Shown: piece after piece, positions 1-64,000 of the stretch
How the letters are laid out: every line of letters starts with the position of its first letter
Numbering within the stretch: the first letter of the stretch is position 1
NCBI RefSeq assembly: GCF_037042905.1
Contig: NC_087255.1
Location: 22,630,001 to 22,694,000, forward strand
DNA from: Lytechinus pictus
Lineage: Eukaryota
DNA: 64,000 bases
Direction: 5' to 3'
Position numbers and translations under genes: made by a program
Notes under the pieces: model-generated
Database searches by the model: none
Told to the model about the DNA's origin: nothing
The model's input: only the letters and a program-made list of their open reading frames with translations

Positions 1-1559
1 AACACCAGGTTGTAGAGACTTTATGTGATAATCCCAATGGTACTGGTCAAGGGTCGACTGTAGAATGGGTTATTGAAAAGGAGTCACATACCCCAATCAT
101 TAGTGGAGAATCTGAAATAGACTGTAGAGACCGAGAAACATCAGTGCTGCCTGTGCCAGAGGTAGAACTTGAAGAGGAGGACAGTACGTTGACCATACCC
201 CTTGGCCTACCTCAGAGGGCAGGTGACCAGGGATCGGGTGATGGAAGGGGAGGAAGAAATAAAGACACCATGTCTAACCTTACTCAAATGGAAAAGAAAA
301 GTGAGGAAACCGTCTCGATGACTGTTGGCAATCAAGGTGGAAGGGGTGAACAATGTGAAGCAAATGAACAAGAAAAAGGCGGTGATTCCGAGAAAGTCAG
401 CGGCTCCCAGGAAGCAGAAACAAAGACAGGCAGCAAAAAGTCAAGAAAATCTGGGAAACTAGTTTGCAGCATTTGTCACTTGGAATTTCCCTCTATTCAT
501 TTTCAACGGAAGCACATCTTTGAAAGCCATAAGGAATGTAGATATTTTTATCAGAAGTGCAGTACCTGTGGTAAAATTTTCACAAATAAAAGCCAATATA
601 AATCCCATGTAATAACCCATGCAGACATTGAAGAAAGGAAGAAGAACCAATGCACAAAGAAAGTTCAATGCAAATGGTGTGATAAAACCTTTGATACTGC
701 AGGTGGCCTTTCAAGACATGTCAATTCTAAGCACACGAAAAAGAGGACATTCCCTTGCGAATTGTGTGGGAAAGTTTTCTATGTTGCTGAGAAGATGAGG
801 ATGCATGTACTATGTCATGATAAAGAAGATAGAGAATTTAAATGTGAAGAATGCGGAAAAGGCTTTGTCGCTTTGTATCTTCTGAAAAACCACAAAGCAA
901 CGGTCCATTCCAATGATCACCAAAGTCTATGTGATCTCTGTGGAGCATCTTTTAAGTATAAGGGAAGCCTTCAACAGCATTATAATACCGTCCACTCCAA
1001 TGTCTACAACTTCGGTTGTGAGGTTTGCGGAAAGAAATTCCAGCGTGCGACACTCCTGAATGCCCATATGAAAATTCATTCCAGTGATGCATCTGCCAAG
1101 CCGTTTAAATGTGAACAGTGCGACAAGTGTTTTCGAAATCGATATAAATTGAAAGTGCATTCGAATTGGCATAATAACATCAGGTCACACACTTGTGAAG
1201 TGTGTGGCAAGTCGTTTCTAACAAATGGTAACTTGACCAAACACATGTATACCCATCAGGACAAGAAACCACATGAATGTCGGATTTGTAACCGAGGATT
1301 TTCTGACATGCCGGCGCTCAGGAGACATCTGGATGTAGTACATAAGATCACCCTGAAGAGAGTCCTATCACGGATGAATCCGAAAGTCACCAAGTCGGCA
1401 GAGACGGCAGCGGTTGATGTCCCTAGTGCAAGGTCACCACCAGCAAAGTCGGGGACTGCTGCATATGAAGGGGAGAGTGCAGAGTTTGGGAACATTGAAG
1501 ATTCTGCTGCCATTGATGGAGAAGTTGGGGAAGCACTTCTAGAAATGATGAATGCTTAG
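1..1559 (+). CDS. C2H2 zinc-finger protein, terminal coding exon (5' partial)
   Basis: Frame is open from position 3 to TAG 1557-1559, so the GTG at 144 is not the real start. An acidic low-complexity region precedes 10 tandem CxxC-x12-HxxxH/HxxxxH fingers (e.g. CEVCGKSFLTNGNLTKHMYTH). AATAAA at 1612. Confidence 0.93.
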   Translation, partial: HQVVETLCDNPNGTGQGSTVEWVIEKESHTPIISGESEIDCRDRETSVLPVPEVELEEEDSTLTIPLGLPQRAGDQGSGDGRGGRNKDTMSNLTQMEKKSEETVSMTVGNQGGRGEQCEANEQEKGGDSEKVSGSQEAETKTGSKKSRKSGKLVCSICHLEFPSIHFQRKHIFESHKECRYFYQKCSTCGKIFTNKSQYKSHVITHADIEERKKNQCTKKVQCKWCDKTFDTAGGLSRHVNSKHTKKRTFPCELCGKVFYVAEKMRMHVLCHDKEDREFKCEECGKGFVALYLLKNHKATVHSNDHQSLCDLCGASFKYKGSLQQHYNTVHSNVYNFGCEVCGKKFQRATLLNAHMKIHSSDASAKPFKCEQCDKCFRNRYKLKVHSNWHNNIRSHTCEVCGKSFLTNGNLTKHMYTHQDKKPHECRICNRGFSDMPALRRHLDVVHKITLKRVLSRMNPKVTKSAETAAVDVPSARSPPAKSGTAAYEGESAEFGNIEDSAAIDGEVGEALLEMMNA

Positions 1560-1689
1560 TCATTCATAGTTTGGCTATGCAGTCGATACCAAGATCTGTT
1601 AGTACGTTGCAAATAAAAAAATGATGAAAATCCATATTTTATTGTTCAAAATAGACATGAAATGAAATACTCTGAAAATTTGCTTTGCC

Positions 1690-1882
1690 CAATTGATTGT
1701 GGGCCCGGCAGCCGCTGTGCAGCGCCAGATCGACGAGGCTCTATCACTTTAATCGTTGAACGCCAAACAGGGTAGCAGCAACTCCCATCTTTTAACGTAT
1801 TTTGATCTGACGCAGCCGGGGTTTGAACCCCGACCTCCTGGTTATGAGACGGAGGCTCTACCAACTGAGCCAACACACCAGT
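1690..1882 (-). mobile_element. tRNA-derived SINE (tRNA-Met-like head)
   Basis: Minus strand has Pol III A box TGGCTCAGTTGG, B box GGTTCAAACC, intact D and T arms and a CTCATAA loop. There is no acceptor stem, and a non-tRNA body follows. Confidence 0.8.
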
Positions 1883-2439
1883 CGTGAATGACTACACACA
1901 ACTGGTGCTCCTCGGCCTTTCTTATGCTGAAAGCTAGATCCCTATGTAGCTGAATTAGCAGCTAAGAACATGTTCCAGTGGTGCATCTAGTTGTTATATT
2001 ATATGCCTGAAATTGCATATTATTATATGATTTTTAATGAATTTCTGTATTTCAAATGTAAAGATGCTTGTTATCGCATTTCTTCATTGGATTTATATTA
2101 AAATAAAGGTAGAACATTGATTTCATAGTAAGTCTTTAAAACCAAGGTTTAATGGGCTTGTGATGATAGTTTGTGTTTGCAGAGCTGGGTGGAGTTGGGG
2201 TGGCCACACCCTTTTGAGACATCGACGAGGGGGGTGGGGACTTTTCATAAAAGGCTGTGCTGAGTAGCTACTTAAACTTCATTAATTTAGCAAAATTATT
2301 GTAAATCAACAAAAAATGCAAGCTCTCCTTTTTTTATTGTATTGATATTGAATTGTTTTTATTATTTGAGTTATATATTTTGTAAAAACGACTGGTTCAA
2401 TTTAAAAAACCTACTCAACACATGGTGGATTTATCGCGA

Positions 2440-2488
2440 AAAGGGGCTGAATCAGCCGCCCCCCCCCCCCCCGACTTATTAGGGTTAA
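2440..2488. mobile_element. Solo piggyBac-like transposon end
   Basis: Ends ...GACTTATTAGGG|TTAA, i.e. a TTAA-CCC terminus on the minus strand. No partner end was found. Confidence 0.35.
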
Positions 2489-3192
2489 ATCTTGGTGAAA
2501 AAACCCCAGATTGTAAACCATTTACATTAACCTCAAGTCTTGTCAAATGATACTAGTTGATCTTTTCAGAACAGCTAAAAATATACAGGGAGCATGTACC
2601 TTTAAGAATGACCATGTACATCTCTATAAATATTGCCCATTCAGGTGTCACTATCAAAATTGATGTTTTGACAGACATGGGAATCTTGGGGTTTTTTGTG
2701 TACTAAAATTCTATGAAATGCTCTATCACCTCTCTCAAAAAAGAAATAACCTTACATATTTATTTTCAAGTAAAATCATATTTGTTTGTTATAAAGCTCT
2801 GTTGAAGAGTGTAGCACATAGCATATAAGAAGAGCAGCCAACAAATGATATCACATTAATCAAACAGAATATGTCTATTCTGCTATTGTTTGATAAGTTT
2901 TGTCATTATCTGAACATATTCTTGTATTATGATGTCCTAGTGGACTTCCATGAAATGGTTCTATTATACATGTAATTGTTGCTTATTTTTTGCATATTCC
3001 TGAGAATCTATTTCAGTAACTAAAATCAGTGAAAATTATTCCTTCTGATAGAGCACTGTATGAAAGAATGAGATGAGATGAAACAGTCGATTTGTTTTGG
3101 TCGTTTGTGAATTTTGTCTGAATTAATCTAGGCAGTCAATGCACATCATCTACCAAAAGTTGATCATAATTCTTCAACATCATGAAGGAAAT

Positions 3193-3737
3193 AATTTGGT
3201 GGATTCACAATACGGTGCGCCATCTGTTGCAGCAAACAGGCCAAATTTCTAACTTTGGGGTCGACATCACGCGCAGGCAGTGCACAGTGCTAGTGAACTG
3301 TAATGTTTCAAAAGTGAAAGCCATTTAACAAGAATTCACAAAAAAACTGTCTAAATTTTGCAAAGAAATATGCTGCAAATTTCTCTCCCACCTCCTGGAC
3401 CCTATTAAACAACATACCTGGTGGGTGTTTCATAAAGCTGTTCGTTAAATAAGAGCCACTTGAAGAACGACTGGTGATCTTTTCTTGTGGCAAATGATAT
3501 ATTCATTGGCGATGGTTAAGCACGCAAGAAAGGTTCACCGATCATTCTTAAAGTTGCTCTTAACTTACGAACAGCTTTATGAAATGGTCCCCGGTCGAGC
3601 CGCGTCGGCCAGCACTGAATATGTGCATGCACTAAAGTACTAGCGCGCGCAACAGATGTCGACATTTTCCTATGAGGCATTTCAGCCTGTCCGATGCAAC
3701 CTATAGATAGCGCACCATATTGTGAATCCACCGAATT
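3193..3737. mobile_element. Non-autonomous TIR element (MITE) with nested MITE
   Basis: The left end AATTTGGTGGATTCACAATACGGTGCGC is inverted at the right end as GCGCACCATATTGTGAATCCACCGAATT. Confidence 0.75.
3418..3594. mobile_element. Nested palindromic MITE (CWG-flanked type)
   Basis: TTTCATAAAGCTGTTCGT ... ACGAACAGCTTTATGAAA inverted arms, lying inside the 3193-3737 element. Confidence 0.75.
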
Positions 3738-4728
3738 GAGCAATAAAATTATCAAAAAAGTAAAGCATTTAATCTACAAAAAAATAGCTGCATGTGAGGT
3801 ATCGGCAACTTGGTATATGATATGAGTTTGCGTAGTGCATGATTACAGTATTGCATTATTTTGTCTCAGGTCCTACTAAAATGTAATTTTTAGAAAGGAG
3901 GAAATTACACTGACCCATACTCATATGTGCTATTGAATAAATTAAATCCATGAAAAAGTTAGCACCTTTTTTTAGGAAAACTGGCGTATACAAACATGCA
4001 CTAACAAAAAACCATAAACACAGGTAGAAAGGATAAAACATTTCCAAACTAATGGAGTTAAAACTAAACTGAATCCCACTCAAAAAGGGACACTTATTAT
4101 TTTATACAATAGCTCTATTTTTGTTTCCGTTTATATGCATTGATGATTTATAATTTGAGATCCATTATTTAATGTATGTCGAATTGCCAACAGGAAAACA
4201 GGTACGTAGGTCTACCTTTGTCAATTCATTGTGGACCACAATGTTTTGCCTAATGTGAAATACGACTCCAAAAGAGATAAATAACACATGTATGCATTCA
4301 CAATTTGGTTTGAAAATCACTTCAACTTTATAGGACAGGTAGAATTATACACAACTGTGTTTATATTCATTGTTAACATTTTCTACTCATTCAAGAACTG
4401 GAGTAGATGAAAAATGATTGAGTGTACTGAAATGATGGTATTTTGGAGTTAAATGGAGATATTACAATCAATCTGTTCGATCCTATCAGGATTAAATATG
4501 AATATTAGCCATGGCAAAACCACAGAAAGTGATTACATGTATCTGTAGGAGGACATTTGTTTTGTCTGTTAATTGTCAGTTTTGACTTTGTAGTATTTCT
4601 TGAAAGAGTATACGTTTTTCTATGGACTATAAAATTATGATAATGTACCAAACAAACCTAAATGGATGTTTTGATACTTTTAATTAGACCCATAATTTGC
4701 ATTTTTGTATTTTTTTTTTTGGGGGGGG

Positions 4729-5525
4729 GTCTCGCCTGCTCATAGGCGCCGCTTTTCCGACGGTGGCGGCATCGTCAAATCTTAATCATAACTTAGGATG
4801 TATATAGGCCTAGTTCATGAAACTTGGACATAATGGTTATCAAGTATTACTGAACATCCTGCCAGAGTTTAAGGTCACATGACCAAGGTCAAAGGTCATT
4901 TAGGGTCAATGAACTTTGGGCAAGTTAAAGGGTATTTGTTGAATTTCCATTGTAACTTTAAATTTTTATGGAGCTAGTTCATGAAACTTAGACATAAGAG
5001 TAATTTAGTATCACTGAACATCCTCTGTGCGTGTCAGGTCACATGACCAAGGTCAAAGGTCATTTAGGGCTAATGAACTTAGATTATGTGGGGGGAATCA
5101 AAATGAAATCTCAAGTTTTTTAAATGTCATAACTGGAAGTATATAGATCTAGTTCATGAAACTTGGACATAAGAGTAGTCAAGCATCAGTGAACATCCTG
5201 CGTGAGTTTCAGGTCACACGACATAGGTCAATGAACTTTGGCCGTGTTGTGGGTATTTGTTGAATTGCCATAACTTTGAAAGTTTTTGGATCTAGTTCTT
5301 GAAATGTAGACAAATGGGTATTCAAGTATCACTGATTGTCTTGCACAAGTCTTCAGTCACACGATCAAGGTCAAATGTCATTTAGGGTCAATGGACATAG
5401 TATTTTATCATCATATGAATGGTGTTTTTTGTAAATAATTATTCTAGTCGTTTTCAAAGTCAGCACTGCTGCTATATTGAATCACGTAATGCAGGCGAGA
5501 CTGCCAGAGGCGGCACTCTACTTGT
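4729..5525 (+). mobile_element. Helentron-associated non-autonomous element (HINE/DINE-1/Tsp-like), copy 1, ~4 internal repeats
   Basis: Subterminal IR GTCTCGCCTGC...GCAGGCGAGAC, 3' mini-hairpin GCCAGAGGC, and ~160-bp internal repeats (CTAGTTCATGAAACTT...GGTCAAAGGTCA). Confidence 0.8.
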
Positions 5526-5744
5526 TTACTCTTTGCAATCTGTTCTTCTCCCTGAAAAAAAAGTGTTCCCCTTGTTTTGAACTCCAATAAATTAAAAACT
5601 GGATAAGATCTTAAATATTTCTTGGTAACCAAGAACATGATGTGCCTAATTAGTGTGACAAATTTGGAGCTAATTTGATGACCCCTCTGTGATAATTTGA
5701 ATGAATCCTCTTTTTTGTCACCTTGCACAACAGTGCGAGGTTAA

Positions 5745-6330
5745 AGGGATGGTCCGGGCTGAAAATATTTATATCTCAATACATAGAGTAGAATTCACTG
5801 AGCAAAATGCCGAAAATTTCATCAAAATCGGATAACAAATAATACAGTTATTGAAGTTCAAAGTTTAGCAATATTTTATGAAAACAGTCGTCATGAATAT
5901 TCATTAGGTGGGCTGATGATGTCACATCTCCACTTTCCGTTTTCTTATGTTATTACATAAAATCATAATTTTTTCAATATTTCATACCTGTGTGAATAAT
6001 ATATCTCCCTTATAATGATTTAAGTTGCAGCAATAAATATCTAATGCACTAAATCAGTTGTCAATCCAATTTTTCTAGTTCTTGGAGGAAAAAGTTTGAA
6101 TAAACCTAATTTCATATAATAAAATACAAAAGAACAAATGGAGATGTGACATCATCAGCCCACCTAATGAATATTCATGACGACTGTTTTCACAAAATAT
6201 TGCTAAACTTTAAATTCAATAACTTTGTTGTTTGTTATCCGATTTTTATGAAATTTTCGGCATTTATTTTTGCTTAGTGAATTCTACTCTATTTATTAAG
6301 CTATACATACTTTCAGCCTGGACCATCCCT
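5745..6330. mobile_element. Kolobok-like MITE (TTAA TSD)
   Basis: TTAA|AGGGATGGTCC...GGACCATCCCT|TTAA with ~190-bp inverted arms. Same family as 56361-56973. Confidence 0.85.
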
Positions 6331-6500
6331 TTAAGTGCGCTTCAATAGACTTGTCAACTTTTAATCCCTCTTTTCTCAAAAGTTACATTCTATGGTGGTG
6401 AATGTTCTTATCTTTATTGTGACAATGCCTTGAATTTTCAACTGGATCTTTGTCCTGTGGTGATGATCAAGTTGTGATGGATGCATGAAAATGACGGGGC

Positions 6501-6600
6501 GGGTCCACAAGGCCGATGGTTCATGAGGCCGACGGTCCACGAGGCCGATTAGTTTTCCCACGAGGCCGAGGGTCCACAAGACCGAGGGTCTGCGAGGCCA
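6501..6600. repeat. ~16-bp minisatellite (GGTCCACRAGGCCGA)n
   Basis: About six degenerate GC-rich units in AT-rich surroundings. Confidence 0.7.
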
Positions 6601-7331
6601 ATTTTTCTCATCTTGTATTTTCTTTCATTGTAGGATGTTTGTCTATATCAGTGAAAAAGTTTCCACTTAGCATATTTTCCAATGAAAACTGAAATATAGG
6701 CCTAATCTTATAAGTTGTGGATGATAACGGACATTAATTTGGTGAAGCTTTGGTAAATCGAGACATGATTTATTCTCTAGTATCATCTCACTTTCTGATC
6801 ATTAAAAAATGTGGCTGTTGAATCAATTTTCAGCCATTTTTTCTTTGCAAAACTTTAGTTTGGAAGATTTACTTGTTATTATTTCTCTGTTATGGTTTAT
6901 ATATTTTTTTTTCTTGGAATGTAGAGTTTATTCCATTTCACAACAGCAAGATATAGACAAACATAAGTTGACAAAGTGAAATATACCAATGACCTTTCAA
7001 CTGCCAAAATCTGGATTTAAATTATAATTTCAAGATATGAATGTAATTTTTTTGATATTAGAAAGAAATCTAAAATATTTAAATACAAGCCGAATGTCTC
7101 GATCTGGATTTGTCATTAAAAACTAATGAATTTTTACTTATACATTATAGTTTGCCCGCAACTTATTCACTACAATATTGCCTGTTATAGCCATGACTTA
7201 GTTGACATTGATGAAGCGAAGACAAATATCCTGATAAAAAAAAAATCCCAATGATTTGAGAAAAAGCAGCCTCAATCGTGGACCCTTGGTTTTGTGAATC
7301 CCTGGCTTTGTTAGAAGACACTGAAATTACT

Positions 7332-7480
7332 ATGATGATGATGGCGATGATGATATGGTGGTGGTAATTGTGATGATGATGCATGATTGAATATGCATGA
7401 TGATAGATTGTGATGATGACGACGAAGGCGGTGGTGCATGGTGATGATGTTGATGACGGTACTAGTGGTCGTGGTGGAAC
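7332..7480. repeat. Degenerate (GAT/GGT)n microsatellite
   Basis: Directly visible trinucleotide run. Confidence 0.8.
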
Positions 7481-7840
7481 TGGTTATCGCGGGAAAGTCT
7501 GTACTGGCGCTCGACTGGGGGGGGGGGCCAATAGTATTTTGAGACCCCAATTTTAAATCAGCCTAAATTTCTGTTCCAGCATCACCAATTTAGATATAGC
7601 CAGAGAAAGTCCTATTTTCCCCCATTCCGGAGACCCTAAAATTTGTGTTTCTTATTCCAGTGCGCTATCTAAAGTTATAGCCGGCCTACCATGCCTATAA
7701 ACGTTACCATGTACGGTATGAGTATTCTTTAGTATGTGGTGGGGACATGGAAGTCTTAATTGTCCATGTTTAGCCTCCAAGAGCCGTTCTGGAGATCCCC
7801 ATTTTAAGAGTAAGTTTGAGTTCCAGAGCCTCCTATTTAA

Positions 7841-8259
7841 TGGCCACCGCACATCTTACGACTGTTCGCAATCCGATTTTGGAACAAATCGCATTTTGCT
7901 CATTTTCTGAAAATGTGAACGGAACATATTTCATTTTAGGTTAATAATTGAAAGAATACTAGTATAACCATTTTGAAAGATTGCAAGCCTTTATTTGGAG
8001 TAAAAGCCAAATTAGTTTCAAATCGTAGCCAATTGTACGACTGCTATGACGTCATTACGACTAGATATTAAATTTGCTTTTATTCTAATAAGTATGATAC
8101 CCGGGATGATAGCATAGTCACAGATTTGAACATAGGTATTTGTACGATGATTTCGAACATAACACAGTAAGATTTCAAGTCTCAATATTAGCATAAAATT
8201 CTACTACATCTTATTCCAAAAGTGAGTCGCAGACCAATCGTAAGGTATCCGGTCGCCTT
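7841..8259. mobile_element. MITE with imperfect TIRs
   Basis: GGCCACCGCACATCTTACGACT...TTTTGGAA at the left versus TTCCAAAA...AATCGTAAGGTATCCGGTCGCC at the right. Confidence 0.6.
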
Positions 8260-8284
8260 TAGACTTTGGTTTGGCACATAGCCC

Positions 8285-8679
8285 CAGTGTTTCCACTCTT
8301 CACGAAATTTTGACTTTTTCCAGGAAAGGTTCGGGAAATGAAAAGAAATCAGGAAATTCCGGGAATCCGAAAATTACAATTACACAACAATTAAATGTAG
8401 CAACTTTTAATATTCATGTTAATTCTAAATAATTGTTAACCTCGACACGTAGCTAAAAAATTTCCGCTCGCATGTAATTTTGTTCCTATTTTCAAAGAGG
8501 GCGTGGACAAAAATGTACTATATTCCTTGACTTGGGTCACATGGACCAAATTTAGGCTCGCTGTATTATTGCCCTATATTGAAAAAAATCATACTTGAAA
8601 ATTCCAGGAAATGTCTTTGAATTTCGGGAAATTTTGGATTCAGTTTCAGGAAATTTATTTTGGATCTGTGAAAACACTG
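8285..8679. mobile_element. hAT-type MITE
   Basis: TIR CAGTGTTT(C/T)CAC and a perfect 8-bp TSD CATAGCCC (8277-8284 and 8680-8687). Subterminal GGAAA repeats. Confidence 0.88.
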
Positions 8680-8784
8680 CATAGCCCCATATGCACCGCG
8701 GGCACGGCGCCGCCCTAGCCTAGAGCCAAATCCGTTCATCGTTTCTTTTTTCCGTGTGATGTCCCACCGACCGATGCTGTCAGC

Positions 8785-8840
8785 ATGTCGGGGAAGAAGT
8801 TCATGGGAAATGATGGCGATTGGGTATGCAACAACGGAAA
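8785..8840 (+). CDS. ZRANB2: ZRANB2 exon 1 (MSGKKFMGNDGDWVCNNGK)
   Basis: ATG at 8785, donor GTAAGT at 8841. Confidence 0.92.
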
Positions 8841-11800
8841 GTAAGTGATTTAGTCGTAAAGAATTGACTGGGTGATAATCAGGATAATTATTTGGATTAT
8901 TGTTGGTGAAGTGAAAATGAGAACGATTAGTGCTTGGTAATGCTGCGTTTTTTGGTAGAGTGTGATTTGTATTGCATTGCCCCACTAATTGAAATCTATG
9001 TGTGGGCGCGGCGTTTGGAAAGAATGAGAAGGGATAAAGAGAAGGGAGGGAGGCGCTACGACGTCTTCTTCAAGCTACACTGACTGCCTCCTTCAGTCCT
9101 GAAGATTCTTGCAGTAGTACCGGGGACCGGCAGGTGCAATACACCGGGTGAACACCCTACTCTGACAAATTGGTTTTAACGTGACGTGCATAGGTTGTGA
9201 ATGGCTATACAGTTTTACACATGATACACCGGACCAACATTTGCGTCCTTTCCGATGGACGGAGTGTTTTCCAACTGCATTCACACCCGCACTGAACACA
9301 GCTCGGTGAGGCATGCTAACACACAATGCTAGCATAAGTTTTTTTTGTTAGACGTCTTCTGCCTTTTTCTGGCATGCTGCGGGACTCGAACCCACGCACG
9401 TTGATAATATCAGTCAGTAGTCGGCGCTGGTCTGAAAATTATAATTATATTAGGATTGTCCCAGAAAATGGATATCATAAACCAAGACAAATTGTGTCTT
9501 GATAAATTGAGATTGTCCTTGTTTATGGGGCCTGGGGGCAGGTTTTTTCACGTAGACATAGCCATAGGGTCTACCTCAATCAAGTCAAGTGATGTTCGTG
9601 CATGCTCCATCTCTACAGTCAGAGTACAGGTACGCTCCACCTAAGGCCCAAACATCAAGGTCCAAAACTCACTCTGATTCTTCAAGTGCATCCTCCGGTT
9701 AGCCTCAATGTGCTAAAAATTGGTGATTTAGAGCCAACACCGAGTTACACACGTATAATTCACTGCCGATTTCAAAACATCGCATGTGCGAGTGTCCGGT
9801 TTTGCTCTGCTGAGACTTTGTCTGATCCCCTCCGTCAATAGACCAAAGTCTCCCATAGTCATAGAACTCGTAGTTGATGATGCTTTGCATGGCGCTGAAC
9901 TATAGCGTCTATGGAGAAAATAGTGCACTACCGCACCCTCTTCGGCTGTTCAGTTACTCTTTTATTCCCCCTTTTGACGGAGAAAACAAAGCGTGTCACT
10001 GTGACTGAAAAAATTAAAACAATTGGCTTACCAGTTTCTTATAATATATGATTAAAGATCCAAAAATTGAATTCCAAAGAGTTGATGTCCAGTTCCAACG
10101 ATCAATTGTCCTTTTTCTTTTGCAGCTTGAGCATATAATGCGCCAGCCAATCATGTTTGTGTTACTTCTACAATGATACTCGGCAGGATCCATAAGTCAG
10201 GATGTAGTGCTAAGGAAATATCTTGGGTGCTCATCTGCAGTGCATACATGTTACCAATAACTGAAGTCTAAAGTGAATAAACCGGAATTCTCAACATCTA
10301 TTTTTTAGGGGGGGTTGAGGTGCATATGGAACTCTTTCTGCAAACTTATTTGAATAAAGAAGACAGAAGCTCAATTTTGGTACATTCAAAGAATTTAATC
10401 ACTGATAATAAAAATAATAGTAAGAGAGAGATGGAGAGTGAGTCCACTATGATACATGTATGAATTTGAGATGAAGCACCCTCTTTGGCGACATACAGTG
10501 CGTGGTATGACAATCTCCTTTGCAGAAGCCATTGTACAGAATGGTAATTTTGGAACAAAATGGAGAGGTCTGTGACATGCCAATCCTGCTTCTGATGAAT
10601 TTCTTTGTTTAGAAATCAATTCTGTTGTATACTTGATGGATATTGGAAACTATATTTATTGTATTTTGTTCTTATTTCTAACATCCAATTATCAGAATAC
10701 TGGATTCTGACCAGCACCACCCTGGCGGATATTCTAGAACAAAACAATTTCGACATGACTTTGGTCTAACCTTAAAATATTTATTAACCATTGTCCACTT
10801 GAATTTTGAAAACGGGGATTTTGCTCTTTTGTATGTAGTATCGTAATATAATGAATTGTGGTTTTATATTTTGTAGGTGTAGCAATGTGAACTTTGCAAG
10901 AAGAACTCACTGCAACAGATGTGGGGCGGGTAAGTTTATTTTTATTAACCTATTGACTACTTGATTGCATTTTTATAGACTTCATGCATGAACCACACTG
11001 TTCCAGTGGGCATTGCGTTAAAAACCTTCAAAAAGTAATCTTCCAGACAAAATCATTAGAAAAGTTAATTAACCTCAGGTTCATAAACTATTATGAATAC
11101 AATTTATAGAGTTCAGATTTTGTGTAAGCGTTGATCAATGTCTATTTACTATGTTAACATTTTATGGCCATCAAACAAGATGAACTGTGACATTATTTTT
11201 ACCTTAAGAATAGTGCACCCCCCCCCCCCCACACACACACATTGCACCTCTCCCCTTTTGGATTTCATGATGAAAGTAATACCCTTTTGTAATGAAGATG
11301 CTTATTTTGTTTTCTTGTCAGATTTTGCTTTGCAACAAAACTTTTTCAAAAGAACCCCGTTTGTTTTGCTTGTCAACAAATTTTTGCCAAACTCATTGAA
11401 CTTTTTCAAGTATCCAAAGGTGTAATAAATTTATCCCTTTGAATTGCTTCAACTCTTCAATTTTCACTTGCCTCAGATATTTTTGCGCCTTTTTGAAAAG
11501 TTGCCTTGCCCTAAAATTACAAGTCCAACCTAACAAAAAGTTGATTTGAATGAAAGAATGAAAATCAAACACCCACTCACTTTTTCTTTTGTTTTTCATT
11601 ATATGACATATAAAATATTTCAATTTTCTCCTCATTGTCATGTAAAACAAAGTTTTATTCCTCCCTGAACATGTGGAATTACCATTGTTTAACATTTTGG
11701 GGTTCAATATAATGGGTCTTTATTGTCAAATCTGTAAAAAAAAAATGAAATATTGTATCATTCAAACGATAAAAACAAGAAATTGAGGGACATCATTGAC

Positions 11801-14800
11801 TCTCTCATTGGCATATCAATGAGTTGTGGATATAACTGTTTTGTGAAAAATTAGCAAAATTCAAAATGCCACAACTTTCTTATTTTACATCTGATTTTTT
11901 GAAATTTTTGGCGTTATGCTTCTTTGACTTTTCTCTACGGTATTTACTAAACTTAACTTTTTTTGGGGGTTGGACTTGACCTTTAAGGTCTGCCCCCCCC
12001 CCACCATTATGAAATCTTGGAGCCATCATGCATCATTACATTTATTTGATATCGTCTATTTTCAGAGAAGAGTCGAATGAAGATAAAAGATGGAGGCCTG
12101 ATCATTGGAAAACAGATGGCCGAGAAGAGTCATGGTCTATTCAGTGCTGATGATTGGCAGTGTAAGATGTAAGTATACTGTCATACCATCCACCTGACTG
12201 TAAAAACTGTATTTCTATAAAGGTTGAATTTCCAGATTACTTTTAATATTTTCCCTCAATTGAGCAGGATCTAAAGAACTAGGCCTAAAGCCATTTTTTA
12301 ACACTGGAATCAAATAATGTTTTTCTCATTCCGAACTATTGATGTAACTAGTGTTATTAGTGCACTTTCTGCTGATCATCATATCTGAGAGTAAGTTTGA
12401 TGTTATTTTTGTTACAGCTTCAAATCAATTAGTTCTGGAAGCGTGACTAGCATGTTGTATTTCTTCATTTTCTTATCCAAATTCATCAATGTCTCCCATT
12501 AACATTGGGTCGCCAATTCATGTAATAATATGTTGCATTTATGAGGCACTGGTTAATGTTGCACTCTATGCATTGTATAATTCATACTATAATCCATGGG
12601 ATGCCATTTTCTCGCTGCAAATGTCAGCTGATGTATCTGTAGCCTTGGTTTTTGTCTCACCTGCATAGGAGAGTGAGACTATTATAATAGGCACCTTTTT
12701 TCCGACGGCCTATGTTGGAGGTAATTATTACATGGCTGTCATAACTTTCAAAGTTTATGGATATAGTTTATGAATTGTGGACATAGGGGTAATGAAATAT
12801 CACTGACAAGTCTTAGATGACATGATGAAGGTCAAATGTCATTTAGGGTCAATGAACGTATTGTATCATTATTATATGAATGTTTGTTTTTTTTAATAAT
12901 TATTTTAAAGTAGTTTTCAAAGTCAGCACTGCTACTATATTGAATCGCATAATGCAGGTGAGACTGCCAGAGGCGCTTGTCATTTTTTGCCCATGTGCCA
13001 TCCTTGGGCCACAGCACAACATATAACTGGTCTACACCAGTTTGGAATCAAATAACATGGAAATATAAACAAGTAGAATTATCCTATTTGAGGTTCATGA
13101 TAATCCTAGGAATATCAGGGGTTTTTTTGTCACTAAGCAAAGAAAAGTCAAATTGGGAATTGAATTCAGATCATCAGTAGACAATTGAAACTGAGAATTC
13201 AACTAAGTCAGAGAATTCAAGTAATTATCATGATAATAACATTCAGCATTATTACTATAAGTATGATGACTCGGAACTTAAGACAGTAAGATGTTCCATG
13301 TTTTAATGTTTACATTGATAAAATGTTATAACAGTCTATTCGAATTACAGACCAATCATTAGGTGTTCAGTGGCCTGTAGTGGCCTTTTAATCCGTAACT
13401 GTGTATTCACATAATTTTAACCAAAAGAAAAATAGGTGAAGGCTTCATATTTAATTTTATTCCCAATGAACACTTTCTAAATCGTCATCCATCATTGTTC
13501 ATCTTGTTGACGGATACAGGGAATAATTTTACTCCTAAATTTGAATTTTGATTAGCATTTCTAGTAAAAAGAGAAAAGATTTCAACTATGTTCTGAACAG
13601 TCCTGTAAAAGAAATTGCTACAGATTTTTTTTTTGTCAAGCTGTCATAAAAAAGTGTAAAGCAAATTGTGATGTGATACCAGGAAATTTTTCCCCCATAT
13701 ATGTTTAACATACAATTGATCTATTCCTCAGAGGCTCTGATTAACACTCTTATTGCTTTTCCCCTCCCACCCCACCCCTGGTCCCCTCCCTGTTCACCAA
13801 CCCCTCCCATTTTGATACTGATAAACAGGTGTGGTAATGTCAACTGGGCCAGGAGGAATGAATGCAATGTTTGTCACTCACCTAAATTTGGAAAAATTGA
13901 GGAGAGAACTGGTAAATATGGAATTCTTTCATTATTTATTTGTTTGTATTTGTTTTAGGTTGGGGTTAGCTTTCATTAAGTTATATAATTTGAAATGTGC
14001 AGTGGCAGCAGCCTACTAGTATAATAAAATCATAGAGAGATACATAGACGCACATCCACAATTGAATTTGTATATAGACTTATTTTCATGGATAGATATT
14101 AATTAAATTTTAATGTAGTTATCAAATTTGTTTCTCAAAAGAACATAGATCAATAAGGTTTCTTTTAATTTACTCTTTACTTCATTTTTAATTAAGTTTA
14201 TTTAAAATTTCAAAATTTATTGGGTTTTTTTTTTTCATTATTAATAGTTCAGTTCACCCAGGCACTTTGTCAACACATATTAAGACTGCCCAATAAATAT
14301 GTAGTAGAAGAAGTTGTCGTATAGTAAAAAAAAAAGTTGATGTATACATTATGGATGTTTTCTTTGCAGATTTCCGATACTCAAATTGTGTTTTAAGAAT
14401 GACTTCACTATGCATCCTAAAAAGATAGGCTAAACTTTAATCCCTTGTCTTGGTCTTATGTTCATACTTGTATCTTGTATAGGGTATGGAGGTGGATTCA
14501 ATGAGAGAGGTACAGTGGAATACAGAGAAGACAGGGGGTCTGATTCAGATGAAGAATATGATGAGGTTTGTCAGTCGGGTCTTTAAAGGGGAAGTTCACC
14601 CTAAAGAAAAGTTTGTTGTAAAAATGACAGAAAAAAGGAATGAAAAACATTGGTGAAGGTTTGAGGAAAATCTGTTAAAGATTAAGAAATTTATTAGAAT
14701 TTTAAGTTTTAGATTTGTAACGTCATAAACGAGCAGCTGCCCCATGTGTTATGTAATATAAAATGCATGAATTTCATTTTTTTGATGGATACTGATGACT

Positions 14801-17020
14801 TATATTTGTTTTCTTTTCATGATCGGGTGTGAAATGACTTGCCTATTGATATACAAAAGGTATAATAAAAACCATTTTCAATTTTCTGAGAAAATGACAT
14901 TTCATAGATTTTTTTTCCACTCGCTATGTAGGAATGCTGCTCGCATATGACATCACAAATCAAATCAAAATTCTAATAACTTTTAGATTCTTTGAGGGAT
15001 TTTCTCAAACCTTTGGCAATATTTTTTCTGCTATTTTTACAATAAACTTTTTGTCAGGGTGAACTTCCCCTTTAGTATGTCTAGTTCGCATGAAGAAAAT
15101 ATTACACACAAGACGGGGAGGGGGGGGGATTGCTTGTCGGCTTTGCTGACTAAAAGATTCAATTGATTTGCTATTACTAGCAATAGTAAATCACTTTATT
15201 TTACTGTTGCACAAAGTACAATTTCAAATGATCAATTTTAACAGAATAGATCAATTATTTGAGATTGAAATTTGCAATTAATTGCAAATAAGCTTGAAAA
15301 AATCCACATCCTTTTGTTGTTACTTGGCAATATCTGACAGAGATAAGCAATTATAGATTGAAATAGATTTTTTCAGTTAGGTAGCAATACAGTAATCTTC
15401 CACAGTTATATCAATACAATGTACACCATAATTTAACCTGTCATGGGACTCAGTCATATAATAGTTGCAAGAAGATTTGGATATTTGTTCAGAATAAAGG
15501 TGGAGGATAAGGCGACCTATACTGTATGAGGTTATCTTTTATCTTTGTCTTTTTACTTTCATTTTCTACTGGAGCAACCTATTGTTGGAGCAAACGTCCT
15601 GGAATCGGTCCAAAATGATTTAATTTTTTTTTATACTTTTATTCAACAGTTTGGTAGAAGAAAGAGGAAATTTCGCATATCTGATGACCAACCAAAAAGT
15701 ATACTCAAAGAGGTAGATGAAGAGAAGGAAGGCGAAGATGACGAAGAAGAGGAGGAGGAGGACGATGAAGGCAACCTCGATGCATATAAATTGGATTCAG
15801 ATGTAAGCATTGATATTCTTTGTTGGCATCTGGCAATGGATTTTTTTTCGGGGGGGAGGGTAAAAGCCAGTAGGAAATCAAATCGTGCTAGGATTAGTGA
15901 TTGCAATATTCAAATGCTCATAACTTTCTCATTATTTGTCCGATTTTTCTCAAACTTTCTTTGTTCTTATTCTTTGATTATTCTGTTTCGACACAAGCCT
16001 ACTTGTTCAGATCAGAAGAGGATTTTATTTACCTTCATTGTTATTTTTCATTGACGTAGGATGATGATGATGAAGGTGGCGATCTCTCAGCTTATGCGTT
16101 AGTGGACAGTGATACGGAAAAGAAGCCATCCGGGCCAGCAGCGTCGTCGTCATCTGATACGAAGTCCTCTCAGCACTCATCCTACCGGTCAAGGAGTTCC
16201 AGTTCTAGCCGGTCCCGGTCAAGGTAACCGGGTGGTCATGTGATCAGTCACCTGACCCACATGACCGGTGTTACTCATGTCACCTGATAAATGTAGTGTT
16301 CAAATACAAGAACTGTGCCATTTGCAGCTGATCTAAACGGGTTCTTTATTACAAGGAAATTCCTGTGACTTTGATAGGGAGTTTTAAATGACAAATTCTA
16401 ATGAAGCAGAAGAATATAAAATAGATGATTTGCCATTGCATACTTCTATTCTTGACTCTTATTCGATGACGGCAAATACTTGAGACTAGTTGATGCAATC
16501 CAATTTCATTAATTTTCCTCTTTACTCTTTTGTTGGAGAATGAGGTCAAACCATTCCAACAGTCATTGTTTAGGATTTTTATTGGGGATTAAATCTTTCA
16601 GAGTTTACCCCTCTATGAGGTGTCTGCACAAAAAACACAGAATTTTGTATCCATCTTTCATTGTGTATTATTACACCTTCTCCGCTCCTCACATTTCTTT
16701 TCGTTTAATTACGTTCCAGATCTCGATCCAAGGATCGCAGATCCGGTACATACTCTAGATCCAGATCCAGGTCCGGAAGCCGAGATCGCAGACGGTCTAG
16801 AGATCAGAAATCACGTTCCCGCTCCAGGAGTCGAGATCGCAGAAGATCAAGAGATCGCAGGTCACGTTCGCGTTCAAGGAGTCGAGACCGGAGACGATCT
16901 GGGTCAAAGTCATCTAGTTCATCATCAAAGCATCGGCGGTACTCAAGGTCATATTCAAGGTCAAGATCAAGGTCACCATTGAGGAAGGATTACAAGGACA
17001 GAGGTTCACGCTACTACTGA
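8785..17020 (+). CDS. ZRANB2: Zinc finger Ran-binding domain-containing protein 2; join(8785..8840,10877..10929,12066..12168,13829..13911,14483..14565,15650..15802,16060..16223,16720..17020), 331 aa
   Basis: All introns are GT-AG with consistent phases (996 nt in total). Two RanBP2 fingers ([47 protein letters not shown]), then EERTGYGGGFNER, YDEFGRRKRKFR, an acidic tract and a C-terminal RS domain. Confidence 0.96.
9080..9430 (-). mobile_element. tRNA-derived SINE in ZRANB2 intron 1
   Basis: Minus-strand B box GGGTTCGAGTCCC (9381-9393), with central CCGTCCATCGGAAAGGACG and CCCGGTGTATTG motifs typical of invertebrate SINE bodies. Confidence 0.6.
10877..10929 (+). CDS. ZRANB2: ZRANB2 exon 2
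   Basis: TTGTAG|...|GTAAGT; encodes [17 protein letters not shown]. Confidence 0.95.
11511..11986. mobile_element. Kolobok-like MITE, internally deleted
   Basis: Right end TGGACTTGACCT|TTAA and degenerate left end ACAAGTCCAACC. Homologous to 29445-29933. Confidence 0.7.
12066..12168 (+). CDS. ZRANB2: ZRANB2 exon 3
   Basis: TTTCAG|...|GTAAGT; encodes KSRMKIKDGGLIIGKQMAEKSHGLFSADDWQCK. Confidence 0.95.
12654..12980 (+). mobile_element. HINE copy 2 (short, ~1 repeat)
   Basis: GTCTCACCTGCA...TGCAGGTGAGACTGCCAGAGGC termini as in the other copies. Confidence 0.8.
13829..13911 (+). CDS. ZRANB2: ZRANB2 exon 4
   Basis: AAACAG|...|GTAAAT; encodes [27 protein letters not shown]. Confidence 0.95.
14483..14565 (+). 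CDS. ZRANB2: ZRANB2 exon 5
   Basis: GTATAG|...|GTTTGT; encodes YGGGFNERGTVEYREDRGSDSDEEYDE. Confidence 0.95.
14587..15071. mobile_element. Kolobok-like MITE
   Basis: TTAA|AGGGGAAGTTCACCCT...AGGGTGAACTTCCCCT|TTAG, beginning 21 nt into intron 5. Related fragments at ~28600-28730 and 50220-50343. Confidence 0.85.
15650..15802 (+). CDS. ZRANB2: ZRANB2 exon 6
   Basis: CAACAG|...|GTAAGC; encodes FGRRKRKFR and an acidic tract. Confidence 0.94.
16060..16223 (+). CDS. ZRANB2: ZRANB2 exon 7
   Basis: ACGTAG|...AAG|GTAACC; encodes DDDDEGGDLSAYALVDSD...SRSSSSSRSRS. Confidence 0.9.
16720..17020 (+). CDS. ZRANB2: ZRANB2 exon 8 (RS domain, stop)
   Basis: TTCCAG| acceptor. RS domain built from ~17-aa SRDRRRSRD..SRSRSR repeats. 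TGA at 17018-17020. Confidence 0.92.
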
Positions 17021-17129
17021 GACCACTACTAGGTTAAAGGTTTGACTGGTTGCGCTGTACATAATGTATCACATTTAATACTTAACATTCAACTTGAATG
17101 ATACCATAATATATAGCTATAATAATATG

Positions 17130-17417
17130 AATGATGATGATTATACTTGCTTATATAGCGCTTAACACTTACTTTATCATAAGTCTCTAAGCACTCTACA
17201 GTAATGCAGCATAACTACCTTGGCTTTAGCAGAACAACTGCTATGTGCGCTGCATTTCAAGGAATAAATTCCTACCAGGTACCCTTTCACCTCGCCTGGG
17301 TTGAGTGCAGAACAATGTGGGTAAATTTCTTGCTGCAGGAAAATGCCCCATTGGCTTGGAATCGAACCCATGTCCCTCAGATTGAAAGGCGAGAGTCATA
17401 ACAACTAGACGACGCCT
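17130..17417 (-). mobile_element. tRNA-derived SINE with L2-like tail, antisense in ZRANB2 3' region
   Basis: Minus-strand B box GGTTCGATTCC, core ...CCCAGGCGAGGTGAAAGGGTACC, and tail AAGCGCTATATAAG plus (ATC)n. Related to 53050-53767 and 60200-60510. Confidence 0.8.
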
Positions 17418-17633
17418 TCAGCTATTATATAGGCCTATGACTTTTCAGACATTTGCGGTAATTTCACTTAATATTAATGTTATAGGTTGCATGGTGATTG
17501 CTGCTACATTGGACCTTTTTACTCTGAGCTATCAAATTGATATTCAGAGTATTATTTTTTTAATAAATATCTTGCTGTTTTAAAGCAGGATTATATCAGT
17601 TACTTGATTCAGTACTAGATAGTCAAGAATGTT

Positions 17634-17724
17634 GATATGATGACAATGATGATGGATGATGATGGTGTTGGTGATGCTGATGGTGGTGGTGATGATGATG
17701 ATGATTATCGTAATCATAATGATA
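17634..17724. repeat. (GAT/GGT)n microsatellite
   Basis: Directly visible. Confidence 0.8.
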
Positions 17725-17918
17725 ACATATTAAGTTTGCTAGCGAAACAAATATGCTCGGTTATACCAAGAATTTTGGGTAAATATTAGTTGCACCAATA
17801 GTTTATTTATAAATGATTTTCCAAAAAATGATTTTTTTTGTTTTCTTTGAATGTGATATAGATATTGATGAGATGAATATGTGAGAGATGATCCTTTAGT
17901 AAAGAAGATTTAGACATA

Positions 17919-18240
17919 TTGGCCAGTATTCTGAAATCAGGTTGAACTTAGATTATGGTCTAAATCTGTTCTGAAATTATGGATAGCCAAACAATAAAAT
18001 TTTTGTTTACATTGTAAGCCTCTCATGTTTACTGTGCTCTTACCTAATTCTTTAATGGTGAAGACAACTATCTTATTTATCCTCCCAAGACAGTTCAGAA
18101 TGATTTAAGAGTCAAAAGAGCTGATTCATTGAATGTCTATTCAATATTGTTAGAGAATTATGTCACGATCAGCTATCCATAGTTAAACCACAACTTTATA
18201 CCAGAGTTTGAATTAAACCGTACGTCAGAATACGGGCCAA
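17919..18240. mobile_element. MITE
   Basis: TIR TTGGCCAGTATTCTGA / TCAGAATACGGGCCAA. Confidence 0.75.
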
Positions 18241-18759
18241 TTTTGCCAGCCATATTTTGAAGTATAATCATTATTATTAATCGAAGCCGTTGATTTAAAT
18301 TTACTACGAGTATTTAAATATTTAGAATTTAAAAAATATGGAAGATAACAGATGTACGATAATTTTAGAGCAGCAAGATTTCATTTTTTTAGGTGCCTTT
18401 ATTGAGGATTCTTCTTTCAAAATAAGTTGCACATTATTTGTTGTACAAATGTATAACAATTTCAGGAATGAGGACACTTTTTTTAAATCTAATTGCATAT
18501 ACTGTCAATGGATTGCTGCTTTCATGTCTAATGATAATTATATTTTATTTTCCTGTTTTGTTTTTACAGATTTATTCACGAAGAGCTGTCGGTGATATTT
18601 CATTAGAACATCAAGTTTGGTTTGTGAAGGTACCATGTGTAATAAAAATTATGTAGGTAAGTCATTAGGTATCACAGATAGGAAGGTATGTGGTCTAACG
18701 TGTGCATATTGGCAATTATAGTAGATTTCAGATTTGTGTACATTCATGCTTTCGTCTAC

Positions 18760-19380
18760 TTAATGTCTCTTTCTTTCTGTTCTTGCCTGCTATGCTGCTA
18801 TCTTTCATCTTTTCTCTCTTACCTTCTTTCACTCTTCCTTTCTCTCTCTCTCTCTGTTTTCCCCCATTCTTCTTTCTCTGACATACCTTCTTTTCTTTGT
18901 CTGCTTCCCTCCCTTCTTCTGTCCCTACCTTCCTCACACTCTGTTTTTTTTTCTGCCATCCCTCTCTGTTTCCCTCCATTCTTTCTTTGACCTGGGTCCC
19001 ATAACACAAAGGTTAGCGATTAATTGTACGATTGATTTTTACGATTGATTGTACATTGTAGTCAATGCAATCAATCATCAGAAAGTATTCAATGATGATT
19101 GCTAAGTTTTTGTGTTACGGGGCACCTGTTCTCCCTCAATTCCTCACACTCTCTATCTGCTTGTCTCACTATCTCCTTGTCTCACTATCTCTTCATCCCT
19201 CCCTATCTGTCTCTCTTTTTCTTTCATGTCCTCTTTCTCCTCCCTTTCCCTCTCCTTTCTCTTTTCCCTATCAGTATCCCCTCCTTTTTTCAATCGTAAA
19301 TGTGCTATTTGCCCCCTCTTTTCCAAAGTGATTTCTCAATTTCTTTTTTTTCTGTTTCTTTCTCCCATTTATTTCCTCTC
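18760..19380. repeat. CT-rich low-complexity tract interrupted by a MITE
   Basis: Polypyrimidine on the + strand. It generates the spurious Leu/Ser/Phe-rich and Lys/Arg/Glu-rich ORFs. Confidence 0.75.
18995..19125. mobile_element. CWG-flanked palindromic MITE (PIF/Harbinger-like)
   Basis: CTG|GGTCCCATAACACAAAG...TTTGTGTTACGGGGCAC|CTG. An inverted sister copy lies at 41903-42037. Confidence 0.8.
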
Positions 19381-22244
19381 AAAATAAGTTTGGCAATGCA
19401 TTTGTTAAAGTGTTAAGTGTCAAAGGAATCGATGTTTTCATTGATGCATTACTTGTTGAAAAAAATTGAAAAAATATTACGCTGCTTCCTACCAATTTTG
19501 TCAATATTCTAGATAATATTATATTTTAAATGAAAATGTCAATTCTGGTACAAAAATTGGTGTCGTTTTCAACCTACATTCATATTTTACTGGTATATAT
19601 GCGTTAGAGTAGACCCTTTTGCAGAAATTTCCTTTTACGCCCAGCTGTCATAAATTCGGAAGTTCATGCAGCTGAAAATAAGTTAGACAATCTCCTCGAC
19701 ACCCTAATTACCTTCATTAACTTTGCACTTAATTGTAATTTGGTGATTGTACATGTTTTGCTTATTCATTATTAAAACAATAGGCTACAAGTATAGACTC
19801 TGGGCTGATCTCTAATTTATGGAAACAGGCGTATATTCAATTATTAATGGCTTAGCACATGATGTTGAATTTTTCCTTTTAAGGGTTTTCATAGTTGATG
19901 TTTCATTTGGAAAGTTCTTTTAAATAATACACCTAAATTGTGTACTCATTTAGTAATCTATGGGATAAAAATGCAATAATTCAAGATTTTTTTTTTTTAA
20001 TAAGCGCTATCTACATGTATGCTCATACACTTCATTTCTTTGTTGCCTAATTAATAATAGAATAATGTTATATCTGAGCAGTGTCCACCGATTTACAATA
20101 ATCTCATATTCCTATCAGATATATTTACATTTAAGTAATATCAATTTTACTGTATAGCATTATACTCTGGTGAATATTAGGAATTTGAGCAAGAATTAAA
20201 ATTTAACAGAGCAGTCTGTACTTAAATTTGATGCACATTTACAACTGCCAAACCAATAAAGGCAATTAGTTGTTTTTCTTCCAGTTTTTCAAATAGAACA
20301 TCAGCGATATAAATATCATTCATCTCTAGTCAAACAATGAATTGTTCCTTTGAACTATTAAGGTTTTAAAGCTTGCAGTGTTATCTAAATTTTGAAATGC
20401 TGCCTTTTCTGCAAAGAGAACTTAAAAAATCAAGATGTAAATATTTTTTCAGTACGAAAATGTAAAAACTTGAGTGTACCATGAAATTGTGCCTCGCTTT
20501 TCTACTACACTTTTCTATAATTTACGTATTCCATACAACAAAGATCAAAATATTTTTGTTGAACCTCTTATCATTGTATATGAGAACACATGAAGAAACT
20601 TTTGATTGTTGAATTTTGGGACCCCATGTCCATAAAATCTGAAGTTCTGCTACATTAGACTATAGCAGCATTTTTATACATGCTACAACTACAACTATAG
20701 TACTGTAATAATGTAGTCAACTCAACATATGTATTACATTGAATTGGTAGTATTTGTACTTGCTTTGACTATCATTCTAATACATTTGGCTAACTTTTTT
20801 TCAGCCAGAAATACATACTCCTTTTATACTAGTATGGGTCCATTTTTGCAGTTTTGATCCGTTCGAACAGTACATCTTCAAAATTGGTAATGACAGTTGC
20901 AAAAATTAAGATGAGATTAGAGATACCTCAAATTTAAAAATACTAGCTCTGGTCCAATAAAAAAAAACATTGGTAAACCAATTTAAGTCACTTTTGGTCA
21001 TTAAATCAAAGAATAAATGCAAAATCAGCCACCAAGAAGCGTCCATGTTTAATGTGATTGAAATTTTGAAAAAATTAATTACTTTTTGAGTATTTTATTG
21101 ATTTCATTTAAAACATGACCAGTTTGTAGATTCTTTAGAATTTCTCTATTAAAGTAGATTCATGGATGTCACTTGTAGGATATTGATAGGATAATGTGAA
21201 TATTAGAAGCTACTGCCTTGTTGAATTTACATTTATGAAGATTTGTATTTATTTATACCAATTTTGTGAAATCTATTTATCCATATCATTTACGTGTTTG
21301 TTTTTATAGAAGTATGGAATAATTCCCTAGTTTTAATTTTGTAGCGTTTATTACATGTAGAATTTTATTTTGAATGAACAAAAACAGTTTTCATGGAATA
21401 TCCTACTTGCATTTACACAGATAATGCATGTGCTCACCTATAACAAAAAGCATAACTAGTATGACTCGTTCTCAAGCTCTTCACCAAATGATTTTTCCAA
21501 TCTAGAAATGTTTTCGATATGACATTGCACTCATCACTTAATATTTTTTTCAAAAACAAAATATTTCAAATACAAGCTGACTGAATGATTATATTAAATG
21601 GTCACAGGCTCAATACAGGTAACAGCTAAATTTTCATTTGTTACCTACTTTTGCTGTTAGATTGTTAAAAAGTAATAAAGGCTAAGTTGCTGCTCAATTT
21701 TATATCACTATGCTGTTGTATACTTGTTTTTTTTTCATTCAAAGCTTCTTATGTGATGTTGAATATATTTGAAGAAGTGGAAGATTATGACTGGGAGGTG
21801 GGTATGCATATTCTTATAGAGCAGTGGATCGTGCTCTTTTAATTTCAACCAGCATAACTGAGATGAAGCAATACAGGATATTCAGTTTATATATACACTT
21901 ATTGAAGATGATCGTGACTGGGAGGGGAAATTTTAATATTTTGTTGCGGTTTTGAAAACGTGCAATACATTTGAAAGCTCTTTGGATCAAGGGCAGCTCT
22001 ACAGACTTTCAGTAGCCATCTTAACATAGGTATATTATTATTATCATTTAAGGAGAATTGAAAATGTTTAGCAGTACCTAAGACATTACAAGTGGAAGAC
22101 TGGACTCTTCAGCGACTTTTTTTTTTTTAAATGCTAATTTTGTTCGTGGGATGGGCACCAAACAGCTTCAGGTAGGTAAGACTTTTTAATCGGAATGCAC
22201 TTGTGTATAAAACATGGAGGAAATGAAAGAGAGGGTGAGACGGA

Positions 22245-22686
22245 GGTGCAAAGGGATAATTCCACCGGGCCACTCCTGTGTTAAAGCATTTGCACAGGTT
22301 ACCAGTTGACAAAAGAATTTCTTACAAAGTTGCACTGTTAGTTTATAATTTTATGCATAAAATGGCACCCGAATACCTCTATAGTTTACTTAGATCCCAC
22401 ACCGGCCACATAGACTTTGTTATAGTGAAGACACTACAATTTTACACATTCCTAGAGTTGTTTCAAAAGGGGGAAGCTAGTTTTGATTTTTGCGGTCTCA
22501 AATAATGGAATAGTTTACCAATTCACCTACGATCATGTACTTCTGTTGAATCTTTTAAAAGAAATTTGAAAACATTTATTTTTGTTGTAGTGTAACTGTA
22601 ATATTGGAGAGCAATTTGTACAGGGCGCATAGAGCAATTTCAATTGATTATGTGCTACATAAGTACCAATTTATTATTATTATTAC
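22245..22686 (+). mobile_element. L2/CR1-group LINE 3' fragment
   Basis: Translates to TPVLKHLHRLPVDKRISYKVALLVYNFMHKMAPEYL and WNSLPIHLRSCTSVESFKRNLKTFIF (L2 ORF2 C-terminus). Frameshifted, with an (ATT)n tail. Confidence 0.85.
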
Positions 22687-22914
22687 TCTCCCAGAAATCT
22701 TGACATTAGTTTCTAATAATTATGCTAAAACATCAAAATCGCTCTCATTTCCCCCATATGTTTTCTACATCACCTCAAATGACAATATGTGAATGTACAT
22801 CTGCCAAAGGCTGTAGGGCGCTCTTTCCCGGCATTACGCACTCTATCGAGTCTCCAGTCTTCCCCTTGTAGTATTTTTGCAAAAACCTTTTCATGTTCAG
22901 GAATTAGTGTAATG

Positions 22915-23662
22915 AAAATAGAATGATACATTTTGGGGAAAGATTTTTTTCGGGGCTACTTTTGAGCTCACCAGACCGAACTTGCCACATTGTATTAAAG
23001 TTTAACTTGGACCTTATGTGAATTTCAGGGGCTCTTTTAGTTTTCCAGGGCTCTGTTGGGCATTTCAGGGGCAGATTTTCCCCAAGCCCCCATGTAATAA
23101 TTTGATATTATGGAACATTTATAGAATGTTTTTAACAAACTTAGAAACGAGGTAATCATGGCCAACTGTGTGCAGGTTTTAGAAAAATGAAACCAGATTT
23201 AGATATCGACGGGTGGGGGGAGTAATCATGTCAAGCGTGATAAAAATAGAATGATACACTTTTAACTCTGATATCATGGAACATTTATAGAATGTTTAAC
23301 AAACTTAGAAACAAGGTAATCATGGCCAGCTGTGTGCAGGCTTTAGAAAAATGAAACCAGGGCCCCGTCTTACAAAGAGTCAAGATTGATCCAATCGGTT
23401 GTAACTATGGAAATCCTACAATGTCATAATTTTTTCTTTCGGAAATTTGTTTGATGTCCTTTGAAAACAAAAAGAAGCATACTGAAAACAGATAATGTAT
23501 GGATATACATCATTTCTAGTTATTGTTTTGAACAAACATGTATTTTAGATGTTGATGTTGCTGGCTTTCCATAGTTGCGATAGATCAGATCAATCGCAAT
23601 TCTTTGTAAGACGGGGCCCTGATTTAGCTTTCAAGTGGGGGGGGGGGGTGGAGTAATCATGT
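22915..23662. repeat. Local tandem duplication, each copy carrying a different insertion
   Basis: AAAATAGAATGATACA..ATGGAACATTTATAGAATG..GAAAAATGAAACCAG..GAGTAATCATGT occurs twice. Confidence 0.75.
23361..23618. mobile_element. CWG-flanked MITE
   Basis: TIR GGCCCCGTCTTACAAAGA. The empty site is visible in the neighbouring duplicate (23194-23196). An inverted sister copy lies at 25108-25369. Confidence 0.88.
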
Positions 23663-23751
23663 TCAATCTTTTTCTCTCTGTCTTCTGAGTATTTCACAAT
23701 CTCTCCTTCGCTTCTCTCTCGGCTTTCACCATGTATTTCTCACTCTCCATT

Positions 23752-25073
23752 GTCTCACCTGCATAGCAGAGCGAGACTATAGGCGCCGCTTTTCCGACGG
23801 CGGCGTCAACATCAAATCTTAACCTAAGGTTAAGTTTTTGAAATGACATCATAACTTAGAAAGTATATGGACCTAGTTCATGAAACTTGAACATAAGGTT
23901 ACTTAAGTATTACTGAACATCCTGCCTGAGTTTCAGGTCATATGACTAAGGTCAAAGGTCATTTAGGGTCAATGAACTTAGACCATGTTGAAAGAATTAT
24001 TTTCAAAATCTTAACCGAAGGTTAAGTTTTTGAAATGACATAACTTAGAAAGTATATAGACCTAGTTCATGAAACTTGGGCATAAGGTTAATCAAGTATT
24101 AGTGAACATCCTGCTCGAGTTTCAGGTCACATGACCAAGGTCAAAGGTCATTTAGGGTCAATGAACTTTGGTCAAGTTGGGGGTATTTGTTGAATTACTA
24201 TCATAACTTTGAAAATTTATGGATCTAGTTCATGAAACTTGGACATAAGGTTAATCAAGTATTAGTGAACATCCTGCCTGAGTTTCAGGTCACATGACCA
24301 AGGTCAAAGGTCATTTAGGGTCAATGAACTTGGGCCAAGTTAGGGGTATTTGTTGAATTACCATCATAACTTGAAAAATTTATGGATCTAGTTCTTGAAA
24401 CTTGGACATTAGGTTAATCAAGTACCACTGAATATCCTGTGCGAGTTTCAGGTCACATGACCATGGTCAATGGTCATTTAAGGTCAATGAACTTTGGCCG
24501 TGTTGGGGGTATTTGTTAAATTACCATCCTAACTCTGAAAGTTTATGGATCTAGTTCATAAAACTTGGACATAAGAGTAATCAAGTATCACTGAACATTC
24601 TGTACGAGTTTCAGGTCACATGACCATGGTCTCAAAGGTCAATTAACTTTGGCCATGTTGGGGGTATTTGTTGAATTACCATCCTTACTCTGACAGTTTA
24701 TGGATCTAGTTCATAAAACTTGGGATATAAGAGTAATCAAGTATCAGTGAACATCCCCTGTGAGTTTCAGGTCACAAAACCAAGGTCAAAGGTCAGTTAA
24801 GGTCAATAAACTTAGGCCATGTTGGGGTAATTGTTGAATTGCCATCACAACTTTGAAAGTTTATGGATAGAGTGAATGAAATGTGGACATGGGTGTAGTT
24901 GGCAAGTCTTAAGTCACCGTTCAAATGTCATTTATGGTCAATGAACGTGGTATTATGTCATCATATGAATGGTGTTTTTGTGAAGGATTATTTTATAGTA
25001 GTTTTCAAAGTTAGCACTGCTGCTATATTAAATAGCGTAATGCAGGCAAGACTGCCAGACGCATTCCACTTGT
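23752..25073 (+). mobile_element. HINE copy 3 (~7 internal repeats)
   Basis: 5' hairpin GTCTCACCTGCATAGCAGAGCGAGAC, 160-190-bp tandem units, and 3' TGCAGGCAAGAC subTIR. Confidence 0.85.
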
Positions 25074-25107
25074 CTTTCTCTCCTATGTATGCTTCTTTTG
25101 CCATCTG

Positions 25108-25369
25108 GGCCCCGTCTCACAAAGAGTTGCAATTGATCCAATCAATCACAACTATGGACGGCCAGCAACGTCATCATTATGCACGTTTGTTCAAAATATT
25201 TTCTAATTATGATGTATATTCAGGCATTCATTGTTTTCTTGAAAATTCGGTGTGCTCTTTGTTTACAAAGGACATTGTGCAAATTTCCTGTAGAAAAATT
25301 ATGACACTGATGGATTTCCATGGAGTTATGATTGATTGGATTAATCGTGACTCTTTGTAAGACAGGGCC
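25108..25369. mobile_element. CWG-flanked MITE
   Basis: CTG|GGCCCCGTCTCACAAAGAG...CTCTTTGTAAGACAGGGCC|CTG. Confidence 0.85.
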
Positions 25370-25476
25370 CTGATCATCCTGTCATGTTCACACCATCAGC
25401 CTGTCTCTCTCTCTCATTTCAACCTTTGAAATGGTATTTAATCTATTATGGGAAAAACAAATATCTGAGATTTGTG

Positions 25477-25482
25477 TTTATT
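25477..25482 (-). promoter_or_regulatory. Candidate MRPL55 poly(A) signal
   Basis: First minus-strand AATAAA I found downstream of the stop codon. Confidence 0.4.
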
Positions 25483-25759
25483 GTGAAGGAAAAAGCTTAG
25501 AAATGACGTAAATGATAATTGCATATTTACTGAAAATATAAGTGCAAGAAGAAATGTCATCTCAAATTTGTCCATCCTCGGATGTTACATCAATAAAGCT
25601 GATCTTCTATTTTCCATGCACATGTACCCTTTATGAAGATGTCAACGTTTCTTTTGTGGTAAATGGCAATTTTCAGAGGTACTCCAACTTAAATTTGAGT
25701 TTTATCCTGATGTTGACGCAGCAGTGATGTCCCTCTCTATGAGCCAGGGGTAGACTGAT

Positions 25760-25897
25760 CTGGACCCCACATCATTAAGCTTCACAATTAATTGTAAGCC
25801 CGATTTCTATGATTGATTGAAATTATTATTGTGTATGATGATCAATCGTTAAATCAGCCCAATGATGGATCGGTAAGCTTTATGTTGCAGGGACCAG
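25760..25897. mobile_element. Degenerate CWG-flanked MITE in MRPL55 3' region
   Basis: CTGGACCCCACATCATTAAGCTT...AAGCTTTATGTTGCAGGGACCAG. Confidence 0.6.
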
Positions 25898-26054
25898 AGT
25901 GTCATCCAAGATCCTCTCTATAATTCTAAATTTCACTGACAATTTGACAATCCTTATCTGGAAAAAAATTCCTTTATGAGGCAATACTCAAGTGTGCCAC
26001 AAAATGTCTACGCCATATTCACACAAAAGTTGTCTGTTATATATTTATCCCCAT

Positions 26055-26213
26055 TCAAGGTTTTGCTTTGTCTTTCTTCCATAAATGCTTGTATCTATTG
26101 GCATCAAAGTTGTCGTCTAGATCATCTTCTATTTTCAACTTTTTCTTGGGCTGGTATCTGGCAAGGCGAATCTTCTTTTCATCCGCTGGTAACATGTTGA
26201 CATCCACAGGTAG
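26055..26213 (-). CDS. MRPL55: Mitochondrial ribosomal protein L55 (bL31m), last coding exon
   Basis: CTCTCTCCAG| acceptor. LPVDVNMLPADEKKIRLARYQPKK...NRYKHLWKKDKAKP* matches the MRPL55 C-terminal pattern. Confidence 0.92.
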   Translation of the reverse strand, partial: LPVDVNMLPADEKKIRLARYQPKKKLKIEDDLDDNFDANRYKHLWKKDKAKP

Positions 26214-26634
26214 CTGGAGAGAGAAACATAAAAAAGAGAAAGAGGAGGAATTTGGGTTACGATTTTGACATTGACAAGGAAGACATTGCTGCCACTTCTG
26301 CTTAGAACTATTATGCAGGTAGTCAAAAGTTACACAATAGAAGGCATTACATAGTACCGGGTATGCAAAATATAGACTAAAGATAAGTGCAAAAGTTTTC
26401 CTGAAGCCACATTCTACACATCGATTAATTTTCATCATATGATCATTTTAAAAATGACACATAATAGACTCACATAGACTTAAAGATTTACATCCCTTCT
26501 AGGTTTTTTTGAGCGAGCACACACACTGTATTTCATCCAAATTTATTTAGCTGCAAATAAGACAGTAAATGTATACTTTTTAGGCATATTTAGTACATTT
26601 AAAGAAAAATATGTGGTGATTTGATCCCTCTGTA

Positions 26635-27360
26635 CAGTACGTGCCAGAAAACACGAAACCGAGAATTATCAATAAGTTTTTAACTTATCACAATACAATA
26701 GACAAATGACCTATCATTGTAAAGTTTAGAGTCTCCTCTTTCATCTGGTATTTCTGAAATGACTTCTTAATTCACGAACTGGTGAATAAAAACGATTTTG
26801 AGGGTTGCCAAAAAGTCACTTGACAGGCTCTATAATTTGATACCTAAATCTCAAAATATGGTCAAGAAATAACAAAGCTCTATTTATTTAGAATGACAAT
26901 TCTAATAATTTTATAAGGTAAAGATGCTTGACAGGTTAGCTGTAGGACTTACTTAACAGTCAACACTCCATTTCAAGCCATGTAAGAGTCTTTTGATAAC
27001 CTTGTTAACCGTGTGATAGCTATGGTAGCGAATATGCAAAAACAAGCATTATTTCAAAGAAACAGTACTTCGTTAACATTTCTTGATCATTTTCTGTGAT
27101 TGAGGTATCAAATTGAAGAGCACATATTGAACTTTAATAGACATGTGATTTTATTATTAATATTCAGATGCCACCTCCAAGTGACCTTTTGGTATACATT
27201 GCTTTCTTCAAATTGTTTTTTACTCACTCATGCATGAATAAGGAATAATTCAAGTTATTCCAGATAAAAGGGGACATTTGATTATTTTGTCTATGGTATA
27301 AGTGATTAAGTAATGATAAATCATCTATAATTCTTGGTTTCAGTTTTCTGGGATGCACTG
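26635..27360. mobile_element. Tc1/mariner-type MITE
   Basis: TA|CAGTACGTGCCAGAAAAC..GAAACC...GGTTTCAGTTTTCTGGGATGCACTG|TA. Confidence 0.75.
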
Positions 27361-27532
27361 TATAGAGAGTTGAACTCACACGTATAGATCTACATTATGT
27401 CACGCATTTCATGCATTATCAATTTGGTAAAGAAATTATCAACCTGTAAAAAAAATAATATCATATCTCTACACCTTATGAAAAATGGGACCATCTTGTT
27501 TCAGAAGTCAATGTATTTTTCAATGTTTCTAA

Positions 27533-27743
27533 GGGGGTGTTGCATGAAAATATTTGCAATCAATCGCAAATATTCTGTTGCAATTGATTGATCACTTTTA
27601 ACTATAGCAAATCAGATTACACTCCTTGTTTCATGGAGCAGATTAGCAATCAATCCCAAATTTGCAAGTAATTGCACGGCATATGCTTGATTTCGGGAAC
27701 AAAAATAGACTTGCAATTGATCGCAAGTTTCTTGCAACGCCCC
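27533..27743. mobile_element. MITE
   Basis: TIR GGGGTGTTGCATGAAA / TTTCTTGCAACGCCCC. It ends ~27 nt from the MRPL55 donor. Confidence 0.7.
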
Positions 27744-27771
27744 ATAAGAATCGTGAAACAATCTTGAATAC

Positions 27772-27993
27772 CTTTAAAATTTTCCTTGGTTCAGCATATT
27801 TGATGCGAAATGTTGATCCATCAGTGTTGACCACTAGAGTTGGGTACATGCGAGAATACACCTTACGATTTGTCTTGGCGATAGCTGCTCTGTTAGAACT
27901 CCACCTGACAAGATTCAATGAAAAGGGAATATTTGCAGGGCATTTGGCCCATAGGAGTGTTTTCATACATCTGCACAACCTCGATGCCTCCAT
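27772..27993 (-). CDS. MRPL55: Mitochondrial ribosomal protein L55, first coding exon
   Basis: Acceptor before 28006, ATG at 27993, donor AAG|GTATTC. A basic presequence precedes SSNRAAIAKTNRKVYSRMYPTLVVNTDGSTFRIKYAEPRKIL. Confidence 0.93.
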
Positions 27994-28882
27994 TGTTATT
28001 GGTGATCTGAAAGAAAATTTAAGAATAAATTATCAAATACATAAACATTATTGAATAATTTTGTAGTAATATCCATCCCACAGTGCTGAACATATAGGGC
28101 TGTGGGTGACAACAAATGAAAATAGCTGAAACTAAAAAGGTCCTCTATAGTTGAAGAGAGGAAATTTACAAACCATTGAGGGGAAAAAAATGAATATAAA
28201 AAACAATAAGGCTGACCGCTATAGACATCCATAATTGTTCTAAAACAAAACAAAAAAATATATATAAAAATGTTACTCCTCAAATAATCTAATGTGGAAA
28301 ATGTTTTATTCCTAAGTCTGCAACCACATACAACGCATACTCAAAAAAGGTATTTAATTATTGTTTTTTAACGAAAGTACTTGATTCCATTCATTTATGA
28401 TCTGTTTTTTCTACATATAATCTTGGGGATATACTTTTTTTATTCACAATTCTCAAAAACTGCAAATTAGAACATATTTTTGTGATGCCCTCTATTGGTG
28501 GAAAGTCACAACTGTTGTAACCCATAAACTCTCCAATTACAAAAAAAAAATAGTTTTGAGCAAAGGCATATAAAGAACTGTAAATTTATGAGTAGAAACT
28601 GACTACCCCAAAACAAAAGCTAAAAAAAAAGAAATATATTGGTGAAGATTTGATGAAAATCTGTCAAAGAATTCTAACACAGAATTGAATTTTGAAATTT
28701 GTGATGTCACAGATGAGCAGCTCAGTTAGTTTTTTTTATACATCACTCTACATGTACATGTGATATGAAGTTTTAAAAAAAATTGCATTTTCTAAAAAAT
28801 TGAAAGTGAATCTAGTTTCAAGCAGGGGATATCATCAGGTCTATTCATACACTCTTCTATTCATCATGCTTCATTGTATACT

Positions 28883-29296
28883 AATAAGCCAGTTCACGGT
28901 TAGCTCATGATCAACTTTTCTCAAATGACCTTTGTGATTTTTCATTAGGATAAGCACTATCATTAGCTTACCGTAGAGAATTCAAATTCTAATAACAAAA
29001 GGCATTGTATAGACCAGGTGACTAGAATAGTACATCAGGGATAAAGTTTGGAAATCTGTTTTATTGTCTGCCTTTGGCACATTTGACTATTGTTTAGGCT
29101 ACTGTCAAATACCAGTGATTATGAAGGCTCTATTTATTACTCTTCAGCTTGGATGTGATAAATATTTTGAAAGGAATACATGAATAATCATCAAATCACA
29201 AATGCCTATGTCAGTGAATTTGAAAGCCACCTTCATGGTTGTCTCCAATGACCTTTTTCTGCTCGTGCGCAGTTTACAACCGTGAACAGGCTTATT
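28883..29296. mobile_element. MITE
   Basis: TIR AATAAGCCAGTTCACGGTT / AACCGTGAACAGGCTTATT. Confidence 0.7.
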
Positions 29297-29444
29297 GTAA
29301 TACTTACTTCATAGCATAGATATATGGGGGAGCCACTCTCATACATTGCACTCATTCAATGAACAAGGTTATGATATAACCTTGTCTTTGTTAGGACTCC
29401 CTGTGTGGGGAAATAAGGTTGGCAACGTTTGGCTTATTTTCTCT

Positions 29445-29933
29445 TGTTCACCCCAACAAAAAATTTCGCTTAATTTCACACAACAGTCGGAACATCCTGG
29501 TCGGTGTGCAAATGATGACTGATGTCATCCACTCACTATTTCTTTTGTATTCTAGTATATTCTGATTTTCTCCCCCTTGTCATGTGAAATCAAGGTTTAT
29601 TCCTCTCTGAACTAAACATGTGGAATTAAAGTTGTTTAACATCATGTGGTTCAGTCACGTTTTTTTTACATTGTCAATTCTGTAAAAATTGAAATATTAT
29701 ATAATTCAAACAATAAAAAACATAAGAAATAGTGAGTGATGGACAACATCGAATCTCATTTGCATATCACTGAATTGTGCATATAACTGTTTTGAGAAAA
29801 ATAAGGGAAACTTTAAAATGTCATTACCTTCTTATTTTACATCCGATTTTGATGAAATTTTCAGCGTTATGCTTGTTAGATTTTTCTCAATTGATACAAA
29901 TCAACATATTTCTAGGGTGGACTTGACCTTTAA
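29445..29933. mobile_element. Kolobok-like MITE (left end damaged)
   Basis: Right end GGGTGGACTTGACCT|TTAA. Body homologous to 11511-11986. Confidence 0.7.
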
Positions 29934-30359
29934 GGACAAATGCTTTTTTTTTACACTGTCAGTTTCCAGTGCAACGATTCATCATATAACTTCAGGATGC
30001 TACATTCACATAGCCTTTTTTGAAGCACTTGCCAGTCGGGCAAGTAGATTTATGAATAGTTTGAAAATACTTGCCCAAAAATATATTTCACTTGCCCGAA
30101 AATAAAATCCATCGAAACAAAGTTTTACCACTTGAAAACAACAAAGTATTGCGGTTTTATACCACTGACTTTTTTTCTCTCTCTTTTTGAACATGAACTC
30201 ATGTACTTTGTATTTTTATTTTCAAAGTGATCTTATCTTGGCCATCATGACCAAAATTAGGGTTAATTATTAACCCTAATTTTGCTCCTAACATGTATTT
30301 CAATGTACTTTGTAGGGACCAAGGCACACAATAAAAAGAGAAATCACTAACATTACCTA

Positions 30360-30700
30360 AACTTAAAGAAAGAAAGAATAAATAAAATAAATTAATCAAT
30401 CAATAAATAAATAAATTGCAAAGAAAGCAAGAATGAAAGAAAAAAAGAGATCAAGGAGCATAAAAGAAAGGACGAAAAAAATAAATTCATAAAAAAATAC
30501 ATAATAAAAAAAAAAGAAAGAATGAAAGGAAGGAAGGAAACAAAAATAGGACAAAAGAATGGATGAAAAAAGCATGAACGAGAGAAAGGGAAAAAAGAGA
30601 TGAAGGGAGAAGGAAAGAAAGAACAAAATGAAGAAAAGAAAAAGGAAAGAGAACAAGAAATTAAGGAGAAAAGGGGAAGGGAGGGTGAAAAAAAAACCTT
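30360..30700. repeat. A/G-rich low-complexity tract
   Basis: Directly visible. Confidence 0.75.
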
Positions 30701-31216
30701 ACAATCAGCGCATAATACGATATACAAAGAAAAAGTAACACCAATCCTCTATCAAGAAAATCATCAAATTCGTCTTGAAACATATATTTTATTATTAATT
30801 TGTCACGCGCAAAAAATAGTTTTTCTTGGAGGGTAACAACTAACACTAACACTAACAGTTACATGTTGGCTTGTGGCAAGTGCGACGCAAAGAAAACGGT
30901 ATTTGGAAAGCCCGGTATTTAAATATCAAATAATTTTACCTTATTCATAATTTTCATATTTGGAACAGCAAAGTGCGAATTTTTCTTGGATTCTTAGGAT
31001 AGTTCCGTACACCATCCATACAGACAGTACCATCATTTTACAAACAAAATAATCCACACGCGGGACTGCGACTGAGGTGACTGATACTAAGCCTAAGGAA
31101 CGAAGGACACATCGGTCGAAAATCCGAAATAACTGCTAATATTAAAATATTATTTTACAATTAAGACAAATAAAATGAAATATACCGAAACATTATGCTA
31201 AATCATTCCAACTTAC

Positions 31217-31290
31217 CGCCTTTTTATAGACAAGAACGGGATTTTAGAAGGTGCTAAAAGAAATTTCCATGATTACCACTATGCGAACAT
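31217..31290 (-). other. MRPL55: Putative non-coding first exon of MRPL55
   Basis: Perfect minus-strand donor GCG|GTAAGT at 31216-31211, in CpG-richer sequence upstream of the orphan acceptor at 28006. The 5' boundary is a guess. Confidence 0.5.
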
Positions 31291-31410
31291 TGTCAATAGA
31301 TGGCGGTATACTCTCACTAGCTATCTCTCTCTCTCTCTCTAGCTCTCTAATCTCATCTCTTGCTCGATAATAGTCGTCGGAGTAATCTCTCTTTCAAGTG
31401 TTGAAGAGAG

Positions 31411-31562
31411 CGACGATTGATGATGATGATGATGGTCTGATGGTGACGATGATGATGATGCTGATGATGATGGTGGTTGTGGACGGTGGTGGTGATGATA
31501 CTGACGATGATGATGGTGATGATGATGATGATGATTCTGATGATAATGATGAAGATGAGGAT
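31411..31562. repeat. (GAT)n microsatellite
   Basis: Directly visible. Source of the His/Asp/Met-rich ORFs. Confidence 0.85.
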
Positions 31563-31849
31563 AAATATAATCAAAAGGGGCGGGAAAAAAATGACATCCA
31601 CATTTTCTGCTCGTAGTTCTAAAAGAGGAGTTAGAAGGGGGTGTCGTAAAAAACACTGAATTTTGGGGACATGTTAAACGCAACATTGAAAGCACTTTTT
31701 TTTCAGGGGCCGGGGGTCCAGCTGCTTTCGCCAATGTTTCCCCAACAGCCGTTGGAAGCTGATTTCCAGTTTGTTTCTTTAGTCCGATGGCAGTTACTTC
31801 TGAGCTTTATTCTTTAAACAATATAATTGTATCTCATTAGCTCTAATTA

Positions 31850-32650
31850 AATAATGCGAGCGCGAAGCGAGAACAATTTTTTTTATCTATTTCGTCCTAA
31901 AAATTGAACATTCAGAGCAATGTCTATGATCATGAACAATTGATGCTTATGTAACTAAATAATTACTGTGAGCGCGAAGCGCGAGCTGGAATTTTTAGTA
32001 TATAGGCCTATATATACTAGCCTGATCGAAAAGGGGACGTGCTAAGAACTGTTTGCCGTTCCCCCATGAAGACGACACATATATCAACAATCAAATAATG
32101 CGAGAGCAAAGCATAAGCACTATGTCAAGAACTAAATAAAAATTATGCAAACAAAAATTGTGAAGAGGATTATGGATCGCACTTGATAAATTATTTGAAC
32201 GAAATGTTTTCTTTTTGTATTTTTACCTAGGAAAGTGACATTCTAAGCACATTTTGTCATCATATAGAAAGGAAATATCTTCCTATCCTCTTCCTTAGCG
32301 CTAGATGAAAGTTGTTGATAATTATTCCGATATGAAAAAGTGACAATCTAAGGATTAAGAATTCATATTATCTCATTTAAATTATCTAACAGGCTTAATG
32401 AGGGCGCGAAATTTGTTGATATAAGGCCTGAAAACTAATCGTTTTTAATAACTTTTGTAAATATGAATAAGATGCATGGGTTAGTATATTCTTAACGCGA
32501 GTGCAAAGTGCAAGCCGAAATTGTTGATAAGCTGTCATGAAAAGGGGGTTTTAATTAGTTTGTAAGAATTCATAGATGAATATCTCATTAATCAATATTT
32601 TGAGAACTTTAATTATTAGGTAATTCAAAAATTAAATAATGCGAGACCGA
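31850..32650. repeat. Decayed interspersed repeat with periodic AATGCGAGCGCGAAGCG motifs
   Basis: The motif recurs at ~31854, 31966, 32097, 32397, 32496 and 32638, suggesting degenerate ~120-bp units. Termini were not resolved. Confidence 0.5.
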
Positions 32651-33329
32651 CTTGCCAATGAGAAAGGACGCGGGGAAAGGAGAAAAATCAACAAGTTTAG
32701 TACGTACCTATAACCATGATAACATTTAGAGATGCATGTTCTCTCCATTCAATTAAAAGATGCAGTAAATTGAAAAAAAAAAACATATAGGCCCTATTCT
32801 TTTCAGGAGTTCTATTTTCTATAATATTCCTTTCAGAATCTCATAGACCCAGCAAAGGTCCATGGTTTACCAAGGGATTCAGAATGTATATAGCTTTGTT
32901 TGCCTCTCACAGAACAATTCAATCCCCGCTCAATCGCATAGAGCTAAATAATAACTTTGGCGTATAAGTAAAAGATTTGACATTTTTGTGTCGGAGGGTG
33001 GGGATGTCATAAATTCGACTCACAGCCAAATTTCTGATTAGATAAATGTTAAAATTTAAAACAAAATTGACCTGAATTTCTATGTTTGATATTGCATGTA
33101 ATAAATTCATTGATTGTTATTGTTGTATAAAATAAAACAAATCAATTCCCTTATATTACCTTGCGATTTTGTGTTCGATAGTCGAATATCATGTGTCATG
33201 CGTTCATAATTGTAGAGATTGTTAACCCTCATCCCAGTTCACCTCTGGTTCCAGGGGCAGCGGTGCGAAGTTGAAAGTGGGGGGGGGGGGGGCACAGGGA
33301 ATTTCTCTTAGTAAAGGCATGATCTTTAA

Positions 33330-33573
33330 CATGGCCGTATGCAGAATATTTTCGCGGGGGGCAGCACGCGTTAACTTTTTGCAAATAGCTCAAAAGCGAG
33401 GGAGCAAAACGACTGAACATAATTATCATTGAGGCGCTTTTGCATTTAGTTAAGTGAAATTGATGGATTTCGTGCACACCTTTGTTGAATTTTGTGAAAA
33501 TCTGCAGTAAAAAAAGTGAGTTTTCAAAAAAAAATTGAGGGGGTAACCCCCCCCCCCGCTGCTTACGGCCATG
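33330..33573. mobile_element. hAT-type MITE
   Basis: TIR CATGGCCGTA / TACGGCCATG, with 8-bp TSD ATCTTTAA / ATCTTAAA (one mismatch). Confidence 0.8.
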
Positions 33574-34768
33574 ATCTTAAAACAAAGAAAAAGTGACTTA
33601 TCTACCCCACTCACATGACTCATGAAACTATGCACTTGCAGAATGGCGCTAAATAAAGAAATCGGGCACGAAAAAAGTGTTTTTTTTTGTAGGACAGTTC
33701 TGATATAAAGAACAGGCACCTATGACTGTATGAGAAGGCAAAAGGGCACTCGTTTAAACATATAAATCTTTCTCAGTTGAAAGGGGCATAGAACACGTTC
33801 CTGGGGACACTTTTCTTAGGTAAATAGGGGCACTGATTCCCTAAGAAAAGTGGCCCCGATACGAGAGAGGGCATCTATAAGAAGGGAAAGGGGCACTTGA
33901 TAACGGCATAAAACGGGTCATTCTCAGGTGAAAGGGGCACAGTTTGATGTGCCATTCAACTAAATAAAATGAAATTAAAATGAAAACAAAAAATGAAATG
34001 AAATTGATTACATAAATTATTGCTTGGACAGTTGGACTTAATTATCCAAAAATAATCCATATTCACTCTTTGGAAAGTGATGAACCATTATGATCATGAA
34101 GATGATTGTGGTGGTGGCGGGGGCATTAAATTTTCTAACTAGCCGGCAACTTTTTCATCCTTCAAAGTTTAAGATTAGGCCTACTTGAATAAGAACTAAA
34201 CATCGATTGGCACAAGTACCTCCGTTGCTATGCCAATGCAGGCGGAGCAAAAAAGAAGAAAGGAAAAAAAAAAGGGGGGGGGGGTATATTTTGATTCCAC
34301 GCCGTTAGAAATTTGGGTATTGTGAATTTAAAACATATTACATATTTTCAGCCTTTGTTAGTCGTCGAAATGGGCTCATAAGTTCAATGAATTGTTATCA
34401 GTTTCAATAGGAAAGTAAGTGGCAATTAAAAAAACCGGAGGGCATATCGGCTACTTGAAAAGTAGAGGGGCATTGCAGATTGTGGAGTAGGCCTACTGTG
34501 GGGTTCCAGGGCTCCCCAGTGCCCCCACGGGCAGGCAATTATTCTGCCTTTGATTTTATATGGGTAATTCTGGCTATATAATGCACAAAATGTTCTCTGA
34601 TATAGGTAGGTCCCAGGAGTAGGTCTGTACGGGGTCTGTACAGTATAAAAGCAGTACCCCATGTTTAGGGCCCGGTTTAGGGTCCAAAACACATACTTAT
34701 GGATGCTTCTGAACGCAGTCTAAGAATATATTCAGCTCCAAATTCTGTCTCTTCTTTAGAGGTTGGCC

Positions 34769-36213
34769 CCCTGGACCAAAATCCAATTGAAACCAGTTGG
34801 ATTTCCAACTGGTTTCAATTGGTTTCAATTGGTTTTAACTGGTTTCAATTGGTTTTAACTGGAATTTAACAATTTCCAGTTGAAACCAATTGAAACCAGT
34901 TGGGCAACTGGAAATCCTAACTGGAACCAGTTGGGTAACTGGAAATCCCAACTGGAACCAGTTGGGCAACTGGAAATCCTAACTGGAACCAGTTGAGTAA
35001 CTGGAAATCCCAACTGGAACCCGTTGGGTAACTGGAAATGACTTCCAACTGGAAATGATTTCTAACTGGAACCAGTTGAGTAACTGGAAATCCCAACTGG
35101 AACCAGTTGGGCAACTGGAAATCCTAACTGGAACCAGTTGGCTAACTGGAAATGACTTCCAACTGGAAATGATTCCTAACTGGAACCAGTTGGGTAACTG
35201 GAAATCCTAACTTGAACCATGCAGTTGTGTAACTGGAAATCCTTACTGGTACCAATTGGGCAACTGGAGATGACTTCTAACTGGAAAGATGGGTAACTTG
35301 AAATTAATTCTAATTGGAACCAGTTGGGTAACTGGAAATAAAACTGGAACCAGTTGGGTAACTGGAAATGATTTCCAATTGGTTTCCAATTGGAAATTTT
35401 CCAGTTACCCAACTGGATCCAATTGAAACCAGTTAATTTGCATATTATCTGCCAGTGTGCACATATTAATGTTTTATGAGATTCATCATCATTAACAATG
35501 TATCTATCTAATTCTTTTCAATTTCAAGTACCACACTTTTTAAAGATAAGTATTTAGAATACTTAGCAGTGAAAACCATGTTCATAAATGTTATAGATTA
35601 TAATTAAAACAGATTAAAGGATAATTAGTACACCACTAACTGTTACCAAATTACATCAAATAAAAATACATATATTTGAAGATCTTCCATATAAATATAT
35701 ACATATGAAAGTCAGTATTTTATCAATGCCCTTTACATTGGTATTAATAGACATATAACACTGCTTCTGTGTTGACATGAGCAATAGTTAGTGCAAATGC
35801 TAATTAATTTGTAACTAATTAAGTTCATTCCAACTGGAAGTTCCAATTGGATCCAGTTGGAAACCAATTGGTTTCAACTGGTTCCAGTTGAAACCAGTTG
35901 CTTCCAATTGGTTTCAACTGGAACCAATTGAAACCAGTTGCCTCCAATTGGATCCAATTGGTTTTAATAGGGAAATTGGAACAACTGGAACCAATTGACA
36001 CCAATTGCCAACTGGTTCCAGTTGCCCAATTGGTTTTAACTGGAACCAATTGGCATCTGGTTTTCAATTGGAACCAATTGGTTTTAACTGGAACCAATTG
36101 GCAACTGGTTTTCAATTGGAACCAGTTGTTCCAATTTCCCTATTGAAACCAGTTGGCCAACTGGTTTCAATTGGTTTTGCCCTAATTGGTTTTAACTGGA
36201 TTTTGGTCCTGGG
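34769..36213. mobile_element. CMC/EnSpm-like non-autonomous element with subterminal repeat arrays
   Basis: TIR CCC(T/A)GGACCAAAATCCA with CC on both flanks (2-bp TSD). Arrays of AACTGGAACCAGTTGG at 34785-35435 and 35830-36200 surround an AT-rich core. Confidence 0.75.
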
Positions 36214-37029
36214 CCGGATCATTGTCCTGGCGGGTAAGCGTCCCGTAAGCGTCAAACCGTGTACTTCACTGGTTCACATCTCCAATACTTATCCAGTCCA
36301 TTCTCGAAGCTGTGGACACTGGGTGCATTTACTAATTCATTACTTAGACTATTCCAAGGTTTCCTCATTCTTATGTAAAATGGGTTATTCGTGTTAAAGG
36401 AAAGAGGTTATGTCTGCGTTTCTCGCTCGCCCCCCCCCCCCCCTCTTCTCTCTGAGCTTCTCAGGATCCCGGGCTGGATCCTGAGTTTTTGAGATTATTG
36501 GAGTCGCATTGAAACACTTGCACCCCATACACATCCAGATACATGTCGGTGTAACGGCAGGCATACATATAATGATTGAAATATTTGTCATTGTTTCTGT
36601 TATGCTTTTTAACATTTTTGAAAGATGACTTGCGAGCAAAGGTGTAACCATGAATTGAGATGGAAAGCGGGAGAGATGCGGGAGAGATGATGATGTCTTG
36701 GGAAGATGCCCGGGGAAGATGACTCGAATGAGAAAATGCAGACTTTGTATTTCAAGTCGTTAGTGCAAAATTGTTACACAAATCCGCTGTCACTGTAGCA
36801 TGAAAAATTAACATCTCTGCAAACAGGCGCTGGTCGGAAGCCTAAACACGTACACGATCCGCATACCAATTTCACGTGAAAATTGGACACACACGAAAAA
36901 TCGAATCTTGGATGGAGCGCCGGTGCGAGTCAAATCTGGAACGAACTGAAAAACCTAACATCATGTAAACATTGAAAATGGTGTAAAAGTGACAGATTTT
37001 CTAGGATCAGCTGGCTGCAAATCTTCAAG

Positions 37030-38518
37030 ATGTCTGACAGAAACCAAGGAGCGAGTAGCTATTCGTTTGAGGCAACTTCAAGTGTGAAATCGGTTGTGAA
37101 ACAGACGAGAAGCCATTCGAGTTCAGCGGAAGGTATTCGCACGGAGATCAGGGAGATGCAAATAGATGGACCGGCAGGTTTTCGTCATGTCTCCGGGATC
37201 ACCAGCGATACAGTGCAAGCGATCCAGGCGGCGGAGAGAGAACATTTTGCCGATCTCACCAGGGCTGAAGAGTTTAATAACATGTCACTTGTTGGTCATT
37301 TAGATGGGAGAATAAATGGTGGAAAACCCAGAATCAGCGTTATTCAGGAGAGAGAAATTCAAGGTGGTGCATTCCTCTTACGGACTGTGGAAATTATGAA
37401 GATCCCAGGTGAAACACTTGGTTTTTACATTCGCGAGGGAGATGGATTTGAACGATTGGATGGAATCTTTGTGTCAAGGTTGATGCTGGGTGGATTAGTT
37501 GAAGATTCTGGGATAATTCGTGTCGGTGATGAAATTTTATATGTTAATAATGTTGATGTATCCTTCAAAACCCTAGATGATGTGTACATGATCATGCAGA
37601 TTCCTACCCGCCTTCTGATAACAATGAAATCCAGACAGATTGGCCGGAGTTCATACCGACATTCCAGTTCGCGAATACATTCTCCTAGATACGACAAATC
37701 TGGCTCTTTTCCTGCCAGTCCAGGAAGGCATTCTGCTGCACTAAGTAGTATTATAGATTCTGAAAGACAGTCTTCACCCAGATCCTCTTCCATGCTTGAA
37801 GCTGTAAAAAATGGACAAGACATCACTGCTCAGTACAAGCTGAGCAGAAGAGTCAATGAAGGAGGTCGGGTAGAAACAAGGGTCTCAAAGACAGAATACT
37901 CAAGCACTAAAGGTGCTTATTATCCTCAAAAGGAGGAATATGTATCAAGCAAACCTGTTAAAGCATCTTCGAGAGGAGATGCAGAACCAGTGCATCAAAA
38001 TAGAGACATTGTCATGAAGCGTGTGCTGTCAAGAAATCGCAGTGCAACGACTGGCATCATCGATGATGGGCCTATTCCAGATCCTAGTCTTGCTAAGATG
38101 CTACCAGAGTCCCAATCAGAAATAAATCTGAAACACGCTCCACGTCTAAGCCGACCTGGATCCTTTGACCCCAGCATCCAGACGGAGGAAGACAGCGATT
38201 CCATGGTCTTTGTTGACGAGGACTTTGAGGAATCACTGAGTTCCTCATTCCAGAATGTGCATGGTCTGAGGAGCAGTGCTCCAGTTCAGGGCGGCTCATC
38301 CCACAGGCATCAGCAGCGGCCATACTCCACCATCATCCCACCAGACCGCTCCCTCCTGGATGATAGAGATGAGGATGAAAGCAAGGTACTGCTCTCAGTC
38401 AAGTCCTGTGATGCAGCAGCAAAGATGAGACATTCATCTTCTTCAGATAATATTGTTGCAGCGAACTGGGCTGATGATAACAAAGGTGCTGCAGTTCGGA
38501 AACAACCATCACCGAGTG
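37030..38518 (+). CDS. syd-1: SYD-1/RhoGAP100F (SYDE family) first coding exon with PDZ domain (3' partial)
   Basis: In-frame stop at 36973, ATG at 37030, donor G|GTAAGT at 38519 (phase 1). The PDZ VEIMKIPGETLGFYIREGDG...VGDEILYVNNVDVSFKTLDDVYMIMQIPTRLLI closely resembles the invertebrate SYD-1/RhoGAP100F PDZ. The C2 and RhoGAP exons were not found in the window. Confidence 0.85.
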
Positions 38519-41500
38519 GTAAGTAAACTAATCATGATTCAAATGTCTTTCTTAAATACATGTACACGTACATGTACAGTGTATGTTTCACTTTCATGTA
38601 TCTTTGTACATTATGCTTGAATGAAGTAAATTCTTCTTGCAGCTCATAGTGCAGGATTGTGTAGACTCTGGCTCAATGGTAGGGATGTAAGAACATGCAG
38701 CCACACACAAAGATTACCGGTAGTCTGCAGGCACAGACCCTGATTGGAACTTTGATCAACAACTGTGCCTCCACGCAAAGACTAGCACATACCTGAGCGA
38801 GAGAGCCTTCAGTACACAAGGCATGAGTAGGCTGCACATTCAGACCCTTAAGTCGAGTGAAGGGTTTGCCCAGCAGACTACACAAAGATAGTGCAAGATC
38901 GTACACTGTAGGCCTTATTTTACAGGGCATTTTGGTAATTTACTAATTTTGCCAGCCATTTGATAGATTAATTTTGGATTGTTGTTGATGGGCAGGTGAT
39001 CGTAACCTTAATTAATGAATTTAGCAAGAGTTTTCTCTTGCTTTATCAGCTCTGCAAAACTGTAAATCCAGAGATTGACTTAAATCGCCATAATATAGGC
39101 ACTAAATGTCACTTTGGAACCTATAATTTTTTAGATGAATTGAAATTTTTAGTAACATTGAAAAATTTGAAGTCTCCTAATTTGAAAGAGCAGTTGAAGG
39201 ATTATAAATCATGCAGTGTGTATTTTTGCTCTCAAGACGCACCAAGTTCTGACAACAACAGTTCCTAACTTTATACTTGACCTTGGATTAGGTGTTTTAT
39301 AGGGCAAAGGGCAAACCTATATGTATTAATATTTAGAATTATGCTGCTTTACAGTAATAAGAAGAATTTTCTTCTTTATTTTGTGCAGCTAAGATTTTCT
39401 TCTTGCATAAAACTATTTACAAGAAGATTAAAAGCCTTCAGTCTGTACAGTGTAGGCTACATTTTTATTGAATCTTATGATTGATATCATAACAAGCATT
39501 ATTGTACACTGTTAAATGATAAATTTTTTATGTGTACACATTGAATATATCAGGAGTTTATGCTCTTTATAAACATCCAAATATCCATTCAAGCTATCAA
39601 CCTAGCAGTTATTCTATTCCATTATGTATGAATGTGTGAGTGAGGTTGGTGTTAGACATCGAGAAATGAGAAATGGATTCCTTTCGAATGTGATGTGCAC
39701 ATCAAGAACAATTCCCCCTTTCTCTTTGTTTTTATTGCATTCTATTATTTCCCCTTGATGAAAGATGTTTATCTTTAAAATGACTTTTAAAACCAAAATG
39801 AATAGGTAAAGTACATTATATGATTGAAATACTGTTCAGTCTTTCAGTAGAACAGCAGATGGTATTTTGATTAAATCTACAGTTTGAACAGTTTCAGCTT
39901 CGAAAAGGGTAGGGGACTTCCTAAACAATACAGGCCTACTACACTTCTACATTTGTCTTTGAAGTACTACAGAGTGCTTTATATTGCTTATTATTCTGGT
40001 CTCCTTCCAAGTAAATATTAACCTTTTGAATTAACCGTGTCTCTATATTAATGACAGCACGCAAATTATTATTTCTCCCATCGACTTGATGCCTTTCCCA
40101 TCTGTAGCTTTCACTTGATCAGGCTCGTGAAGCATTGACAGGACTATGTATAATTCGCATCGATGTACAATTCATTATGTGTCCTGTAGGCCCCTACATC
40201 TAACAAGGCACCCTGCATTATTTATGTGCAGTAGCTAGCCGAATGCGTGCTGTGTGCATGATATGCGCAATGCACAATAAGGCAGGCATCACAGTAGAGA
40301 ATGAGATGCTCTCACTACCTTGCATGCTGTTGTGTATCCAGTGCTACTGCAGTGAGGATGTATTAACGTGCATACGTGTACATGCACAAAACTTTTATAT
40401 AATGGTTACATTCATGTGGCACAGTCATGCAGTTTGAAGGTGGTTGGAATTTTTGTATGATTTGCTTTTTAAACATAATTATACAAATATAGGCCCTACA
40501 GAAAAAAAATCAAGAATATGGACAATCGATAGATTGCATGCACAGGAGTTTGCAGTTTAGTTTTGAACCGTATGGGGAAAATGAAAAGGAAGGAGGAGGG
40601 TGGGGAAGGGAGGGGGGGGGGCAGGGGTTAGTGGCTGATGAGGATTGAGGACCATATTTTTCATTTGATAGGAGAGAAAGAGATTGGAATTGAAGAAATG
40701 AAAAAGGGATTGAGAGATTATGAAATATCACTATAGCTATCAGTATCATTTAATTTCCTATATAGCTATCAGTATCATTCAATTTCCTGTTGATTTAATG
40801 ATTTTTCTTCTTTGATAATAGCAAATTACTCTTTTATAAGATCTGCTATATAAAGACTCATCTACTTGTAAGGTCACTGTACCAAGAATTCATGTACTGG
40901 TAAACAGGTTCTGTAATTCTATTGTCAGCGTATTCCCTTCTAGGTTTACACTCAAATGATCATTGTCGGAATAGAGGGATTCAAATGATAAATATTACAT
41001 GTACCGGGTACTGCATATCAAATTTTCAAAATAGCCTAGTTTAATATAAAGTAAAACATTTTTCTTTGATTGAATTCTTCAAATCCCAATATACGGTACA
41101 TGTGATGTAATTATTCAGGCTACATATCCCTGATAAAATAAATTTGCTCATCTTTTTAGAATGGATGCTTCTATAATTTGCACATTGCTCTGTGTAAACA
41201 TCAATTTTGTTTGGCATTGTGGAGATATTCCTCTAAAGGTTTAATGGGCTGTAGATAGTTATTATGTGAAGATATGATATAAAATTCACAAAATGAATCC
41301 TAAATGGGGATTTCGCTCTATTGTGGATGGAGATGAATAGAAATGCACTCCGATGAAGAACTGAATTGAAAGGATCATTTGATATGAGCCAAAGCAAATA
41401 ACAATTATAGGGATTTGTATTTTAACTATTTTTGGGGGCAAAATATGTCATCAATCATCAACTGTTACTTTGATTTGTGTATGTGAATGCATATACATCA

Positions 41501-41902
41501 CATGAAAATGAAATTTGTTTCTTTATAAAAACAAATTGTAAAAATTGTGATCTAAATTCAATGTAAGAACTAATAATACAGTTCGCGTTCATTGACCCCT
41601 CTCCCTACCCCCACATCATTTCAAATAAAAAAATACTATACCCCGGTACTGAGAACTGAGCACATACATGTAGTCGATCATCTTCGGTTCTGCATGATAG
41701 AACAAAATTTGATGTACGTATAAAGAATCACAAATGATCTTCATACACAATAATTTGTTGAAACATTAAATTATCAAGTGACTGCAAACATTGTTTTTCA
41801 TTTTTTTTTCTTTATTGGAAATTTTGAAATGTCATTGCCATAGTTATAGACACACTTCAAGTTTATCAAGTACTCTTGGTTTACCATCTGTAGAAAGACC
41901 AG

Positions 41903-42037
41903 GGGCCCGTAACACAAAGCTTAGCAATGATCATAGTCATAGAACATTTTTCTACGATTGATTCCATTGACTACAATTTACGATCAATCGTGAAAATCAA
42001 GCGTATGATTAATCACTAACCTTTGTGTTATGGGACC
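41903..42037. mobile_element. CWG-flanked palindromic MITE
   Basis: CAG|GGGCCCGTAACACAAAG...CTTTGTGTTATGGGACC|CTG. Sister of 18995-19125. Confidence 0.85.
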
Positions 42038-43339
42038 CTGATCAAACAAGTCATGTACATGTATGTTGAAATTATATTAAAGTAGTTCATGGCTTTGATA
42101 AGTTATCATATCAGGATAATGATATCTAGATAATCTTTTGAAATTTGATAAAGTTATTGAAAACATTTGATGCTGAATTGTATATATTTTTTTTCAAAAG
42201 GCTGAAAGGAAGTTACATGTACTATATTTTGTTATAATGTGATGTACATGTATTTTGTACAAGATTTTGACTTTAAACATTATTATTTGGTTTTGTCTGT
42301 TTAATACAGTTTTCTATTAAGTTAGGATGTTTAAGATTTAAAAATGAAGTTTATTTCTTTGTTTCTCCAACAATAATAGAAAAAATAGAAATAATATTGT
42401 TCTGTACATGTAGCTTAATACTTGTTGATTTCCTTGTACAATTATACAGAATGAAGTAAATTGTCATTGTTTTCTCATAATGAAAAATAATAAAATGCCA
42501 CAAAATTATTGATGTAGATTTCAGAAAAATAATTTACTTAAAATTGAGCAATTACTGGGCTTGTTTGATTCAACTACACCTACAACTACAAAACAGATTC
42601 AAACGATTTGTTTTTTGTATGTTTCAAAGGGTTGCTATATAATCTTTATGGTATTTATTCTGCTTTATGGTATTAATTGTTGTGTGATTGTTGACACACG
42701 GGTCTTTTCAAAATAAAAAAAATATAAAAGCTAATTATTTTATTTGTTTACCGGTAATAATGTGGCACTGAAACCTCCGTTAAGTTTAGCTTATGAATGT
42801 AGGGATATCAAAAACAAGCTATTGTGCTGTAATACTTTACCATTGGTTTATATTATTTTTGTTCTACATGTATGTAGATTATTGTAATTGTTTTCAACCT
42901 CATCATTGAGAAATTGTTTCTCCATGATCTCATCCATCAGACTTCTTCTTATTTTCCAGTTTTCATCATGAAGATTGTGTTTTGGCTGTGGTTTTAGGGG
43001 GGTGTTTTCTTGTCCTTCAATAGGCATTCTGTAGCTGTACAATGGAATAGCCCTGAGGTAATTAGACAATGTATTGTCAGCTCTATTGTGTCAGCCATTG
43101 TTAGTTCTCTACACACTTGTTGAATGGGAATGGCTGGTGCCCAACAGACCACGTTTGATCAATATCATCCATACAGGTCCCAAAGTATATAATGTACATG
43201 AATGCAGACGCACATATGATATGCATTACACATAAACATATATTTTCAGTTCATCCCTCCATCAAAACTATTTTCTTTAATAACTCAAATAATGATTATT
43301 AAAGAACAGAGAAGAAATGACAGGAGAGAGGAGACCTAA

Positions 43340-43480
43340 GGGCCTTTTCACACATGAACCTTGAATCATCATTGTAATGATGATTGCAGGCATTCATGAT
43401 TCTAATCATGTTCTAGTTTGGTTTCACACATGCTCAAAATTCGTCTTTAGCCTTATTTTTCACTGGAAGGGCGGTTAGAC
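43340..43480. mobile_element. Solo PIF/Harbinger-like transposon end
   Basis: TAA|GGGCCTTTTCACAC, with a second TTTCACACATG internally. No partner end was found. Confidence 0.4.
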
Positions 43481-43641
43481 TCATGGATTATTTATTGTGA
43501 CCATTAAAAGGCTTTGTCCCTGAAGTTGTGCAGCTTATGAATCAACATACATGTCCATGATGAGGGGTATGACAGTTCAGCTTTTTAATTCACTTCAGCT
43601 ACATCTATTTCTGTTGTTTCTTTCGACGTTTTCAGCTTTTT

Positions 43642-44698
43642 GTCTCACTTGCATAGCAGAGTGAGGCCATAGGTGCCGCTTTTCCGACGGCGGCGGCAGC
43701 GTCAACATCAAATCTTAATCTAAGATTAAGTTTTCGAAATGACAGCATAATATATAGTAATATAGTATATGGACCTAGTTCATGAAACTTGAACATAAGG
43801 TCAATCAAGTATTACTGAACATCTTGCCAAATTTTCAGGTCACATGACCAAGGTCAAAGGTCATTTAGGGTCAATGAACTTAGACCATGTTGGGAATCAA
43901 CATCGACAAAAGTATCTTAACCTAAGGTTAAGTTTTTGAAATGTCATAACTTAGAAAGTACATGGACCTACATTAGTTCATGAAACTTGTCCATAAGGGT
44001 AATCAAATATTACTGAGCATTCTGCCTGAGCTTCAGGTCACAAGACCAAGGTTAAAGGACATTTCGGGTCAATGAACTTTGGCCATGTTGGGGTATTTGT
44101 TGAATTACCATCATAACTTTGAAAGTTTATAGATCTTCATAAAACTTGGACATGAAAGAGTAATCAAGTATCACTGAGAACATCCTGTGTGAGTTTCAGG
44201 TCACATGACCAAGGTCAAAGGTCATTTAAGGTCAATGAACTTTGGCCATGTTGGGGGTATATTTGTTGAATTACCATCAAAACTCTGAAAGTGTATGGAT
44301 GTACATGTAGTTTGAAAACTTGGACACAAGAGTAATCAAGTATCACTGAATATCCTGTGCTAGTTTCATGTCACGTGACCAAAGTTAAAGGTCATTAAAG
44401 GTCAATGAACTTGGCCATGTTGGAGATAATTGTTAAATTGCTGTCATAATTTTGAAAGTTTATGGATATACAGTGTAGTTAAGTTTAGGGGTAATCAAGT
44501 ATCACTGACAAGCCTTACATGTAGGTCACATGTTCAAGGTCAAATGTTATTTATGGTCAATGAACGTAGTATTACATGTATATCATTATATAAATGGTGT
44601 TTTTGTGAATAATTATTTTATAGTAGTTTTCAAAGTCAGCACTGCTGCTATATTGAATCGCATAATGCAGGTGAGACTGCCAGAGGCGCTCCACTTGT
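43642..44698 (+). mobile_element. HINE copy 4 (~5 internal repeats)
   Basis: Same termini as the other copies (GTCTCACTTGCA...TGCAGGTGAGACTGCCAGAGGCGCTCCACTTGT), inserted in a T run. Confidence 0.85.
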
Positions 44699-45135
44699 TA
44701 GATGCTTCTGCAATTTCAGCGACATGTATTTTCATTTGTGGTCAGTAGTCACACATCCCTGATTCTGTTTGATTTTTATTGGCGAAGAGAGATGGTTGGG
44801 GATTCAACCCTTCTGCAAAATTTTGCGATTTTTGCCATCTTTTTGAGATCTGTTCTCATTTTGTGTACAAGAAGTAACGTCTGTAACCTGTCATTGTCGT
44901 TTCTGGAACTTTTGGAGATATTATCTTCACGAATAAGAGAGATATGTAACTTTTTGTTTTCTTTTGGACTTCACGCAACCTGCAGTGAGTATACTGAACA
45001 TATAGACGTACATAATATATACAAGGCCCATACGCCGTATATACTACCTTTCAACTATAAGGTAAACGTAAGCTTTGCCTTTTACTTGTTCGACTCTTTT
45101 GTTGGATTTCGGTTCTATTCTTCAAAACCAGTGGA

Positions 45136-48100
45136 GTGAGCCTCCAACAATTAACATTCAGTATGTTGCACTTCACGTTAACATTGATGACAGCAGGTAT
45201 ATATATACTATGCAATACCAACGAAGCTAACTGTCGTCAATTTACCATTCCGACACTCTCTGAAAACCATTGGCGTGAACTTAACCATGATTTATCATCT
45301 TTGCTTAGCCCTGCACACTTTGAGCTTTGTAATGGAGTCCTAAACCCAAAACAGGCCGGCGACGCCTTTTCGGAACTTTTGACAGAATTTTTACAAAATG
45401 TGCCCGAAATATCTCAGAAGCAATCCGATCAGTACATATCTCACGAACCCAAAACGCTAACGGCGGCGCGCAAAAAGAAGAATGCTCTAAGAAAAAAGGC
45501 ATTCTCTAGAAACGCGTCAGCAGAAGATAGGAAAGCATTTAGTGATGCAATAAAAGCAGTTAGTCATCTGAAACATTTAGAAGAAGAGAAACGTAGGGGA
45601 AAATCAGCAACCTTCCAAGAAAAACAGATCAAAGACAACTTCTGGTCTTTTGCAAGGAGAGCCGCCGATGGATCATTGTCGAAAGACCCAGCAGGTCCGA
45701 CCTTTTCAGCACACTACGCTAATCAGTACTATCCCCATAAGTATTCTATTTCTCCACCAATAGACATCACGAATCTAAACTGGTTTCCGTTCATCCAGAC
45801 TGAGAGGCCAAGTCCATTTGACCTTGGCCCAGTCCTTCCCAAACACATCAGAGCGCTACTGAAAAAGAAGAAACCAGAGTCAGCTCCAGGCGATGACGGA
45901 ATCCTGTATGGACTGCTACGAAAACTTCCCGCAACCCACCATTTTATGGCAACACTGTTTTCAAAACAGCTCCTCTTCGGAAACCCCCCAGAAGCTTGGT
46001 CCCAATGCAGAATAACTCTCATCCATAAAGGCGGTGAAACCAATGACCCTTCGAACTTTAGGATGATCAGCTTAACATCATGTGTTTCTAAACTATTCCA
46101 CCAAATTCTGGCAAATAGGACAATCGAGTATCTTCTCGAAAACAAACTTATTGACAATGAAACACAGAAGGCTTTTTTGCCCGGAATAAGTGGGTGTGTC
46201 GATCATACTTTGTGTCTCAGAGAAATTATTGCGCATGCCCGCCATGTCAAGCGGACGGCTCATATAACTTTCTTTGATCTCACAGATGCATTTGGGTCCG
46301 TTAGCCACGAAATGATCCGACATACACTCGAGAGAAACGGAATACCGCCCTCTATAGTCGACTACGTGAATAATCTTTATAGTCGTCTCTCGGGTTATGT
46401 ACAAGGGCCCGGTTGGAGATCGGATAAGTTCCGCTTTGCAAGAGGAACTTTCCAGGGTGACCCTTTCTCTCCAATAATATTCATCTTGGTTTTTAACCCG
46501 ATAATAGATCGTCTTAAGCAATATGAAAATACGCATGGTTATTCACTCAATGGACAAAAATACATCACCTTGCCATATGCAGACGATTTTATTTTAATAA
46601 CAACAGACAAAAGAAGACATCAAAAACTTCTTAACGAAATTGTCGACATTACGGAAAGTATGAATTTTCAGCTTAAAATCAGCAAATGTAAATCTATGTC
46701 TATCTCGGGTGGGAAACCAAAGGAAGTGAATTTCACAATCAATGGAGAGGTTCTGAGAAATGTCAAAGATTCACCAGAAAAGTTTCTAGGCTCGTATATT
46801 ACTTTTAAGGGTACATCCCAAGAGGCGTATGAGCTCATTCACAACAAGTTGGAAAAAATGCTAGATAATGTGCAGTCTACTCTTGTGAGACCAGAATTAA
46901 AGCTCAAAATCTACGAGAGATACATTCTGTCTTCTGTAAAATTTCTCCTAACAGTGCACGATCTTACCAAAACACAACTGTACAAACTAGATTCCCTCAA
47001 TGCTAGATATTTGAAAAAGTGGCTAGAATTTCCCTCACGTGGTGCAACATCTGCAATTATCCATAGCCCAACTGGACTGGATATTCCACAATTATCTGAT
47101 GTATATTTTGAATGTCACTGTATGAGCATTGCACATGGTCTTACAAGAGCAGACCCTAGGGTACAGGCCGCCGTAGAACAAAAACTCGATCGCGAGTTAA
47201 CTTACACCAACAAATCCTATGGAAATGTACATGCGGCTGTTACTGTCGAGAATGTCATGAGTTCAATGCAAGATAGTAATTGGAAAACGCTGAGAAAGGG
47301 TATCAAATCCAACGTTAAAGAGGAGAGAGACAGAAAATGGGCTAGTAAAATTAAAACACTAGTAGTACAAGGTCAATACTTGAATTTACTAAATGAACAA
47401 GATACTGATATATCCTGGAAAAGTATCATTTACAATCTTCCAAGAAGGGTACTAAGTTTCGCCGTCAGGGCCTCTATTGATGCTCTACCCACTTTCCGAA
47501 ACCTTCAAAGATGGGGCAAGAGGGTATCAGGTAAATGTGATCTGTGTTCCAACACACAAACCCTCCACCATGTACTGAACCACTGTCAAACAATGCTGAC
47601 TCAAGGTCGATATACATGGAGGCATGATAGTATATTGAACTACATATTTCAAGTAATAACGTTATCTGAACTAGTGTCACAGGGGGAATTGTGCGTAAAC
47701 GTAGACCTGACAGGTAATTTGTCCAGTGCCTCAACTATACCAGTTAGCATACTACCAACAACAGACCGTCCAGACTTAGTAATATATCGGCCAAGAGTAA
47801 AAGAAATATTTATATTCGAATTGACAGTTCCGTTCGAGATGAACATGACCAATAGTCACCGGTACAAGGTGAACAAGTACACACCCCTGGTAAATGACTT
47901 AAGGCACTCTGGTTACAAATGTACTTTATGGTGTTTCGAAGCAGGATCACGAGGACACATTTCCGAAGAGAATAGAGCAACGCTTAAAGCCATGTTCCAA
48001 TTGGTCAATGTACAGAACCTGAAGGGTCAAATCAAACACATATGCCAGACATTAAGTAGACTAGCTCTCGTAACGTCTTATGGTATCTACAACGCACGAA

Positions 48101-48162
48101 ATGAACCACACTGGAACGACATAGGGTATATGTCAATCCCGGACCAACTAATTTTGAAATAA
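45136..48162 (+). CDS. Non-LTR retrotransposon RT / restriction-like endonuclease ORF (Hero/NeSL/R2 group)
   Basis: RT motifs SAPGDDG, NFRMISL, FFDLTDAFGSV, GTFQGDPFSP, YADD and KFLG. Zinc knuckle CDLC..TLHHVLNHC, then RHD, and RLE RPDLV..ELTVP..K..KY. No stops over 1008 codons. The first ~25 codons are probably flanking DNA. Confidence 0.95.
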   Translation: MSLQQLTFSMLHFTLTLMTAGIYILCNTNEANCRQFTIPTLSENHWRELNHDLSSLLSPAHFELCNGVLNPKQAGDAFSELLTEFLQNVPEISQKQSDQYISHEPKTLTAARKKKNALRKKAFSRNASAEDRKAFSDAIKAVSHLKHLEEEKRRGKSATFQEKQIKDNFWSFARRAADGSLSKDPAGPTFSAHYANQYYPHKYSISPPIDITNLNWFPFIQTERPSPFDLGPVLPKHIRALLKKKKPESAPGDDGILYGLLRKLPATHHFMATLFSKQLLFGNPPEAWSQCRITLIHKGGETNDPSNFRMISLTSCVSKLFHQILANRTIEYLLENKLIDNETQKAFLPGISGCVDHTLCLREIIAHARHVKRTAHITFFDLTDAFGSVSHEMIRHTLERNGIPPSIVDYVNNLYSRLSGYVQGPGWRSDKFRFARGTFQGDPFSPIIFILVFNPIIDRLKQYENTHGYSLNGQKYITLPYADDFILITTDKRRHQKLLNEIVDITESMNFQLKISKCKSMSISGGKPKEVNFTINGEVLRNVKDSPEKFLGSYITFKGTSQEAYELIHNKLEKMLDNVQSTLVRPELKLKIYERYILSSVKFLLTVHDLTKTQLYKLDSLNARYLKKWLEFPSRGATSAIIHSPTGLDIPQLSDVYFECHCMSIAHGLTRADPRVQAAVEQKLDRELTYTNKSYGNVHAAVTVENVMSSMQDSNWKTLRKGIKSNVKEERDRKWASKIKTLVVQGQYLNLLNEQDTDISWKSIIYNLPRRVLSFAVRASIDALPTFRNLQRWGKRVSGKCDLCSNTQTLHHVLNHCQTMLTQGRYTWRHDSILNYIFQVITLSELVSQGELCVNVDLTGNLSSASTIPVSILPTTDRPDLVIYRPRVKEIFIFELTVPFEMNMTNSHRYKVNKYTPLVNDLRHSGYKCTLWCFEAGSRGHISEENRATLKAMFQLVNVQNLKGQIKHICQTLSRLALVTSYGIYNARNEPHWNDIGYMSIPDQLILK

Positions 48163-48943
48163 GCGACACCCCTGAATTTATATAAAATGTACTATCACCT
48201 AATGGTGACTGTCCGATATGCTAGTCTCGAACGGAACTGTCGTATCATGTCTTATTGCTGATGAGGAAAACAAAATTGATGTATTATACATTAAGTATTA
48301 CTATTGTTTAATGAAGAGCTCATACATAATTCTTACCACGTTGAAACATCATTATAAAAAAAAAATAAACTGTATAAATGTAGTTATACATTTGCCGTAG
48401 AACATAACCTTGTTTATATATTAATATCTAGCTGCTTATCAAATTTTGAATGTGCAACAATGAAATATACCATTAATTTTCTTGTCTAATTTACGATACG
48501 TTAATAATACCGATATAATTATTTCCAAAACAAATTATCCCTGTACATATCAACTATTTTATACAATTGTAAATTTAATAGGCCTACTCCACTCCATATA
48601 ACTTATTACAACATCTTAACCTATTATAAATTAAGTAATATTATTGTTTAATGAATAACTTATACACGATTCTTAATATGTTGAAATATCATTAAATTAA
48701 TATACTTTCTTTTTATTGTTATAGAATTAATACGTACTCTCTTGTTCAAGTTAGGTCTTTAAAAGTTTCATTTTCTATTTCATGTATGTATCTTTGTATG
48801 GTATTATTATTGTATGTCATGATGCCATGTATGTACTGTCTATGTATTACACCCTGCCAATGGCACAATGATTATATTGTTATAGTTCTGTGCCATGGAC
48901 CTGGGTTGAATGTATAACTTATTTTGATTAATAAAGATGAAAC
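45210..48943 (+). mobile_element. RLE-clade non-LTR retrotransposon, probably 5'-truncated
   Basis: Flanked by the direct repeat ATATATATACT (45199-45209 and 48944-48954), with AATAAA at 48930. The AT-rich 3' UTR has an internal ~70-bp duplication (~48285-48355 and ~48626-48695). An alternative 3' end near 49190 is possible. Confidence 0.7.
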
Positions 48944-50219
48944 ATATATATACTGGTGACTCTGGTTTATGCAGGTTTTTGAATAACTTGATGTATGGTA
49001 ACTGCAATGTATAGAAACAAGGCTTAGCCACCAGTCAAAATGAAGTTATCCATGGTTAACTAATGGCAATTAACTGCAGACTATTGTATTGTGTGCTGAA
49101 CATTGCGGTCCGCATTTAATGATATGGTTTGTATTTTTACAAACAATTCACGCCTACCGACTATGATACTGTATGTGAATAAAATTTGTATCAAAAACAT
49201 AAAAGTAATACCAAAAGTTTTGATTTCAAGTATATAGGCTGAATTTGGGAATTAGTTTAAAATGATAAAAAGTCTTTGTACACAGAAAATTAAAGACATT
49301 TTAAAGTGCACTCCATTATTCCAGTAATGTACATGTTACTGTTGTTGGTAGAATCTTCCAATTAAAATTAAACACATCTGATTTGATATTTTTTAAAATC
49401 CTGAAGTAGGCCTATACTAAGTTTTGACATTCAAAAAGCTAAAAAACATCTACAGTGTGTACTTCCAATAGAATGTATTTTAATTTATGTGATTATAATG
49501 TTATTATAACCTTGACTTTAATTTCACATACTTGAGTGAGATCTGATGATGTATGAAATTAATTTTTCAGCACCACTTGAAAATATGAGAGGTGTATTTT
49601 GTTATGAAAACATAATGATCTTGAGTTTACTGTCAAAACATGTTTATTGAATCATGTAGGTTCATTGTAAACCAACACTGTTATTTTTAGCACATGTTTT
49701 TTGTTCTAAACCACAAATAGACTTTATTGCAGGTGTACTGGTTTCCAATTATGTATCAAGTGGTGCAATGGGGGGGGGGGGGGAAATCATCTTTTTGATA
49801 AATCCTTCAATAAAATCCCCTATAGTATTGGTCTCTTTGGGTCACTCTTCACCAGTTGAAGTGAATGATTTTACCCTGGTCTTAAATCGTGAGCCCAAGC
49901 TCAATATCTTTACTTCAAACTTGCTTCACTACATTATGTTTCTAATAAAGCACTAAAACTACTTTCACCCTGATTGTTGGAATCAAATCGGGGCAGGATT
50001 TTTTTAATTTTCTAGGAGCCATTTTTTGTTTAATAATTGGAGCAATTGTTGAATTTTGGGGGCTATTTCTTTTATTTTAATGGCCATTTTTTCTGCGACA
50101 AGCAGTCATGTGGCTAATCTGGCTATTTTGCAAGGGCCAAATAATCCTGTACTGAAGGTGGGGTAAGCACACTTTTTAAAAACGTTGGAAGGAAACAGAG
50201 AAAAGAAAGTGGACTAAAC

Positions 50220-50343
50220 TTAAATGGGAAGTTCATCCTGACAAAGTTCATTGGAAGTAGGCCTATAGCAGAAAAATATTAAAAAATATTGGCTAAGGTT
50301 TGAGCTATTTTTACAATAAACTTCTTTTCAGGGTGAACTTCTC
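50220..50343. mobile_element. Internally deleted Kolobok-like MITE
   Basis: TTAA-ATGGGAAGTTCATCCTGA...TCAGGGTGAACTTCTC. Same family as 14587-15071. Confidence 0.6.
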
Positions 50344-50875
50344 AAAGAAAATTTTGACCATGAGAAAAGGGTAGGCCATAGAGCTACCATGGAGCTATGG
50401 AACTACAGTGACTGATAGGAGCAGTGATGGTAGATCGTGTCCATCAACAGCTGCCTGACAGACTGTTTCAATCAGCCAACCTGACATCTCTCCATCAGCT
50501 GGAGGGGAAATATTTGGGAGATATCATGTCCCACTGACCTGATAATGAGGTCAAGCTATTATGCAATCAAGCCAATGAAGTTGGAATGCGTATGAGGCAG
50601 CTGGTATGTGACATTGACTGGCAAGGGGAAGTTGAAGTGGTAGTCTTCCCCTTCAGACCTATTTTACTGTATTTAGTAGGGATGCCTAGAGTCATAGGCC
50701 CACTTATGATACATGTATATGATGTATGATATTGATTAGGCTTAGTATTGATCATTCATTGAGACCTAATGCATCCACAGAATGTTCTTTAGTTTAGAAC
50801 CCAGTCAGTATGCAATAATTGTTCTCAAATTTTGGGCAGGCCAAGGCTACAACCTCTTGTTGTTGGACTCAATAT

Positions 50876-51332
50876 GACACCGTTCTCACTACGTTCCTAA
50901 AACTAGTTTACTGAAAACTAGTTTAGTGGAAACTAGTTCATGTGTAGTGAGAACGGTCAAAGCGGTCTTGGAAGCGATCTTCCGAACCGGTTCAGAAAAC
51001 CACCTTGCAATGTAGTTTTCAAGATCGCTTTGCCTCGGTAAACTGGTTTTAGCGTGAGGACACAACCGTTCATCGGGAAGCGATCTTCGCACATTTTGAG
51101 CGCACTTCTCCACACGACAGGTGTAGAATGCCTACGCTGCGGTTTCGAAGTTTGCGGGAAACGTGTCACCCCACCAAGAGCATTTCCATAGCAACAAGAT
51201 CGCTTTACCTGAAGTGATTTTGAAAACCACTTTTGTGTGATCAAGTGAGAATGCTAGCAAAGCGATGTTCCAAACTGGTTTCCTGAATCGGTTTCTAGTA
51301 AAGTAGTTTTAGAAAGCGTAATGAGCACGCCA
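50876..51332. mobile_element. MITE
   Basis: CGTTCTCACTACGTTCCTAAAACTAGTTTACT versus AGTAAAGTAGTTTTAGAAAGCGTAATGAGCACG, with internal AAACYRGTTT palindromes. Confidence 0.7.
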
Positions 51333-51689
51333 CGGCCTCTATGAGGAGGTATTACATGTTGCAACTCATTCAGTGGGCTGTTGAATAGAGGTGTTGCATT
51401 AAACAGGCAACTTAGGTTTGGAGATACTAGTATTGGTTTAGTGCATACAATGTAGCTGCAAGGGCTTTTGGAGAGTTACATTAGGCCTACATGTAAGTCA
51501 TAAAGTGAATAGACTACAAAGAGTAGATAGAGCCTTGGATGCAAAAAACAAAAGCATACAAAGCAAAGGACAACAAGATGTTTCACTTCATATTAATATG
51601 GGACAAGATCATATAATCTGTGTAGCAAATGCTATGTTCGAAGTTGTTTCTCAAGCTCATGGTTTTGAATGTACATGGAGGGTGCTTAT

Positions 51690-52506
51690 CAAGTATTGTT
51701 GATTCTGCAATAATTTCATCAGTACTATGTAGTACATGTTTTGGTGACAATGTTCAACAACTCAACTGCCAGACCAAACCCTATTCTCTATTTACCCAAA
51801 GTAAACAAAAAAGATTGATCAGACAGTATGCTTCAAATGTTTGGTCATTCATATTACCTGGTACTGATGACATCATATTGTCTTGGCCAATCATATTTCA
51901 AACTACTTGTAGCAGTCTTGATAAAGTGTAGACAAATTGACAACTGATTCCATAATGCATTGTGATCTGTATAGCTGGCCAAAATTTTTCGGGTACTACT
52001 TTTCATAACTTACTGCCTAAATCTGCAACATTGGATGAGCTTTAACATTGCAATTAAAGGGGATTTCCAGGGCTAAAATGTGAGTTTCCATGGCTCTTTT
52101 GAGTATTACAGGGGCAAAAGCCGAGTGTAGCTTTTCCCTGGACAAGACCATAATCTGTACATAGCATTATGAAGTTAATCAAGCTCTTAAAGTAAAGTAT
52201 TGTTGATTCTAACTTAAATATGAAAAAGTATTGTTGATTCAGCAATAATTTCAGCAATAGGCTGTTATCATAATTCCAATATGTACATGTATTGGCAGGA
52301 CAATGTTCAACAACTGTCGACCAAACCCATAAATCTCTATTTGCTCAAAGTAAACAAAGAAGTTTGAACAGACGGTTTGGTCATTCATAAACAGGGTACT
52401 GATGACATCACACTGTCTTGGCCAATCATATTTCAAACTACTTATAGCAGTTTTGATGAAGTGTAAACAAATTGACAACTGACTTATTAGTGTATTGTGA
52501 TCTATA
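51690..52506. repeat. ~280-bp direct duplication (51690-51972 and 52226-52506)
   Basis: Collinear shared blocks AAGTATTGTTGATTC, GACAATGTTCAACAACT, CAAAGTAAACAAA, GGTACTGATGACATCA, TGTCTTGGCCAATCATATTTCAAACTACTT and ACAAATTGACAACTGA. Confidence 0.85.
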
Positions 52507-53049
52507 TATTTTTATGTCTATTAATATTTTCTTTTTACTATCCTGAAGACACCTTTTGGATTTGCATTTCTGATATTTTCTTTGTGCAGAAATCCATGTA
52601 GATTCTAGAATATATTAGGATCCAACCATCTGTGTGCATTGGGCATACAATTGTTTTTGGTCTTCTCTTTAACTCTTATATAATTCACATTCCAGGATTT
52701 TCTTTGCACAGGAATTTGTCTTTAAGATTTCAGGTTCTGTCGGAATTGCACACGTGTCTTATTTTGTTTTAATGTCAAACTTCACATTGATTAATTTGGA
52801 AAGGAAGTTATCTGCTTGTATCAGGGAAAATTTCACAGGTGCTTTGGGGAGAATTTATTCCTGGAAGTGCTCAAAAAGAGCACTGAAAAATGATCCCCAT
52901 TCACTGAAATGTTGAAACTCACCCAATGTTGGAGATCTAATGGCAGTAGTTTGTGGAAAGCAGCCCCTGAAAATACAAAAAATAGTTTTTGGCATGATAT
53001 TTACAATGTAAATTCTACATTGTAAAAATCTATATGGGAACATAATACA

Positions 53050-53767
53050 TTAACGTCATTGCATATTTATATTGTACCATCAGTAGGTGGTTTCAGACCG
53101 CCTCGAAGTTCGCCAGTTCCAGGTATTCTCTGATCGGGAAATTTACCCCGATCAGAAAATACCAGGTATTTTGGCGGTCTGAAAGCAAACTACGCGTAAT
53201 ATCCCCGAAAGAAAATACCCGATAAATAGTAGGTACTTGGCGAAATTACGAGAACTTTCGCGGGGATTTTTCCAAGGTCGTGGGTATTTTGGCGGTCTGA
53301 AAGCAAATTACGGGAACTTTTAGCCCAGCGTGTCGTTGGGTGCGGCGCCGTGCATGGGTTGCTGCTGGGCTAGTGATTTTGAATTTCGCGCCTTGCTGCT
53401 TATCAGACCATACTGCGCATGCTCGTAACTTCAGGAACTTATCCCGAAGGGTATGTTTCAGGGCGGTGTGAATGCAGGAATAATTAATGGGTATTTTTCA
53501 GCCTAAAAAAGTTCTCGTAATTTAACGGGGATTCTTCTGATCGAGGCGGTTTGAAACCACCTAGTCTAGAAATAAATCTATTCCAAGGCGCATTGTTACA
53601 CCAGCTTTAGCTCAAGCAGCCTTCCAGCGTGTAGTGTATTTCGAGGAATTAATCCTGTTGGGTACCTATTCACCTCACCTGGGTTGAGTGCAGCATGATG
53701 TGGGATTCGAACCCACGTCCCTCTGATTGAGAGACGAGAGTTTTTACCACTAGACCATAACGCCCCA
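53050..53767 (-). mobile_element. tRNA-derived SINE interrupted by a MITE
   Basis: B box GGTTCGAATCCC on the minus strand (53703-53714) and a core shared with 17130-17417. The tail remnant lies left of the MITE. Confidence 0.7.
53086..53561. mobile_element. TA-flanked MITE with GG...CC termini
   Basis: TA|GGTGGTTTCAGACCGCCTCGA...TCGAGGCGGTTTGAAACCACC|TA. CpG-rich interior. Confidence 0.88.
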
Positions 53768-54299
53768 CATAGATAAGTTTCTTACAAATCTGCCACAGAG
53801 CATGGAGATACTGTACTTGTCTTAGCTACATGTACATGTACAGTATATGCACAAAGGCATCAATTGCTGTATAGGTCTACATGTAGGCCTCCATGTACAG
53901 GGAACATCTTATCTGAAGAGAAATTCCCCTGGTTTTGGAGGGTGTGAAATTCCTATTGTCATCGTGATGTCTTGGGTATAACTATAAATTGGAGGTGATC
54001 ATTGTTATGCAAATGTCACCTTGATAGTGTAAAGAGTAAACATTGAAGAAGGGCAAACAAGCACCTTAACACCCCCAACATTTCGGCCTAATGGTTGTAT
54101 TTGGGTGGAACGAACAAGAGTGCATCGATTCCTGCATGTATGTAGGGCTATATGTACACAGTCATGGCCACATGAACCTTATTTTCCTCTGATCTGAGTA
54201 AAATTTGTGTCTGAAGCAAAATAAATGTAATTTTGAGTAAAGATAACGATAATAATTATGAAAATAATTATGTGCAACATTAAAATATAGCTCTGCAGG

Positions 54300-54442
54300 T
54301 CTGCATACCACTACCCTGGCTGGAGTATAACTATCCAGATTGGGTGCTAGAGCGTGCAAGGTATTCCTCAGGCACACTTTTACTACACCTGAGTGGAGAA
54401 TGGCCAATTTTGATAAATGTCTGGCTTAAGGACCTGAGTGCT
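54300..54442 (-). mobile_element. SINE fragment
   Basis: ACACCTGAGTGGAGAATGGC core as in 60385-60405. Confidence 0.5.
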
Positions 54443-55604
54443 AGAAATAATCTTTAAAAGAATTAGATGAATTGCTTGGATATCAAGCATTTGCTTGAAA
54501 AATATGGTGAATGAAATAAAAAATTTGCTTCACTTTTAGCTCATGTTCATCTTGCCTGAACACTATTTGCTTTTGGTTTCAATAATGAATGTTACACTGA
54601 TGCAACAAATTAAAAGACATGGCTTACATCTTTCTTCTTAATAAAAATACTAATTTAGAAAAAAATAATAATCATACCAATTCAAGCGAAAGGCTTGCAA
54701 AAGGCCAGAAAAATGTTATTTTAATACGTTTGACACTTTTGATAAATATTTTAAAAATATTTTCAGGCTATTTCAATTATCAACTTAAAAATCACAGACC
54801 TTAGCGTTAAATTTCCTTATTTTGAATAGGACAAGGACATTTATTTTCATAGTGCACATTTCTTTATTGCTATATTAATAATGGGAAAAATGAAAAAGGG
54901 CATAATAGGTCAATGAGCACTATAAAGGCCATTCAATAGGGCATACATGTACATGGTAATGTATTCACTCAAGCCATGAAATCGATAATCAATGACGTTG
55001 AGAATCTGAAATTTAGTACTGCATGTATGTTGATTCTTTAGTGAGCATACCCATTGATGTACGCATGAAAAATGTGTGTGAAAATGCTGTTAAAATTCAG
55101 AAATAAGGATGAGTATCATTTTCGGAAAATCTACCGTACCTCTCACCCTCTCCCTGCTAAACCTGCTTCTTTATGAAGAAGCATTGCATTTGAAAGCTGC
55201 GCTGGCAGTGTCTTCATTTTTCTATAAGAGATTACTGTGCAGTCCTTGGTATGCAAAAAGTCTGCTTTCCAATACAGTAGTTAGGCATTGATGTAAATAC
55301 CAAAGGTCAACGGATGCTGGGATCTGTTTCAAGTGTCGCATTTTAATGTCCACCGTACATAATATCGAGATGAGTGCATGCATCCCGTATGCTTCAACAA
55401 TATGTACATGTACATAGGTTTATGCACATGAATGTTTAGACTCGTATATTATTGTATGTTTTGTGATATATTTTGTGCTCCTACATGTACATGTACTGTA
55501 TGGGAAGCTATTGGTGTATATTTTTTCTGATACAATGCAGCATATTCATTTGGAAAAGTGAAGATACTACAACTTTATAAGGCTTGGCTGGTAGCATGAT
55601 AGGA

Positions 55605-55784
55605 NNNNNNNNNNNNNNNNNNNNNNNNNNNNNNNNNNNNNNNNNNNNNNNNNNNNNNNNNNNNNNNNNNNNNNNNNNNNNNNNNNNNNNNNNNNNNNNN
55701 NNNNNNNNNNNNNNNNNNNNNNNNNNNNNNNNNNNNNNNNNNNNNNNNNNNNNNNNNNNNNNNNNNNNNNNNNNNNNNNNNNNN
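55605..55784. other. Assembly gap (180 N)
   Basis: Run of N adjacent to a GAT microsatellite. Confidence 0.99.
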
Positions 55785-55980
55785 TGGTGGTGTTGATTGA
55801 TGAGGATGATAATGATAGATGCTGATGATGAAAACATTATGGTACCTAATGATGATAAGGAGGATCAGGAGGAGAAGGAGGATAAAGATCTGTCATCTGA
55901 TGACAGATAATGTTCATGAATGTGGTGATGATGGTGATGACGATGGTGGTGATGATGACGACGATGATGATGATGGTAGT
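55785..55980. repeat. (GAT/GGT/GGA)n microsatellite
   Basis: Directly visible. Confidence 0.8.
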
Positions 55981-56360
55981 CGTGTACATGTAATAATGAA
56001 TTATTATGTTGTTTATGGCTTTTTCAACCCGTATAAGAATGAGAATGGCTTTGGTTGTGGCAATGGTCATTTGGGCTTTGCATGCCCTATAGAGTGGCCT
56101 CAATGCCCCTTTCAATGGCCTTTACAGTATGTAGATCTATAATAATATATTTGTGCCTTTTTAAAACCTTCCCATTAATTTTGTGCTGTAATTTAAAAAT
56201 GTGCCCATTTGAAGAGTCGTCTTGCCCTGAAAATATAGAAATTTAAGGTCTGCATGATTCAGTGTTATGATGGGATTGTTAATGACGGGTAAAGTTCTTC
56301 CTTCTACAGTATATTCAGGGTTATGCAGTGTGTAAAGCACACCCAAAGAGCAGCATTTAA

Positions 56361-56973
56361 GGGGATGCTCTTGGCTGGAAATATTTATAACTAAATAAAT
56401 AGAGTAAAATTCACTGAGCAAAATGCTGAAAATTTCATCAAAATCGGATAACAAATAATGAACTTGTTGAATTTTAAAGTTAAGCAATACTTTGTGAAAA
56501 TAATTATGTGCACATTGTCATGAATATTCATTAGGTGGGCTGATGATGTCACATCATCACTTTCCTTTTTCATATGTTATTTATACATCAAATCATAATT
56601 GTTTCTTTTTTCATACAAGTGTAAATGATGTGCCTCCATTATGACAAAATATGTTGCATCAATGAATATCTTATGCATTAAATCGGTTGTCAATCCAATT
56701 TTTTCAGTTTTTGGTAGAAAAAAATGAATAAACCTAATTTCATATAATAAAATTCAAAGAACAAGTGGGGATACATGTATGACATTATCAATTTGCTCAT
56801 AGAATATTCATGAAGACATGCTTAGAACTGTTTCACCGGAATAATGCAAATCTCTAAAATGCCATAACATTGTTTTATTCCTTGTCTGATTTCAATCATT
56901 TTTTGTGTGTGTTTTGTTTGTCTGATTTTTCTTTATCTGTTTATATCATAATGTTTTCAGCCCGGAGCATCCC
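56361..56973. mobile_element. Kolobok-like MITE (TTAA TSD)
   Basis: TTAA|GGGGATGCTC..GGCTG...CAGCCCGGAGCATCCC|TTAA. Body homologous to 5745-6330. Confidence 0.85.
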
Positions 56974-57351
56974 TTAAACATATGAGGCTCCAGAAAATAA
57001 TGGATGTAGTGACTCATTAAAGAAGCTTTTCACATGGACACTTGATTGGGGAAAAAAGCATAAAGGTCATGCCTGTATATGCAAAAGGAACAATTTCCTG
57101 ATTGACAAATATTGGCCTGATTGTCAGTTTACCATCTCTAATGATTTCCTGATTGGTGTCAGCAAGAGTATGCAAGGCATGGTCATTTCAATTCTGACAA
57201 AAATAAACTCTTTAACCTTGATGAACACAAATAATAAAGATTGTAAGATGCAGAGAGCCACTAGAAATGTTGAAGATCAGCTTTGATTGTTCACCAAAAT
57301 TTTCATCTGGATGCCCGAGTAGTCTGAAAGATTAAGAAAGATGAGCATAGT

Positions 57352-57501
57352 NNNNNNNNNNNNNNNNNNNNNNNNNNNNNNNNNNNNNNNNNNNNNNNNN
57401 NNNNNNNNNNNNNNNNNNNNNNNNNNNNNNNNNNNNNNNNNNNNNNNNNNNNNNNNNNNNNNNNNNNNNNNNNNNNNNNNNNNNNNNNNNNNNNNNNNNN
57501 N
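57352..57501. other. Assembly gap (150 N)
   Basis: Run of N. Confidence 0.99.
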
Positions 57502-57628
57502 CGTTTATTTATTAATCTATAGTTGGGAGTTTAGAGAGTTTATTTTATATTCTTGAATTACACAAACAATTTTGTAGGTTAACAAATTCTTGAGTGTTTG
57601 TACAGATGTGACGTGTGATGCTTTATAC

Positions 57629-57659
57629 CAAGGAGATACCTCTAAAAGGTATCTCCTTG
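57629..57659. mobile_element. 31-bp hairpin micro-element with 7-bp TSD
   Basis: TTTATAC|CAAGGAGATACCT-CTAAA-AGGTATCTCCTTG|TTTATAC. Confidence 0.7.
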
Positions 57660-58878
57660 TTTATACACATGCATGATGTGAGAAATGTGAGCAGTGAAAT
57701 GTCCATGCATAGTGCAATCTGATGAAGCTACAACATGAAGAACCCATCTGTTTTGTTGAGGTATAGGCTTGACCTTCAAGTAACCTCACCGAGGCGTGAG
57801 ACTGGACAACCCATGGTCTGTCTGGCCGGGCTTCCTTTCCTACACCATGTACATGTATCCTGTCCTTTGTTCAGCTTCATCTCCTTCAAGTTCATCACCA
57901 GGCCAAGTTCAATGTTATTTTGATATTTGAATTGGCTCCATGGGTTTCACTGACCAAATCAACAATGATGACTATTTGGGGTTCGTCTTCACATACATGT
58001 ACAGGTCGTTTTTCCGAGTTAGGTCTTCATCTCTCTTTGTTAATAGTCTTTTGATGAGAATTTGGGGATCAAAATTGGCCAGACCATCAGGGGCAATTTT
58101 TTTTTCTCTTTGAGGGCTACTTTTCACAACCAATTGCCTAAACCTGCAAAATTGGTTAAGCTCTAACATTGCAGTGAATGAGGATATTTGGGGGCTCTTT
58201 TTATTTTCCAGAGCTCTTTTGAGCATTTTGGGGAGCGAATTGCCCTGAGCCCCCCTGTATTTTCCCCTTGTAAACCATAGACATTGAAACTTAATGGTAA
58301 AAAAGGAGTATTAGTCATACATTGAAGTACAGACCTGTGGGGATGGTGGTAGTCAGGGATGGATTTAAGGCCCTTGGATCCCCCATGCCCATAGAGCCAC
58401 ATTTAATTTTGCTTGTCAAATAAAATACTCCCTAAATGCATGTTTGTGAGGTTTGTGAGCCACTCCACCTCCTGGCAAATCCTGTATCCAATGTTAGTGG
58501 TATATGTAGAAATATTACATATACACTGTAGGCCTACCTATTTTAATAGTGTCATGTGATTTTTTTTTCATCTGAGAACATCCGTGTTCACTGTTGCATC
58601 ATCATTATTGCATCTTTGAAAGAAATCCTTATATTCCTATTCTTTTTTTAAATATATTTCATCATGTCTTTCATCCATTCCGTTTCCATCTACGTGTATG
58701 TATGAATGCTCATTGTTTGGTCCTGTCAATATTGACCTAATAAACTTTCATGCTTGGTATCTGTTAAATGGGAATCTCATGATCACAGAACGTGAAATGT
58801 GTGACAGGTTGCCATCTGGGACCTTTCTCTCATACCGTCAGATGCACAAAAAATCAAAATGAAAAAAACAAATATTAA

Positions 58879-59461
58879 AGGAGAATGAAACCCTTGAAAC
58901 TAGCTGAATCCATATCAAAGAGAAAAATCAAAGAAACATATTGTTGAAAGTTTGAGGAAGATTGAATGAATAATAAGAAAGTTATGAGCATTTGAATATT
59001 GAGATCACTAGTGCCATGTAGATCCTCCCATCGGCAATGCGACCAAGATCTGTGATATCACACACGTACAACTCCCTCATTACTTTAGTACTTATTTCAC
59101 TTATATTCTCACTTTTATAGAGTCTATCACAAGGTTAGGTGTTTTCTTTACGAGATGACAAGTACAGAGGTTTCACAACATTATATCATTGATGAATCGT
59201 TTGTCATATGATTAGAATGAGCAAAAAGAGATGTTTTGGGGTATATTTTCAGTGTCCGAATGGGAGAGTTGTACGTGTGTGACATCACAGATCTTAATCG
59301 CATTGCCAATGGGGGGATCTCCATAGCATTAGTGATATCGACATTCAAATGCTCATAACTCTTTTATTGCTAGTCCTATTTTACTCAAAGTTTTGTTGAT
59401 CTTATTCTTTGATTTTTCTGCTTTCACAAAAGCTAACTTGCTCCAAGAGTTTCATTCTCCT
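58879..59461. mobile_element. Kolobok-like MITE (TTAA TSD)
   Basis: TTAA|AGGAGAATGAAAC...GTTTCATTCTCCT|TTAA with ~200-bp inverted arms. Confidence 0.88.
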
Positions 59462-60199
59462 TTAAGGAGTATTTTTTCACATTGGGCGATTACTGAATTT
59501 TTGAACTATTTGTTTAATTTCAAGGGTAGAAAATCATTTTTAGGGGCTATTTTGTTTTAAATTGGCATTGCTGACTTTTAGGGGCTACATGTATTTGTTC
59601 TTTTAAAGTGTTAATTATTTGCATAATTATCAATTACATGTATGGATTTAATTTTTTTTATTCTGCTGCATTTACAATTTTAATTTTCAAAATGTTGAAG
59701 TTGAAAGATCTTGGGCAACTCTTGGAAAGATGGTAGCCCCAAAGCACTCTATTTGTGGAATATTAGGGACGATTTGGGCTGTGATAAGGGCAGAATCCCC
59801 CATCACCCTGCATTTCCTATAAAATCTGAGCCAAGCTTGAAGTTTGCTTTGTAGCGTTGTTGGCCTGATGATATCAGTCATACTTTTTTCAGTTAGGATA
59901 TTTATTAGAATTCCATTACCTAAACTATGTTTCAGACAAGGAAAACTTCAGCTGCATTTGTTTGCGAATATTGTGAATGTATTTTGTTTTTCTCCTCCTT
60001 TTGATCTTCCTTCATCACATTGGGAGAGTTGTAACACAGCAGGAAGGTAACAGATTCCCCATAGAGTATTGTTTAGTTGCTACACCAGACCAAAGAAGGG
60101 TGTTTAATTGACCAACTACTGATCCTTATGCAAACCCTTTGAAAGCATACTGTATTCAGAGAATGGTTGCAGCCTACTGTTACAGACCTGTTTTCACTA

Positions 60200-60510
60200 T
60201 TAATAATAATACTATTCCGCATTTAATGTATATAGCGCTTCCCGGTCATCGGATCCTTGCATGCCCGCATACAATGTACATGTATGCACCCCTGGGGAGT
60301 ATTCCAACAAGAGTTCCAAGACTTGATTGCTAGGCATACTACATAGGCCTATAGGCTTTTGCATCCTACGGGGTACCCATTTAACACCTGGGTGGAGAGT
60401 GGCAAAATGGATTAACGCCTAGCCAAAGGACGCTAGGCCATGGTGGGATTTGAACACACGACCCTCTGATTACAAGGCGAGAGTCAGAATTGCTACACCA
60501 CGATGCTTCC
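60200..60510 (-). mobile_element. tRNA-derived SINE with L2-like tail
   Basis: Minus strand has a B box-like GTGTTCAAATCCC, core CTCCACCCAGGTGTTAAATGGGTACCC, and tail AAGCGCTATATA plus (ATT)n. Confidence 0.8.
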
Positions 60511-60925
60511 ACTATAATGTACAAATACATCTTGAATTCGAACCAGGCCAGACCAGAAATTTTCAGCAATTCCTTGTTACGTTCGTGCCAACTGAAATGG
60601 CCAAGTGATATTTCAGACTGGTCTCCAGTAGGTGGACAAGTTGCGAAGGGTATCCCATATATTTAGGTTATCAGTTTATGTTATTACTGTTGCACTTATA
60701 TGTCAGCACATTGAGAAATTGAACATTTGTGGTATAAAATGACAATCGAAACCATGTCTGGGGAGGATTTTGAAGGCCACATTTGCCCACATTTCTTGGT
60801 AAAGGAATTGTTAAGTTGTTGTGTCTAGTCATGATATGAGATGAGGTAGGCTAATAGTAGGTAGATTGCACTTGGTTTATTCTGTATCATGTAGTTTGAT
60901 TAGACCAACATAGTAGACTTGTTAA

Positions 60926-63900
60926 GAGGTTGAACGCTGCATTTTTGAGTACAAATGTCCCACTTGGCACAAATGTTCCTTGAGTCAAAAGAAAAAGATT
61001 CATCCAAAGAGACACGCTGTATCTATGCAAATAAGCAAGTAATTTGCATAAATTTGCATATTATGTCGATATAGTAAAAACAAGTATTTCAGAATATATA
61101 TTTAACCAGAACTGCCCTAAAATTGGAAATAAAGACTTAGGGTAAGAAAGGGAAGAAAATTGTCATAAAATAATTGGGATATCCTTGTTTATTATTACCT
61201 AATTTACATAAATTATGCAAATTATAATTTAAAACAGAGTATTTTTTCATGAATCCTGAACTGCTTTTAAAAAACAGCAACTAATACACAATGTCAACAT
61301 TCTACATGAAAGAGAATATATTAGCGAAAACATCGATATGCTTCATGACAGTATTAGTGTCTTAATTTGCTTAGAAAGAGGGCAAATATGTCAAAATGTA
61401 TGACGTGATATTGCGCTAAAACGAGACCAAAACAACCTCTATGTCACAGTCACACTCACGAATCGGACAATAAAGCGATCAATGGTATGTCATTCGAGAT
61501 AACACAATCTCAACACAATAGCTTCCATCGGCTTCTCGTATCGCTTTTGTTGGTGTGTCTGCCACACCGTAATCTATGATACATACGGACAAAATGCATT
61601 TCGGTATCGGTAAAACACTATTAATTTTGTTTTATTTGTTTCTAATTTGATTCTCTTGGAAAATTTACAGGAGACATTGCTTTGCAGGTTACTGCTTTGA
61701 TTAAACTCTGGCACATGAATCATGACGAATGTATCCTACCTCAATCCATATTTTAACTTTATTAAAATATATATCTTTTTGGAGACCCCGAGGTGGCAAA
61801 ACTGCATCCCCCTGCATTCCCGCCACTTTACAAAACCAGTTTGACTTGTATAATCGACTTGGAAAAGACAGATGTATGAGACATCAGTCAACATGTTTCC
61901 TGAAGAAATTTTTGTTTTGTTTATTTAAGCCTACGCCCACGGGAGCCCTCCGAATTTACCCCATCCCCTCTCCGTATTTCGACTAGGATACCCTCTCCCT
62001 TTTTGGTTTTATGTATTCAAAAATAGTTTATTGTCTTTAGAACTCTTAAAAGATTACTTTTGTTTGTATTGATATCTTGGAATAGATTGAGGAGAAAATA
62101 CTCTACAACTGACATGTAGAAGAGCTGTGGTACATTGAAGAACAGCCACACAGCCCTTTATTGATTCCACTCTATGTTAAATTTAAATATTTTTAGAGCC
62201 CAATCGGAAGAAAGATGCATTTCTACTACACAAAGTAAAGCCTCTTTGCATTCTCCTCTTGAAAAAAAAACCAAACAAACATATTATATCTCATAAAATA
62301 AGTTCGTGTACGTGACGGTGGCCTGTCGAAGTTGCCCAACCCTTTATTTTGTTTTGACAATATATATTTAGAATATCGTCTAAATGAAACCCTCATCTGG
62401 AAAAGGGCACTTATTAAAGGCAGCATCTACATTATATAGAGGAGGCCCTGGCACTGGGAAGAGGGGGCTGAAGCTTGTTAAATTTCTTCGGACCAAAATT
62501 TTACGTTGAAACTTTTTTGCTTTTCAAATTTACATCAAGAAATTTAACAAGCAAATAAACAAAATGGATTGCACTACAAAATTAAGGTTTTTTTTTTTGG
62601 TAACGTTTCTTTTTTTCGTTTTGTCACATCTGCCAGAATTCCAGGGGGTGCTGTCTATGGAGAATAACACACGCAGCACAGCCCCCCCCCTTCAGAAAAA
62701 TCTTGCGGGTGCTTCAGCCCCGTCATGTACACAAACTTATTTTATGCGATATAAAACAATGCCTTCTTTGTTTTTTTTTTCAAGAGGAGAAAGTAAAGAG
62801 GCTTTACTGTGTGTAGTAGAAATGTATCTTTCTTCCGAATGGACTCTAAAAATATTTAAATTTAACATAGAGTGGAATCAATAAAGGGGTATTTTAGAGC
62901 TTACGTGTGGCTTTTCTTCAATGTACCACAGCTCTTCTACATGTCAATTGTGGAGTATTTTCACCTCAATCTATTCCAAGATATGAGTTCTAAAGACAAT
63001 AAACTATTTTTGAATACATAAAACCAAAAGAGGAAAGGGTATCCTAGGCATGCTCCTGTTGGGTTATAGCCTTTACTGTGCTAGAGCATTATTACAAACT
63101 GCAAAACAACAACAATAATAATAATAATAACAATAATAATAATAATAATAATAATATTAATGATAATAATAATATTAATATAGATAAATATGAAATATAG
63201 ATATAACAGTTACTTTATTATACCAAAAACGCAATTTGCCTTGCCGGTGGCTTTAAAACACGATATTTTTTTTATTTAGTGTCGAAATACAGAGAGGGGA
63301 TGGGGTAAATTCGGAGGGCTCCCATGGACGTAGGCTTAAACAAAAAAATCTATCTTCTGGAAACATGTTAACTGATGTCTCATACATCTGTCTTTTCCAA
63401 GTCGATAATACAAGTCAAACTGGTTTTGTAAAGTAGCGGGAATGCCGCGGGGAATGCAGTTTTTTTGCCACTTCGGGGTCTCCCAAAGATATATATTTTA
63501 ATAAAGTTAAAATATGGATTGAGGTGGGGTACATTCGTCATGATTCATGTGCCAGAGCTTCATGAAAGCAGCAACCTGCAAAGCAATGTCTCCTGTAAAT
63601 TTTCCAAGAGAAACAAATTAGAAACAAATAAAACAAAATTAATAGTGTTTTACCGAATCGGATACCGAAATGCATTTAGCCCGTATATACCATAGATTAC
63701 GGTGTGGCAGACACACCAACAAAAGCGATACGAGAAGCCGATGGAAGCTATTGTGTTGAGATTGTGTTATCTCGAATGACATACCATTGATCGCTTTATT
63801 GTCCGATTCGTGAGTGTGACTGTGACATAGAGGTTGTTTTGGTCTCGTTTTAGCGCAATATCACGTCATACATTTTGACATATTTGCCCTCTTTCTAAGC

Positions 63901-64000
63901 AAATTAAGACACTAATACTGTCATGAAGCATATCGATGTTTACGCTAATATATTCTCTTCCATGTAGAATGTTGACATTGTGTATTAATTGCTGTTATTT
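60926..64000. mobile_element. Sola3-like foldback element with very long TIRs (right end outside window)
   Basis: Left terminus TTAA|GAGGTTG. 61269-62322 is inverted at 62717-64000, with a ~0.4-kb spacer. A ~230-bp (AAT)n-containing segment is present only in the right arm (63048-63281). No ORF. Confidence 0.75.

Follow-up and report, generated by a model that had tools for sequence, protein, structure and literature searches.

What role, if any, do 5′-splice-site-like sequences play when they crowd the far end of a gene whose own protein reads such sequences? The question is raised by the ZRANB2 gene of the window (the whole 64,000-nt stretch of DNA that was analysed). A preliminary description placed an acceptor at 18570, ∼1.5 kb past the ZRANB2 stop, with AGGTA motifs at 18628, 18655, 18667 and 18684 (61 nt) and AATAAA at 18641. 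All these elements are present in the sequence, and the TGA stop codon (17018-17020) indeed lies 1550 nt before 18570.

The exons of ZRANB2 are all on the + strand of the window (Table 1). Judged by the encoded protein, which has two N-terminal RanBP2-type zinc fingers, an acidic centre and an RS domain at its C-terminus, the gene is a ZRANB2 (ZNF265/ZIS) orthologue. The best PDB match of finger 2 (exon 4) is finger 2 of human ZRANB2 (2k1p/3g9y, E 2.2e-8), and the residues contacting GGU in the human structure, i.e. W, RR and N of NVNWARR..C.N, are kept. Pfam model PF00641 matches both finger exons with scores slightly under the curated cut-off because each exon carries part of a finger. The gene also encodes a GYGGGFNER stretch, listed between the finger exons and the FGRRKRKF exon; exons 6-8 translate into FGRRKRKF and an acidic run, followed by a Ser-rich stretch and by RS/RD repeats over ∼100 aa.

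Table 1. Coordinates of ZRANB2 exons, 3′-end elements and motifs in the window (a slash within a motif marks the splice point)
Feature	Position	Strand	Evidence and remarks
ZRANB2 start region	near 8785	+	encodes MSGKKFMGNDGDWVCNNG
Two RanBP2-type finger exons	near 10874-10933 and 13829-13911	+	
FGRRKRKF/acidic exon (exon 6)	15650-15802	+	
Ser-rich exon 7	16060-16223	+	ends in phase 2
Exon 8, RS-domain coding	16720-17039	+	junctions 16223→16720 and 17039→18570 (stranded RNA); open frame 16709-17017
Constitutive 3′-UTR intron	17040-18569 (1530 nt)	+	spliced reads in X19 and X20; holds dispersed repeats ∼17076-17469 and ∼17864-18257
Branch-point-like CTAAT, polypyrimidine tract and ACAG acceptor	18529-18569	+	sequence; acceptor used in RNA
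Start of non-coding terminal exon 9	18570-18827 (minimum extent, one contig)	+	X1 contig; orientation of X19/X20 reads
AGGTA no. 1, AAG/GTACCA, weak donor-like	18628-18632	+	sequence
AATAAA, candidate proximal poly(A) signal	18641-18646	+	sequence; CA at 18663-18664
AGGTA no. 2, TAG/GTAAGT, 8/9 to the 5′ splice-site consensus	18654-18662	+	AGGTA at 18655, as AGGTAAGT
AGGTA no. 3, TAG/GTATCA, weak donor-like	18667-18671	+	sequence
AGGTA no. 4, AAG/GTATGT (18683-18691), 7/9, running into a GU-rich tract	18683-18706	+	candidate poly(A) downstream element, putative function
Long CT-rich tracts and a dispersed repeat (∼18849-19242) in the presumed long 3′ UTR	18750-19390	+	very high two-strand depth at 18849-19242
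Probable 3′ UTR continuation, long isoform	19243-21400	+	X1 contigs at depth 25-33; X19/X20 reads nearly all in ZRANB2 orientation, at lower depth

In a protein-representative search, the 51 aa of exon 6 matched just two fragments at the exon level, both from environmental contigs, one of them on a 1.2-kb contig without the 3′ end of the gene. A homologous-protein search with the longest stop-free stretch that includes an exon, 174 aa in length, gave no match under a 1.75x length limit that leaves out full-length proteins of ∼330 aa. No exact match to a 100-aa ORF in the terminal exon was found, and the RS exon had no match in metagenomes. In the genome (811 Mb), exon 7 and the segment with the motif cluster occur once each, which leaves no retrocopy of them as a proxy for the mRNA structure. 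Known RNA families gave no hit in 9000-22000.

The structure of the 3′ end was read from RNA: two raw-read runs of the same species, stranded and depleted of rRNA (X19 and X20), and contig runs (X1 and X5, the latter from organism B, a close relative). The junction 15802→16060 is covered by 21 reads in each of X19 and X20 and the junction 16223→16720 by 17 and 14 reads, respectively. A third junction, 17039→18570, with GT-AG ends and skipping 1530 nt, has 18 reads (15 starts) in X19 and 15 reads (10 starts) in X20; use of the 18570 acceptor is thus level with that of the constitutive junctions. This junction lies 3′ of the main stop, so that a 3′-UTR intron is present in both stranded runs, and read depth is 0 in those bins of 17040-18569 that are free of repeats. 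The stop codon is followed by 19 nt of 3′ UTR up to the donor AAAG/GTTTGA at 17039/17040 (the preliminary description came close with a donor 'near 17032', while the actual site is 17039/GT). Since the partner of 18570 is this donor, 19 nt past the stop, the sequence from 18570 onward is a non-coding terminal exon.

The X1 contig spanning 18568-18827 has a depth of 34, against 47 for the contig of exons 7-8 and ∼7 for introns, i.e. 73% of the coding depth. It crosses all four AGGTA motifs unspliced. All X19/X20 reads on these exons and on 18455-18848 are in ZRANB2 orientation. On these observations we hold with high confidence that exon 9, the last exon of ZRANB2, constitutive and non-coding, begins at 18570. 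The four AGGTA motifs remain in the mature mRNA.

The earlier claim that an exon starting at 18570 is real, belongs to ZRANB2 and has a used acceptor is therefore borne out by the 17039→18570 reads. The role assigned to that exon has to be revised. A splice from exon 7 (16223, phase 2) into 18570 would indeed encode R-FIHEELSVIFH up to the TAG stop at 18604-18606, as had been calculated, but a cassette bypassing the RS exon does not agree with the RNA. Among the junctions listed for X19 and X20 are 16223→16720 and 17039→18570, with no 16223→18570 and none leaving 18629, 18656 or 18685, which excludes abundant use only, as low-level events could be missing among those listed. Exits at 18629 or 18656 had been proposed; the 18568-18827 contig runs through both. 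The RNA junctions exclude an RS-less isoform (exon 7 to 18570) as a main product, and FIHEELSVIFH is not a tail encoded by the main mRNA, where the exon is entirely 3′ UTR. With the entering junction alone among those listed, no other upstream partner and a contig unspliced to 18827, the exon does not behave as a cassette or poison exon.

The position of the intron bears on mRNA stability. Under the exon-junction rule, NMD depends on a distance of 50-55 nt (PMC3384923); the ZRANB2 stop is closer than that to the last junction, and the normal mRNA should therefore escape the rule. Downstream, the transcript appears to be long: one X1 contig extends beyond 21400, and the same-strand signal past that point suggests a long 3′ UTR.

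Several repeats lie in or near these introns and the presumed UTR. The first repeat of the 3′-UTR intron (17076-17469) reaches two-strand RNA depth of up to ∼1600x in the raw-read runs and is also high in organism B. Its minus strand carries a box-B-like stretch, GGAATCGAACCC, which suggests a tRNA-derived SINE; ARAGORN found no intact tRNA in it, and tRNA-like genes were absent from the whole of 17000-19400. The second (17864-18257), high in depth in both species, has 70-nt inverted arms (17918-17987 and 18172-18241, 73% complementary) and appears MITE-like. A further high-copy repeat occupies intron 6 (15894-16090), with contig depth ∼17,000 in both species. The repeat at 18849-19242 has very long CT-rich tracts on either side (18750-18990 and 19120-19390). 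Within it, opposite strands are joined in RNA reads at 19017/19076, and a short hairpin lies at 19036-19083. Elsewhere in the window we observed a C2H2 zinc-finger ORF upstream of ZRANB2 (144-1559, 471 aa), a single-exon ORF ∼18 kb downstream (37030-38526, 498 aa), a reverse-transcriptase-like ORF (45136-48162, 1008 aa), which is probably from a non-LTR retrotransposon, and runs of N at 55605-55784 and 57352-57501.

The motif cluster sits at the beginning of the terminal exon. The full hexamer AGGTAA occurs in one of the four motifs (no. 2); the other three are AGGUAC or AGGUAU in RNA. Outside the four, the + strand has no AGGTA between 17277 and 21617. When 9-position donor scores against CAG/GTAAGT were computed over 17040-21400 (4.3 kb), only two sites reached at least 7/9, both inside the cluster. 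The trinucleotide GGT occurs seven times in 18570-18700 versus ∼1.5 expected, a density of 7 per 131 nt that is also reached at 12 other places in the window. Two of these GGT form the pair GGT-ATGT-GGT (18685/18692) with a spacing of 4 nt; the remaining GGU spacings are 9-24 nt. A stable fold over 18570-18720 was considered and rejected, as folding is no better than in shuffles (z = +0.73); the RNA should therefore be accessible as a single strand.

How unusual is the cluster? The + strand of the window contains 53 AGGTA (∼1 per 1200 nt); the frequency of one per ∼950 nt assumed in the preliminary description was slightly generous. The cluster exceeds chance: with uniform placement, a group of four AGGTA within 61 nt at any point of a single strand of the window has a probability of ∼0.001. 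Dinucleotide-preserving shuffles of the gene region (9000-21700; 3000 shuffles) gave at least four in 61 nt with P = 3e-4 (one occurrence) and at least three with P = 0.005. A small, old duplication may underlie the three 12-13 nt units that begin with TAGG, in which case the significance of the shuffle P-value would be inflated. We also found that 13 other 5-mers of like abundance cluster 4-in-56-nt somewhere in the window.

At the genome scale (811 Mb), AGGTAAGT with two further AGGTA after it, within 12 and 25 nt, was counted 22 times at ∼15 loci, mostly (AGGT)n microsatellites; the pattern was built from the present instance, so its rarity is overstated and the count is taken only as a sign that no common repeat is involved. 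Triple AGGTA with gaps of at most 25 nt are found 14,088 times and are dominated by a 15-nt satellite unrelated to the locus. A satellite or dispersed-repeat origin of the cluster itself was discarded: the segment is single copy and unlike the AGGTA-containing 15-nt satellite. On such counts the cluster is a genuine statistical oddity, and a regulatory reading of it is plausible.

The motifs surround a candidate proximal poly(A) site. The exon has its first hexamer 72 nt in, the AATAAA at 18641; another AATAAA or ATTAAA follows only at 19771, 1.1 kb on. In sequence terms the layout of a poly(A) site is complete, with AATAAA at 18641-18646, a CA 17 nt later and a GU-rich tract at 18684-18706; the 5′-splice-site-like TAG/GTAAGT and AAG/GTATGT overlie the predicted cleavage zone and the downstream element. 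Depth corrected for exonic share at 18570-18651 is ∼27 in X19 and ∼19 in X20, comparable figures for coding exons being ∼19-32. At 18652-18848 it is 9.6 (X19) and 6.4 (X20), a ∼2.5-fold fall, and further 3′ it is ∼1-7; with bins 197 nt wide and a CT-rich tract from ∼18750 prone to the read filter, the dip may be a filter artefact. The fall after 18652 would agree with partial termination near 18660 and additional sites beyond it, and we take it as suggestive; reads over the segment gave no report of places where many molecules end.

Sequences of organism B differ from the ZRANB2 locus by ∼1-6% in coding exons and by ∼10% in aligned introns and distal UTR. Its exon 8 contig (X5) is bounded exactly by 16718/16720 and 17039, and we infer that the 3′-UTR intron is probably common to organism B. 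Part of 18455-18651 is aligned by its contigs (mean depth 25.7); none is aligned in 18652-18848 at a level of at least 88%, where divergence, contig end or filtering is possible, and the gap speaks weakly against three of the four motifs being conserved. The coding exons of organism B show two small in-frame changes: 6 nt are absent from the acidic run of exon 6 (15734) and 6 nt are added to the Ser-rich run of exon 7 (16164). The low-complexity coding tracts of exons 6 and 7 change by slippage.

The best explanation that we can offer joins the terminal-exon structure with a regulatory block, and as a whole we give it nearly an even chance. Its regulatory part, taken separately, is possible but doubtful: the block of 5′-splice-site-like motifs, read by U1 snRNP and/or ZRANB2, may tune the proportion of short and long 3′ UTRs. 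The cluster would act as a docking block for readers of 5′ splice sites, namely U1 snRNP and possibly ZRANB2 through its GGU-binding fingers. With the block occupied, the proximal site would be masked and processing would take place at distal sites, giving a long UTR that extends beyond 21400; with the block free, a very short 3′ UTR (∼110 nt) would result. Suppression of nearby poly(A) sites by U1 snRNP (telescripting) is established (PMC10404622). A ZRANB2 finger binds the GGU core in AGGUAA, and the native protein favours tandem GGU 2-5 nt apart (PMC11789483); the pair at 18685/18692 is the sole one within the reported spacing. A fuller version, in which ZRANB2 would sense its own level at candidate AGGUA/GGU sites on the first cleavage zone, competing there with U1 for the two consensus 5′ splice sites, and in which the result would be a short UTR, a long UTR or an NMD-inducing extra splice, seems to us unlikely.

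The regulatory block has to be weighed against the possibility that exon 9 begins as an ordinary 3′ UTR in which the cluster serves no particular factor. It would derive from the GU-rich downstream element of a minor poly(A) site and from a small local duplication of 12-13 nt units initiated by TAGG(T/A)A, and its match to the ZRANB2 motif would be coincidental. This is a possible reading that we would not call probable. Every transcript seen reads through the cluster, one full AGGTAA is found among the motifs, and the 13 comparable 5-mers that cluster 4-in-56-nt elsewhere in the window speak the same way; so does our literature search, which gave nothing specific on ZRANB2 autoregulation or a ZRANB2 poison exon. 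The unaligned stretch of organism B (18652-18848, at least 88%) also points to coincidence, although that hole may come from the filter. Against coincidence stand the shuffle P of 3e-4 within the gene, the two consensus-grade 5′ splice sites unique in 4.3 kb, and the fact that the motif was set by the known RNA specificity of the gene's own product, not freely chosen.

Under the cassette model of the preliminary description, ZRANB2 bound to its own pre-mRNA would pick between polyadenylation at 18641, the RS-less isoform made by joining exon 7 to 18570, and splicing from 18629 or 18656 leading to NMD. The motif agrees with the established AGGUAA/GGU specificity, the finger residues are conserved and the phase arithmetic is right; moreover, splicing from 18656 would put a junction 106 nt past the stop, beyond the 50-55 nt rule (PMC3384923). 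NMD targets would be scarce at steady state, so that their absence is weak evidence. Still, joints of 14-21 reads appear among those listed with no 16223→18570, 18629, 18656 or 18685 joint beside them, and the acceptor is used constitutively from 17039, hence the exon is not a regulated cassette; we consider the model quite improbable. The donor at 18656 (or 18685) may alternatively belong to a cryptic second 3′-UTR intron whose acceptor lies behind the CT-rich tracts (18750-18990 or 19120-19390), 18570-18656 then being an 87-nt internal exon and the spliced product an unproductive isoform targeted by NMD, independently of ZRANB2 binding. The consensus donor TAG/GTAAGT, the very long pyrimidine tracts with AG dinucleotides after them and the drop of X19/X20 depth after 18652 would all suit such an intron, but no joint of this kind is among those listed, X19/X20 depth shows no recovery downstream and the X1 contig is unbroken over 18568-18827. 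We rate this intron as very unlikely.

The solid result is a corrected gene model, with a constitutive 3′-UTR intron 19 nt past the stop and a long terminal exon, in which the 18570 acceptor belongs to the ordinary architecture of the gene. Beyond it, a gene for a reader of 5′-splice-site-like RNA bears a rare cluster of such sequences around a candidate poly(A) signal in its own mature 3′ UTR. Were the cluster functional, the locus would offer a compact and testable case of U1 versus an SR-like zinc-finger protein in the choice of a 3′ end; in sea-urchin-type embryos, morpholino and mRNA-injection tests are routine. Should self-binding of ZRANB2 hold, it would add a further instance to a type of circuit already known, and self-sensing, if true, would give splicing factors with RanBP2 zinc fingers their first described autoregulatory circuit. 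An unconserved cluster would be a cautionary example of motif coincidence.

Genes of SR proteins (SRSF2/SC35 and SRSF1) are autoregulated by 3′-UTR splicing coupled to NMD. ZRANB2 resembles them as a splicing-regulator gene with a 3′-UTR intron and with terminal-exon donors which, if used, would give a junction >55 nt past the stop; it differs in that no junction leaving the cluster is among those listed and in that self-binding and a response to the level of the protein are putative. In the late 3′ UTR of papillomavirus, U1 snRNP inhibits polyadenylation via 5′-splice-site-like elements. The feature shared with such U1 suppression of poly(A) sites (papillomavirus; telescripting, PMC10404622) is an unspliced consensus 5′ splice site tens of nucleotides from an AAUAAA in a terminal exon. 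Classical U1 elements sit upstream of the hexamer, whereas those of ZRANB2 coincide with the predicted cleavage zone and downstream element, in an invertebrate and with a putative effect.

The 3′ end of vertebrate ZRANB2 (human isoforms a and b; PMC3384923) is organized alike, with an RS exon, a last intron of ∼1-1.5 kb and a terminal exon with a long UTR, and the human isoforms arise by alternative processing in the region of the last intron (PMC3384923). The human last exon encodes C-terminal residues (PMC3384923), whereas here the stop is 19 nt before the intron, which is purely 3′ UTR. The human intron holds an alternative LINE-derived exon with a premature stop (PMC3384923), while the reads analysed here contain no alternative exon. 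In comparison with the known recognition of RNA by ZRANB2 fingers (PDB 3g9y; PMC11789483), the cluster is unlike in that its other spacings are 9-24 nt, three flanks are not AA and the GGU core is short and common. It is alike in presenting, in RNA predicted to be single-stranded, one AGGUAA, four AGGUA and seven GGU in 131 nt, with one 4-nt pair among them.
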